A stretch of DNA of 64,000 nucleotides from Chiloscyllium plagiosum. Taxonomy: Eukaryota. The position numbers were made by a program, and so were the translations under genes. Position 1 is the first letter of the stretch. Every line of letters starts with the position of its first letter. Where the stretch lies: the NCBI RefSeq assembly GCF_004010195.1, contig NC_057719.1:29823100-29887099 (forward strand), given 5' to 3'. This document shows, piece after piece, positions 1-64,000 of the stretch. The notes beneath the pieces were generated by a model. That model made no database searches and was not told the origin of the DNA. It saw only the letters and a program-made list of their open reading frames with translations.

Positions 1-342
1 GAACACTTCAACCCCAGGGCATCAATGTGGACTTCAACAGTTTCCTCATTTCCCCTTCTCCCACCTCACCCTAGCTTCAAACTTCCAGTTCAGCACTGTC
101 CCCATGACTTATCCGGACTTGTCCTACCTGCTTATCTCCTTTTCCACCTATCCACTCCACCCTCTCCTCCCTGACCTATCACCTTCATCCCCTCCCCCAC
201 TCACCCATTGTACTCTATGCTATTTTCTCCCCACCCTCCTCTAGCTTATCTCTCCACACTTCAGGCTCACTGCCTTTATTCCTGATGAAGGGCTTTTGCC
301 CGAAACGTCGATTTTGAAGCTCCTTGGATGCTGCCTAAACTG
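1..342 (+). mobile_element. Penelope-like element family 1, 3' end (end of GIY-YIG ORF plus pLTR), truncated by window start
   Basis: Near-identical to 24991-25330. Encodes ...TLQPQGINVDFNSFLISP* and carries the CTGATGA...GAAAC motif. Confidence 0.85.
278..313 (+). ncRNA. Minimal type I hammerhead ribozyme motif (PLE family 1), intact core
   Basis: ATTC-CTGATGA-A-GGGC-TTTT-GCCC-GAAA-C-GTC-GATT: conserved core boxes, 4-bp stem II, GUC cleavage triplet, short stem I. Confidence 0.7.
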
Positions 343-384
343 AAGAAGGGTGGTGAGTTACCCAACAATGGGCTTGGTTACATT

Positions 385-478
385 CACATTCCCGATGAAG
401 AACCTATGCCCAAAATGCTGATTCTCCTGCTCCTCAGATGCTGCCTGATCTGCTATGCTTTTCCAGTGCCACAGTTTT
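385..478 (+). mobile_element. Degenerate PLE family 1 terminal fragment
   Basis: cccgatgaagaacctatgcccaaaatg...gatgctgcctgatctgctatgcttttccag matches the pLTR at 25262-25345. Confidence 0.65.
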
Positions 479-479
479 G

Positions 480-1603
480 AACATTGGGCTTGGTTAGCAA
501 GGCTAGATCACATGAAATATAGAGAGAACTCACCATTTGGATACAGAACTAGCTTGAAGGTAGAAGAAAGATGGTGGTGGGGAGGATTGCTTTCCAGACC
601 GGAGGCCTGTGACCAGTGGTGTGCCACAAGAATCAGTGTCGAGTCCACTGCTTTTCATTATTTAAATTAATGACTTGAATGTGACTATAGGAGATATAGT
701 TAGTAAGTTTGCAGATGACACCAAAATTAGAGGTGTAGAGGACAGTGGAGAAGGTGACCACAGATTACAACAGGATCTTGATCAGGTGGGCCAATGGGCT
801 GAGGTGTGGCAGATGGAGTTTAACTTAGATAAATGTGAGGTGTTGCCTTTCGGAAAAACAAATCACGACAGGACTTAAACACTTAATGGAAAGGTCCTGG
901 GGAGTGTTGCTGTACAAAGAGACCTTGGAATGCAAGTTCATAGTTCCTCGAAAGTAGAGTCACAGGTAGACAAGATAGTGAAGAAAGGGTTTGGTTTGCT
1001 TTCCTTTATTGGTCACAGTATTAAGTACAGGAGTTGAGGTCTTGTTGCAGCTGTACAGAGCATTGGTTAGGCCACTTTTGGACTATTGTGTGCAATTCTG
1101 GTCTCCCTCCTGTGGAAGAATGTTGTGAAATTTGAACAGGCTCAGAAAAGATTTACAAATATCTTGCCAGGGTTAAAGGGTTTGAGCTATAGAGAGAAAC
1201 TGAATAGGCTAGGGCTGTTTTCCTGGAGCATCAGAGGCTGAGGGGTGACCTTATAGAGGTTCATAAAGTCATGAGGGACATGGATAAGGTAAATAAACAA
1301 GGTATTTTCCCTGGGGTGGGGGAATCCAGAACTAGAGGGCATAGGTTTAGGGTGAAAGGGGAAAGATACAAAAGGGACCTAAGGGGCAACCTTTTCTCAC
1401 AGAGGATGGTTCATGTATGGAATGGTCTTCCAGAGGAAGAGGTGGAGGCTGGTACAATTACAACATTTAGAAGGCATTTGGAAGGGTTCAGAGGGATATG
1501 GGTCAAGTGCTGGAAAATGGGACTAGATTAATTTAGGACATCTGGTCGGCATGGATGAGTTGGATCAAAGGGTCAGTTTCCGTGCTGTACATCTCTGTTA
1601 CTC
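480..1603 (+). mobile_element. CR1 LINE 3' fragment (decayed RT and C-terminus)
   Basis: Translations SKFADDTKI, WQMEFNLDKCEV, RTRGHRFRVKG and RMVHVWNGLP; CR1-type 3' tail gtttccgtgctgtac. Confidence 0.9.
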
Positions 1604-3575
1604 CTCATACCCTATGTAGATAATACTGACTCTGACCAGTGGGAGTGGCTGACTGACCCTGTCCAAGGGCCTGGACTGTTTTCGAGTCTGTCTTTGACCT
1701 ACTGGCATCCATTGAACAAAGGCTATCTCCATTGACTGACAACCATGTCAAGTTTCCTGGCCTTTGTATCTGCACTAAATGGCAAGACAAGACAAGAGTA
1801 ATATGCGCCTGGTATCGCTGGCTGAGGGCCATGATGCAAAAAGACAAGGCAAGAATACTTTCACTAGGGTCAAAGTGAATGAGTACTACGACACTAAGAG
1901 AGGAGCCTGGTGATGCAGCTTGGTCCAGTCCATGACCTGGCTGTCTGTGTCCTTAAGTGCAAACTGACCTTGCATCAGCATAACCATGACAGTTGCCAGC
2001 ACAGCACTGAAGTGCAAAACATCCTTTGGTGGAACAGAGATGTACCATAAGTGTTCATAGGGCAGGCACATGTCAAAGGCCAATGTAGATTTGCGATGCA
2101 TGGAGCCAGTGCCCATGGAATATACCATGAGATGTTGATGCCCAGTGTCCAACATGGAAGTCCTTTAGAGAAAATGGCGAGGTACTCGCTCTGATTTTCA
2201 TTCCGAGTTTTCACATCTAGCTTGTCTGCTAAAACAGGAAGCTGAATATTAATCAGGCAAGTTGAGCTGTTAGAAAGGTGTTTGAAAAGCAATAAGCCTC
2301 CTCTAATTGGCAACTCACCACTACCGAGCAAGAAAATTGTCACTTGTCAAAAGCATAAATATGGGACAAGGTGTTCCCACCATCAAAATCAGCATCACCT
2401 GACTTCTGCCACAAATCTCAATGTAGTCCATATCACTTAGAGTCCTGTAAGATTCAATCCTTAATGTTAGATGAAATTTAAGCTTGATGAATACTTAGAA
2501 TGAGGTTGAGTTTATCACCTGTTTTCAAAGCATTGTTTGCCTGTCATTGCTTTTTCCACAGGTCTTCCTTTTTGTCCCAATTTCAAAAAGATTGGAGCAA
2601 AAAGTATGTGCATCGACCAAAAATATCCAATTAAGATTATAAGAGGGATCACTGTTATGTCTTTATATTACAAAATGAACATCTACTGTAAGATACTAGG
2701 ACTACTTGATGCAATGAGTACTACTATGTCTTGGCAACTCTAAAGCAGGAACCTAACTTGTAACAATTCTTCCTAGGAATTTGATATGTGGAAAATTGTC
2801 TATTATGCACTTTATAGTACTGAAAAAGTAGTTTTGTGATTGTAAAATAGCTTTTAACCTTGCCAAGAATTTGTTTCAAGATTTTCTTAAGTATTAAAAG
2901 TTACAGGTAGCAGACTTACAGCTAGAGCATATAAACTGTTGCCATCAAAACATTACTGCAATTCTTTTCAAAGTATTGGAATTTCTGAGACTTTGAAGCA
3001 GTACTCCAAATTATTTGTTGAAGTTGTTCAAGTTCTTTCAAATCACTCCATCTACTAAAAAAATCCAGAGTTAAGGTTTTAGAAGGCACTGCATACAGGG
3101 ACCATGCACTGTTGTTTATTTCTTGTATTTTGCCAGAAGGGAAATAATTTGAGGAATTTAAAAAAATTACAGTAGTGTTGTACCATTGTCTCTCGCCTAC
3201 GCATTAGACTTTCTGGCACCAATCAGAAAAAATTGTTTGAAATAGCTTTCATTTCTATTAAGCATTTTGTATAATGGTCTTTCTTTTGAGGGTAGTAAAT
3301 GGCAAGCTTCTAACTTTAGCAAATCTTTACATTTTGTGTTTAATTTCTTCAATTTCTTAAATGGAATATACTGGCATTATGCTACTGTTTTTTTATGCAG
3401 GTACACGTAATTGTCCATACTTAATGATTTACTGCATTAAGCTTGATCAATAAAGTTTTTCATTTTTCAAAATTTATTTTTTGAAGATGTCTGAAATAAT
3501 ATTTTTATCTACTTTTCTATTCTTATCAAGATTTAGTGTATTTGATCTCATTATAAAGATTATCATTTATCTGAT

Positions 3576-3985
3576 TAAAAGTCACACAACACCAGGCTAT
3601 GTTCCAACAGGTTTATTTGGAACACAAGCTTTTGGACCGCTGCTCCTTCATCAGGTGGTTGCGGAGTATAAGATTGTCGGACATAGAATTTATAGCAAAT
3701 GTTTACAGTGTGATGTAACTGTAATTGTATATTGAAAAAGACCTGGATTATTTGTGAAATCTCTCATCTTTTCAAATGAACATGTTGGTTTCATTTCTTT
3801 CATATGTAAAATTACAGACTTTTCTTAAAGTTACATTCTCAAGTGAACTTATACTCCTCAACCACCTGATGAAGGAGCAGCGCTCCGAAAACTAGTGCTT
3901 CCAAATAAATCTGTTGGACAAAACCTGATGTTGTGTGACTTTTAACTTTGTACATCCCAGTCCAACACTGACACCTCCAAATCAT
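3576..3985. mobile_element. PLE family 2 fold-back insertion (inverted pLTR pair)
   Basis: Left arm is the reverse complement of the family 3' region; right arm is in + orientation with tail ...acacctccaaatcat. Imperfect flanking duplication atcatttatctgat (3562-3575) / atcattgatttgat (3981-3994). Confidence 0.75.
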
Positions 3986-4544
3986 TGATTTGATGCATCT
4001 ACCTTTTACTCTTTTTGATTTAGATAGCCATCAATATAAATTGTATTCTAAATATCATCTCAATATGAGTACAGTCCTTGCCAATAAGGAGCTTCTCTGT
4101 TCTGAAGTGCTTCAGTATTTGAACTAGAAAAGCTTTAGGGAGGGGAGGTCTTCATCAACCCCTTTCAGGATTAGAGCTAATTTATGTGACTGGTTTAGTG
4201 GTTTTTTTTGTTTAGCAAACGTAATCTACCTGTTCACTTCATAGTCCGTAAAACAGTAGCATTCACATTTTGTTCCCTTCCCCTGTATAATTTTGCAGAC
4301 CTCTTGGATTTTCTTTCTAAGAATTACATTATAAATCTTGATGTCAGTGTTCTCGGATTGGGCGTGTACTCCAAATAAACTACTTCAAGGTTTTCCTGTA
4401 TATAATCAAAATTATTTGTTGAAGTTGTTCATGTGCACATGAAAAATTAGAAGACCTCTGAAGGCAAACGGTATTGGTCCTCTTTGTTACACTTTCTACT
4501 AAGGTGTGCAGGGAGGGAACACTAACATAGACAAAGGGAGCTAT

Positions 4545-5110
4545 AAAGTGGCGTCACGTAGAAGCTATACTCCGGTCAAAATTCCTCAAATCTCAATGGG
4601 TGCGGCATAAATATATGTGAATGATTAAAACCTAAAAGCTACTTTTCATTCCCAAGGCGGGAGACGTGGGACGTTAAATAAAATATGATCACTCAGACAT
4701 CGGTTAGGCATGTGAATACAGATCAGATACAGGTTCTAAATAATTCATTATATGGACAACTTGCAGCGACTACAGGGTGTAATGTTCAAGATATTTTAGA
4801 AATAGTCAACACTTTCAATGTTCCAATATATGTTTTTAAACTTGGAATGGTGGTAATATTATTGATTCATTTCTGGCATATAAATATTTACGTTCAGCTG
4901 TAATCAGAATGATTCCCATCAGCCACTTCAATCTTTAAGTTCATCCTCCCACAGCTGACGTCAGGGTAGAAACACTGAACCAAACAAGCCATTTTCACAT
5001 GCGTACAGGCTTCAGAGTGAGAGGCGGGGAGGAGCAGTGAAAACAGTTGCACAAAGAGAGAAGTTCTTGAAAAAAAAATCTGGGACCTCTTCATAGTCCA
5101 TCCATCCATC
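4545..5110 (+). promoter_or_regulatory. Putative promoter/5'UTR of host gene with CRE and GC box
   Basis: CpG density is raised relative to the rest of the window. Full CRE palindrome TGACGTCA at 4956-4963, CGTCACGT at 4552-4559, GC box GAGGCGGGG at 5021-5029, all just upstream of the candidate exon. Confidence 0.5.
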
Positions 5111-5333
5111 ATGGCGAGCAATCCTTTCGTTCAGCCGTTTGCAAAGGGACAGTGGGGCGAGGGCGAGGAGTTTGAGCAGACAGATCGTGGTGTAGGTGTC
5201 AGTCCGCAGGCGGGGGCGGCTTTTGGTGGAGGGGATGCAGTTGCAGCAGCCGAGAGCTGGCGAGCTGGGTTGGAGCAGCCCCTCATACCAGACTCCAGGG
5301 GACAGCCTGTTACCAAGGCAACTGCATCCGCAG
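5111..5333 (+). CDS. Probable first coding exon of an unidentified host gene (MASNPFVQPF...ATASA, phase 1)
   Basis: Strong Kozak context atcATGG, 74 open codons in GC/CpG-rich non-repeat sequence, consensus donor CAG|GTAAGG at 5333/5334. No homologue recognised. Confidence 0.6.
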
Positions 5334-5814
5334 GTAAGGTGGGGCGGGTGGACCGACTGCAGATATGCTTTGGAATCGTATTAAGCCCTAGATGCGCCCG
5401 TATACTCAGTCTCACCGAATTTTTTAAAGGGTCGATTATGTCGCTTTTGAAAGCCGTAATTAGTAAAAAAAAAACACTTTTATTAATGTCAATTTGCTGT
5501 TTGAAATTTCAACTTCTAAAATAATGGACATGCCGAATGTAATCTTTATGTACTTTTAATATTGCAGACGCATTTTGCCTTGCCTGTTAGAAATTGGCAC
5601 GATTCACAGGATTCTTTGTTAAAAATGTTGGCACTAATCCTGAGTCTGATTTTTAGAAGAGGCTGAAGTAGGTTTGACTCCTGTTTGAAACAAGTTCTTA
5701 AGTTGTGGCATCTGACGAATCTTTATCGTATTGATGGCAACCTTTGAATTAGTTAATTGTTGGGATTTTTTTTACAGATGCAGACAGTGTTTTAAATTTA
5801 ACTGTGAATAGAAG

Positions 5815-6018
5815 GAAGGCAGTGGCGTAGTGGTATTGTCAGTGGACTGGTAATCCAGAATCTCAGATTTGCATCTCACCATGAATTGAAATTTCACTAA
5901 CATTCTTAAATAAAGGTCCCTCTGTTTGACTTGTGAACTTTCAGGATATTATCACCTGGTCTGGCCAAAATCTGACTTCATAGCATTTGTTTGATTCTTG
6001 TTGGATGGGCAATAAATC
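5815..6018 (+). mobile_element. Decayed tRNA-headed SINE related to both ends of LINE family B
   Basis: A-box-like TGGCGTAGTGG (5823-5833). Body resembles the reverse complement of 53040-53325; ends in gatgggcaataaat like the family B 3' tail. Confidence 0.55.
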
Positions 6019-6044
6019 AAATTAGTATAAAATTAGTTGTTCTT

Positions 6045-6960
6045 AGAATCACAGAATTATTATAGTGCAGAAGGAGGTTATTTAGCCCATTGTGCTTTAC
6101 CAGCTCTACTGTCTCTTTATAATCTCCTGCCTTTTGCCCAGATACTTGCTCATCATTATTATCTGAAAATACATCCAATGCTTTGTCGAATGCCTCAATT
6201 GAATCTGCCTCCACGATGTTTCCAGGCAGTGCATTGCATAACAGTGAACAAGTTTTTTTCTAATGTCAACTTTACTTTGTTTGAACATCTCCTTATATCT
6301 ATAAATTTTCCTTTCAGTTTTGTTTCTATTACAAGTGGAAACAACTTCACACTATTTACTCTGTCAACCCCACTCATGATTTTGAAGTCCTAAATCCGAC
6401 CCCCTTCAGCCTTGTTCACTCCAGGAAGAACAATCACACCCTCTTCAATCTATCCTTGTAGCTGATGCTTCTCATTCCTGGAATCATTCTAGTGAATTGC
6501 TTCTACTCTCTCTCCAGTGCACTCCATGTTTCCTATAATGTGGCTTTCACACCTGTATACAGTCACCTGCTGTGGTCTAACAAATGTCCTGAATAAGTTC
6601 AACATTACTCCCTTAGTTTAGTACTTTGTGCCCCTAGAGGACTATGCTGTATTGTCTTCACATGCCCTGCCACCTTCAATGATCTGTACACATATATAGC
6701 CAGGTCTGTATGCTCTAATACCTGCTTTGTGCCCTATATTTTATATTGTCTTTGTGTTCTTATGATCAAAGCTCAGCACCATACATTTCTCTGCCTTGAA
6801 CCTTACTTGCCCAATCCACCAACTTGTCAATGTTCTTTTGGAGTTCCACAATATTGTCCTCACTATTTTCAGTTCAACAAATTTTAGTGTCATCTGCAAA
6901 CTTTGAAATTGTCCTCTGCACAACAAGATTCAGATCATTGATATATATTAATCAAAAAAT
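6045..6960 (-). mobile_element. CR1 LINE 3' fragment
   Basis: Minus-strand SKFADDTKI motif, GVDRVNSVKLFPL, CR1-type tail. Confidence 0.8.
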
Positions 6961-7034
6961 GTTGCTGGGTCAAAATCCTGGAATTCTCTCTCCAAGGACA
7001 TTGTGGGACCACCTACTGAGGATGCTCAAGAAGG

Positions 7035-7163
7035 CAGGACAGAAGTGGGTACTACAGATGTTGGAGGTCAGAGTCAAGATTAGAGTGGTGCTGGAGAAGC
7101 ACAGCAAATCAGGCAGCATCCGAGGAGCAGGAAAATCGACATTTTGGGCAAAAGCCCTTCATC
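7035..7163 (-). mobile_element. Short PLE family 1 insertion inside a LINE family B 3' tail
   Basis: Reverse complement of the pLTR. TSD atgctcaagaagg (7022-7034) / atactcaagaagg (7164-7176). Confidence 0.75.
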
Positions 7164-8044
7164 ATACTCAAGAAGGTACCTCACTACAACCTTCTCAAGG
7201 GCAACTCAGGACAGGCAATAAATGTTGGCCAGCCAGTGATGCCCACGTCCCAAGAGTGAATTGAAAAAATTGAAATTGAAATGCACTGGTTATTGGAGCT
7301 TGGTTAATTGAAATTAATTGTTGCTTTGAAAATGACATTTCGGGTCCGTAGGACTTTTGAGTAAATATGCAATGTAGGCTGTTTATAAAGTTAAAGAATC
7401 ACTTCATTTAGTGGGGAAGTCCTTTGTTGTTAGTTAGTTGAGGGAAAAAATGATGAATATTTCAAGTGTCAGATGAATCCCACATTGCAATCTTGAATGC
7501 AGACATTTAAAATATTCATTGCTCACAAAATGCCATTTTCTGTTTATTGATTGTATGGCTCAGTAGGGAAACAACTTGAAGTTGGCACTAAATGTGTATG
7601 CTTCAGCATTTTGAAGTAAGTGCATTTTATAATTTAGTAAACCACAGTCAATGTAGTTTCAGAAGAAAGTGATCATGTCACATTGCTTTATTTTGAGGAA
7701 CTGGAATTTTGAGGTTAATTTTCCAAATCTAGTTTGGAAAGCCCGAAAATGTAATGACCCTTGACTTCTAAAAGGAATATGACACAATTGCAAGCACAAT
7801 CTATTTTTGAAGTTTAAAATTTAGAGCAAATCCTGCAAATAATTTTTTAAAATTAAAGCATAGAAAGCAGTAATTTGCTCATTAGAGTAAGTGGTAGTCG
7901 CTAAGGATTATTGCAACCCTATTATTTGAAATGCAAGTTAAGGTTTATATTCAGAATATTGGAGCGCATTAATCAAACCACTTTAGAAGAGCCAGCAGAG
8001 AAGGCAGTTCAGGCTAATATTAATCAAAATATGCAAGTGATTGG

Positions 8045-8390
8045 AACAACGGAAATCTACAACTACAGATTCACCACAACAACTCACCAAGGCTTCTTAG
8101 AGAGCAATTTCAAAACCCATGACTTCCATAACTTAGAAAGACAAGGGCAGCAGAAAAGTGGGAATGCTACTACCAGAAGTTCCCCTCCAAGCCACACACC
8201 AACCTGATTTGAGACTGCATTGATGTTCCTTCACTGTTACTACATTAAAAGCCTGAGAGCTCCCTCCCTAACAGCACAGTGGGAGTGCCCACATTACGTG
8301 GACGGAAGTATTTCAGAAAAGTGGAGTCACCTTCTCAAGGATAAGCATTAAGTGTTGTCCTAGACAGTAATACCCATATCTTGTGAATTA
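8045..8390 (+). mobile_element. LINE family B 3' end
   Basis: Matches the reverse complement of 47890-48260 (agaaagacaagggcagcag, ttccttcactgt, caccttctcaagg). Confidence 0.65.
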
Positions 8391-10156
8391 ATTAAAATAT
8401 GTGGTTTAATGCATACAAGCGCAAGGAACTGTGGTTAAAAACAAACTGCTGGAAATACTCAGCAGGTCTAACAGCATCTGTGAAGAGAGAGAAACTTACC
8501 GGGGTAATTTAAGATTTGAGTGGAATATGACCCTCCTTCAGAATTTGCATACAGTTTTCTTTTTCAGTTTACATTGAACATGACTCGAGCAGCAAATGAA
8601 GATTTTCAAGCTCTGCTTACCGTAGCCAAACTGATAGTGGTATGGTAAATTATTTCCAGTCAAAACCTAAGGACAGCACAAAAAAATGTTTAGAGATATC
8701 CCACAGAGTTGATCCCTTGGGCTATTTCAGCCTTTAAAGGATATTTTGCAGAGATCTATTAATAGAGTAATTGTACACTAAACACGGAGCTAAATACTAC
8801 TTTATATTAAACTATGATATTAGAAGAAGCAGACATCTCTTAAACTGAGAAACATAAAACTCACTGACAATAATTGCAATGTATTAAAAACTTTCACATA
8901 AGATTAGTAGAGGCAACAATCAGGTATTGTTTGAGGAAATGTTGAGTGTTATAATGTTGGACCTTATGATTTTTCAAAAAGGATGTTCTCAGACTGGACA
9001 AATGATCTTTCTCGGCAATATCTGCTTCTAAGCAAAACTGTTTTTTTTTGTAATGTTTGTCATAGAGCAAATCAATGTAGTTTGAGGTTTTGTCCTTAAT
9101 CATGGATCAACTGACATTGTCTAATTCATTCTGTACATTCTTTGCTCTTTGGTCCATCATTTATCCTTTCAAGTCAAAACAAAAAAAATTCTTACTTGAA
9201 TGGGAGAGTGTTGTATGTTTCTTTGGGAGATACCCTGGAATTTATTCTGGTATGCTGACCCATTATGAGTAGTATAACTGATTATCCAAACAATTTTAAA
9301 ATGAATCTTCCTTGCTGTTTCTCAAAAACACTTAACTTGGTTTTTAGTTCCTATAATAATTATTTGTGCAGAGTGTTTTGGTTACAGTGGGCATTAACAT
9401 GTATGTCATTTTTTGTATTGATAGTACTGCACAATAACTAAGGCTGTTCAGTCTTTCATAAATGACTAAACACAATTAAAACAAAAGTGTTGAGATACTT
9501 GTTACCCTGCTACTCATTGATTCATTATGAAGTCTCATGAAAGGACATAGATTTGCATTTGGATACATCTGACATTCTGTCTTTGAAACATAATTCCTGG
9601 TGAATTTGAACATTGAATTATGCTGTGTTACCTTTCAGAAGCTGCAATGCTCAATGTAGATCAAGATGCTTATGTTAGATCTTTAGTGTAGATAAAACCT
9701 AGTTATAAGTATTTCTACATTATATTTAATGAAGATAAATAATATACTTGCTGCTAAGTGAGTTTAGAAACACAGCATTTCTCACCTAATGAACAGGAAT
9801 TGCTGTAAGAATTGTTGGGAAAGGAGTGAATTTGAACTACTTTGAACTCAATCAAGCATCCTTTAAAACTTTACTGGTACATTAGGAAATCTGGAACGTA
9901 ATGTGATACTTTTTTTGATGCTTCACTCATTTCCTACCTTGTATAGTAAACCAAAATCTGGGCTTATTGGGGGTTGTGCAATATGAAGGAGTGTAAAGCA
10001 GTGAACTTACTCAATGTTATGGATCCTTCACAATTGCTGCAGGTGTAATAATAAATGGTTTGTGGTTTGTAGCAATAACTTTCACTTATTTAGTGTCTTT
10101 AATGAAGTAAAGTACCCCCAATGCATTTTGATGAAATTTAGTTCGGCATATTTAGT

Positions 10157-10463
10157 GGGGTGGCATGGTGGCTCCGTGGTTAGCATTGCTGCCTCGCAGC
10201 GTCAGGGACCCGGATTCAATTCCAGCCTCGGGTGACTGTGCAAACTCCACGCAAACAGTCACCCATATTTGCGTGGGTTTCCTCCGGGTGCTCCGGTTTC
10301 CTCCCACACTCCAGAGATGTACAGGTCAAGTGAACTGGCCATGCTAAATTGCCCACAATGATAGGTGCATGAGTAGGGGAATGGGTCTGGGTGGGTTGCT
10401 CTTCGGAGGGTCGGTGTGGACTTGTTGGACCAAAGGGCTTGTTTACACACTGTAGGGAATCTA
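10157..10463 (+). mobile_element. HE1/V-SINE-like tRNA-derived SINE
   Basis: tRNA-like head, central gggtttcctccgggtgctccggtttcctccc, CR1-like tail. Confidence 0.85.
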
Positions 10464-10768
10464 AATAAATAAAAAATAAAATATACTAAGTCAAAAAATG
10501 TATTTGGAGGGCTTATCAAAACTTGGTGAAACGTTGCTTTTAAGAAAGGTCTTAAAGCAGCAGAGTACTTTGAGAAATAGACTGGTTTAGGTTTGAGAGT
10601 TCAATCCAAAATGTAGATGGCTAAGGGTAGAGTGTAAGCTAGGGTTAGTGATCACAACATGGTAACATTTCATATTCAGTTTGAGAGACAACAACTTCAG
10701 TCTCAAACAGTGTCCATAATTTAAATAAAGGGTAATTACAGACCTATGAAAAAACATTGTCAAAAGTG

Positions 10769-10942
10769 TACAATGTTAAAAATCACACAATACCAGGTTA
10801 TAGTCCAACAGGTTTAATTGGAAGCACTAGCTTTCAGAGCGCCACTCCTTCATCAGATGGTTGTGGAGGACTACAACCTGGTGTTGTGTGATTTTTTTTT
10901 TTAACTTTGTACACCCCAGTCCAACACCGGCATCTCCAAATC
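10769..10942. mobile_element. PLE family 2 short fold-back insertion
   Basis: Inverted terminal arms; exact 12-bp TSD ttgtcaaaagtg at 10757-10768 and 10943-10954. Confidence 0.8.
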
Positions 10943-11177
10943 TTGTCAAAAGTGAGCTGGGAAAATAGATTAAGGGGAAGGAAGGCAAGTAGATGAACAA
11001 TGACAGATATTGATCAGGTATTTCCTAACACCTCAGGAAGTTCTATTTCTGATCAAAAGAAGGACTTCATGAGAAGGATGAAACCTATTGTTAACAAAGT
11101 TGATCAAGGAAGAAATCGAATCCAAAAACTAAGGCATAAAAACAGCAACAAACCAGCTAGAATTAATTCAACATAAA

Positions 11178-11410
11178 ATCACTACAGTGCAGACAGAGGC
11201 CAGTTGGCCCATCAAGGCTGCACTGACCCTCTGAAGAGTATCCCAATCAGATCCACCCCCACTCCATCCCCATCCCTGTAACCTTGCATTTACCATGGCT
11301 AAATCACTACCTGTCACGTCCCTGGACATTATCAGAAAATTTAATATGGCCACCTAACCTGCAAATGTTGGACTGTGGGAGGAAACTGGAGCTCCTGGCG
11401 GAAAGTCACT
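11178..11410 (-). mobile_element. Decayed HE1-like SINE
   Basis: ggactgtgggaggaaactggagc and cacctaacctgca match the reverse complement of the SINE body. Confidence 0.6.
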
Positions 11411-11419
11411 TAACTTTTT

Positions 11420-12350
11420 TTCAGGTTGGAAAGACAGGAATAATGGAGTATTACAAGGATCAATCTAATTATTTACTATCTATATCAGTGACTTTGAGGA
11501 GGGGGCAATGTATTCAAATTTGCTTTCGATACAAAAGTAATTAGGAGAGCGTGTTATGAGAAGGGCATAAAAAAATCAGTAATTGGATATTGCTAGTTTG
11601 AGTGCATGGGCAAAAGCCTGGCAAATGAAATTTCATGTAGGAGAGTATGAGATCATAAATTTTGGTATGAAGAATCAAAAAGCAGATGATTATTTAAATG
11701 AGACTCCATAAAAGTACAACACAGATCTGGATATTTTATGTATGGAACACAAACGTTAGCATGCAAATACAGCAAGTAATCAAAAAGTCAAATGGAATTT
11801 TGGCCTTTATTGCTCGGGATTTGGAGTTTATAAACAGTCAAGGGTGTTGGTGTGATCGCACCTGGAATACTGTGTACAGAATATAATGGCATTGGATGGA
11901 GTTCAAAATAGATTAAGTAACTAGGCTGATTCCTGGGATGAAGGGGCTGACTTATCAGGACTGCTAAACAAGTTAGGCCTGTATTCATTAGAATTTAGAA
12001 GAATGAGATGTGATGAATGAGATCTTATTGATACATACAAAATTCTGAAGGGGCTTGACAGGACATATGTTGAAAGACGTTTCCACGATTGGGGGAATCG
12101 TGAATTTCACGACATTGATTCAAAACTGATGTGTGAATTAATTTCTTCTCCAAGAGGGTAGTGAATGTCTGGAATTCTCTATCCAACAGTTGTGGAGGCT
12201 CAATTACTGAAAATATTTGAAGAGGAAGTATATTTTTGTAATATCGGTTTGGAGGCCATGAGAGTTGGCACTGGGGAGATCAGTCATTACCTTGAAGGGA
12301 AGGCTTGACAGGACAAATGTCTTACTCTGCTACAATTTCATATATTTTTA
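11420..12350 (+). mobile_element. CR1 LINE 3' fragment, heavily decayed
   Basis: WAKAWQMKF, QQVIKKSNGILAFIAR, VVNVWNSL motifs. Confidence 0.75.
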
Positions 12351-13106
12351 TGATGTCAGCTGATGTCATTACTGAACAAATCAGATCGCAGAAAAATATC
12401 TGACCTGATAGATGTATAAAAATCTATAGTTTATCTGGTGGTCATTTATTGAAAAATAGTGACCTGAGACTGCAGAGTTCCTTACATATCAGAACAGAAA
12501 TTAATTTCACAAAATACAAAAAATGAAAAATAAACTTAGAAATAGAACATCACGTTAAAAAAATCTTTAAACACCTTGCAAATCAAAATTTTAATCCATT
12601 CACCAACTTTGTCACTTTAAAATTGTCACTGTCATTTCAAATTCAGAAAAAAACGTTCTGTATCAGATCATGCAGCTGATTATCCTCTGTTCTTTTTTGT
12701 GAACTGTGAAGTCATCTTGCATGAATATTCACAAAACTGAGAGCTTAGATTTTCTAAACTTTTAATGACCTGAAGATCTCTAACCAAACATTCCTGGTCT
12801 GGAAGCTGCACAAAATAAACTTTTCTACTGAGGTAATAATGTACTCCATAAACTGAACTGGTCTACACACCTTTTATAGGACTGAAACTATATTTGCTTC
12901 TGACCTTGGTCAGGTCTTCTTTGAAATGCCTCAAAACATTTTTAATCTTTGGGTTTTCTAAGCTGAAATCAGTCCATGATTATCCTGAACCAAAAACAAG
13001 CTAATATCCCTCAAACTTTACCTCACTGTCCTAAACCATCACAATAAAAGTCTTCCATTAATATTCCGAGAGCTCCCTGTACTCTGACACATGTACTGGA
13101 TTAAGT

Positions 13107-13287
13107 TAAAAATCACACAACACCAGGTTATAGTCCAACAGGTTTAATTGGAAGCACACTAGCTTTTGGAGCGCCGCTCCTTCGTCAGACGGTGCTCCGA
13201 AAGCTAGAGTGCTTCCAATTAAACCTGTTGTTGTGTGATTTTTAGCTTTGTACACCCCAGTCCAACATCGGCATCTCCAAATCATGA
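13107..13287. mobile_element. PLE family 2 short fold-back insertion
   Basis: Inverted arms joined at the ribozyme motif; exact 14-bp TSD gtactggattaagt at 13093-13106 and 13288-13301. Confidence 0.8.
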
Positions 13288-13312
13288 GTACTGGATTAAG
13301 TCATTGTTCATC

Positions 13313-13457
13313 GAATCATAGAATCCCTACAATTTGGGAACAGGCCATTTGGCCCAATGGAGTCCACATCTCCGAAGAGCATCCCACTCAGACCCCTATC
13401 CTATGTCTGTAAACCTGCATTTCCTATGGCTAACCTGCACACCTTTGGACTGGAGGG
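13313..13457 (-). mobile_element. Partial HE1-like SINE (3' part)
   Basis: ggaacaggccatttggccca...agtccaca...cacctttggact matches the SINE tail on the minus strand. Confidence 0.6.
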
Positions 13458-14062
13458 ACTGTCTGACCTAGTTTTTATTTAAGCCCTTCAAAAACGTAAC
13501 CAAGCATATTTACCACTATTTTAAAATCCAAATTAACCACCTTTTAAGCACAAGTGGAAGAAACAGAGCTCCTGGGGAGAGATTAGAGAACATTACAGAG
13601 CTAGTTAGCAACAGGTATGCAATTTAAATTCAAGGATAAGAATCTTCTATTTGGGGTTCATTAACCAGAAGCCATGAAGTAGTAATATAGATAATAAGTG
13701 AATGGGACTTGATGCAGGGTACCATACAGGTATAACATTTTGTTAAGTGAACTGATATTTACAGAGAATGAAAGGTAGGAGGTTTAATCAAGAACTTTGA
13801 AATACTGTAGTTATGTTTGGAAGCGATAAAGGCCTGATGGACTTGTAGTGGGTGATTATACAGCTGAAATATCACAGCCTTTGTAGTGGGGAGAATATGG
13901 ACTCAAGATGGGCACATTATCAAACAAAACAATGAGATTATTAATAAATCTTGCTCAATGTGAGACAAAATTCCTGGAGTTTGAGTGGGCCGAAGATGAT
14001 GTCTTCGTTTTCTAGAAGGTATAATATGAGAAAATTATCCAAAACTGGCATTCACTATATTT

Positions 14063-14358
14063 GATTAGATTCCCTACAGTGTGGAAACAGGCCCTTTGGC
14101 TACACACCACCCCTCCAAAAAGAAACCCACGCAAACACATTCCCCTACCCTATATATACCCCTGACTAAGGCACTTAACACTGTGGGCAATTTAGCATGG
14201 CCAATTCACCTGACCTGCACATCTTTGGATTGTGGGAGGCAACCGGAGCACCAGAGCACTTGGAGAATATGCAAACTGCACAGTAACCCGAGGCTAGATT
14301 TGAACCTGGGAGCCTGGTGATGTGAGGCAGCAGTGCTAACTGCTGAGCCACCGTGCCG
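14063..14358 (-). mobile_element. HE1/V-SINE-like SINE
   Basis: Reverse complement of the 15427 and 33558 copies. Confidence 0.85.
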
Positions 14359-14509
14359 CTCCAGCATTGAGGTAGATCAAGATCAGTAGTAGAGAGGAAG
14401 AGCAGGGACTTGTGGAAGCTCATTTTATGTATTCTGATGGTGCCACCAAGCCTCAGTATTTAGATGAAATGAAGAGGCAGCTAAAGTCCCATAGATTTAA
14501 GTAGTGACA

Positions 14510-15870
14510 GAATTGTAGAATTGGTACAGTGACAAAGGAGGCTATTTGGCCCATTGTGCCTGCACTGGCTTATCAAAAAAGTGTGATTCCTTCATGCCAA
14601 TGTTCCACTTTCTTCCTATACCCTTGTACTCAGTTTCTACCTAAGTAATAATCCAGTGTACCCTTGAATGTGTCACTGGAACCTGCTTCCATATTTCAAG
14701 ACAGTGCATTTCAAACCCAACTACTCACCATTTAAACATTTATTTTTTTCTCATATCACCCTTGCTTTTTTGCACATCACTTTAATTGCTCATCACTGCA
14801 ATTCTTTTTGTACAGGTTCAAGCGGGAACAGCTTCCCTCTATCTACTGTATCCAGCCCACCTATCATTTGAAAGCAAATCTCTTCTCCGCTCAAAGGAGA
14901 ACAGTCCCAATTTGAATCTGTTCTCACATCTGAAATTTCTTATTCCTGGAACAATTCTTATTAAGCACTTCTATACAGTTTGCAGTGTAGTCACATCTTT
15001 CCTGTAATGTGGCACCCAGAACTGTACACAATACCCTGACTGAGGTCTACTAAGTGTCTTGTTCAAGTTTACGATCACCTCCTTGCTCTTGTACTCTCTG
15101 CCCCTATTGAGAAAGCCAAGAGCACTGTATGCTTTATTAACTACTTTCTCTATCTGTCCTACCACCTTAAATGATTTGTGCACATAAATACCCAGGCCCC
15201 TCTGCTCCTGCATTATCTTTAGAAGTTATTTCAGCTGTCAATGTTTTTTTGACCAAAGTGCATCACCTCACATTTGTCTGCATTGAACCTCTACTGCCAA
15301 CTAATTGCCCATTCCACCATCTTGTCAATGTTCTTTTCAAATTACGCTCTACTCTCTTCACAATTCCAAGTTTCATGTCATCTGCAAATTTTGAAATTGT
15401 CCCCTGCACATCAAGATCCAGATTGTGGGCGGCACGGTGGCACAGTGCTGCTTCACAGCGCCTGCGACCCGGGTTCAATTCCCGCCTCAGTCGACTCTCT
15501 GTGTGGAGTTTGCACATTCTCTCTGTGTCTGCATGGGTTTCCTCCGGGTGCTCCGGTTTCCTCTCACAATCCAAAAATGTGCAGGTTAGGTGAATTAGCC
15601 ATACTAAATTGCCCGTAGTGTTTGGTGAAGGGGTAAATGTAGGCGAATGGGTCTGGGTGGGTTACGCTTCGGCGGGTCGGTGTGGACTTGTTGGGCTGAA
15701 GGGCCTGTTTCCACACTGTAATTAATCTAATCTAATCTAATCTAATCTAATCTAATCTAATCTAATCTAATCTAATCTAATCTAATCTAATCTAATCTAA
15801 TCTAATCTAATCATTAATAAGTGTTAGGAAAAGCTAGGGTCCCATTACTGACCTATGGAATTCCACTACA
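14510..15870 (-). mobile_element. CR1 LINE 3' fragment interrupted by a SINE
   Basis: ORF 14971-15213 (LSRPQSGYCVQFWVPHYRKD) and TISKFADDMKLG; sequence resumes after the SINE tail at 15813. Confidence 0.8.
15427..15812 (+). mobile_element. Young HE1/V-SINE-like SINE with long (TAATC)n tail
   Basis: gggcggcacggtggcacagt head, gggttcaattccc B box, perfect TAATC array 15722-15812. Confidence 0.9.
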
Positions 15871-15874
15871 CTCC

Positions 15875-16582
15875 TTCATCCTGCCCCTTCCCATCACTCA
15901 CAGCAGTGTAATCAGGTTACCTTTGACCTCTCTTTTCATCCCCACCAGCCTTCACATTCAAAGAAGCATTAAACAGCTCCAGCAACAAACACATCCAACA
16001 TACCAGAGTCCATTCCACAACCACCAACACGACCCCCTTCCTTTATGGCATCTTCCATGTAACCACAGAGGGTGCAAAACCTGCCCCTTTACCACTTCCC
16101 TGTTCACCATCCAAAGGTGTAAACAGTTTTTCCACGTGAAGCAGCATTTCACCTGTACCTCCTCCAATCTTGTGTATTGTATTTGCTGCACCCAGTGTGG
16201 CCTACTCTACATTGCAGAAACCAAATGCAGACTGGTTGACTACTTTGCGGATCACCTCGTGTGCAAGCATGACCCCGACCTTTCCGTAGCTGGTCATTTT
16301 AACACAGCGTCCTGCTCATATGCCACTGTGTTTATCCTCGGCCTGCTGCAGTGTTGCAGTGAATCACACTGCAAAATGGAGGAACAACATCTCATCTTAA
16401 GACTAGGCACTTTACAGGCTTTGGACTTAATATTGAGTTCAACACCTTCAAATTGTGAACCAACTCCCACTTCTTCCCTTTCTTTCAGCTTGTTACAGTG
16501 TGTTTTCGTGTCTTCTCTCCCCTCCCTCCATCCCAGTGGGACTGTCTGTCCTTTCAAATCTGGCAGGAGACACACCATTGTT
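15875..16582 (+). mobile_element. PLE family 3 fragment (decayed GIY-YIG), split by a CR1 insertion; continues at ~20781-21000
   Basis: HFTCTSSNLVYCICCTQCGLLYIAETK and EEQHLILRLGTLQ are homologous to 24714-25064. Confidence 0.8.
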
Positions 16583-18696
16583 AGAACATAGAATATAGAA
16601 AAGTACAGCACGGAACAGGCCCTTCGGCCCATGGTGTTGGGCTGAGGATTTTTCCTAATCTAAAATAAAATAACCTAACCTATGCACCCCCTCAATTCAC
16701 TGCTGTCCGTGTGCCTGTCCAGCAGTTGCTTAAATGTCCCTAATGACACTGTTTCCACCACCACCGCTAGCAACACATTCCGTGCATTCACAACTCTCTG
16801 CGTAAAGAACCTACCTCTGACGTCTCTTCTATAGCTTCCTCCTAACCTTAAAACTATGACCCCTGTGTCAGTCAATCCTGCCCTGGGGAAAAATATCTGG
16901 CCATCGACTCAATCCATGCCTCTCTTTACCTTGTACACCTTGATCAGGTCACCTCTCTCTCTCCTTCTCTCCAGAGAGAAAAGTCCAAGATTAGTTAACC
17001 TCCCTCTTCATAAAACAAGCCTTCCATTCTAGGCAGCATTCTGCTAAACCTTCTTTATACCCTTTCCAAAGCCTCTGTATTTTTTCTATAATAGGGTGAA
17101 CAGAACTGGACATAGTATTCCAAGTGTGGTCTCACCAGGGTTTTGTAGAGCTGCAGCAAAACCTCGCAGCTCTTAAACTCGATCCCCCTGTTAATGAAAG
17201 CCAAAACATCATATGCTTTCTTAACAACCCTATCCACTTGGGTGGCAACTTTGAGGAATCTGTGCACTTGAACACTGTTCCTCCACACTGCCTAGAATCT
17301 TGCTCTGATCCTATATTCAGCATTCAAGTTCGACCTTCCTAAAATACATCACTTCGCATTTATCCAGGTTGAACTCCATCTACCATTTCTCAGCCCAGCT
17401 CTGCATCCTGTCTATGCTGCGCTGCAGCCTGCAATAGCCCTTGATACAATCAACGTACCTCCAATCTTTGTGTCATTGGCAAATTTACTAACTCACCCTT
17501 CAACCTCATCATCCAAGTCATTTATAAAAACTACGAAGAGCAGAGGCCGAAGAACAGAGCCCTGCGGGACACTACTCACCACTAACCTCCAGGCAGAATG
17601 CTTTCCATCTACAATCACTCTCTGCCTTCTTTCAGCCAACCAATTCTGAATCCAGATAGCCAAATCTCCCTGTATCCCATACCTCCTGACTTTGAATGTG
17701 CCTACCATGGGGAAACTTATCAAATGCCTTGCTGAAGTCCATGTACACCACATCCAATGCTCTCCCTTCATCGACCTGTCTCATCGGCTCCACAAAGAAC
17801 TCAATAAGATTTGTGAGGCACAACCTGCCCCTCACAAAGTCATGCTGATTGTCTTTAATCACACTGTGCTTTTCCAAATAGTCATAAATCCTATCGCTCA
17901 GAATTCCTTCCAAAATCTTGCTGACCACAAACGTAAGACTGACTGGTCTGCAATTGCCAGGGTTTTATGTATTACCCTTCTTAAAAAGAGGAACAACATT
18001 CACCTCCTTCCAATCCTCCGGTACAACTCCCGTGGAGAGTGAGGAAACAAAGATCTTCGCCAGCAGCTTAGCAACCTCCTTGCTTCCTGGAGCAACCTAG
18101 GATAAATCTGGTCTGGCCCTGGGGAACTTATCAATCTAAATGATGTGCCAAATTTCCAGCACGTTTCAACTTCACCTATCTTGATCTGTTCAAACCTATT
18201 TCCCAGCTCCTCAAAGTCCTCATTCACAACAAGGTCCCTTTCCTTAGTGAAAACTGAAGCAAAATCCTCATTTACAGCTTCTCCTCTCTGCTCAGACTCC
18301 ATGCACAAATTCCCTATGCTATCCCTGACCGACCCTACCTTCTCCCTGATCATTCTCTTATTCCTCATGTATGATTAAAATGCCTTTGGGTTCTCCCTAA
18401 TCCTTCTTGCCAAGCCTTTTTCGTACCCCCTCCTGGCTCTCTTCAGTCCATTTCTGAGCTCCTTCCTAGCAAGCCTGTAAAGCTGTGGTAGATCCTTGCT
18501 TCCTCCACCTTACGTAAGCTGTTCTCATTTTCCAAGGCTCCTTAATCTTTCCCTTTCTTGCCTGTCTGAGAGGAACAAATTTGTGCATCACTCGCAACAA
18601 CTGCTCCTTAAACAGTCTCCACATTTGTGCCCTTTCTGTCGAATAATTACTCCCAATCTGTACTTCCCAACTCCTGTCTGATATTGTCATAATTTC

Positions 18697-18819
18697 GAGG
18701 AGAAAGTCTGCAGATGCTGGAGATCAGAGCTGAAAATGTGTTGCTGGAACAGCGCAGCAGGTCAGGCAGCATCCAGGGAACAGGAGAATCGACGTTTCGG
18801 GCATAAGCCCTTCTTCAGG
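18697..18819 (-). mobile_element. Short PLE family 1 insertion within CR1 ORF2
   Basis: Exact 14-bp TSD attgtcataatttc at 18683-18696 and 18820-18833. Confidence 0.85.
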
Positions 18820-18822
18820 ATT
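18787..18822 (-). ncRNA. Minimal hammerhead motif (PLE family 1), intact core
   Basis: Minus strand reads AATC-CTGAAGA-A-GGGC-TTAT-GCCC-GAAA-C-GTC-GATT. Confidence 0.7.
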
Positions 18823-20907
18823 GTCATAATTTCCTTTTCCCCAATTCAATATCTTTCCATGGTAACTGCTCCTTTCCCTCTCCACGACTGTGGTAAATGT
18901 GAGGCAGTTATGATTACTGTCACCAAAGTGTTCTCCCACTGCGTGATCTGACACCTCTCCTGGCTCATTGCCAAGCACAAAATCCAAAATGGGCTTTCCC
19001 CTCGTTGGCCTGTCTACATACTGCGTAAGGAGACCCTCCTGAACACGCCTGGCAAAAACTGCTCCACCCAAACCATCTGCGCGAAGGAGGTTCCAGTCAA
19101 TATTGGGAAAGTTGAAGTCACCCCTAACAGCAACCCTGCAAAATCTGCTGGCCTACAAGTTCTTAGATCTCCCTACGGCTATTAGGGGTCTGTAGAAAAC
19201 CCCTGATGAGATGGCTGCCTCATTGCTGTTCCTAACTTCCACCGGTACTGACTCAGTAGAAAAATCTTCCTTGACAGCCTTCATTTCTGTAGCTGTGATG
19301 CACTCTAAATCCTGGAACATCTAGCAATCGTTCCTGCCCCTGTGAAACCCATGTCTCTGTTATGGCCACAACATCATAGTCCCAAGTACAGATCCATGCT
19401 CTAAGTTCATCACTCTTTTATGTCTGAAACTCCTTGCGTTAAAGCAGACACATTTTAACCGATCCCTTTGCTTCATCACTTGAAAAACCTTCCCAATACA
19501 TTCACTACATCCTGTCACTGCCCCGTCGACAACTACACCCTCCCGCATACGTGTAGTTCGGTTTCCCACCCCCTGCCAAACTAGTTTAAACCCTCCCAAA
19601 CCACACGAGCAAATCTCCCACCCAGGACATTTGTGCCTTCCAGTTCAGGTGCAACCCGTCCTTCATGTACAGATCCCACCTTCCCCAGAAGGCATCCCAG
19701 TGGTCTAAGTATCTGGAGCGCTCCCTCCTACACCAGCCTCGTGTTAAGCTGCCTTCGCTGACTGTTCCTCACCCCACTATCATGTGGCACTGGTAGCAAA
19801 CCTGAGATCACTACTCTACTCATCTTGCTCTTCAGCTTCCAACCTAGCTGTCTGTAGTCACGTTTCAGATCCACAATCCCTTTCCTGTCTATATCATTGG
19901 TGCCAAAATGTACCATGATTTCTGGCTGCTCACCCTCCCCCTTCAGAATGCTGTAAACCTGATTGGCAGTATCCCGGACCCTGGCACCGGGGAGGCAACA
20001 TGCCTTCCGGGAGTCCCGTTCCTAACCACAAATTCTCCTGTCAATTCGTCTAACTATTGAGTCCCCTACTACTAGCGCTTTTCTATTCTCCCCACTTCCT
20101 TTCTGAGCAACAGTGCCAGAGACCTGACAACTATGGCTTTCCCCAGTAGTATCCAAAATGGTATACTTATTGCTGAGGGGAACAGCCACAGAGGATCCCT
20201 GTTCTGTCTGCCGGTTCCCTTTCCTCCCCTTGACTGTAACCCAGCTGGCCTAATCGTGTGTCTGAGGGGTGACCACCTCTCTGTACATCCTCTCAATTTC
20301 CCCCTCAGCCTCCCAGATGATCTCCAGTTTGTCTAGCTCAACTCCAGTTCCCTAACTTGGTTTTCAGGGAGCTGGAATTGGGTGCACTTGCCACAGATGT
20401 AGCCAGTGGAGACATGTGCACATTCTGCAGGAGGAACATGCAACTGCCCTATTAGCCATAGCCCGATAATCTGAAAGCACACACAGGACTAAACAAGGAA
20501 GAGAAGGAAAGAAATAGAAATGAAAACCTGTAAACTTACCAAGTTTACAGACTCGTAAGTTAGAGGAGGTGTGTGGGAGGGAGGTCCTGCGATGTAGGGT
20601 TCAGGTTTAGATCTCACCCACTTAAACTTCCTGGCAGCCCTCGCTTCTCTCCGCCCTCTCTCCTCGCCGCTCTGTTCAAAATGGAGGCCCAACTCCCAAG
20701 GTAAGTCCCTTTCCAAGTGGGAAAAGCTGACCCACCTAGCAGCCCTCGCTTCTGTCTACCCTCTCTCCTCGTAGCTCTGTTCTGCTATTCTTCCGTTCCA
20801 ATCCCTTAATATGAACTATCAACCTCTTTTCTCCACCAGTACTCTACCCATACAGCCTTCCCACCCCTAAGCATAGCATAAATGCTGTCCCCTCCACACT
20901 TTATTTC

Positions 20908-20946
20908 AGCTCTGATGAAGAGTCATTTAGATTCGAAATGTTAGCT
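20908..20946 (+). ncRNA. Minimal hammerhead motif (PLE family 3)
   Basis: AGCT-CTGATGA-A-GAGTC-attta-GATTC-GAAA-T-GTT-AGCT; 4-bp stem I, 5-bp stem II with one G-U pair. Confidence 0.6.
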
Positions 20947-22029
20947 TGCTCTGTCTTGCCATGGATGTTGTCTGACCCGCTGTGATCTTCAGCATTTGTT
21001 GATTTCGATACAGGTTGGTAAGTTGATTTCATGCATTTGAGAATAGAAGTAAGCCAGTGCAGATGCTATATGAACAGAAAGGCCATAACCGGATAGTTCT
21101 GCAAACATCATAACTAAATAAAATAAGTTTTCCACAATGATTTTTAATATAGAAATGGTTTTACAGGGGCTTGACAGTCATACACAATGTAACTATTTTC
21201 TGGCACAGGATGAATTGCTCATCATTTTAATGTTCATCAAGTTGAACAATTTTAAAATCAGAGTGTGGAGAATAGATTTCCAGACCAAAGAGAATATTGA
21301 AAAGTTTGTTATAGCCGAACCCAGGAATTATTGGAGGAATCAATGAGAAAAATGAGCTTGAAATTCAGTTTGATTTGGATTGAAAAAATAGTGACTATAG
21401 AATCTTTACCTAACCATTTATTAGGGTGAAAAATGTAGGTTTTTATATGGAAATAAATCTTTAAGGGGTACAGTATGTAATGTGCTAACAAAAATTAAGA
21501 TGTGTGCACATTTATAATACATAAATCTAAAGGGGGGGGGCAATCAAGCTTATGAAGAAGAATTAATATGAAGCAGTAAAATTAATTATGCACTAAACAT
21601 TGTCTGAAAGTGAATAAACCAAGTGATTAACTTGCTGGACTTGTAAACACTGTAGGTATGACTAAAATTAATAATTCTGGTGTGCTGTGAGATTACAAAC
21701 TGTAAACAGGCATCATTGTAGAACCGAAAGAAGTGGGGCTTGATTTTAAATAGCCCTTTTGCAAGGTGGCATTGTTTTTAAACCTAAACAAAAATAGAAG
21801 TTGCTAGAAAAGTTCAGCAGGTCTGGCAGCATCTGTGGAGAGCAATCAAAGTTAATGTTTTGGGTCTCGTGACCCTTCCTCTGTTCTGATTCATAATATC
21901 TGCTGTTCTTTCGGTTTTTGGTTTGATACTCGTAAGGTAAGCAAATATTAGATCAAGTGAAAATAGCTTTTATAAATAAATCTGTGGGACAGAGAGGGGA
22001 AATGACTCGACTGAAGTATTGAGGCTGCT

Positions 22030-22968
22030 TTGCTGTTCAGTGAGATCAGGGCTGAAATGATTATCTGGCACTTTCCTGCCTTTTCCCTATAACTCTTGAC
22101 TCCCATACTGATCAAAATCTATCTCATTCTTGAATATATTTAACGATCCAGGCTCTACAGTTGTCTGCAGATTCATCATTCTCTGAGAGAAGAAACTCTC
22201 CCTCATCTCTGTCATAAATGGGTAACTTCTTATTCTGACCTTATGCTCTGTGGACCCAGATTGTCTCGCAACAAGAAAGAACCTTAATCTACCCTGTGAA
22301 GTACTCTAAAAATCTTATATGTTTCATTAAGGTCACTTCTTGTTCTTCTAAATGCCAATCAGTACAGGCCCAACCTGTCAATCTCTCCTCATAAGACAGC
22401 ACCTTCATATCTAGAATCAACCTAGTGAACTTTCTCCAGACTGTGTCCAATGCCAGTATACTTTTTCTTATGTAGAGGGACCACAACTGTTCACAATATT
22501 CCAGATGTGGTCTCACTAGTACTTTGTATAGTTTGAGCTAAACCTCCCTATTTTATACTCCATTCCCTTTCAAATAAAAATGAACATTTCTTTTGCCTGC
22601 CTTATTACCTGCTGAACTGGGATGGTAGCTTTTTTTGTGATTTATGTAAAAGGATTCCTAAATCCCTCTGTGTTGTAATGTTATGCCATGTTCCTCCATT
22701 TAAATAATATTCAGCTCTGCTTTCCTTCCTGTCAAAGTGTATAACCTCATATTTTCTCAGATTGTATTCCATCTGCCATGTTTTTACCCATTCACTATAT
22801 TCTTCTGGAGGCTCCTTGTGCCATTTTATCACTTGTCTTCCCACCTATTTTTGTGTAATCCACAAACATTCACTTTCCTCATCCAAGTTATTAATATATA
22901 TTGCAAATAATAGTGGCTCCAGTACTGATCCCTGTGGCAGATGTTAGTTATAGGTTGCCATCCTTTAA
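22030..22968 (-). mobile_element. CR1 LINE fragment interrupted by a PLE; resumes at ~25395-25540
   Basis: RPHLEYCEQLWSLY, WVKTWQMEYN and PQGSVLEP motifs. Confidence 0.8.
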
Positions 22969-22969
22969 A

Positions 22970-25392
22970 ATGTCCCCCCCACTGACACCATCTCTGCCCC
23001 CCCCCAAGAACCCTGAGGGGAACACCATCCCTGCTCATGACTCCACCCCCATTCCCCCACCACCACACCCACTCCAGTTACCGGCTCCGCCCCCATTCTC
23101 AGCTCCACACCCATACTAGATCCCAGCTCCCAGCTCTGCCGAGTTTTCACCATCCCTCCAGACCTCCCCCTCACTGAGGACGAACAATCAGTCCTCAGCA
23201 AAGGACTCACCTTCATCCCCCTCTGCCCACGCATCAGTGAATTTAATACACGCCGTGATGTTGAACACTTCTTCCACCGCCTCCGCCTCCGAGCTTACTT
23301 TCACAATCAGAACTCCCGTCCACCTTCCGAGGACCCCTTCGCCCGCCTCCAACGCACCTGGACACCCCGTGCTGGCCCGCCCTCGAACTCTTCATTTCCA
23401 ACTGCGGCTGGGACATTAACCGCCTCAATCTGTCTACCCGCTCCCCCACTCCAACCTCTCACCCTCTCAACACGCAGCCCTCCACTCCATCTGCTCCAAT
23501 CCCAACCTCACCATCAAGCCAGAAGATAAAGGGGGTGCAGTGGTAGTCTGGTGCACTGACCTCTACACCGCTGAAGCCAAACGCCAACTCGAGGACATCT
23601 CTTCCTACCGCCCCCTCGACCATGACCCCACACCCCATCACCAAACCATCATCTGCCAGACCATACAGAACCTCATCACCTCAGGAGATCTCCATCCACA
23701 GCTTCCAACCTCATAGTCCGGGAACCCCGCACTGCCCGGTTTTACCTCCTTCCCAAGATCCACAAGCCAGACCACCCTGGCCGACCCATTGCTCCTGCTC
23801 CACTGAACTCATTTCTACCTACCTCGACACTGTCCTATCCCCCCTAGTCCAGGAACTCCCCACATACGTTTGAGACACCACCCACGCCCTCCACCTCCTC
23901 CAAGACTTCCGTTTCCCAGGCCCTCAATGCCTCATCTTCACCATGGGATATCCAATCCCTCTACACCTCTGTCCGCCATGACCAGGTCCTCCAATCCCTC
24001 CATTTCTTCCTCTCCCGACGTCCCAAACAGTACCTTCCACCGACACTCAGTCATTTGGCCTTAACAATTTCTCCTTCGAATCCTCCCACTTCCTCCAGAC
24101 CAAAGGTAGCCATCGGCACCCGTATGGGCCCCAGCTATGCCTGTCTCTTTGTTGGCTATGTAGAGCAGTCCATCTTCCGTAATTATATCAGCACCACTCC
24201 CCACCTCTTCCTCCGCTACATTGATGACTGCATTGACGCCACCTCATGCTCCCGCGAGGAGGTCGAGCAATTCAACAACTTCACCTGCATATTCCACCCT
24301 GACCTTAAATTCACCTGGACCATCTCTGACACCTCCCTTCCCTTCCAGGACCTCTCCATCTCCATTAATGATGACAGACTTGACACCAACATCTTTTATA
24401 AACCCAGTGACTCCCACAGCTACCTGGATTACACCTCTTCCCACCTTACCTCCTGCAAAAATAATGTCCCATATTCCCAATTCTTCCGCCTCCGCCACCC
24501 TACCAACCTTCAAATTAACGATATCATCCATCAACATGTCCACCACCTCCAAACAGACCCCACCACCAGGGATATATTTCCCTCCTCACCCCTTTCCACC
24601 TTCCGCAAAGACCGTTCGCTCCTGGCACCTTCCCCTGCCACCGCAGGAATTGCAAAACCTGTGCCCACACCACTTCCCTCACCTCCATCCACAGCCCTAA
24701 AGGAGCCTTCCACATGCATCAAAGTTTCACTTGCGCATCCACCAATATCACTTATCCTATCCGTTGCTCCCGATGTGGTCTCCTCTACATTGGGGAGACT
24801 GGACGCCTCCTAGCAGAGCGCTTTAGGGAACATCTCTGGGACACCCACACCAATCAACCACACCGCCCTGTGGCCCAACATTTCAACTCCTCCTCCCGCT
24901 CTGCCAAGGACATGGAGGTCCTGGGCCTCCTTCACCGCCGCGCTCTCACCACCCGACGCCTGAAGGAAGAACGCCTCATCTTCCGCCTCGGAACACTTCA
25001 ACCCCAGGGCATCAATGTGGACTTCAACAGTTTCCTCATTTCCCCTTCCCCCACCTCACCCTAGTTCCAAACTTCCAGCTCAGCACTGTCCCCATGACTT
25101 GTCCTACCTGCCTATCTTCTTTTCCACCTATCCACTCCACCCTCCTCCCTGACCTATCACCTTCATCTCCTCCCCCACTCACCTATTGTACTCTATGCTA
25201 CTTTCTCCCCACTCCCACCCTCCTCTCATTTATCTCTCCACCCTTCAGGCACTCTGCCTGTATTCCTGATGAAGGGCTTTTGCCCGAAACCTCGATTTTA
25301 CTGCTCCTCGGGTGCTGCCTGAACTGCTGTGCTCTTCCAGCACCACTAATCCAGAAACTGGTTTCCAGCATCTACAGTCATTGTTTTTACCC
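22970..25392 (+). mobile_element. Penelope-like element family 1, long copy: decayed RT plus GIY-YIG endonuclease and pLTR
   Basis: VLSKGLTF, IKPEDKGGAVVV, FYLLPKIHK, GTRMGPSYACLF, LRYIDD, CSRCGLLYIGETGR, ERFREH, GTLQPQGIN; frameshifts and internal deletions; hammerhead-like motif at 25262-25297. Confidence 0.92.
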
Positions 25393-25799
25393 TCTTCTAT
25401 AAGTTAGCCAATCCTGCATGCATGCTACAACGCTAATTCCAATACCATGGGCTCTTAAGTAGCCTTATGTGTGGTATCTAATTAACAGCCTTCTGAAAAT
25501 CCGAATATGTTACATCCACGATGTCCCCTCTATTTATCCCTGTAACATTCTGTTTTGCTTGCTAAGCTAGGAAAGTCCTTTCCTAGCAAAAGTGATGATA
25601 ATTCTTCCCTTACTTCCTCATGGTCCATGCCATGGTTGAGTTATCAAATACAGACCTGGGAGTATACATCAAAGTAGAGCACACCCCAGCAAGACATGTT
25701 TATTTCTGTCTGTGATTACTTCCCCATCAGTTGATTTTTAGGGGTAACTATAGTGATGGTACGACCAACCATCATCTTGTTTCCATCATATGATGCACA

Positions 25800-26320
25800 T
25801 AGGTTTTTGTAAGCAAAGCTGTACTCAACAAAATTTTAGGGAAAATTGGCAGTTCATTAAAACTCAAGTCTTATTAGCTAATTTTCATGACAACAAAGAT
25901 TGTACTGTTCAGTTTGCTTGTTCACACCATTTAGGACATTTTCAAGGTGAAACATGGTGTGAAATAGGACTGTGTTCTAGCCTTCACTTTGGTATTTTCT
26001 CCTCTGTACTCCTATTTTCCTTCCCTGAACATATGGAAGTTTACCTGCTTGTAGGGCAGGCAGCCAGCTGTACAATCCTTTTTAGATCAAAATGAGACCA
26101 AAATAGAGCACACCTTGAACAAAGAACTTTTTTATGCTGATGATGTTGCTCACGTGGAATCTAAGCTACCAAGACTGATTAGTTGTTTTATCCATGCTGA
26201 TAATTTGTTCTCTCCTACCTCTGAGCATCAAGAAAACTTTGGGACCAGGTGTAACATCTCAGTTCTTGATCGCAGTAAATAACATCCGGCTAGAAATGGA
26301 AAAAATGTCCCTTATTAGAG
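25800..26320 (+). mobile_element. RTE-clade LINE RT relic
   Basis: Broken GVK*DCVLA, FGIFSSVLL, ELFYADDVA and LSIKKT motifs typical of RTE RT. Confidence 0.55.
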
Positions 26321-27119
26321 AACCTGGGGTTTGTTTGTTTTTGTTGGTCTGGGGACTGCCGCATTATTCTGAGAAAAGCAAAACGTTTTCCAAAAAATAA
26401 GTACTGTTTACCTATAGACTAAAGCCCAATCAGATCGAAAAACTGCTACCCTAATGTCTGTTATAGAAAGTCAAATCTCTTGTGAAGGAAGAAAATAAAT
26501 TAGCAGTTTTATGTGAAACTAAATGAGTGCAATTAGGCATGTGACCTGTTTGGGAGTTGAATGCTTCCTCTTGATTGTGATACTCATATGGCAAAATGTA
26601 TTAATTAGCATTGGGAATTTCTTAATTAGTTGGGTAGACTGGAGATTACTGGAGAGGATAAAATGGTCTGTACATTTAACTGTCTGAAGCCAATAACAAT
26701 CTGACAAGCAACCAATATTTTTAGATATTTCAACTCTAATCCTTCCTACATGATATAATTAAAATACAATTGAGATAGAGGTAAACAATTATCAAAAGCT
26801 TTGGATGGGATCAAACGTTTTGAGAGGACTTGTAAGCTCTCGTCACAAAATTGACAGTCCCTTGAGATTGATTGCAAGGGATTTTCTCTCAAGATATAAT
26901 CGGAATATAAAGACCAAATTATCTGGAGTCACATCTGAGACATCATAATACACAAAAGAGAAGCAATGAATCAGAATCTGTCAAAGCTATTGCACCATGA
27001 TTTTCTTTGTGTTATCTAATTACTCAGTACCGATGAATTATCTTAGCATTGTGATCTGAATAAATAACGAAGAGGGTGCTTGGTCTTACCATCACCAATG
27101 TTGCCTCTCTGAAATCAAT

Positions 27120-27470
27120 TATAAGACCATAAAATGTTGGAGTAGTTGTAGGTGCATTGAATCTGCTCACAATTCGATGAAATCAAGGCTGATCTGATAA
27201 TCCTCAAGTCTTTTCTTTCTTTCCTTTTCCCCTATCATCATTAATTCCCATACCAATTAAAAATCTGTCTATTTCAACCTTGAGTAACTCAGTGACCTGG
27301 CCTCTACAGCCCTCTGCAGCAAAGAATAACAGATACACTACTCTCTGAGAGAATAAATTCCTCCTCACCTATCTTATATGGTTGACCTGTTATTCTGAGA
27401 TTATGTTCTCCTGGACTCTCCTATAAGCATCCTTTCCACATCCACCCCGTCAAGTCCCCAAAGAATCGTG
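27120..27470 (-). mobile_element. CR1 LINE 3' end, decayed
   Basis: Similar to 22030-22300 and 43230-43560 (ctctgagagaa..aattcctcctca, tattctgagattatg). Confidence 0.6.
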
Positions 27471-27484
27471 TAAATCTGTGATTT

Positions 27485-27781
27485 TACACAAGGTTTGTAG
27501 CTCAAGTTGTAGATCAGGTTGTAAGTTTGCTCATGGAGTTGGTAGGTTTGTTCTCAGACGCTTTGTCACCATGCTAGATAACATCATCTGTGAGCCTCCG
27601 ATGAAGCGCTAGTTTTCTGTCCTGCTATTTATGTGTTTTGGTTTGTTGTGGTGGTTGATACCACTTCTGGGATTCTTTTCTCAGAGGTTGGTAAATGGGG
27701 TCTAAATCAATGTGTTTGTTACTGGAGTTCTGGTTTGAAGGCCAGGCCAACAAAGACACACACGGGAATTCCTAGAGGCCT
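27485..27781 (-). mobile_element. PLE family 4 3' fragment with short inverted 5' piece and degenerate hammerhead
   Basis: Pieces encode QRHTREFLEA (+, 27749-27781) and NSSNKHIDLDPIY (-). Minus-strand ctca-cAGATGA-tgttatc...ggtgac-aaagcGTC-tgag at 27553-27594. Confidence 0.6.
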
Positions 27782-27784
27782 AAC

Positions 27785-29541
27785 AAATGTTACTGATATA
27801 TGCAAAAGTCCATTAGAATCCTTCAAATCCACTTTCCTCAAAAGTTGCACCACTGAATAATTCATTCTAGTGTTGTCTGGGTCAAGCATATCGTCGTATG
27901 GATCATCATCTGCAGTCTCGAAGGGATCATCAATTGATTTTTCATCACTTCCACGTGACCATAAATAGCCACCCTCCATACCGTCTAAAGCATTAGATCT
28001 TCCACATTTTTTTTGAAGGCTTTCACAATAATTTTAGTTTTCCTCACCATCCAGGGCTCAACGATCCACACACATACAGTTGCCACCCTTTGTGAAGCTT
28101 TTTTCCCCTTCTTGCATCTAAGTGTCCCATTTCTTCCGTACTAAGTCCTTAAAAGGTTTATTGATGCTAACGTCCAGTGGCTGCACCATGCTCGTAAGGC
28201 CTCCAAGAATCATTGGTATGTCGGCATTGTTAACTATAAGTTCACTAATAATACTTTTCACTCTGTGCTCTGAACATATCCCAAATCAACAGGCTTTTTT
28301 CCTTTCTAAGTCCACCTGGTTGCATATTCCATACCTCCCTAATCCAATTCTTGCACCCACCTTCATCCATCCACTCGTTTTCATGGCTGAGGACAACAAT
28401 GCCTTTAAGAAGTTTCTGTCTGGGCAGAGTTTTCCGTTTAAAAATCACCATAGGCTTTAACTTTATTCCATTTGCAATGCAACCAAGTGCCACAGTGAAT
28501 TGACTCCTTTCATGGCCAAAACTGTTTTTGCACCAATCTTGTCCGCAGTACTGTTCCCTGGCACATCAAAGTTCATTGGGATTTCGTTCATCATGCCGAT
28601 GCATGAGAGCCTGTATCCATTTTGCTTCTGACTTCTGATTACAAAGCGATGGAACTCAATTAACTTGTCATTAAGTTCTGCTGGTAGACGTTGGGCAATC
28701 TTGGTTTTCTGTCTGAGCACTAAATCATACCTTTTCATAAACCTACCGCACCATCCAGCACTGGCTTTGAAATCACTGAATCCACCTTTTTTTTTTGCTC
28801 CTTTTTTTGGCACGTGTTCTTATACATTGTTGAGTCACTGTGCTTCCATTCTGACGACACTAAATTACCCAGTTAGCAACCTTTTCTTCTAGCTGTGGCC
28901 ACTTGTTAGGCTTCACTTGGTTGGCATACTTCTGTTTTGGCAAATACTTTAACTGCGTGGCTTTTTTCCTCCAGTCTCAAACACGTTTTTCAGAAACACA
29001 GAGCTCCCTTGCAGCTACGGTATTGTTGTTCATCTCTACAACTTCAATAACTTACTGTTTAAACTGGGCTATATAGTTTTCTTAATGATGCCATTTTGTC
29101 AGAAAAAACTGGGGGAGTTTTACAATAAGTTCAGAGCACACTGTACGCGACACCTACCTTTAAGAAACTAAGACAACAACGGGAAGACAAGGTTGAGGGC
29201 TGCCATAAGGTACTGTAGATATTTGCATGCCCAGGTCAAATATTTGTATGTAAATGTTACATATAAATATATAAATGTATACACTGCGTATATATTTATC
29301 AATATTCAGTTTAACGATTTGAAAATCAGATTGCACAAATATATACTGATGTGTGTAACATGATGATGCAGGTATTGCATTTGAATAAAAAATGTGCAAA
29401 TTCTGCCCTTTATGGTCAGGAAGAGACCCCTGAAAAACTCGGGTCAACTTATACATAGGGTATATGAAAAATACTCAACTTTTGGCCAAAAACAAGAGGT
29501 TGACTTATACATGAGATTGACTTATACATGAGTATATACAG
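27785..29541 (-). mobile_element. pogo-superfamily (Tc2/POGK-like) DNA transposon with decayed transposase; one terminus visible
   Basis: ATG at 29094 then Brinker-like AARELCVSEKRV*DWR, CENP-B HTH FKASAGWCGRFMKR, DDE region LKPMVIFKRK, SLLIWDMF, GGLTSMVQPLDVSINKPFK. Terminus ctgtatatactcatgtataagtcaa with subterminal repeats. Confidence 0.85.
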
Positions 29542-30699
29542 CAAGAGCTAACATAGCAATACCTGCACTACCTATTAAAGGGAAATGTAATGACGTACAC
29601 AAGGAAGCATTAGACCACCCTTAATATCATAATTTAGTCATAGTCATGGTGAGTTGGTCATTGACTTTGATAGCCACTGGCAAAGCGTGGTTCCATAATC
29701 TGGACTGAAGTTACTTCTACAAGAAATATTCAGGAACAATCAGTGACCATTTAGGATAAAGGGAAAAACACTTAATCATGCATTTTTCTCTTCAACAAAT
29801 TAGGTTTATCAGCTGGCAACAATAAATATGAAAAATATTGATCGAAACATTTGTTATTGTTTCCTACTACTTTGAGGTACTCATCCATTGTTGCTGGTTT
29901 TGGTTTCCATTAGCCTTCTCATTTCTGTATTAGTAAAGCATTATGTTTCAATTTGAAGTCTAAGCTTTTGAAGTTGAGCGTGTGTTTTCTTTGATTAGAT
30001 TTTGCTGGGAAGGCATCTTTCCACCAAAGACAATTTATTTTGCTGCAGCTGAATATTGTAGGAGCACCTGATTTGTCTTCAGTGTGTTCTTTATAAACCA
30101 CTTTATGTAGTGGATTGCTTTATATTCCACCACCACACATTGGTTATAACTTCAGTGAGGTAAAACCTTTATTAAAATTAAGAACATTATATTTAATGAG
30201 ATATAGCATTTGTGCCATGTCTGATTGAACAGTGTTATGGACTTAGTAGTGAATCTCTTTCACCTCCACATCCCCAAACATCCAACCCCCTAACACATGT
30301 CTTGTAACTAAATATATTAAGTTTGTTTATAGCGTTGAAGTTGAGTGTAATGTGAACATTACAAATTCTATTTCTGCTTCTGTGGTTTTGGGAAACCAGA
30401 GATAGGAGATCTTCATGAATATTTTATTGTTGATTGATATTGAACAACAGTAAGTGCTTTTAGAGTTTTTAACTGCTTCATAACCTTTAGATTTAAACCA
30501 GTACTATTATCCTGAAGGCTTTTATTAATTGAATAGCTTTGAAGCTATGCCATGGGATAATAGAGATTCATCAGAAATTACATGGTTTGATGTTTTAATG
30601 GAATCATTAAGCTGTCCAAAATAACTTATTTTAAGCCTTCTCTAAAATAGCAATGAAGAAATTTAGCATGTACTATTTGTATTATACCATAATACCAGT

Positions 30700-31135
30700 A
30701 CTTAAAGAGGCTAATGAGGAGAGATTGGGTAGGTTTGACTTGTACTCAGTGGAGTTTGGAAAAATGAAAAGTGACTGTATTGAAACATAGAAGATTCTTA
30801 GGGGGCTTTACAGGGTAGATGCTGAAAGGCTGTTTCCTCTTCTGGTAGAGTCTAGGACCAGAGGACAAAAAAAATTAGAGTAAAGGGTCTTCTGTTTCAG
30901 AATAAGATGAAGAAAAATTATATTCCCTCAAAGGGTAGTGCACCTATGTGACTCTTTACACAGAGGCTGCAAACTTCTCTCATGAAGAATATTCAAAGCT
31001 GAGAACGACAGATATTTAATGATTAATTTAATCAAGGGAACAGAGGAAAGGCAGGAAAGTGAAGTTGAGGATTGTCAGATAAGTTATGATCTCATTGAGT
31101 GGCAGAGCTGACCAATGGCTGAATGTCTTGTAGTC
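30700..31135 (+). mobile_element. CR1 LINE 3' end
   Basis: KILRGLYRVDAERLFPL and ESRTRG motifs. Confidence 0.7.
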
Positions 31136-31789
31136 TTCAAGGTTTATATGTTGAGGCAACTATAAAAATACTGTGGCTAAAGCATCCAGTTTTTTTTCTG
31201 TTGCGAAAAATAAATGCATTCACTGAAACTGCTGTGGTTTCGCTTTTGATGCTAGTTAGTTAGTTTCAACATTTGGTGTTAGCAACTATTGTAACTATAA
31301 GCTTCAAGTTAAATATTAGGGCTAGTGCTATGCTAGGCTGTGTTGATCACTAGTCATGAATGATATGTAATGATTTTGACAGCCACCAGCAAATCATGAC
31401 CTTCTGGTCCAGACAGAACCTCTGGCTGCAAGAAGTTATAAGTATCTGTTGCAAAAGGTTCAGTTCAGCTCAGCATCCTGATATGGTGAGAAGATGTCCA
31501 AAATCTTGAAAATAGACAGGAGGTGTGAGTGTTTGAGCAGTTGCTGACAGTGTTGTTGGGATGTGTGTCTGAGCTGTTTTTCCCAGCTGTTTTGTGTGGA
31601 GAATAAGTGGAAATAAGACCAGGGTTAAGCATGTGGGAGTATTGGTGAAAAGGGAATGGAGTTGCGGAGGGCCGGGCGTAGTGGTGCTCCACTGTCTGGT
31701 ACCACTGTGTGATCTATTATGATTTGGTAGCATTAGAGAACGTAAGATCTGGTCTTATCAGGAGAGACGACAACTTGTTGATGGTACAC

Positions 31790-32550
31790 ACTGCTGCTGT
31801 CCAAGAGACGCTAGGTCTCCTTTAATGCCACACTCCAAGTGCAGCCTTGATGTCAAGGGCTGTCACTCTCATCTCACCTCTAGAATTCAGCGGTTTTGTC
31901 CATGCTTGAACAAAAGCTGTAATGAAGTCAGGAGCTGAGTAGCTGTGGTAGAACCCAAACTGAGCATCAGTGAGCAGGTTATTGCTAAGCTACTGCTGTT
32001 TGATAGTTCTATTGATGACACTGTCTATTACTTTGATAGAGAATAGACTAATGGGGTGATAATTAATTTTCTTTTTTTGACTACTGGGCATTCCTGGGCT
32101 GTTTTCCACATTGCCAGGTGGATGATGTGTTGTACCTGCTCTAGAAGCTTGTCAAGTTCTGGAACACAGGTCTTCAGTACTATGCTGAAATATTGTCAGA
32201 ACACATAACCTTTGTAGTATCCTGTGGTTTTTTTTTATATCACAGGGAATGAATAAAACTGGCTGAAGAGTGACAGCTATGATGCTGGGAACCTCTGGAG
32301 GAGACCATTTATTCACTATTTTTAGCTTAAGATTGTTGCAAATGCTTCAGCCTTCCCTTTGCACTGATGTTCTCGGCTTGTGGAGTCTCCTCCTCCAATG
32401 AGTTGTTTAATTGACCACCAGCATTAATGACTGGATGAGGCACACTGCAGACCTTAAATCTGATCCATTGGTCATATTGTTTAACTTGTAAAAAAAATGC
32501 AAGCAGATCTGTTTTGTGGCTTCATCAGGTTGACACCTCATTTTTAGGTA
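31790..32550 (-). mobile_element. LINE family B internal fragment
   Basis: Similar to 48970-49290 and 51640-52100 (e.g. tgagcaggttattgct, caggttgacacctcat). Confidence 0.7.
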
Positions 32551-33415
32551 TGCTGCAATTTCCCCCCAGACGTGATCGACAATGCTCTCTACCGCATCTC
32601 CTCTACTTCCCGCTCCTCTGCCCTTGAGCCCCGCCCCTCCAATTGCCACCAGGACAGGACCCCGCTGGTCCTCACCTACCACCCCACCAACCTCCATATA
32701 TATCATATCATCCGTCGTCATTTCCGCCATCTCCAAACGGACCCCACCACCAGGGATATATTTCCCTCCCCTCCCCTNNNNNNNNNNNNNNNNNNNNNNN
32801 NNNNNNNNNNNNNNNNNNNNNNNNNNNNNNNNNNNNNNNNNNNNNNNNNNNNNNNNNNNNNNNNNNNNNNNNNNNNNNNNNNNNNNNNNNNNNNNNNNNN
32901 NNNNNNNNNNNNNNNNNNNNNNNNNNNNNNNNNNNNNNNNNNNNNNNNNNNNNNNNNNNNNNNNNNNNNNNNNNNNNNNNNNNNNNNNNNNNNNNNNNNN
33001 NNNNNNNNNNNNNNNNNNNNNNNNNNNNNNNNNNNNNNNNNNNNNNNNNNNNNNNNNNNNNNNNNNNNNNNNNNNNNNNNNNNNNNNNNNNNNNNNNNNN
33101 NNNNNNNNNNNNNNNNNNNNNNNNNNNNNNNNNNNNNNNNNNNNNNNNNNNNNNNNNNNNNNNNNNNNNNNNNNNNNNNNNNNNNNNNNNNNNNNNNNNN
33201 NNNNNNNNNNNNNNNGCATTTCCAACGCCCCTCCCCCAAGTCCCTCCTCCCTACCTTTTATCTTAGCCTGCTTGGCACCCTTTCCTCATTCCTGAAGAAG
33301 GGCTCATACCCGAAACATCGATTCTCCTGCTCCTTGGATGCTGCCTGACCTGTGCTTTTTCAGCAACACATTTTCAGCTTTGATCTCCAGGATCTGCAGT
33401 ACTCACTTTCTCCTA
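32551..33415 (+). mobile_element. PLE family 1-related 3' fragment spanning an assembly gap
   Basis: PLVLTYHPTNLHIYHIIRRHFRHLQTDPTTRDIFP; terminal motif cctgaagaagggctcatacccgaaacatcgatt at 33288-33323. Confidence 0.8.
32778..33215. other. Assembly gap (N run)
   Basis: Run of n characters. Confidence 1.
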
Positions 33416-33557
33416 AGAGCAGAAGTTGGCTATTCAACCCCTTGAGGCTGCTTTGGTCATCCAGCCAAAGTTGGCAAAGGCAGTGAGTCTGGATAGCTGT
33501 GGCAGTCACATGCAAGAGTACAGATCTCTATGCAAAGCTGCATTAAGTGAATGACAA

Positions 33558-33869
33558 GGGGCGGCACAGTGGCTCAGTGGTTAGCACTGCTGTCTCACAG
33601 CACCAGGATCCTAGGTTTGATTCTAGCCTCGGGCGACTGTCTGTGTGGAGTTTGCACATTCTCCCTGTATCTGTGTGGGTTTCCCCTGGGTGCTCCAGTT
33701 TCCTCCCACAGTCCAAAGATGTGCAGGTCAGGTGAATTGGCCATGTTAAATTGCCCAGTGTTAGGTGCATTAGTCAGAGGGAAATGGATCTGGTTGGGCT
33801 ACTCTTCGGAGGGTCGGTGTGGACTGGTTGGCCCGAAGGGCCTGTTTCCATACTGTAGGGAATCTAATC
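33558..33869 (+). mobile_element. HE1/V-SINE-like SINE
   Basis: Head ggggcggcacagtggctcagtggttagcactgctg, conserved body and tail. Confidence 0.9.
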
Positions 33870-36309
33870 ATAAACGTTTAAGGTCAGTGAATGTACTTTC
33901 ACTTCCCAGTAGGCTGATGTGTGACCTCACCTTTGTTGTGCTGATATCTCTACGGATCTTGGCAAGAACTGGAGTTGTATTTCCTTAACACATTGGTGTG
34001 TAGCATACTTGAAGGATTACATTTCCTTCTGTTCTGAGTGGCATGTCTGCAGAGCTGCATGTGGCTACCTGTACAGTGGGCTGTTTGCAATCCAAACAAA
34101 GCTGTGTGTTTGCTTTGCTTTGCCTCACATTGTCTGATGATAAAATGAAACTAGTTGATGCAGGACACTGTAACAGTTTCCTCTTTTATGCATAAGCTAA
34201 CAGTGAAACTTCAGAGTTATTGGCAGTGCTGTCCTCTTATGGCTCTGAAGTTCTGTTTGTGGCTGCAGCAGGTGGCATACCTTGCTAATGGTGTCCTTAG
34301 TGAAACACTGATGCCTGACACACTGTTCCCTGCTGAGATTTGGTCAGAAAGTAGTTCTTAAACCGACCTGAGTAGATGTGGTTTCCTGCTGAATCCTTCT
34401 CCTGCTCATCTTCCTCTTCTAGTGTTTGTCCTGCACTAGATCATTTGTTGTAATTTTTCTGTCATGTTGTAATGCAAGAGGGATGCATATTACTGCACTA
34501 ATATTTTGGAAACAAAAAGTTTGCAATGAAGACTCTGTAGGTTTGAACAACTTAAAAGATGTCTTCGAACCAGCACACATTACTACAATTGCAGCTGATA
34601 GAAATCAATCGCCAATTAATCTGAAAGTAGTTGATTTCTTTAAGTAGCACTGGTTGCAGACACTTCCTGCTGCTGAACACACGCTCAGTTGTATGAGATT
34701 ATGTGAAGTTATAGAGCTTTGAGCTCCAAAATCACTGCATTGTCATTGTATCTGCATTACACGCTGTTTGGCATCACCTGCTTTACATGGATGGACTATC
34801 ACTGCAAACATGTAAGCAGCTTCATGAAAATGACACTTGATACAAGCTGCACCTTAAGTATGGACATTGGGGACAATAATGCAGTCCGAAATTGGCACCA
34901 GTAAGGCCGGAATTTATGACCCTGCGAAAAAGGATTTTCTCAACAGAAAGTGCTGTCTTCTAGTGATGATTATTGTATGTCCTTCCATCAAGATCTTTCT
35001 AAGCTGTTGATTCTTTAGGGGCTTACATAGCCAAGTGCGTGTGAGGATAGCCAACCTCTGGTTTCGTGGGAGAAATCTTGTCGAATAAACAATTTATTGC
35101 ATCTCTGCAACTATTTACACATTAGGGGTATAGGTTCTGTTTGACTGCAGAGGCTGTTGAGTATATCTAGCCTTGGATTTGTCTCCCTCAAGACTCCAGT
35201 TTTCCTGTCCCCTCAAGTCCTCATGTGTCATCACCATTGGTAGAACTTATCACAGACAATCAGATCCTATGCAATGATAATCATATACAGGTGGTCAGGA
35301 ATCACCAGTTTATACAAAGTGTGCTGTGATGCTTTCATTCTAAGATACAAATTCATCCCCCAACAATTCCACTCTTTCCTGCAAATCAAAGGATCTTTGC
35401 TGCAAATTTTGATGATGATACTCCAGGCCTGAAGAGCACAGGTGCAGTAATGGGCATAGGGCCACAAAGAACATATTAAAGACACTGTTGACATCTTGAT
35501 GTTATTGGTACCCATGGCTTAATCAGTCTGGGACCTTCCTGAAATATATCAAGACAAAGGCTCAGCAATGCTGCAAAATAAAACCATTTAGTATTATATT
35601 GTGAATGACCTAGAACAAGTTTGCTGTTTAAAATAGCTTTTTGAAATAGTTCCTTTTATTCTCCTGATAGCAGCCAAAACACGCAAGTACTTCCTCCACC
35701 AAAAACAATTAAATATGTATGTCTCATTATAACCAGGGAACCTCAACTATGGAAATGTGCTGGTGTACTCCAAAGGGAAATCAGAATAATTTAAGATCTG
35801 TATCATTTTAATTAACTATTTCTGGAAATAAAATTCAGTCCTTCAGCATTCAGCTGCTTTTGTGAAGGACAAGCTTAAAATATCAGCAATCAATGCCATG
35901 TCATTTCCAATGACAGAAAGAGAAGTGGGCACCAGTTCTGCTTTAGTATCAAGAGCCAGTTCCCACGTGATTCAATTTAAACCACAAAGCGCCAGTGGCA
36001 TGCTCAGGAGATATGTGCTAGCATGGGTAGGGTGCAGTTGTTCATTGGTGGATCCTACACATAGTTGATGATCCAGCTAGTATGACTGGGCTATTAAAGA
36101 AACTCCAGGACAAACCAAAGGACTCTGCATAATGAGCTCAATTTTTTCAGTTCACCTCCGCTCCATTCTTCCTTGCTGCAAGCCTTTATCACCCTTACCC
36201 TCCCACCTAAATGTCTGCCATCTGACCCCCTCCTCCATTATTCCCTTCTGTTGTGCATTCCTATCCAATACCATCTAAGAGTATGCAACAGCACACACAT
36301 TTGAGACCA

Positions 36310-36915
36310 GACCAAGACTAGACCTATGGTTTAGTGATGCTTTCTTGCAAATTGTGGGAAGGACTTTTTCTCATGCTTGGCACCAAAAGATATCCCGCCT
36401 GACCAAGGAAATGGAGATCCCAAAGGGAGCTCAGCCACAATGGATTCTGTAGTAGAACCTTAGTCTATTGCAGGAATAAGAAGAAACGCTCCAGTCATCC
36501 AGAATAAGTGGCATAGTTTCATGTTACCAAAGGCACTCTCATGGAGCATCAAGTAGTGTATCGTTGTGAGTGGGCAGCTGGGCCAAGTGAGTGGATGCCT
36601 GAGTAGCCTCAGTACCACCTAGCAGTTGAGGCCAAACAGTGTGACATTTTGACTTCTGTGCGTACATATGTGTGATGGGATGCATACAGATAGATGGATT
36701 AGCTGTTATCGACAGGTCAATAAATTTGCACATTTTTATGTAGAGTAAGCAGATCCACAATGCCAGAAGCATACAAAGCCAACAAAAAGTCACAAGATGA
36801 GGATTGGCAATATCAGGCCAGACATAAATTACTCACCATTTCGGAGAAAGAGACCCTGCTGATTGTAGGGGAGGTAAGAGGCTGAACAAATGCAGATGGC
36901 AAGGTTGGGACAGAC
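36310..36915 (+). mobile_element. Possible relic of a PIF/Harbinger Myb/SANT-like ORF
   Basis: Broken peptides WFSDAFLQIV, QCQK and LTISEKETLLIVGE..ADGKVG resemble Myb/SANT-like transposon proteins. Recognised by eye only. Confidence 0.3.
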
Positions 36916-38837
36916 AGACCATGTACAAGCACTGCACTTGTTTCAGCTCAACAAAATAGATGACACCCACTCTATTTGGTTCATTTCTCAGTGCAATGCC
37001 TTTGTCAATCAGAGTCAGTCGGTATGGTTTTAAAATTTAAACAAAACTTGTCAGTTAACTGTCAATCATTATTAACTGGTAACCAATAGGAATCCACTTG
37101 TTAACCAGTCAGAACTTTCCTCTCATACAGTATAAATGTTTTTTGCCCTTTACTTAAGGTATTTCTAGCAAATTGACTTGACATGTGGAGGACTAAATGT
37201 GCTTCAGTTCAGCAATACTGAAAGCAGACTGAATTGATCCTTATTTAATGCATTAGGAAAATTAGACTTTCTTAACATACCATTTCTTTCTGTCTAAAAA
37301 CAAATCTGCATGCCCCAACTTCTCTCCCATAATCACAATAGTAGCATCAATTAAGAAAATAGTAGCTTCAGTTGGAATACTAGCTACAAGTTTGCAAAAT
37401 TGCTGGTTATTGTTGAGCAAAAGGTGTTGTTTTTAAAAAGTAAATTCAGTGATGAACTATTCCTAGAGCTTTGCCTTGAGTGCCATGCCTTCCTTACAAA
37501 TGAATAGGCTATTTTTTTTGAGAAGGGAAATGGCTAAGAAGTATTTTAGAGGTGAATCTTAAAGTGGTTACAAACATGTTGGATAAATTTTGCTAAAGGA
37601 GGATAAGCAGGGCTTAATGTGAAGCATTCTAGAATCCTAAGGGAGACGAAAGAGAAAATGATCAATATTGCAGGCATTTTATTTCAGAACTTTGTAGAAT
37701 GTGTATGGGTGCCAAAAGGCTGGAGAGTGGTCAATGTCTCCATGTTAAAAAGGCAGATAGAGGTAATCGCCAGGCAGTTAATTTAGCACCTGTAGAAGAT
37801 GGAAAAATCAGAACAGTGAATTAATTATTAAATTATACACCTCTAGATACAGAGAAAATACATAATCAAAATCTAGTGATGCATTGATGTTTTGAAGTTC
37901 TCTTGACTGTCTTTGATCAGAAAGTTTTCTCCTGGGAGTTTGATGGGATTGAGTCTTGCCTAGCTAGAAGAGGCATAGAAGAGGCAGCTTTGATATTTTG
38001 TGCTTTTTTAAAAATTCTTCAAAATTATTGCACAGCAGTCAAGTCCCTTATGACCACATGTAAAATATGTTTTCCTTTCCAAAGTTATTTATGGAAAAAA
38101 AACTATATTCTATTCATAAGCGAGATATAATCCCATGTCGCTATTATGTTTGGACTTAATAATGAACACTGGTGAAATTAAAACTAATTTCACATTATAG
38201 AAGTGCAACGTGGTTAATTTCAATATGATTAAATTTATATATTAAGTAATTAAAGTTAAATTATCAACATTTGAAAAGGTTAGCAAGACAGATGTTTTCC
38301 AATCTCCTTGGTGTCTAATCATCAAGGAAGGGTTGGATCATGCAGCTTAGTTTGTTTATGGTAACCTCAACATCCTGAGCAAGAAAATAAGACATGGGCT
38401 GTTGAAAGTAAACAATGTATGATAAGACTGTGGTAGAAAACACAGGACACATTTGTTGTCTGATTTAGAGCATCCATCAGTTTTCCCAGTTCGGATTTCT
38501 TGTTTAGCTATGTTTTTGTTCGTTGTGTTTAAAAGTAACAGGATCCATCTGAGAATCTATTACAGTAGGTGTCATACAAGTTTATTTGTGCAATGACAAA
38601 ATGCTGCAGATATTAGAAATCTTAAAGAACAAAAAAGAGTTAGAGAAACTCAGGAGGTGAGACAGCATCTGTGACTATGATGTGTGGTAGTGCCAGAAGC
38701 ATACAAAGCCAACAAAACGTCACATGCAATTAAACCATTCAAATAATTTATTTTTCTGTTTGCTGTTATGTGGCTATTTCGCAGAAACAATTTTGACTTT
38801 AAACATCTTTTGTTGTAAAAACATTAGTTTAGACCTT

Positions 38838-38945
38838 CAGTTCAGTGGTACAATGGTAATGTCCTTATCTCTGAGCCAGATAAGCCTGGGTTCAAATCCC
38901 ATCTGCTCCAGATGTGTGTCATAGCATCTCTGGACAGGTTGATTT
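38838..38945 (+). mobile_element. Short tRNA-derived SINE head
   Basis: A-box-like tggtacaatggt and B box gggttcaaatccc. Confidence 0.45.
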
Positions 38946-41900
38946 AAAGTTTTCGATTTTTATTTTACTTATGTTCACTGCTTGACTAAAATAATCAGCA
39001 AATTATTTGGTTTCTAGGTAATATGTTCACAAATAGACAAAGACATTTTCAGATTATAGATGAGTGCCTGGACACAGAATTTCAGCTAGACTGCGTGTAT
39101 CTTTTCCTGTAACTTATAAATAGCTAGCACTGATAAATTGCTGCACTAGAAAAAGGGAGCAAGCTTCATGATTATCATATACCTATTTTAAATGAATCAT
39201 TTGTGATTTACAGTGTGAAGTATCTAATGATTTCCTTTGACACATAACCCTTACTCTCTTCCTGTAATGAGAATCATCTATTTTACATATTTTTGACATT
39301 TTTAATTGTAATGTTAATGTCTTCTATTTTGTCAATAGCATCGCTAACATACTAAAACTTACGCTTGTGGCTAATTTGACTGCAGACATCAGGTTGGAAC
39401 ACTATTAAGTTAGGCTGAACAATATTAAATCCAGTTAACATTTATTTAATCTCTCAAAGATCTGTTGCTTGACTGAGGTTCAAGAGCTCCCATTGGACTG
39501 GCTACTGTAGAATATCAGAGAAAAACGTTGTAGCAGCTGCAGAAAGATACCACATGAGAATTTCTGGTGTATTTTGCAATGAATCAGTGATCAAATTTAG
39601 AATTGTAAATTTGGAGTGCCAACTAAGTATATGCATCTTCCGAATGTAATAATTTACAGATTCTAGTAACCCATATATATGTTGCAATTTAAAATATTTA
39701 TGGGAACTTCAGAGAAGGACAGGCATTTGATTTGTTATTGGATTCCTGTCCATTTGTGTACTCTGTGTATGTGATGAGACAATTGTACGTTTACTTACTC
39801 TGTGCAGAAGACTTGGAGAACATGCATTATATTTCATTCAGTTTGATTTCCTAGTGAAGCAAAAGGTACTGAAGAGCATATTAACCGCTCAAACTGTTGG
39901 CTCCTCCCAATCATACCTGATCTAATGAAGCTCAGTGAAAACTCAAGAAATTGCACCATCTCTTCAAAATACTGAACTGTAACTTTCTGGACTGAACATT
40001 GAATTCACCAATTTCATGTTGTAACCAATGGTCTATTATTGCCATTGTCATGATGGGTGCATATTTACTACTTTTTTGTGTGCTTGAGCCTGCAGGACTT
40101 TGGAACCATCTGGACTTTTATAAGAGGTTAATGAAAAAATATAGTCGAACTTTTTAAAACTAGGTTTTTCTTCGAAATTGCATAGTTTCAGATAATTACT
40201 GGTTTTAGTTGCTTGAACTGCCTTCATGGAAAGCACCTGACTGTGTTTTTACAACTGGATTTTATTTCTGTTCTGTTGGAACAGTGTTTTGCAGGCTTAA
40301 AGATAGCTTTTGATTTTCAGTTGGGAAAATCCTGCTAAAGAATACGCTACTCTGCTGGTGGCATTTTTCTGGTGAATCCAGTGTGAAACCTGACCTGACC
40401 ATTCTCTTGAAGAGCGATGGTATTTCCTGAATGAACAGCATCTGCCAGGATCTCAGGCAACTGTCTATACACATGCCAAAGTGTTAGACCGACTACTAAC
40501 TGGACATCTCCGATCTTATCAAGTTTACCTTCAAAGCACTTATTGACCAAGATTACCCCCCCAACCCCCTTGAAGTGACTGACTGCAGCGAAAAATCTGC
40601 TTCCCCCCCTTTACTCTGCATTTGTTCTTGTGAATGTTTTGAGTTATTTAGAAAACGTTTATATTCTTCAGATTACAAGCTGTGTTAACAGATGTTGCAC
40701 CTTCATTGAATAAATTTTATTTATCATAACTCAATAATTTTGAGTTAATTAAAGAAACCTGAAGGGATCTTTTTATTTTAAGTCTGATATAGAGAAGACA
40801 TCTGATTGACCATATTGGAAACCCAAGTAAAGAAATTAAATTTAGTTGTGTTTCCTCTGAATGCCATCTGTTTCATGCAAAGAGCAGAAAGAAAACAAAA
40901 TTCTCAAGTGATGGGAAGCAGCTGTTTGTCTAAAGATGGAACAAACACAGAATGCTAGCAAACTCAACAGGTCTGGCAGTATCTGTGGAGAGAGAAACCG
41001 AGTTAACATTTTGAGTCCAGTATGACTCTTCTGAACACATCTAAAGAGTGACACTGCCTGGATGTGATATGAAGTAGCACAGTGAATAAAATAAATCTGT
41101 TTTGTTTTCTCACAGCAGCCTCCTCCATTCTCCTACTCCTTCTGTAGACTCTGCCTCACCTCCCCAATTCTTTGAGTGCCATATGCTCTGATGACATCAC
41201 TACGCATGCATGTCATCAGCAATGTTTGCATGTGTGGTGGCCATATTGCATCATGCATGATCACTTTGTCAAATTTATGCTATGGCCCATGAACTGGTGG
41301 AACTGGAGAAAACAGAGCAATTTATCCGTCTTGGTCATAAAATCATTTGCACCTTTTTGTTTTGTTTTGTTTGTCTTTCCCTATCCCATCAGAACCCCTT
41401 TTTCTTACATCATATCCTCCTGATCTTTAATCTCTCCAGCCTTCCACTTTAATGCAGTTCTTCCCTTTTTGTTCTTCCCCAGCTCTCTATTTTCCTTATC
41501 TTTGTGTTTTCTTGAAGCAAGGAACATGAACGTTTTCTCCATTTCATGAGAAATATTAACTTTGGATGGAGAGTAACGCTTTCCCCTGAAGTATGTTTGG
41601 AAGCAGATGGCATTCAATTGATGACAAGGTGGGGACCTCCTCACCTTCCATCTCCACCTGATTAAGTCTTGGATAGTTAATACCCACCTAAAGGACTCAC
41701 TATGCCACCACTGGTACTCAGTCAGTAGGATAGTCAACACACAGGAATACTGGAAAACAAACTTTTGTTGCTGACCATCCCCTCCCCCACCTTGCAATCC
41801 ACATCCCATCCTTGGGGTACTTTGGCCATCCTATGCCTCTCCCCGGGTGCATTGCTGGCAGTTGCCATTGTTCCTGCTGGTATTGCCTGTAATGGACATG

Positions 41901-42137
41901 TACCAGCTTCTGATTAGCACATCCTGGGGTGTTTCTAGACCAATGGTCCTTAATTTTTGGGAAAGCCTCACTGTGGCCACTTCGATACTTAATTCTACAA
42001 GTTTTTCCCGAAGGAGGCAATGTGGGGTTTTCATCAGCCTTGTAGCTGCAGAGCCGGATTTCTATCTCCTCATGAAATTCTGTCCTTTCTTTCTACAGAT
42101 GCTGTCTGACTTGCTGAGTATTTCCAGCTTTTATACA

Positions 42138-42600
42138 TTCATAGAGTGATACAGCATGGAAACCGACTCTTCGATCCTAGCAGTCCATGCCAACCATGTT
42201 CCCAAAATAAACTAGTCCCACCTGTGTGTGCTTGGCCCATATCCCTCCAAACCTTTTCTATTCGTGAACTTGTCCAAATGTCTTTGAAACGTTGTAACTG
42301 TACCTGCATCCACCACTTTCTCTGGCAGTTCATTCCATACATACATCATTCTCTGTGTTTAAAAAAAAGTTGACCCTCATGTTGTTTTTAAATATTTCTC
42401 CTCTCATGTTAAAAGTATGCCCCCTAGTTTTAAACACTCTCAACACAGGGAAAAAATCTATGTCACTTATGATTTTATAAACCTCAAAAAGGTCATCCCT
42501 CAACCTCCCAGGCTCCAGTGAAAAAGTCCCAGTCTTTTCAGTCTACTTTTATATGGCAAGCCATCCATTCCCAGCAACATCCTTCTGTTTCTATGATCCA
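42138..42600 (-). mobile_element. CR1 LINE 3' end
   Basis: Minus-strand VWNELPEKVVDAGTVTTFQRHLD; tail tttccatgctgtatcactctatga. Confidence 0.8.
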
Positions 42601-43229
42601 TAGTAATTTTTTGCTTCTGTTTCATTGCACTGTTTTATAATGGTTAAAAAGTGCATCTATGATGAGTCTTGGAATATGTTTTATATCTCACTTCTGACAC
42701 TGGTCATAGCTCACAACAGTTTTTTTTTTAAATCATTGTTCCTGCCCACCAGTGCTAAATTTCATAGCTCATCATTCACACTGCCTGTATGTTTTACGTC
42801 ATAATGCAGGCTTCCTTTGTCTCTTTTAAGTATTTTACTTTTTGCACTCTCTGACTTAAAGTGACAATTTGTGCTAAATTATGGCAGCATTTTGCTGCAA
42901 ATAGCAACTGTTGACAGAGCTACAGGAGTATTATAGTGTGAAGTCAAAGCACAGATTGCAGAGATGGAAGACTGGATTTTCCTGGAGTTTGGGAGACGCC
43001 ACAGAACTTTAAACTAGTGAATGTGACCAATTTTGGCATTAACACCCCACTTGTTCCTGTATCCGCGCTCCCCCCAATTTTCCAATTTTCATGCACACAT
43101 TGTAAGGTTGTGGGCAATGACCCTGCATCCTGCATTCCTGAGCTGGTTGCCTCCACTGCAAAGATAGTTATCTCCTAGCCCCTCGCGATTTTCATGGAGT
43201 CCGCTCAACTTCCCAAGATTTGTTGTTAG

Positions 43230-43950
43230 ACCATAAGATGTAGGAACAGGGTGAGGCTACTCAGCTTCTCGAGACTGCTCTGCCATTCAGAATGATGATG
43301 TCTGATCCAATGTTTTCCTGCCTTTTCCTCGTAATGTTCGATTCTCCTACTGCTTAAGAAATCTACCTGTCCCAGTCTTAAATATCCACGGGGCTCTGGC
43401 TACACAGCTCACTGTGGTAATAAGTCCCAAAGACACTCAGTCCTCTAAGAGAAGAAGTTCCTCCTCATGTCCATCTTAAATTGATGCCCCTTTATTCTGA
43501 AACTATGCTCTCTGGTCCTAGGATATTTCACCTCATTGGAAAGTCTATCAGCATTTACCCTGTCAAGTCTGACGAGAGTCCTGTATGTTTCATTCTTCTA
43601 AGCTCTAGTGAGTAAAGTTCCAACCTGTTTGATCTTTTCTTATAAGATAATAACTCCATACCAGCGATCAGCCTAGTGAACTTCTCAGAACTATCTTCAA
43701 TGAAATATCTCTCTTTTTTTAAATAAGGGGACCAAAGCTGCTCACAGTATTCCAGATGTGCTGTCACCAGCAATTTGTACATTAAGACGTCTCTATTCTT
43801 ATGTTCCTACCCACTTGAAATGTGAGCCAATATTCCATTACCCCTCTTGAATACCTGCTGCACTTCTGTTTCATGCACAAGTACTTTCTGCAGTTTCTCT
43901 CCATTTAGATTTTATTCTATCCCTTTGTTCTCCCTTTCAAAGTGACCAAC
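43230..43950 (-). mobile_element. CR1 LINE 3' fragment
   Basis: ORF 43555-43782 LVTAHLEYCEQLWSPYLKK. Confidence 0.75.
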
Positions 43951-45933
43951 TCTGCATTTAAATTTATCTCAGTCTTTAGGGCTATCACTGACTTTGGTCT
44001 CATTATATGCTTTCTCTTTCAACTTAATACTCTCCTTTACTTCCTTAGTTAGCCATGGTTGTTAACTGTCCATCGGAGGAGTTGTGATCCATCCATTAGT
44101 TTGTTGAAACAGGTACACATAAGAGACATTTTTTAGTTGACATTTTTTACTTCGATCTATTCTAACAATGGCCCACTGCTTACTTGAGATAAGAGGTCAA
44201 TTTTTATAGGTTTTCCTATTGTTACTTTAAAGATCTGTTTGGAGATTTTTATAAGTTTGTAGTGGAATTTTTTAAAAGAAAGTTAATCAATAGTGATCTT
44301 TTAAGCTTTTCTCATATGCAAGTATTTTAAAAAGGTTCATTTGTTCTATGTAGAGTGTATTCTGGGTGAAATGGGCATGGAAGTGCTATTAGTGGAGCTA
44401 GAGGGAATGAGGGGCATGCAGTGAATGAGGGGCATGGGTTGGCAACAAGTCTTTCCCTGATCACTTGCCAGTGCTTGGCATGAATGGGAGTGGATAGGGG
44501 GTGAGGGGGAATGAGGGCTAGAGAGCCCTATATTTAACATCAAACTCAATAAACTCCCAGATATCTGAGATGGCCCTTAACCATCTCCAAATTTGGAAAC
44601 CCTCGTGGCTACCTCCATTCTAGTCCAGGAGTGATGAGTTCAATTCTATCATGTATCTGTAGTATCACCACCCACATTCAAGAACCATTCGAGATACTTT
44701 CTTCAAAGGTATATGTGTCAAGCAGCGAAACGTTTTGAATTCTGCTTCCTGCCTCTAAGTTAAAAATTGAGCTTGAATGGTTTAGTTTACTCAATTATAT
44801 TTTTTATTAGTCCTAAACACTCCTGTTAGTATGTATTCCTGGACAAGTTGGTTTACATGTTAGCTCTTTCTGTAGGATATAAATTGATCCTTTAGCACTG
44901 AATGCATTATACAGAACAACTTCTGTTATCCAAACGTCAATTATTATGTGGGATGCATTTTGAACTGACTGTCAAAATTATGAAGGAGACCTAGAATTTA
45001 AGAATCAACATATAGGACTGCTCCCAATTGTCCAGTACTACTAACTTTGTAACTAGTCCTATTCATTCTGCTTTCAACATTAACATTTCTTTGCCCTCTG
45101 TTCTTCCTTTGCACACATAGTATACATTGTGTCACTGCTTGATTACCATCTTCACTGCAAAACTGTACTTCAATCATGATCTAAACTCTGCATGAAATTT
45201 CTATCCAACTGATTTGCTCACTTTCAACTTACAAACAAACTCAAGCCTGGCTCGGGCCACCCTTTCAAGAAAACCTTGATCCCTTTGTTTGGGGATTAGT
45301 GGAAGAGAATCTTAAGATGGAGTCAGATGGATTTGGTAACCTGGACTTTAGCTCCTAAAGATCTGGATGAGGGGCTGTGGACCTTGTCTACAATGGGTAG
45401 AGTGTTGGCAGACAGTGTTAGATCATGTAGGAGAGAATGGTAACTGAGAGATGCACGAGTGACACAGGCCATAGTGAGGATTTGAAGCTTCAGTTCAGGT
45501 TATGCTTGAGGTTAACATATATATTCAACAGAACGAGTTCTCAAACATCCTTGAGGTGGTCTGAGTAACTATTCAGGAGCTTCACTTGCAGGTGTCTCAA
45601 TTCAAGATAAGTAGAATAAACAAGCATGTTTACTCCTGGAAAAAAGCACGACTGATATAGGCATTGGAAAAAATGTTACAGGTTGCAAAAATAGCATAAG
45701 AAATTGCCAAACTAGATTCATTAATGTGGATGGGTTTATTGAATGTATTTGAACTCCAGTACATATTTTTGTCTGTACGTCTAATCTATATGCACAGCTA
45801 TATTGTTTTTAATTAAGTTTCCATAAAATAGCAATTAATTTTATAATTAGAGTTCAGGGTCCAGATTTATTCCTTTATCCAGCTAAGGTATGGGAAGAAA
45901 CATTTTATGTATATTTAAGTGATTTTTTTTGTA

Positions 45934-46239
45934 TTAGATTAGATTACATTACAGTTCGGCCCAACAAGTCCACACCGACCCGCCGAAGCGCAACCCACCC
46001 ATACCCCTACATTTACCCCTTACCTAACACTAGGGGCTAGGGGCAATTTAGCATGGCCAATTCACCTGACCTGCACATCTTTGGACTGTGGGAGGAAACC
46101 AGAGCACCTGGAGGAAACCCACGCAGACACTGGGAGAACGTGCAAACTCCACACAGTCAGTCGCCTGAGGCAGGAATTGAACCCGGGTCTCAGGCACTGT
46201 GAGGCAGCAGTGCTAACCACTGTGCCACCGTGCCGCCCA
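45934..46239 (-). mobile_element. HE1/V-SINE-like SINE (young)
   Basis: Close reverse-complement match to the 15427 copy. Confidence 0.9.
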
Positions 46240-46892
46240 CGTATGATGAAAGAAACTGAGGCTGGATAGATACTATATTTCTGTAATCCTTCATATATAT
46301 CTTATAAGTTGTTGCTGCATAGAGTTTTCAAATGTTGGTGGGGTAAATCGTGTTCTCATTAATGCTACAGAATGTAAAATTCATAAAATTTTAAGTAGCC
46401 TATATAGTTTACAATTTCTATTGAATTAATGAGAAACATATTGACAACATCAGAAAATTAACAAGTAAATATAAAAGCAACAGATTGAATAGTCTTTAAC
46501 AACTCATTTTGACTTTCTTCATGGGTCAGCCTTGACCATGATTATTGGTAGGTTATTTTATCACAGGGGCATCACCCTATTTTATAATATTGTAATGTAA
46601 AGCACCATAAAGCTCATTTAATTCCAAATGGGTGAGCCCAGAATTCAATGATAAAATATACAGTTCCTAAAATTTTGAACAATCAGATTATATCGGTTTA
46701 TTCAGTTTATGAATGGGATATATGTTTCAATCCATCCCAGCAATTCCAAATTTAATGAAATATAAATGTGATTTTGTGGTCAAATAACAAGAAGAATCTC
46801 ACATCCCAGAATGAAAGTAGGTCTTTGGAAAATAAGTTATAGTGGAAAAAATTTCAAGAGCAAAATGGTTAACGTGACACTCCTCCTATTTT

Positions 46893-47310
46893 AGTGTCAG
46901 CTATGGCTCAGTAATTCTTGCCTCTGCGTTGCAAGGTTTTAGGTTCAAGCCGCACTCCAGGCCATGTGCACAAGCATCACGGTTATTGCTGCAGTACAGT
47001 CCAAAGGAAATACTGCTCTGTCAAAGGTGACAACTTTCATCTGAGGCATTAAAACAAAGGCCCATCTGCTTTCTCAGGTGGATGTAAAATATCCAAAAGC
47101 ACTACTTAGAACAATAATGAGTGTGATCTAGCAAATATTTATCCATCAAACAACATGACAAAAACAGATCATTAGGTTGTTATCATGTTGTCTGTGGGAG
47201 AATGCTGTGTGCAAATTGACTGCTGTGTTTCCCATATTTCGAAAGCTATAAAGTGCTTTGAAATGTCTGATGGTCGTGAAAAACAGTATAGATGCGAGTC
47301 ATTTTTCACT
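46893..47310 (+). mobile_element. Deu-domain SINE (SacSINE1/AmnSINE1-like)
   Basis: tRNA-like head (tggctcagt, ggttcaagcc), Deu-like core ctcaggtggatgtaaaa..aatatttatcc, and gctgtgtgcaaattgactgc. Confidence 0.65.
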
Positions 47311-49302
47311 TTTGTACCTATTAGTAGTCATTTATATCAATTCTTGTTATGTGTTAAGTTGTCAAAGTCAGTATAATATCAGGGTTTCACTGCACACTCC
47401 TTGAATTTTACGTACTTAACACTTTTAAATGATGTCAGCTTACAATTTAAAACATCTTCTCCTGTCATTGTGATGCATCTGTGGCTTTTCCTCATATTGT
47501 CAAAAATCCAGATCATAGTTTCCAAATCAAAATGATCTTCTAAGCTGTAAACCTAAGTGTAAAATGTTCTACTTTTCTCACACGTAGAATGTCTATATCA
47601 TAACAGCTCTCCTTAGAGTATATTCTGACATTGGGGCTCCTATAATCAGGTCATTTTTCTTTCAAGTTAGACTGTCTGTTACAAAATTGAATGAGTGAAT
47701 AATAACTTGACCTGACTAAAATTGAGCAATGTGACAAAGTTTTTCTAATACAGCATTGCACTCATTGTTTATTTGCAGTCAGCTAAAAGTAATTTTTACT
47801 TGGTTAATATCAGTAGATATTGCACATCTGAAAACATAGCTTAACAAATACTCAAGGCATCGTGGAATTTAAGGTTACTTTTTACATTTTTTAAAATTCA
47901 TTCATTTGTGGGATGTTGGCATTGTTTGTTGGCCAGCATTTTATTGTCCATCCCTAATTGGCCTTGAGAAGGTGGTGGTGAATTGACGTCTTGAACTGTT
48001 GCAATCCATCTGCTGTGGGTTGGCCACAAAGCCACTGGGGAGAGAATTCCAGGATTATGGCCGAGCGACAGTGAAGGAACGGTGGTTATATTTCCAAGTC
48101 AGGATGGTGAGTGGCTTGGATGGGAACTTGAAAGTGGTGGTGTTCCTGTATATATTGACTGCCCTTGTCCTTCTAAATGGAAGTGGTCGTGGGTTTAGAA
48201 GATACTGTCAGAGGATCTTTGGTGAATTTTTTCAGAGCATCTTGTAGATAGTACACGCTGCTGCTACTGAGCGTCGGTGGAGGAGGGAGTGGATGTAATG
48301 TCAAACAAACGGGCTGCTTTGTACTGGATGGTATCAAGCTTCTTGAGTGTTGTTGGGGCTGCACTCACCCAGGCATGTGGGGAATATTCCATCACACTCC
48401 TGACTTGTGCCTTGCAGGTGGTGGACAGGCTTTGATGAATCAGGAAGCGAGTTACTCGTTGCAGTATTTCGAGCTTCTGACCTGCTCTTATAGCCACTAT
48501 GTTTATCTGGTGAGTACAGTTGCGTTTCTGGTCAACGAAATCCTCAAGGTGTTGGTTGTGAGGGATTCACTGATGGTAATAGCATTGAATGCCAAGCGGT
48601 GGTAATTTGATTGTCTTTTATTCATGATGGTCATAGCCTGGTATTTGTGTAGCACGAATGTTATTTGCCACTTCTCAGTCCAAGCCTGGATATTGTCCAG
48701 ATCTTGTTGCATTTGAATATGGACTGCTTCAGTATCTGAGGAGTCATCAACATTGTGCGATCATTGACAAACGTCCCCTTCTGACCTTATGATGGAGGGA
48801 AGGTCATTGATGAAGCAGCTGAAGATGGTTTATCCTAAGACACTACCCTGAACAGCAACTGGAGCTGAGATGACTGACTTCCAACAACTATGACCATCTC
48901 CCTTCGTTTCAGGTATGACTCCAACCACCAGAGAGTTTGTCCCCGATGGTCATTGATTCCAATTTTACTAGAACTCCTTGATGCCACACTTGGTCAAATG
49001 CTTCCTTGATGTCATGGGTTGTGACTCTCCCTTATCTCTGGAATTGAGCTCTTTTGTCCATGTTTGGACCAAGGCTGTAATGAAGTCCAGAGCTGAGTGG
49101 CCCGAGCGGGACCCAAACTGGGCATCGTTGAGCAGGTTATTGCTCAGCAGGTGCTGCTTGATAGCACTGTTGATGACAAATTCCTTCACTTTATTGATGA
49201 TTAAGAGTAGACTGATGGGGTGGTAATTGACCAGGTTGGATTTGTCTGGCTTTTTATGTACAAGACATACTTTGGTAATTTTCCACATAGATACTAGTGT
49301 TG

Positions 49303-49393
49303 AGATTAGAGTGGTGTTGGAAAAGCACAGCAGGTCAGACAGCATCCGAGGAGCAGGAAAGTAGACTTTTCGGACAAAAGCTCTTCTTCGGGA
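49303..49393 (-). mobile_element. Short PLE family 1 insertion in LINE family B
   Basis: TSD atactagtgttg (49291-49302) / ataccagtgttg (49394-49405). Confidence 0.75.
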
Positions 49394-49418
49394 ATACCAG
49401 TGTTGTAACTGTACTGAA

Positions 49419-51640
49419 GAAAGAACCAAGAACAAAGAAAATTTACAGCCCAGGAACAGGCCCTTCTGCCCTCCAAACCTGTGCTGATCCAAATCCACTG
49501 TCTAGACCTATCGCCCAATTCCTAAGAATCTGTATCTCTCTGCTCCCCACCGACTCCTGCATCTGTCCAGACGCACCTTAAATGAATCTACCGTGCCTGC
49601 CTCTACTACCTCTGCTGGCAACGCATTCCAAGCACCTACCACTCTGTGTAAAGTACTTTCCACATGTATCCTCCTTAAACTTTACTCCTCTCACTGTGAA
49701 TGCATGACCTCTCATTATTGAATCCCTTGTCCTGGGGAAAAAGCTTGTTTCTATCCGCCCTGTCTATACCCTTCATGATTTTGTAGACCTCAATCCAGTC
49801 CCCCCTCAATCTCCTTTTTTCTAATGAAAAAAATCCTAACCTACTCAACCTCTCTTCATACCTAGCACCTTCCATACCAGGCAACATCTTCGTAAACCTT
49901 TCCTGCACCCTCTCAAAAGCGTCCACATCCTTTTGGTAATGTGGCGACCAAAACTGTATCCACTATTCTAAATGCAGCCGAACCCAAGTCTTGTTCAATT
50001 TTAACATGACCTGTGAGCTCAATACCTTGTCTGATGAAGGCAAGCATGACATATGCTGCCTTGACCACTGTATCCACCTGTGCAGCCACCTTCAGGGTAC
50101 AATGGACCTGCACTCCCAGAGTTCTCTGGTCATCAACTTTTCCCAAGGCTCTTCCGTTTATAGTATAGTTTTCTCTAGAATTAGACCTTCCAAAATGCAT
50201 CACCTCACATTTGCTCAGATAGATTGAACTCCATCTGCCACTTCTCTGCCCAACTCTCCACCTATCTATATTGTCCTGTATTCTTTGACAGTCCCCAATG
50301 CTTTCTGCTACTCCACCAATGTTAGTGTCATTTGCAAACTTATTGATCAGAGTAACAGTGCCCTCTTCCAGATCATTTATGTATATCACAAACAACAGTA
50401 GCACCACCACTGACCCCTGTGGAACACCACTGGTCACCTTTCTCCATTTCGAGAAACTCCCTTCAACTACTACTCTCTGTCTCCTGTTGCTCAAACAGTT
50501 CTTTATCCACCTAGCTAGAACACCCTGCACACCATGTGACTTCACTTTCTCCATTAGTTTATAATGGGGAACCTTATCAAACGTCTTACTGAAGTCCATG
50601 AATATGACATCTGCAGCCCTCCCTTCATCTATCAACTTGGTCACTTCCTCAAAGAACTCTATTAAGTTGGTAAGGCACGATCTCCCCTGCACAAAACCAT
50701 ATTTCCTATCACTGATAAGCCCATTCTGTTCCAAATATAAATAGATTTTATCCCTCAGTACCTTCTCCAGCAACTTTCCCACCACTGACATCAGCCTCAC
50801 TGGTCTGTAGTTACCTGGAATATTCCTACTACCCTTCTTGAGCAGGGGACAACATTAGCAACTCTCCAGTCCTCCAGCACTTCACCTGTGTTTAAGGATG
50901 CTACAAAGATATCTGTCAGGGCCCCAGTTATTTCCTCTCTTGCCTCCTTCAGCAACTGGAATAGATCTCATCCGGTCCTGGGGATTTGTCCACCTTAATA
51001 TCCTTTAGCCTACCCAACACATCTTGCCGCCTTGTGTCAATGTGATCCAGAGTAAACAAACTTCTTTCTCTAATCTCAAGATTCATCATGTCTCTCTCCT
51101 CAGTAAACACTGATGCAAAGTAATCATTGAGAATCTCACCCATTTTCTCAGGTTCGACACACAACCTTCCTTCCTTATCCTTTAGTGGACCAATCCTTTT
51201 TCTAGTTACCCTCTTGCCTCTTATATATGAATAAAAGGACTTGGGATTCTCCTTAATTCTGATCACTGAAGTTATTTCATAACCTACCTTTTAGCCTACT
51301 TGAGTCCTCGTTTAAGATTGGTCCTACTCTCCTGATTATTCCTCCAAAGCTTGTTCTGCTGTTAGCTGCCTGGACCTTATGTACACTTCCCTTTACCTCT
51401 TGGCTAGTCGCACAATTTCTCCTGTCATCCACAGTTCACGAACCTTGCCTTTTCTGTCCCTTGTTTTCAGAGGGACATGCCTATCCAGCACTATCTTCAA
51501 CCTTTCTTTGAAAGGCTCCCACATATCAAATGTGGACTTCCCTTCAAATAGCTACCCCCAATCCACATTTCCCAACTTCTGCCAAATTTTGATATAATTG
51601 GTCTTGGCCCAGTTTAGTACTCTTCCCTTAGGACCAGCTT
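49419..51640 (-). mobile_element. 5'-truncated CR1 LINE (RT region) nested in LINE family B
   Basis: ORF 49913-50800 with DFSKTFDKVPH, GVPQGSV, KFANDT; tail ttcttggttcttt; host LINE resumes at tgaacagcttgg. Confidence 0.9.
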
Positions 51641-54372
51641 TGAACAGCTTGGTTGGGGGAGCAACAACACCTGGAGCACAAGTCTTCAGCATTATTGCCG
51701 GAATGTTGTCAGTGCCCATAGTCTCTGCAGTATCCAGTGCCTCCAACCGTGACTGGATATCACTTGGAGCGAATCTAATAATTGGCTGAAGATTGGTATC
51801 TGTAATGCTCGGGACTACTGGAGGAGGCTGAGATAGGTAATCTACTTGGCACTTCTGGCTGAAGATTGCTGCAAAAGCTCTAGCCTTATGTTTTGCACTG
51901 ATGGATGGGGATATTTGTGGAGCCTCCTCCTCCAGTAAGTTGTTTAATTGTCCACCGCCATTCACGTCTGCAGAGCTTAGATCTGATCCGTTAGTTGAAG
52001 GATCTCTTGGCTCTGTCTATCACTTACTGCTTATGCTGTTTGGCATGCAAGTAGTGCTATTTCGTGGCTTCACCAGGTTGACACCTCATCCTCAGGTATG
52101 CCTGATGCTGCTCCTGGCATGCCTTTCCATTGAAACAGGATTGATCCCCTGGCTTGTTGGTAACGGTTGAGTGGGGTATATGCTGAGCCATGAGGTTACA
52201 GATTGTTCTGGAGTACAATTTTGCTGCTGTTGATGACCCACAACGCCTAAAGGATGCTGAGTCCTGAGTTGCTAGATGTGTTTGAAGTCTCTCCCATTTA
52301 GCACAGTGATAGTGCCGCACAACATGATGGATGTTATTTTCAATATGAAGGTGGGACTTCATTTCCACAAGGACTATGCAGTGGTCACTCTCACCAATAC
52401 TGTCATGGACAGATGTATCTGTAGCTGGCAGATCGGCAAGGATGAGGTCAAGTATGTTTTTCCCTTTTGTTGGTTCCCTGACCACCTGCCACAGACCCAG
52501 TCTAGCAGCTATGTCCTTTAGACCCAGCTCGATCAGTGTACTGCTGCCAAGTCATTCTTGGTTGTGGACATTGAAATCTCCCAACCAGAGTACATTTTGT
52601 GCCCTTACCATCCTCAGTGCTTCCTCTAAGTGTTGCTCAACATGGAAAAGTAGTGATTCATCAGTTGAGGGAGGACTATACTTGGCAATCAGCAGGATGT
52701 TTCCTTGCCCATGTTTAACCTGAAGCCACGAGACTTCATGGGGTCTGGAGTCAATGTTGAGGTTTCCCAGAGCAACTCGCTCCTGATTGTATACTGCTGT
52801 GCCACCACCTCTGCTGGATCTGTCCTGCCAGTGAGACAGGACATATGGTGATGTCTGTAACATAGTCATACTCATGGGATCATAACTTAGAGTCAGGCTG
52901 TTGCTCTTCCAATTTTGGTATTAGCCCCCAAATGTTAGCGAGGACGACTTAGCGGGGTCATCAGGGCTGTTTCTGCTGTCTTTTCCGGTACCTAGGTGAT
53001 GCATCTGGTTTCATTTCTTTGAGACTTGGTAGTGATTAGTACAACTGAGTGGCTTACTAGGCTATTTCAGAGGGCTGTTGAGAGTCAACCACACTGTTGT
53101 GGGCCTGTAGAGAAATGTCGGCCAGACCAGGTGAGGATGGCAGATGTCCTTCCCGAAAGGCCATTAGTGAACCTGATGGGTATTTCCGACAACTGACAAT
53201 GATTTCATGGTGATTAGTAAATAGTTAATTCCAGATTTTTAAAAATTGAATACAAATTCCACTATCTGTGGCAGGATTCAAACCCAGGTCCCCAGAACAC
53301 TTACTGAGTTTCTGGATTAGTAATTTTAACGATAAAATGTTTTGGTTTTTTTAACTACCATTACTTCCACCTGAACCTTACCAAATAAATGGGTGAATTA
53401 AAAATGGAATGGAATGGGAGGGGACTCCTCAGATACTCTTTGGACATCCAAGACCAGTTTGATGCAGTTTTCAGGAGCCATAAATACCACCTATGATGTA
53501 GTGAGTGGCCTAACCACTGGTTTCTAACTCTCTATTTTACTTGTGTGGACCACTGTCCAGCCAGCTTGTAGTTATTGGATTTCTGAAAGGAGAAGGGAAC
53601 ATGAGTCAGGTTGTGATTGGTGGCAGGAGAAAACAAGTGAAGAGGTGAATTCCCTTGCAGATTTGTTCCTCTGTATCCTTCCCACTGGTTGGTTTATGTA
53701 TTACACAAAGCAATGTATTTGCACAGTTCTTATTCCTTAGCTCTTTAAAACACATACATTCAACTAAAAATAGGATTTGAGGTTGAAAAACAACAGGAAT
53801 GTTGCAGATTTTGCCGTGTGATCATGAACTCTTGAAAGAGGTGTTTTCTTTTTTAGTTAAAAATCACACAACACCAGGTTATAGTCCAACAGCTTTAATT
53901 GGAAGCACTAGCTTTTGGAGCGACACTCCTTCATCAGGTGGTTGTGGAGGACACAATTGTAAGACACAGAATTTATAGCAAAAGTTTACAGTATGATGTA
54001 ACTGAAATTACACATTGAAAAATACCTTGATTGTTTGTTGAGTCTTTCATCTGTTAGAATACCATGATAGTTTCACTTCTTTCATATGTAAATCACAAAA
54101 CTTTTTTTAAAAAAAAGTTACATTCCCAAGTTAACTGTAACAATTGGTGTCAGTCAGATAATATGTTGAAGGTGTTAGCCCCCTGTGTTCCCTGTCTGTG
54201 CCATAACGTTTCGACTGATTCTAACCTAAAAAGTGAGTTAACAGAGTCTTACATGGATTCATGCAATTTTTGAGCAAAATAAAATGTAACTCTGCAAGTA
54301 CAAATTCCCCCAAAAACGTATATGTGTGTGTGTCTGTCTGTCTGGGGTGGGGGGTTGTGAGTGTGAGAGAGA

Positions 54373-54373
<1 letters not shown>

Positions 54374-54422
<49 letters not shown>

Positions 54423-54440
54423 GTGTGTGTGTATGTGTAT
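54374..54440 (+). repeat. (GTGTAT)n microsatellite in the left arm
   Basis: Direct reading of the sequence. Confidence 0.95.
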
Positions 54441-55099
54441 GTTGTGCAATGGTGGTCACCTGTAGTGTGACATGAACCGAAGGTCCCGGTTGAGGCCCTC
54501 CCTATGGGTACGGAACTTAGCTATCAGCCTCTGCTCTGCTAAGTTCCATACCCATAGGGAGGGCCTCAACCGGGACTTTGGGTTCATGTCACACTACAGG
54601 TGACCACCATTGCACTACACAGACACACACAGACTTAGACACTCTACACTCACATACACACACATATACACTCTCTTTCACACTCACAACTCCCCACCAC
54701 AGACAGACAGACAAACACACATGCCCACATATATATTTGTGGGGTGAATTTGTACTTGCAGAGTTACATTGTACTTTGCTCAAAATCTGCGTGAATCCAT
54801 GTAAGACTCTGTTAACTCACTTTTTAGATTAGAATCAGTCTAAACATTATGGCATAGACAACAGTACACAGGTGGCTAACACCTTTAACATATTATCTGA
54901 CTGACACCAATTGTTACAGTTAACTTTAACTTTTTAAAAAGTTTTATGATTTACATATGAAAGAAGTGAAACTATCTTGGTATTCTAACAGATGAAAGAT
55001 TCACAGACAATCAAGGTATTTTTCAATGTGTAATTCAGTTACATCACACTGTAAACTTTTGCTATAAATTCTGTGTCCTAGAATTGTGTCCTCCACAAC

Positions 55100-55134
55100 C
55101 ACCTGATGAAGGAGCGGTGCTCCGAAAGCTAGTG
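55100..55134 (+). ncRNA. Minimal hammerhead motif (PLE family 2), intact core
   Basis: CAC-CTGATGA-A-GGAGC-GGT-GCTCC-GAAA-G-CTA-GTG. Confidence 0.7.
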
Positions 55135-55626
55135 CTTCCAATTAAAGCTGTTGGACTATAACCTGGTGTTGTGCGATTTTTAACTTTGTACACCCCAGTT
55201 CCACATTGGCATCTCCAAATCATTTATTTTTTAGGGCTCACAGAATGCAGGACAGCATACAGAAATCACGTGTGGGAGTAAACTTGGCATTTTTCTGCAG
55301 CCCTTCAGAATTTGGGCCAACCTCAGAGAAGCTGCATATCTATTTTGCGCCTAAGGTCCTCCTGACCTGTGAGAAACCCACAATAAAAAGACAGAGGATA
55401 ATTGTATTTCCAGCAAAACAAAAATTACGTTCAGTGTATTGCATGCTGATTTGCACCTCATTTGGAGAATGAAATCAGACTCAAAGTATTTGTTATGAAC
55501 CATGCGGCAAATTTCATGTCTTATTTTTATTTTTGTGCTTTTTAAAATGGTGGACTGAAATGAGAAAGAACTGTTTTAAAATCAACATGGCAAGCATCAT
55601 TGAAATACCTACTTGAAAAAGAAGTA

Positions 55627-55800
55627 CAGAGGAACCTCGATTATCCAAAGGACACAGGCGGGGAGTTTTTCATTCGGTTAATCGAATTCTGGAGAATCCA
55701 ATGCCGGATAACACAGTTTAGCCAAGCATCGGGACATTGCGATCTTGCCAGATAATCTGAAATTCAGATAATCGAATGCTGGCTAATCGAGGTTCCTTTG
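55627..55800. mobile_element. Tc1/mariner-pogo (Tigger-like) MITE
   Basis: 21-bp TIRs cagaggaacctcgattatcca / tggctaatcgaggttcctttg (2 mismatches), flanked by TA on both sides. Confidence 0.85.
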
Positions 55801-57047
55801 TAATTGAAATTTGAATAAATGCATGATTTTAGTGTCACGTGTATTTTACAGTGAAAAAAACACTATAATACACTGAAACGCATTTCCACTGTTCCCATTA
55901 GCTGCACCATTTTGAATGGTTTAAGCGTAAAAGAAAAACTGGAAAGATATAGCTTAGAGAGTCTGGAAGTCCTGAGCTAGCTCATCATCATTGATGCCTG
56001 TACTGCCATCCGTCCTGTGCTGCCCCACTGCCATCTACACTGGACCCAACCAATGGTGAAGTGGTTACTCTTCAGTCGCCATCTTTCACCGCTGGGCCAG
56101 TTCTCCTCTGTCCACCGCCTTAGTGCCATCTGTGCCAGATCCATCAACGTCAGAATCATCTCTTGTCGCTGGGTCCATGTCACCGTTGATACCCTTACGC
56201 CACCACTTCACCGCCTCCAGGCTGGACCCACCCAATGATGAAGTCGCTGATTTTCAGGCATCCTCTTTCACTGCTGGACCTACCTGAAATGTTGCCTCAG
56301 GTGATGTGGCAGCAGTCGATTACGGTGCCAGGTCCCATGCTCACTCCATTAAAGTAAGTGAGGGCTCACTGAAGTACATTCTGGACTTACTCACTACTAC
56401 CACTAGGTCCACACTGGGCCCACTCGATTCCAATCTGGGCTCACTCACCAGCACCACGACTCTGCGTTGGGAATCCAGACTGGCGCCAATGCTGTCCACG
56501 CTGAGAACAAGGGGTAAGTTAAGGAAAAGAGAAGAAAATAAACAAGAAGAAAATAAGAAAAGGAAAAGATAAGTGGTCGGAGCAAATGATCCCTGGCTCA
56601 GGAGCCCTAGGTTGCAGACAAACTGGAGTTGTGTAGATGTAGATGGAGCTTTGACTGGAATAAGAGTTTGATTCGTCTAAGGACTAATGATCACTCATTG
56701 ATGATCAAGGCCTTTTGTCTGCCAACAACTGTGCAATTGGTTTTCAGATAACTAAACAATTTGTTGCTGGGAACAAGATACAAAAAACTGACCAGGTTTC
56801 CAATACCCAGGAGCTCTTTCTCCATTCTCCATGGTAAACTACTTTAAACTGAACAAAACCAGTGTATCTTTCCTTCAGTTTCTGTAAACTTTGACTTTTC
56901 ATAGATAATCAAAGGTCTTTTGTTAGTGAACCAGCCACCCTGTGCTTCTCTCAAACTGGTGGAAGCATTTGGGAAAGAAAACTGAGAAGGAACGTTCTGA
57001 TCAACATGAACCAACTCAGTAGATCTTGCAAACAAAGGCTACTATAA

Positions 57048-57140
57048 AATGAAGAGCTTATGCTTGAAACATCAACTCTCTTGCTCCTCAGATGCTGCCT
57101 AATCAACTGTGCTTTTCCAGCACCCCACGTTTTGACTCTG
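57048..57140 (+). mobile_element. Degenerate PLE family 1 terminal fragment
   Basis: atgaagagcttatgcttgaaacatc...gatgctgcct...gcttttccagcac. Confidence 0.6.
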
Positions 57141-59373
57141 TATTCCTCTATGACTCTGCTGAGCTGCTTTTCCAGATTCCCTTTCTCCAATGTCTGTGTT
57201 TTTGTCATGTATGTGTGCAAGGGGAGTTTACAAGGGCATTGAGTTTAATTAGTAGTGTTATATGCAAATGATTTGTACCTGCTTACTTGTAGCTAGAGTC
57301 TAATTATTTGTAAAAACTATTCTTAAGTACAGAAAACTTGTTTCCTATCAACCTGGGTCTGAAAATAAGGTACATTTGGAAATCTTTACACACTTTTATT
57401 TTGAAAGCTCTAAATCTTGTTATGACTCTAGGAAAAGCAGGACTTGATTACCAACGACCTCCCCCAACTGAGTTATGACATTGCTCTTGTGTTTTGCCTC
57501 CATACACAAATAACCTGAGTCTCTGATCACCCCAAATCTTTACTTTGCTATCCCTTTGCCTTACATGCATTTGCAAAAACTTCTTTTTGATTTCTTTCCA
57601 GTTGTTTTGAGGTTTACAATATACTCTTGTTAGTTGTATTCTAATTTGAGTCAAAACTGAAAATAGTTCAAGCTGCACACCAACTCAGTTTTAAGTTTGT
57701 TAAAAGGTCAAATGTTTCCCCATTATTTCATGGACTCATAGAATGTTGGGGGCAGTGGAAGTCAAAGGTCAGTTTGGTGGTCTGTCAGCTCAGAGTGTGA
57801 CTCCTGGGGAAGGGTTGGAGGGGGCTGTCTACTATTTGTGTGGGATATGGCTGGACCCAGGTGAGGTGAGGGAGAAGGTTGGTGTTAGTTGTGTGTTTGT
57901 TCATGTGGGGAAATGAAGTGTTTTTGGGGATCAGTGGGAAGCGGGTGGGGGGTAGTGAAGAGAGTTCACTTTAACAAATGAAACAATCTGAAGTCTCTTC
58001 AACCAAACTGTTTCTGATTTAAAGTTACAATTATCCAGGAGTTCAGCAGGTTTTAATCCAACTTAAGTTTTCTTTTTAGATCAGCAATTAAGGTAGGTCA
58101 CAATCTTCTAAAATGTCTGACTGTAGTCCAAGAGTTGGGTACATTTTTGTAGGATTCCAAATGTTACATAATTGCTTATCAGAAGTTTCAACTTCCTGGG
58201 TAATTACTGCTGTGTCAATTGCATTGGGATTTCTGCATGGTCCCTTCCACGCAACTCTAGTCTACATTTCAGAAATGACTATCTTCCTTTCAGAAGATTT
58301 GGGTCTCATTATTTCCTTCGTGAAAACCCTGCATTATTTTAAATATCCCTGTTAATGATGCTGCCATACCTGCCCACCCACCCAAAATCCATTCTGCTTT
58401 TAAAAGGACATATCCCATTTCTGCAGTTTAACTACACAAATGAAGTCTTTAATGCCTGTATATAATCTTGATGTTTTTGCTATAGTGTACTGCCCAGAAT
58501 TAGTCACATTACCCTTGTTTGGGCCAAATCAGCATTTTGTACAGGATTTGTGTGACTTCATTGCAAATTGAGTCATAGTTGGAATATAAAACACAGTCTT
58601 GTCAGTCTTTTTAACTTCACAGCCTTCTCGGCTTCACAGGCTAGTGGATATAAATCCCCAGATCTCTATGTTCCTACGCCCCCTTTAATTTTGTGCCATC
58701 TAATTTATATTACTTCTCATATACCTGCCAAAATAACTAATTTTCATCTGCTATGTGTCGACCTGTTTCACCAGTCTATGCCCTCCAGTCCCTCACCTTG
58801 TTTTACTGCATTTCATAGTTTTTTATCATCAACACAATTTAAAATTATTTCCTTGTACTGAAATCCAAACAATTAACATTTTTCAAAAATATTTCGGAGA
58901 AAGAAGGAAATTACCTGATAACTGGCTAGATCTTTTAAAATGTATTATTGTCTCTTTTTATAAAGAAATTACTTCCCGAAGTAGAAATCTATGCATTAAG
59001 TGATTGCTGTCACTGCCAAATTTAAAGGGAGAAATTCACTTGAGAATTTTGCCGTTGGGTATTGCAATAATTATAGCAGTACTAATTATGGGACCAATCA
59101 TTATAATGTTGATTTGATTACAGAACAGGATAATAAAATTCAGCTTTCAGCAAAATTAGTATGTAAGTGAATGTGAACTTAACAGACAATTAATACACAT
59201 TCAGTAGCTGTTACAACTAATACTTGAAAAACTAAAACCTTTCAGATTTCTTTTTAAGCCTACATTTAAGTGCTGCAAAATGATGTTATGTATCAAAGCT
59301 AAGTTTCACCAGAATGCATTATTTCATGCTGAATCTCCTTTTTGTGAAACATGATTTGATGGAAGAACAATTT

Positions 59374-59758
59374 TAGATTAGATTACTTACAGTGTGGAAA
59401 CAGGCCCTTCGGCCCAACAAGTCCACACCGAGCCGCCAAAGCGCAACCCACCCAGACCCATTCTCCCACATTTACCCCTGCCCCTAACACTACGGGCAAT
59501 TTAGCATGGCCAATTCACCTAACCTGCACATTTTTGGACTGTGGGAGGAAACCCACGCAGACACTGGGAGAATGTGCAAACTCCACACAGTCAGTTGCCT
59601 GAGGCAGGAATTAAACCCGGGTCTCTGGCGCTGTGAGGCAGCAGTGCTAACCACTGTGCCACCGTGTCGCCCAATTTCTTTTTTTTCTTTAATAGATTAG
59701 ATTAGATTAGATTAGATTAGATTACTTACAGTGTGGAAACAGGCCCTTCGACCCAACA
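59374..59758 (-). mobile_element. HE1-like SINE (59374-59672) plus adjacent duplicate 3' tail (59693-59758)
   Basis: Full SINE reverse complement; second (GATTA)n-acttacagtgtggaaacaggcccttcg tail. Confidence 0.85.
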
Positions 59759-60399
59759 GTTCTAAGAAAAGTATTCCTGTCATTCTGAAACCTGTAGACC
59801 TTGCATGTTGACTGATTTGTGGCTGAAGCTTGAACCATGCCTGTCTGTCTGAAACACAATCACTTTTGAAAAACAGAAATGATAATTGAAAAATAGTACC
59901 AAATCTATTGTTGGTGTTGATTTGTACCTCAAGGCACAAAACCAATCTGGTGTATGCATACTTGTCTATATTTTCAATTTTGATGGAGAGTGCAGTACAA
60001 AATTGAGTTTGGAGTTGATCCAATTTTAGCAAATCATTATGCTGTGCTTGACAGTTCAGTAATTGAATGAGCTTTTATGTCTTCTACTTGGTGTCAGAGG
60101 TATTGGTGTTTTCTTTCCCTTTTTAAATTTCTCCTCTCCTGAAAGCAACACTCAACCTATTTCTTTTTGGTTGGATGAAAGTCATGAACCTGTCGCATAA
60201 TTTCCTGAGCATTACAGGACAACATGCTCTGCCATCTGCTGTAATTGTTTTTGATTAAACACTAGAATCACATGAAAGCTTTTTTTATAATAGCACCAAA
60301 TTTTGTTTTTGTTATGTACTAAGGTTTACTGTCATAGAAAACAAAATAAAGGTTTAGTTTCATTCTGGATCTTGCTTGTTCTAACGTTGATAGATTGAT

Positions 60400-60533
60400 T
60401 ATAATCGCAATTCCAGAATTTTGAATTCAAATTTCGGCACCAACAAATGTGGGATTTGAACTCGAGTCTCCAGAACATTAGCTGTTTTTTTGGATTTTCA
60501 GACCAGTGACAGTACCCCCATACCACCACCCTC
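60400..60533 (-). mobile_element. tRNA-like head of the family B LINE/SINE
   Basis: Minus strand gtcactggtctgaaaatcca..gctaatgttctggag..gagttcaaatccca..gaaatttgaattcaa. Confidence 0.5.
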
Positions 60534-60548
60534 ACAGGATAGGGGTGT

Positions 60549-60551
<3 letters not shown>

Positions 60552-60591
<40 letters not shown>

Positions 60592-60597
60592 ATGTAT
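60552..60597 (+). repeat. (GT)n(GTAT)n compound microsatellite
   Basis: Direct reading of the sequence. Confidence 0.95.
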
Positions 60598-60852
60598 AGT
60601 TAGTGGTGGTGAGGTGGGAGGTCCAATTGCATGGAAAATTATGGAAAAAATTAAAGTGTGGAGGGGAGGTGTTGCTCAGCAGAGGTTAAAGTTTCCAGAA
60701 CAAGTAATAGGACAGAGTATGGAAAGGGTCAGTAATCTAACTTCAGGCACAGCAGACAAGAGGATAACTATGAGAAGGGGACAGTCAACACAGGACTGAT
60801 GGTACTTAAATGCACGGATTATTCAAGACCAGGTAAATGAGCTTGTTGTATC

Positions 60853-61158
60853 TGATTAGATTAGATTAGATTANNNNNNNNNNNNNNNNNNNNNNNNNNN
60901 NNNNNNNNNNNNNNNNGTATACCACCCAGACCCATACTCCTACATTTACCCCTTCACCTAACACTAGGGACAATTTAGCATAGTCAATTCACCTCACCTG
61001 CACATTTTTTGGGGATTGTGGGAGGAAACCGGAGCACCCGGAGGAAACCCACGCAGACACGGGGAGAATGTGCAAACTCCACACAGAGAATCGCCTGAGG
61101 CGGGAATTGAACCCGGATCTCTGGCGCTGTGAGGCAGCAGTGCTAACCACTGTGCCAC
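60853..61158 (-). mobile_element. HE1-like SINE (contains N gap 60874-60916) inserted in a decayed CR1 endonuclease region (~60790-61690, +)
   Basis: SINE body is clear. Flanks encode YLNARII, LNIQG and GSSDHN-like CR1 EN motifs. Confidence 0.8.
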
Positions 61159-61689
61159 TTTGAAATCTGCCAGTTTCAATCTGTGCAATGTTGTGGGTAT
61201 CACAGATGTGGCTGCAAGAGGATCAGGCCTGTGAACTAAATATCCAAGGATAGACAGGCAAATGGTCAGAGGGGTAGGGTTGACTTATTAGTAAATAAAT
61301 TAAATCGATAGCAAGAAATGATTATAGAGTCAGAAGACCTAGATTCTGTGCGAGTAGAGGTGAGGAACTCCTGATTGGAGTTGTGTACAGTTCTCCTAGC
61401 AGTACTCAGGATGTAGGGAAGAAATAAATCAGGAGGTAGAAAAGGTATACAAGAAAGGCACTATTACAATAATCATGAGAACTTCAATATGCAACTAGAC
61501 TGGGAAAATCGGGTTGGTAGTGGATCTCTAAGGATTTTGTGAAATGTCTATAAATTTTTTTTTTGGAGCAGCTTGTAGTAGAGCCTTGGGCAATAGGCAA
61601 TTCTGGATTTTGTGATTTATAATGAGGCAGGCTTGATTAGGGAGTAAAGGTGAAGGAACCCATAGGGAGCAGTGACCATAATATGCAAG

Positions 61690-63958
61690 CAGAAGTCATG
61701 CAGAAAGTAGTACAGTGCTGGTCTGAGGCAGCGGAAGAGCTGTTCTGGGACTACCTGGAATTGATATATTCAAGTATTCAGCAGCTAACCTAGGTGAGTA
61801 CGCCACCATCATCACTGACTTCATTAGCAAGTGTGTAGAGGACTGCGTGCCATAGAAGGCAATCCATACGTTCCTCAACTGGAAACCATGGATGAACGAG
61901 ACAGTCTATTGTCGACTGAAAAATGTGTTGCTGGAAAAGCGCAGCAGGTCAGACAGCGTCCAAGGAGCAGGAGAATCGACGTTTCAGGCATAAGCCCTTC
62001 TTCAGGAAGATGCCCGAAACGTCGATTCTCCTGCTCCTTGGATGCTGCCTGACCTGCTGTGCTTTTCCAGCAACACATTTTTCAGCTCTGATCTCCAGCA
62101 TCTGCAGTTCTCACTTTCTCCTAGTCTATTGTCTACTGAAGACCAGGCATGCAGCGTTTAAGTCAGACAACCCAGACCTTTACAGTAAATGATATGACCT
62201 CAGCAAGATCATTAAAGATGCCAAGAGGCAATACTGGACTAAGGTAGAGACCTAAACTAACCATATGACACCCGTACTCTGAGGCAAGGCCTGCATGACG
62301 TGACTGGCTACAAAATTAAGCAGAACACTATAGCAGGCAAAAATACATCCCTCCCTGATGTGCTCAATGCTTTGTATGCTCGGTTTGAGCAGAAGGTCAG
62401 TGAAACTGTGTCATCTGCCCCGACAGCCTCAGACACACCTGCCTTCTTGAGAGTGAACCCACAGAAAGTGAAAAAGAAGGAAAGATGGAATCCCTGGCCG
62501 TGTACTTAGATCCTGTGTGGACCAGCAAGTGGGAATATTTGCTGACATCTTTAACCTTTCCTTGCTATAATCTGAAGTCACCACCTGCTTCAAGAAGACC
62601 ATCACCATCCTGATACTATAGAAGACACAATGCACATGCCACAGTGACTACCACTCGGTGGCTGTGATCTCTATAATAAAGAAGTGCTTAGCGAGGTTAG
62701 TCATAGCTCACATTAACTCTAACCTCCCAACCTGCCTCCATCCTTTGCAATTTGCCTACCAGCGCAACCGGTCCATGGCAGACACTGTTTCCATCGCCCT
62801 ATCGCTCATCCCTGGAGCAACTGGATAATAAGGATACCCACGTCAGGCTTCCACTTATTGACGACAGCTCTGCTTTCAACATTATAATCCCACACAAACT
62901 AATGTCCAGACTTTGAGACCTAGGTCTCTGCTCCATCTTCTGCAACTGGATCCTTGACTTCCTGACCCACAGCAATCCGTGAAGATAGGCAACAGCACCT
63001 CCTCCATGAAAATCCTCAACACCAGCACCCCACAAGGATGCATACTCAGCCCCCTACCATACTCCCTATGTACTCGTGCCTGTATGACAAAATTTCATCC
63101 AAACTCGTTCTACAAGTTTACTGACAACACTACTGTTGTAGGCCGGATATTAAACAGTGCTGAGACAAAATGTAGGAAAGATAGGGTGCTTGGTGACATG
63201 GTGCAAAGATAACAATCTTTCCATCAACGTCAGCAAACCCAAAGAGCTGATCATCGACTATAGGAAGCCTCTCTCGACGTCAATGGAGCTGGCATGAAGG
63301 TGGTCGAAACCGTCACGTTCCTAGGAGTGACAATCACCAAAAATCTGTCCTGGACCACCCATATTGATGTGATGGTCAAGAAGGCACAACAATGCCTCTT
63401 CTTCCTCAGGAAGTGAAGGAAATTTGGCATGTCCATAAGGGCCCTTATCAACTTTTACAGATGCACCATAGAAAGCATTTTATCCGGATGCATCATAGCT
63501 TGGTACAGCAATTACTTTGCCCAGGACTGTTAGAAACTACAGGAAGTTGTGAACACAGCGCAGACCATCACACAAGCCAACCTTGCCTCTATTGATTCTA
63601 TCAACACTTCTTGTTGCCAGGGAAAGGTAGCCAACATCATCAAAGACTCCTCCCAACCAGTTATCTCTTCCAACCTCTTCTTTATGGCAGAAGTTACAAA
63701 AGTTTAAACACATGTATCAACATGTTCAAGAATAGTTTCTTTCCCGCCGTTGTTAGACTGCTGAATGGACATCTCAAATTTCAGACCTAATGTTTATGTT
63801 GCTTTTTGTGCACTTTCTTTGCAGCCATAACTTTGTATTCCTTGCTCTGTTCAATCACCCTATGATCTTTGTGTCTTTGTATGTTATGATCTGCTGTACT
63901 GCAGGCAAAACAAAACTTTTCACTGTACTTAGGTACATGTGGCAATAAATCAATCAAA
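61690..63958 (+). mobile_element. Rex1/Babar-type LINE, 5'-truncated and decayed
   Basis: TDFISKCVEDCV, WKPWMN, IFNLSL, PLQFAYQRNRS, SSAFN, STPQGCILSP, KFTDNTTVVG; 3' tail cactgtacttaggtacatgtggcaataaatcaatc. Confidence 0.8.
61921..62122. mobile_element. PLE family 1 short fold-back insertion inside the Rex1-type LINE
   Basis: Inverted arms meet at the ribozyme motif; 18-bp TSD agtctattgtcgactgaa (61903-61920) / agtctattgtctactgaa (62123-62140). Confidence 0.85.
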
Positions 63959-64000
63959 ATGTGATAGAATTTACCCTGCAGTTTGAGAGGGAGAAGATTG

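What the first reader, a model, noticed from the sequence alone, without database searches (positions are those of the whole stretch)
278..313. Minimal hammerhead ribozymes with covarying stems across four Penelope-like families
Seen in sequence: the same architecture, stem I-CUGANGA-N-stem II-GAAA-N-NUH-stem I', recurs in families with otherwise dissimilar flanks. Family 1 (278-313; 18787-18822 minus) has stem II GGGC/GCCC and triplet GUC. Family 2 (55100-55134) has GGAGC/GCUCC, CUA and stem I CAC/GUG. Family 3 (20908-20946) has GAGUC/GAUUC, GUU and stem I AGCU/AGCU. Family 4 (27553-27594 minus, core mutated) has GUUAUC/GGUGAC, GUC and stem I CUCA/UGAG. Stem sequences change while pairing and core are kept, and all have one extra nucleotide after CUGANGA. 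Established: PLE pLTRs are known to carry minimal type I hammerheads. Inference: these are the shark versions, and more than a dozen intact or decayed copies lie in this window.
Basis: partly seen in the sequence, partly recalled or inferred. Interest (0 to 1): 0.8.

Follow-up and report, generated by a model that had tools for sequence, protein, structure and literature searches.

The report
Penelope retroelement stubs with minimal hammerheads
These motifs are real copies of the tiny hammerhead RNA motif (predicted to self-cut) already known from Penelope-like jumping genes, here mostly broken leftovers, and the fixed point at which many copies begin suggests they were likely copied from the uncut front end of the element's RNA.

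Summary
All five motifs are at the stated coordinates and far exceed chance. They are the minimal type I hammerheads of Penelope-like element (PLE) pLTRs described by Cervera and De la Peña 2014. All four families lie downstream of PLE GIY-YIG endonuclease sequence: three Neptune/Nematis-type, one Poseidon-type. The window holds 23 pLTR fragments, 9 with an intact core. The genome holds at least 38,476 exact family-1 motifs. Covariation holds between families, not within them. The usual family-1 stem I has a U·U mismatch. Catalysis and the shark label were not tested.

Extra clue: 43 of 120 young family-1 copies begin within 6 nt of the first base of stem I; only 1 begins at the cut site. Copies end at two tail sites. 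This fits internal priming on an uncut, probably capped RNA that starts at the hammerhead. A modest excess of starts at the cut site is inconclusive. Family-2 RNA in one public run, possibly from a related species, is polyadenylated about 30 nt past the cut site.

The scan noted this before on other DNA (285 notes, at least 27 genomes), including the start-point clue. Known kind.

The parts
128..345 (+). Family-1 (subfamily A) 3' pLTR; continues upstream into the endonuclease C-terminus at the window start; intact hammerhead 278-313, C3=282, H17=C309
388..472 (+). Family-1 stub starting at the first base of stem I; decayed core (3 mismatches)
3575..3810 (-). Family-2 pLTR, 1 core mismatch; head-to-head partner of 3852-3991
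3852..3991 (+). Family-2 stub with long tail; core intact (C3=3866), stem III palindrome broken
7051..7164 (-). Family-1 stub starting inside the core, decayed
8424..8542 (-). Old family-3-like stub, decayed
10766..10951 (.). Family-2 inverted pair: minus copy with intact core (C3=10856) joined to a plus tail-only fragment
13097..13291 (.). Family-2 inverted pair joined inside the hammerhead
18704..18822 (-). Family-1 (subfamily B) stub starting at the first base of stem I; intact hammerhead 18787-18822, H17=18791
20772..21023 (+). Family-3 pLTR; intact hammerhead 20908-20946, C3=20912, H17=U20942
21801..21889 (-). Stub of a further family-3-related family (stem II GGGUC/GACCC), decayed
23041..25064 (+). 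5'-truncated, frameshifted PLE ORF: RT remnant (Pfam RVT_1, E 0.0025, below cut-off; YIDD motif), CX4CxxC linker, GIY-YIG endonuclease (PF01541, E 6e-4, below cut-off)
25065..25391 (+). 3' UTR and pLTR of that element: hammerhead 25262-25297 (core intact, G16.2 changed), tail to about 25391
27475..27744 (-). Family-4 (Poseidon-type) pLTR; hammerhead 27553-27594 with 3 core mismatches
33235..33401 (+). Family-1 (subfamily B) pLTR; core intact (C3=33292), stems II and III decayed
40943..41044 (-). Old family-3-like stub, decayed
49289..49397 (-). Family-1 stub starting 2 nt before stem I, 1 core mismatch
53855..54091 (-). Family-2 pLTR, 1 core mismatch; points away from the copy at 54951
54951..55226 (+). 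Family-2 pLTR; intact hammerhead 55100-55134 (H17=A55131), poly(A) hexamer at 55141-55146, tail to about 55223
57049..57146 (+). Family-1 stub, decayed
61925..62109 (.). Family-1 inverted pair: minus copy with intact core (C3=62005), plus copy starting in stem II; source of the sub-threshold Rfam miRNA-like hairpin hits

Best explanation
The motifs are minimal type I hammerheads in the pseudo-LTRs of several Penelope-like retroelement families, present mostly as dead, truncated copies, and they likely mark the very front of the element's RNA, from which short stubs were likely copied while the RNA was still uncut. SHOWN: motif anatomy; linkage to PLE RT and GIY-YIG sequence; 3' ends clustered at two tail sites about 50-65 and 85-98 nt past the predicted cut site; 5' ends piled at the first bases of stem I; about half of the family-1 copies in head-to-head pairs; the tail continuing into the ORF; neutral decay after insertion. 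INFERRED: an upstream pLTR starts transcription at or next to the first base of stem I (an initiator-like YYAUUCC in family 1). The element's RT primes at a target nick, internally, at one of the two tail sites, as shown in vitro for the anole Poseidon element. It runs off the 5' end of the RNA after 85-130 nt and leaves a stub. Fold-back or two-strand priming gives the inverted pairs. FROM KNOWN CHEMISTRY, UNTESTED HERE: stem III has no loop, so a single copy cannot form it. Cutting after H17 needs a second copy pairing through the palindrome, or help from the element's protein. Cutting would be occasional and not needed for insertion. It would remove the first 31 nt or so of the RNA, and in family 4 also the first codons of the ORF, so it would act as an off-switch or processing step. 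Confidence: identity 0.93; uncut front-end template 0.6; real cleavage in cells 0.5.
For: Identity; published consensus in PMC4209133. In 1.35 Mb of sampled genome, 80 of 81 strict hits have the extra nucleotide, 65 of 81 have G10.1-C11.1, and all 5 shuffles gave 0 hits. 5' ends: 43 of 120 young family-1 copies start at -31..-26 relative to H17, against 12 in -124..-50, 24 in -49..-32, 28 in -25..-1 and 1 at +1 (binomial P 1e-11 or smaller against each neighbouring interval). Family 2 shows the same shape, 19 of 57 at -37..-26. Genome-wide, 3,918 and 2,006 exact motifs have G or A before the -31 base, and 59 of 60 inspected had flank or an inverted partner upstream. G is in excess at this boundary but not at the -30 boundary (1,068 G, 2,388 T; odds ratio 4.4), as copying of a cap would give. 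3' ends and tail: matching PMC11167929. The tail runs into the ORF in L274 (family 1) and in L118 and L139 (family 4); in L139 the frame is open from stem II onward. In run X21, family-2 reads cross the cut site with no pile-up of ends.
Against: No activity data. The extra G is not shown to be untemplated. In the 9 non-inverted G-loci with a credible target-site duplication (two are duplicates of one insertion), the target also had G at that place; 2 doubtful cases did not. A target preference therefore remains possible. The pile-up is spread over -31..-26 and not on one base. Family 4 shows no pile-up (1 of 26 at -34..-26). The family-3 pile-up (15 of 41) rests on old copies whose upstream sequence may be missing from my reference pool. 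The loose ends at 25262 are confounded by a subfamily with different upstream sequence. No 5'-end RNA data exist among the runs listed. In D. virilis the start site lies 46 nt upstream of an intron that ends at helix I, so the layout is not universal. ViennaRNA's dimer folds did not give the dimeric hammerhead for any of the five copies, and the 278-313 monomer folds into a competing stem.
Confidence: 0.72

Rival explanations
1. The identity is the same, but the 5' pile-up is a by-product of integration chemistry: microhomology with an AT(T) or GAT target end, or RT release once the cDNA hairpin of stem I closes. It says nothing about where the RNA starts.
For: The anole PLE endonuclease cuts at 5'-ATT-3', and both -31 and +2 begin with ATT. 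Target copies often read GA or GAT after the duplication. Several inverted junctions join the complement of the 5' strand of stem I to +1 (L328, L339).
Against: The profile is a step: 7.2 ends per nt at -31..-26 and 0.16 per nt at -124..-50. The +2 ATT site collects only about 500 truncated copies (6 of 20 of 1,715) against about 5,800 at -31, although with different patterns. The G excess is absent at -30. Family 2 piles up at a boundary with no ATT.
Confidence: 0.22
2. The hammerhead cuts routinely in cells, and cut (or cut and circularised) RNA is a normal template, as proposed in 2014.
For: Copies starting exactly at +1 are estimated at about 1,230 (11 of 20 inspected among 2,231 matches; 95% interval 703-1,717). 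That compares with about 270 at -2 (4 of 20 among 1,366; 78-596) and about 510 at +2 (6 of 20 among 1,715; 204-931). The core and stems are kept across families.
Against: Counting only junctions with unique flank, the intervals overlap (669, 137 and 343). Some +1 junctions are stem-I fold-backs. Starts at -31 are about five times commoner. 3' ends lie 50-98 nt beyond the cut site, so the downstream copy was uncut. No pile-up of RNA ends was seen at the cut site in X21, a poly(A) library with little power for this. Hammerhead mutants of the anole element still insert in vitro.
Confidence: 0.2
3. The 85-130 nt stubs are an independent SINE-like or retrozyme-like non-autonomous family with its own amplification cycle.
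For: They have fixed 5' ends, target-site duplications and very high copy number. Retrozymes are reported to derive from PLE pLTRs (bioRxiv 10.64898/2026.07.22.740005, passages).
Against: The stubs match the pLTR subfamilies of ORF-bearing copies, end at the same two tail sites and grade continuously into longer copies. They are dispersed or head-to-head, not head-to-tail arrays of canonical hammerheads.
Confidence: 0.07
4. Chance matches to a short motif.
For: Rfam gives no hammerhead hit, and the motif is short.
Against: 0 strict hits in 200 window shuffles and in 5 shuffles of the 1.35 Mb sample. The motif sits at a fixed place in four homology-defined PLE families.
Confidence: 0.01

Closest known systems
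Minimal hammerheads (min-HHR) in pLTRs of metazoan PLEs (Cervera and De la Peña 2014, PMC4209133; read parts 1-2 of 4 of the text and part 2 of 3 of the supplement)
   Same: Type I layout, core, extra nucleotide between 9 and 10.1, G10.1-C11.1, palindromic 15.2-16.2, short stem I, several families per genome, mostly single truncated copies, opposite-strand pairs.
   Different: No cartilaginous-fish row appears in the part of the alignment I read, and 'shark', 'Callorhinchus', 'Chiloscyllium' and 'Leucoraja' were absent from the 2 supplement files searched (one file could not be searched). Copy number here is far higher: at least 38,476 exact family-1 motifs against 4,000-9,000 reported for coelacanth and Xenopus. 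The main family-1 stem I has a U·U mismatch.
Poseidon element of Anolis carolinensis, PAc (PMC11167929; read passages and the second half of the main text)
   Same: Two internal priming sites bracketing a 30-40 nt tail; ORF starting inside the hammerhead (family 4 here); uncut RNA as the main template.
   Different: PAc's hammerhead was shown to cut with protein help; nothing was assayed here. The passages I read do not describe 5' ends piling at stem I.
Neptune/Nematis and Penelope/Poseidon PLE clades (PMC8557442, passages)
   Same: C-terminal GIY-YIG; CX2-5CxxC linker in families 1 and 2 and in degraded form in 3; no linker in family 4; 5' truncation, inverted 5' copies, tails.
   Different: Clade assigned by the linker motif only; no RT tree was built.
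Animal non-LTR retrozymes (PMC7229834 and bioRxiv 10.64898/2026.07.22.740005, passages)
   Same: Type I hammerheads in short non-coding repeats related to PLE pLTRs.
   Different: Retrozymes are tandem arrays, typically with canonical hammerheads and circular RNAs. These copies are dispersed or head-to-head and minimal.

Membership tests
PLE min-HHR | CUGANGA...GAAA...UH core in type I order | tested here: met
   Majority core complete in all four families; intact in 26, 25, 18 and 12 of 30 copies
PLE min-HHR | One extra nucleotide between A9 and 10.1 | tested here: met
   80 of 81 strict hits
PLE min-HHR | G10.1-C11.1 pair | tested here: met
   4 of 4 family majorities; 65 of 81 hits
PLE min-HHR | Palindromic 15.2-16.2 with no loop 3 | tested here: met
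   C-G in families 1, 3, 4 and G-C in family 2
PLE min-HHR | Covarying stems I and II across families | tested here: met
PLE min-HHR | Located in the pLTR of a PLE | tested here: met
PLE min-HHR | Site-specific self-cleavage as dimer or with protein help | not testable with these tools
   The genomic +1 excess is inconclusive, and ViennaRNA cofolds are not a test of catalysis
EN+ Penelope-like elements | RT followed by C-terminal GIY-YIG with two Cys inside the core | tested here: met
   the Pfam scores of the broken window copy are below the curated cut-offs; 85 homologues at E up to 1e-10, many with PF01541
EN+ Penelope-like elements | 30-40 nt optional tail, 5' truncation, inverted 5' copies | tested here: met
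   Two 3'-end clusters; inverted partner in 64 of 140 family-1 and 23 of 35 family-2 copies
EN+ Penelope-like elements | RT groups with PLE RTs in a phylogeny | not tested
   No reference PLE set was at hand
Neptune/Nematis clade | CX2-5CxxC linker before the endonuclease | tested here: met
   Families 1 and 2 clear, family 3 degraded; absent in family 4, which fits Penelope/Poseidon
Canonical hammerheads (Rfam models) | Match to an Rfam hammerhead model; stable stem III | tested here: not met
   No hammerhead among 13 hits at E up to 10
Non-LTR retrozymes | Head-to-tail tandem array of hammerhead-bearing units | tested here: not met
   The 23 window fragments are dispersed or head-to-head; arrays elsewhere in the genome were not searched

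The most novel reading that the evidence does not exclude
In these PLEs the hammerhead forms the very 5' end of the capped element RNA, with stem I overlapping the initiator. Internal priming in the adjacent tail makes a strong-stop-like cDNA, and its premature integration has filled the genome with about 10^5 hammerhead stubs. A smaller class of copies starts exactly at the cut site and records cleavage in the germline. The ribozyme would then be a decapping or off-switch at the head of the RNA, not a tool for cutting unit-length RNA from tandem transcripts. That would make the open question of what PLE hammerheads do directly testable.
Probability: 0.4. Interest if true: 0.6.

Novelty: new member of a known kind. 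Interest (0 to 1): 0.3.

Why it matters
The motif class and its link to PLEs are published, so the catch itself is ordinary. It adds a lineage not shown in the 2014 alignment part I read, with a very high copy number. The function of PLE hammerheads is still called unclear (PMC8557442, passage). Tens of thousands of young insertion junctions record where the template RNA began and ended, and they point to an uncut RNA starting at the hammerhead. Family-2 pLTRs also carry a used poly(A) site, at least in the one run examined, so inserted copies may terminate host transcripts.

Tried and rejected
Rfam scan: no hammerhead model hit; the miRNA-like hits at 61946-62055 come from an inverted stub pair. 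Within-family covariation: none beyond decay. The MAFFT alignment of nine representatives was out of structural register, so pairs were counted in a script anchored on the core. Those nine were hand-picked descriptor hits, so that count (73 of 81) is partly circular. The first end map was confounded by inverted partners and was redone with partners masked. One search left out 6 unanchored hits and those within 200 nt of a stretch end. One search kept only copies with at least 44 of 54 identities to the family majority, which left too few family-3 (4) and family-4 (2) copies. Loose ends at 25262 were rejected as independent support because of a subfamily difference upstream. No RNA holder was listed on record for the stretch; X22 laid no reads. 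ViennaRNA monomer and dimer folds were uninformative about the active fold. The homologue search named no host taxon useful for the shark question. Lünse et al. (RNA Biol, PMC5785218) could not be read; I saw only its title in a reference list and the summary in PMC6765202, so a cartilaginous-fish example there cannot be excluded. Paper searches that showed no report of cartilaginous-fish min-HHRs or of 5' ends at stem I. These were judged from listings and the passages cited, and Repbase and Dfam were not available. Supplements of PMC11167929 (Fig. S2, copy-end coverage) and of the bioRxiv preprint were not seen and may bear on the end-mapping claim.

Full report
OBSERVATION. The five quoted motifs are at the stated coordinates. 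A type I descriptor allowing one extra base found 4 strict and 7 loose hits in the window, against 0 strict hits in 200 Markov shuffles. Rfam has no matching hammerhead among 13 hits at E up to 10, as expected for a motif lacking stem III. Profiles built from 30 genomic copies per family found 23 pLTR fragments in the window. Nine have all 11 core positions intact, and six also keep stem II and the stem III pair.

COVARIATION. The majority sequences of the four families have a complete core, an extra base after A9, G10.1-C11.1 and a palindromic 15.1-16.1. Across them 34 of 36 stem cells pair, the shuffle mean is 19.3, and 0 of 20,000 shuffles reached the observed value. Within families there are almost no both-side changes (0, 0, 2, 1) and more broken pairs (8, 6, 17, 17). 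G12, which lies in a CpG, is kept in only 57-97% of copies, so the copies decay neutrally. The usual family-1 stem I has a U·U mismatch, while a smaller subfamily has a perfect stem.

WHAT THE ELEMENTS ARE. At 23041-25064 a frameshifted ORF carries an RT remnant and a GIY-YIG domain ending about 200 nt before the hammerhead at 25266. Both Pfam scores are below the curated cut-offs. tblastn with these peptides hit 29/30, 7/30, 22/30 and 11/30 loci of families 1-4, mostly upstream on the same strand. Families 1 and 2 have the CX4CxxC linker, family 3 has it in degraded form, and family 4 lacks it. By the definitions in PMC8557442 (passages) that means three Neptune/Nematis-type families and one Poseidon-type family; no tree was built. 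L274 holds a near full-length family-1 element in which the tail leads into the ORF. L118 and L139 show the family-4 tail leading into coding sequence, and in L139 the frame is open from stem II onward.

ABUNDANCE. In 140 stretches (1.35 Mb without N; 20 of them next to the window) there were 81 strict motifs, or 60 per Mb, and 426 pLTR fragments. Extrapolated to 3.56 Gb this is about 2x10^5 strict motifs (inference). Five exact patterns for family 1 sum to 38,476 genomic matches.

COPY ENDS. Positions are given relative to H17. 3' ends cluster at about +50..+65 and +85..+98. This is the tail signature that PMC11167929 ties to two internal priming sites. It means the template for these ends was uncut at the hammerhead. 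5' ends of young family-1 copies: 43 of 120 at -31..-26, 24 at -49..-32, 12 at -124..-50, 12 further upstream, 28 at -25..-1 and 1 at +1. Position -31 is the first base of stem I and lies in an initiator-like YYAUUCC (the initiator consensus is recalled, not from a call). Family 2 shows 19 of 57 at -37..-26. Family 3 shows 15 of 41 at -34..-26 but in old copies, and family 4 shows no pile-up (1 of 26). Genome-wide, 3,918 motifs have G and 2,006 have A before -31, and 59 of 60 inspected start there. At the -30 boundary G is rarer than T (1,068 against 2,388), giving an odds ratio of 4.4. A copied cap would produce this. Against that reading, the G was also present in the target in all 9 credible target-site duplications, so it is not shown to be untemplated. 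Starts exactly at +1 are estimated at 1,227 (703-1,717), against 273 (78-596) at -2 and 514 (204-931) at +2, each from the first 20 listed matches. With unique flanks only, the intervals overlap. This is a hint of cleavage in cells and no more. An inverted partner lies upstream of 64 of 140 family-1 copies.

RNA. No listed holder is on record as RNA. One poly(A) single-cell run from a possibly different species (X21, about 2% read, most reads under 95% alike) gave no pile-up of molecule ends in either family. For family 2, 563 and 803 reads continue with A-runs after 55158 and 55161, 12-15 nt past an AWUAAA hexamer at 55141-55146, and depth is level across the cut site. Family-2 pLTR RNA is therefore polyadenylated about 30 nt past the cut site, upstream of both priming sites. 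Such RNA could not template the tail of a 3' pLTR, which fits priming near the front of the RNA or on read-through RNA (inference). The reads may come from host transcripts ending in inserted copies.

MECHANISM. Most likely an upstream pLTR starts an RNA at the hammerhead. The RT primes internally in the tail and often runs off the front end, leaving 85-130 nt stubs, single or head-to-head. The ribozyme can form stem III only as a dimer or with protein help, cuts occasionally, and is not needed for insertion. Anatomy, linkage and end distributions are shown. Start site, cap and catalysis are inferred or taken from PMC4209133 (low dimer activity), PMC6765202 and PMC11167929 (protein-assisted cutting, mutants still insert). 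Rivals are microhomology or RT release as the cause of the pile-up, routine cleavage with circular templates, and an independent SINE-like family.

NOVELTY. The motif matches the 2014 min-HHR consensus point by point. I found no cartilaginous-fish example and no report of 5' ends at stem I in the searches and passages. The 'shark' is the simile for the ribozyme's shape. One key paper and several supplements were not seen. The host being a shark was not tested. The scan's own notes list 285 similar findings in at least 27 genomes, several with the same start-point and cut-site clues. I had those results before looking, and the notes are unchecked, so they are not independent support. Verdict: a real, new member of a known kind, interest 0.3.

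Noticed in passing
window 55141-55161 (+): The family-2 pLTR has a poly(A) hexamer 10 nt after the hammerhead cut site; 1,366 reads of run X21 carry A-runs after 55158 or 55161. One sample, possibly a related species.
   Followed up: partly
window 28248-28819 (-): Broken Tc5/pogo-type DNA transposon (DDE_1, E 3.5e-9; HTH_Tnp_Tc5, E 6.9e-6) just upstream of the family-4 pLTR.
   Followed up: no
window 48971-52551 (-) and 18727-19152 (-): LINE-type RT (RVT_1, E 4.7e-24) and endonuclease remnants; the stubs at 49289-49397 and 18704-18822 lie inside these remnant frames.
   Followed up: no
L139:-, rc position about 2577-3060; L118: The family-4 reading frame is open from hammerhead stem II through the tail into coding sequence, as described for the anole Poseidon element.
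   Followed up: partly
L128:4518-4560, L195:9724-9766 (-), L194:105-144 (-), L141:9032-9067, L122:3784-3819 (-): At least five further hammerhead families or subfamilies with different stems, one with an internal purine-purine mismatch in a 7-bp stem II.
   Followed up: partly
L328, L339, L239/L240, L253/L254: Inverted junctions formed through the hammerhead's own stem I, or through a palindrome at its first bases, suggest cDNA fold-back priming.
   Followed up: partly
L274:3522-7000 (+): Near full-length but frameshifted family-1 element with a long Pro/Ser/Thr-rich stretch before the RT.
   Followed up: no
window 20630-20780 (+): A roughly 120-nt spaced direct repeat of a pyrimidine-rich segment just upstream of the family-3 pLTR.
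   Followed up: no
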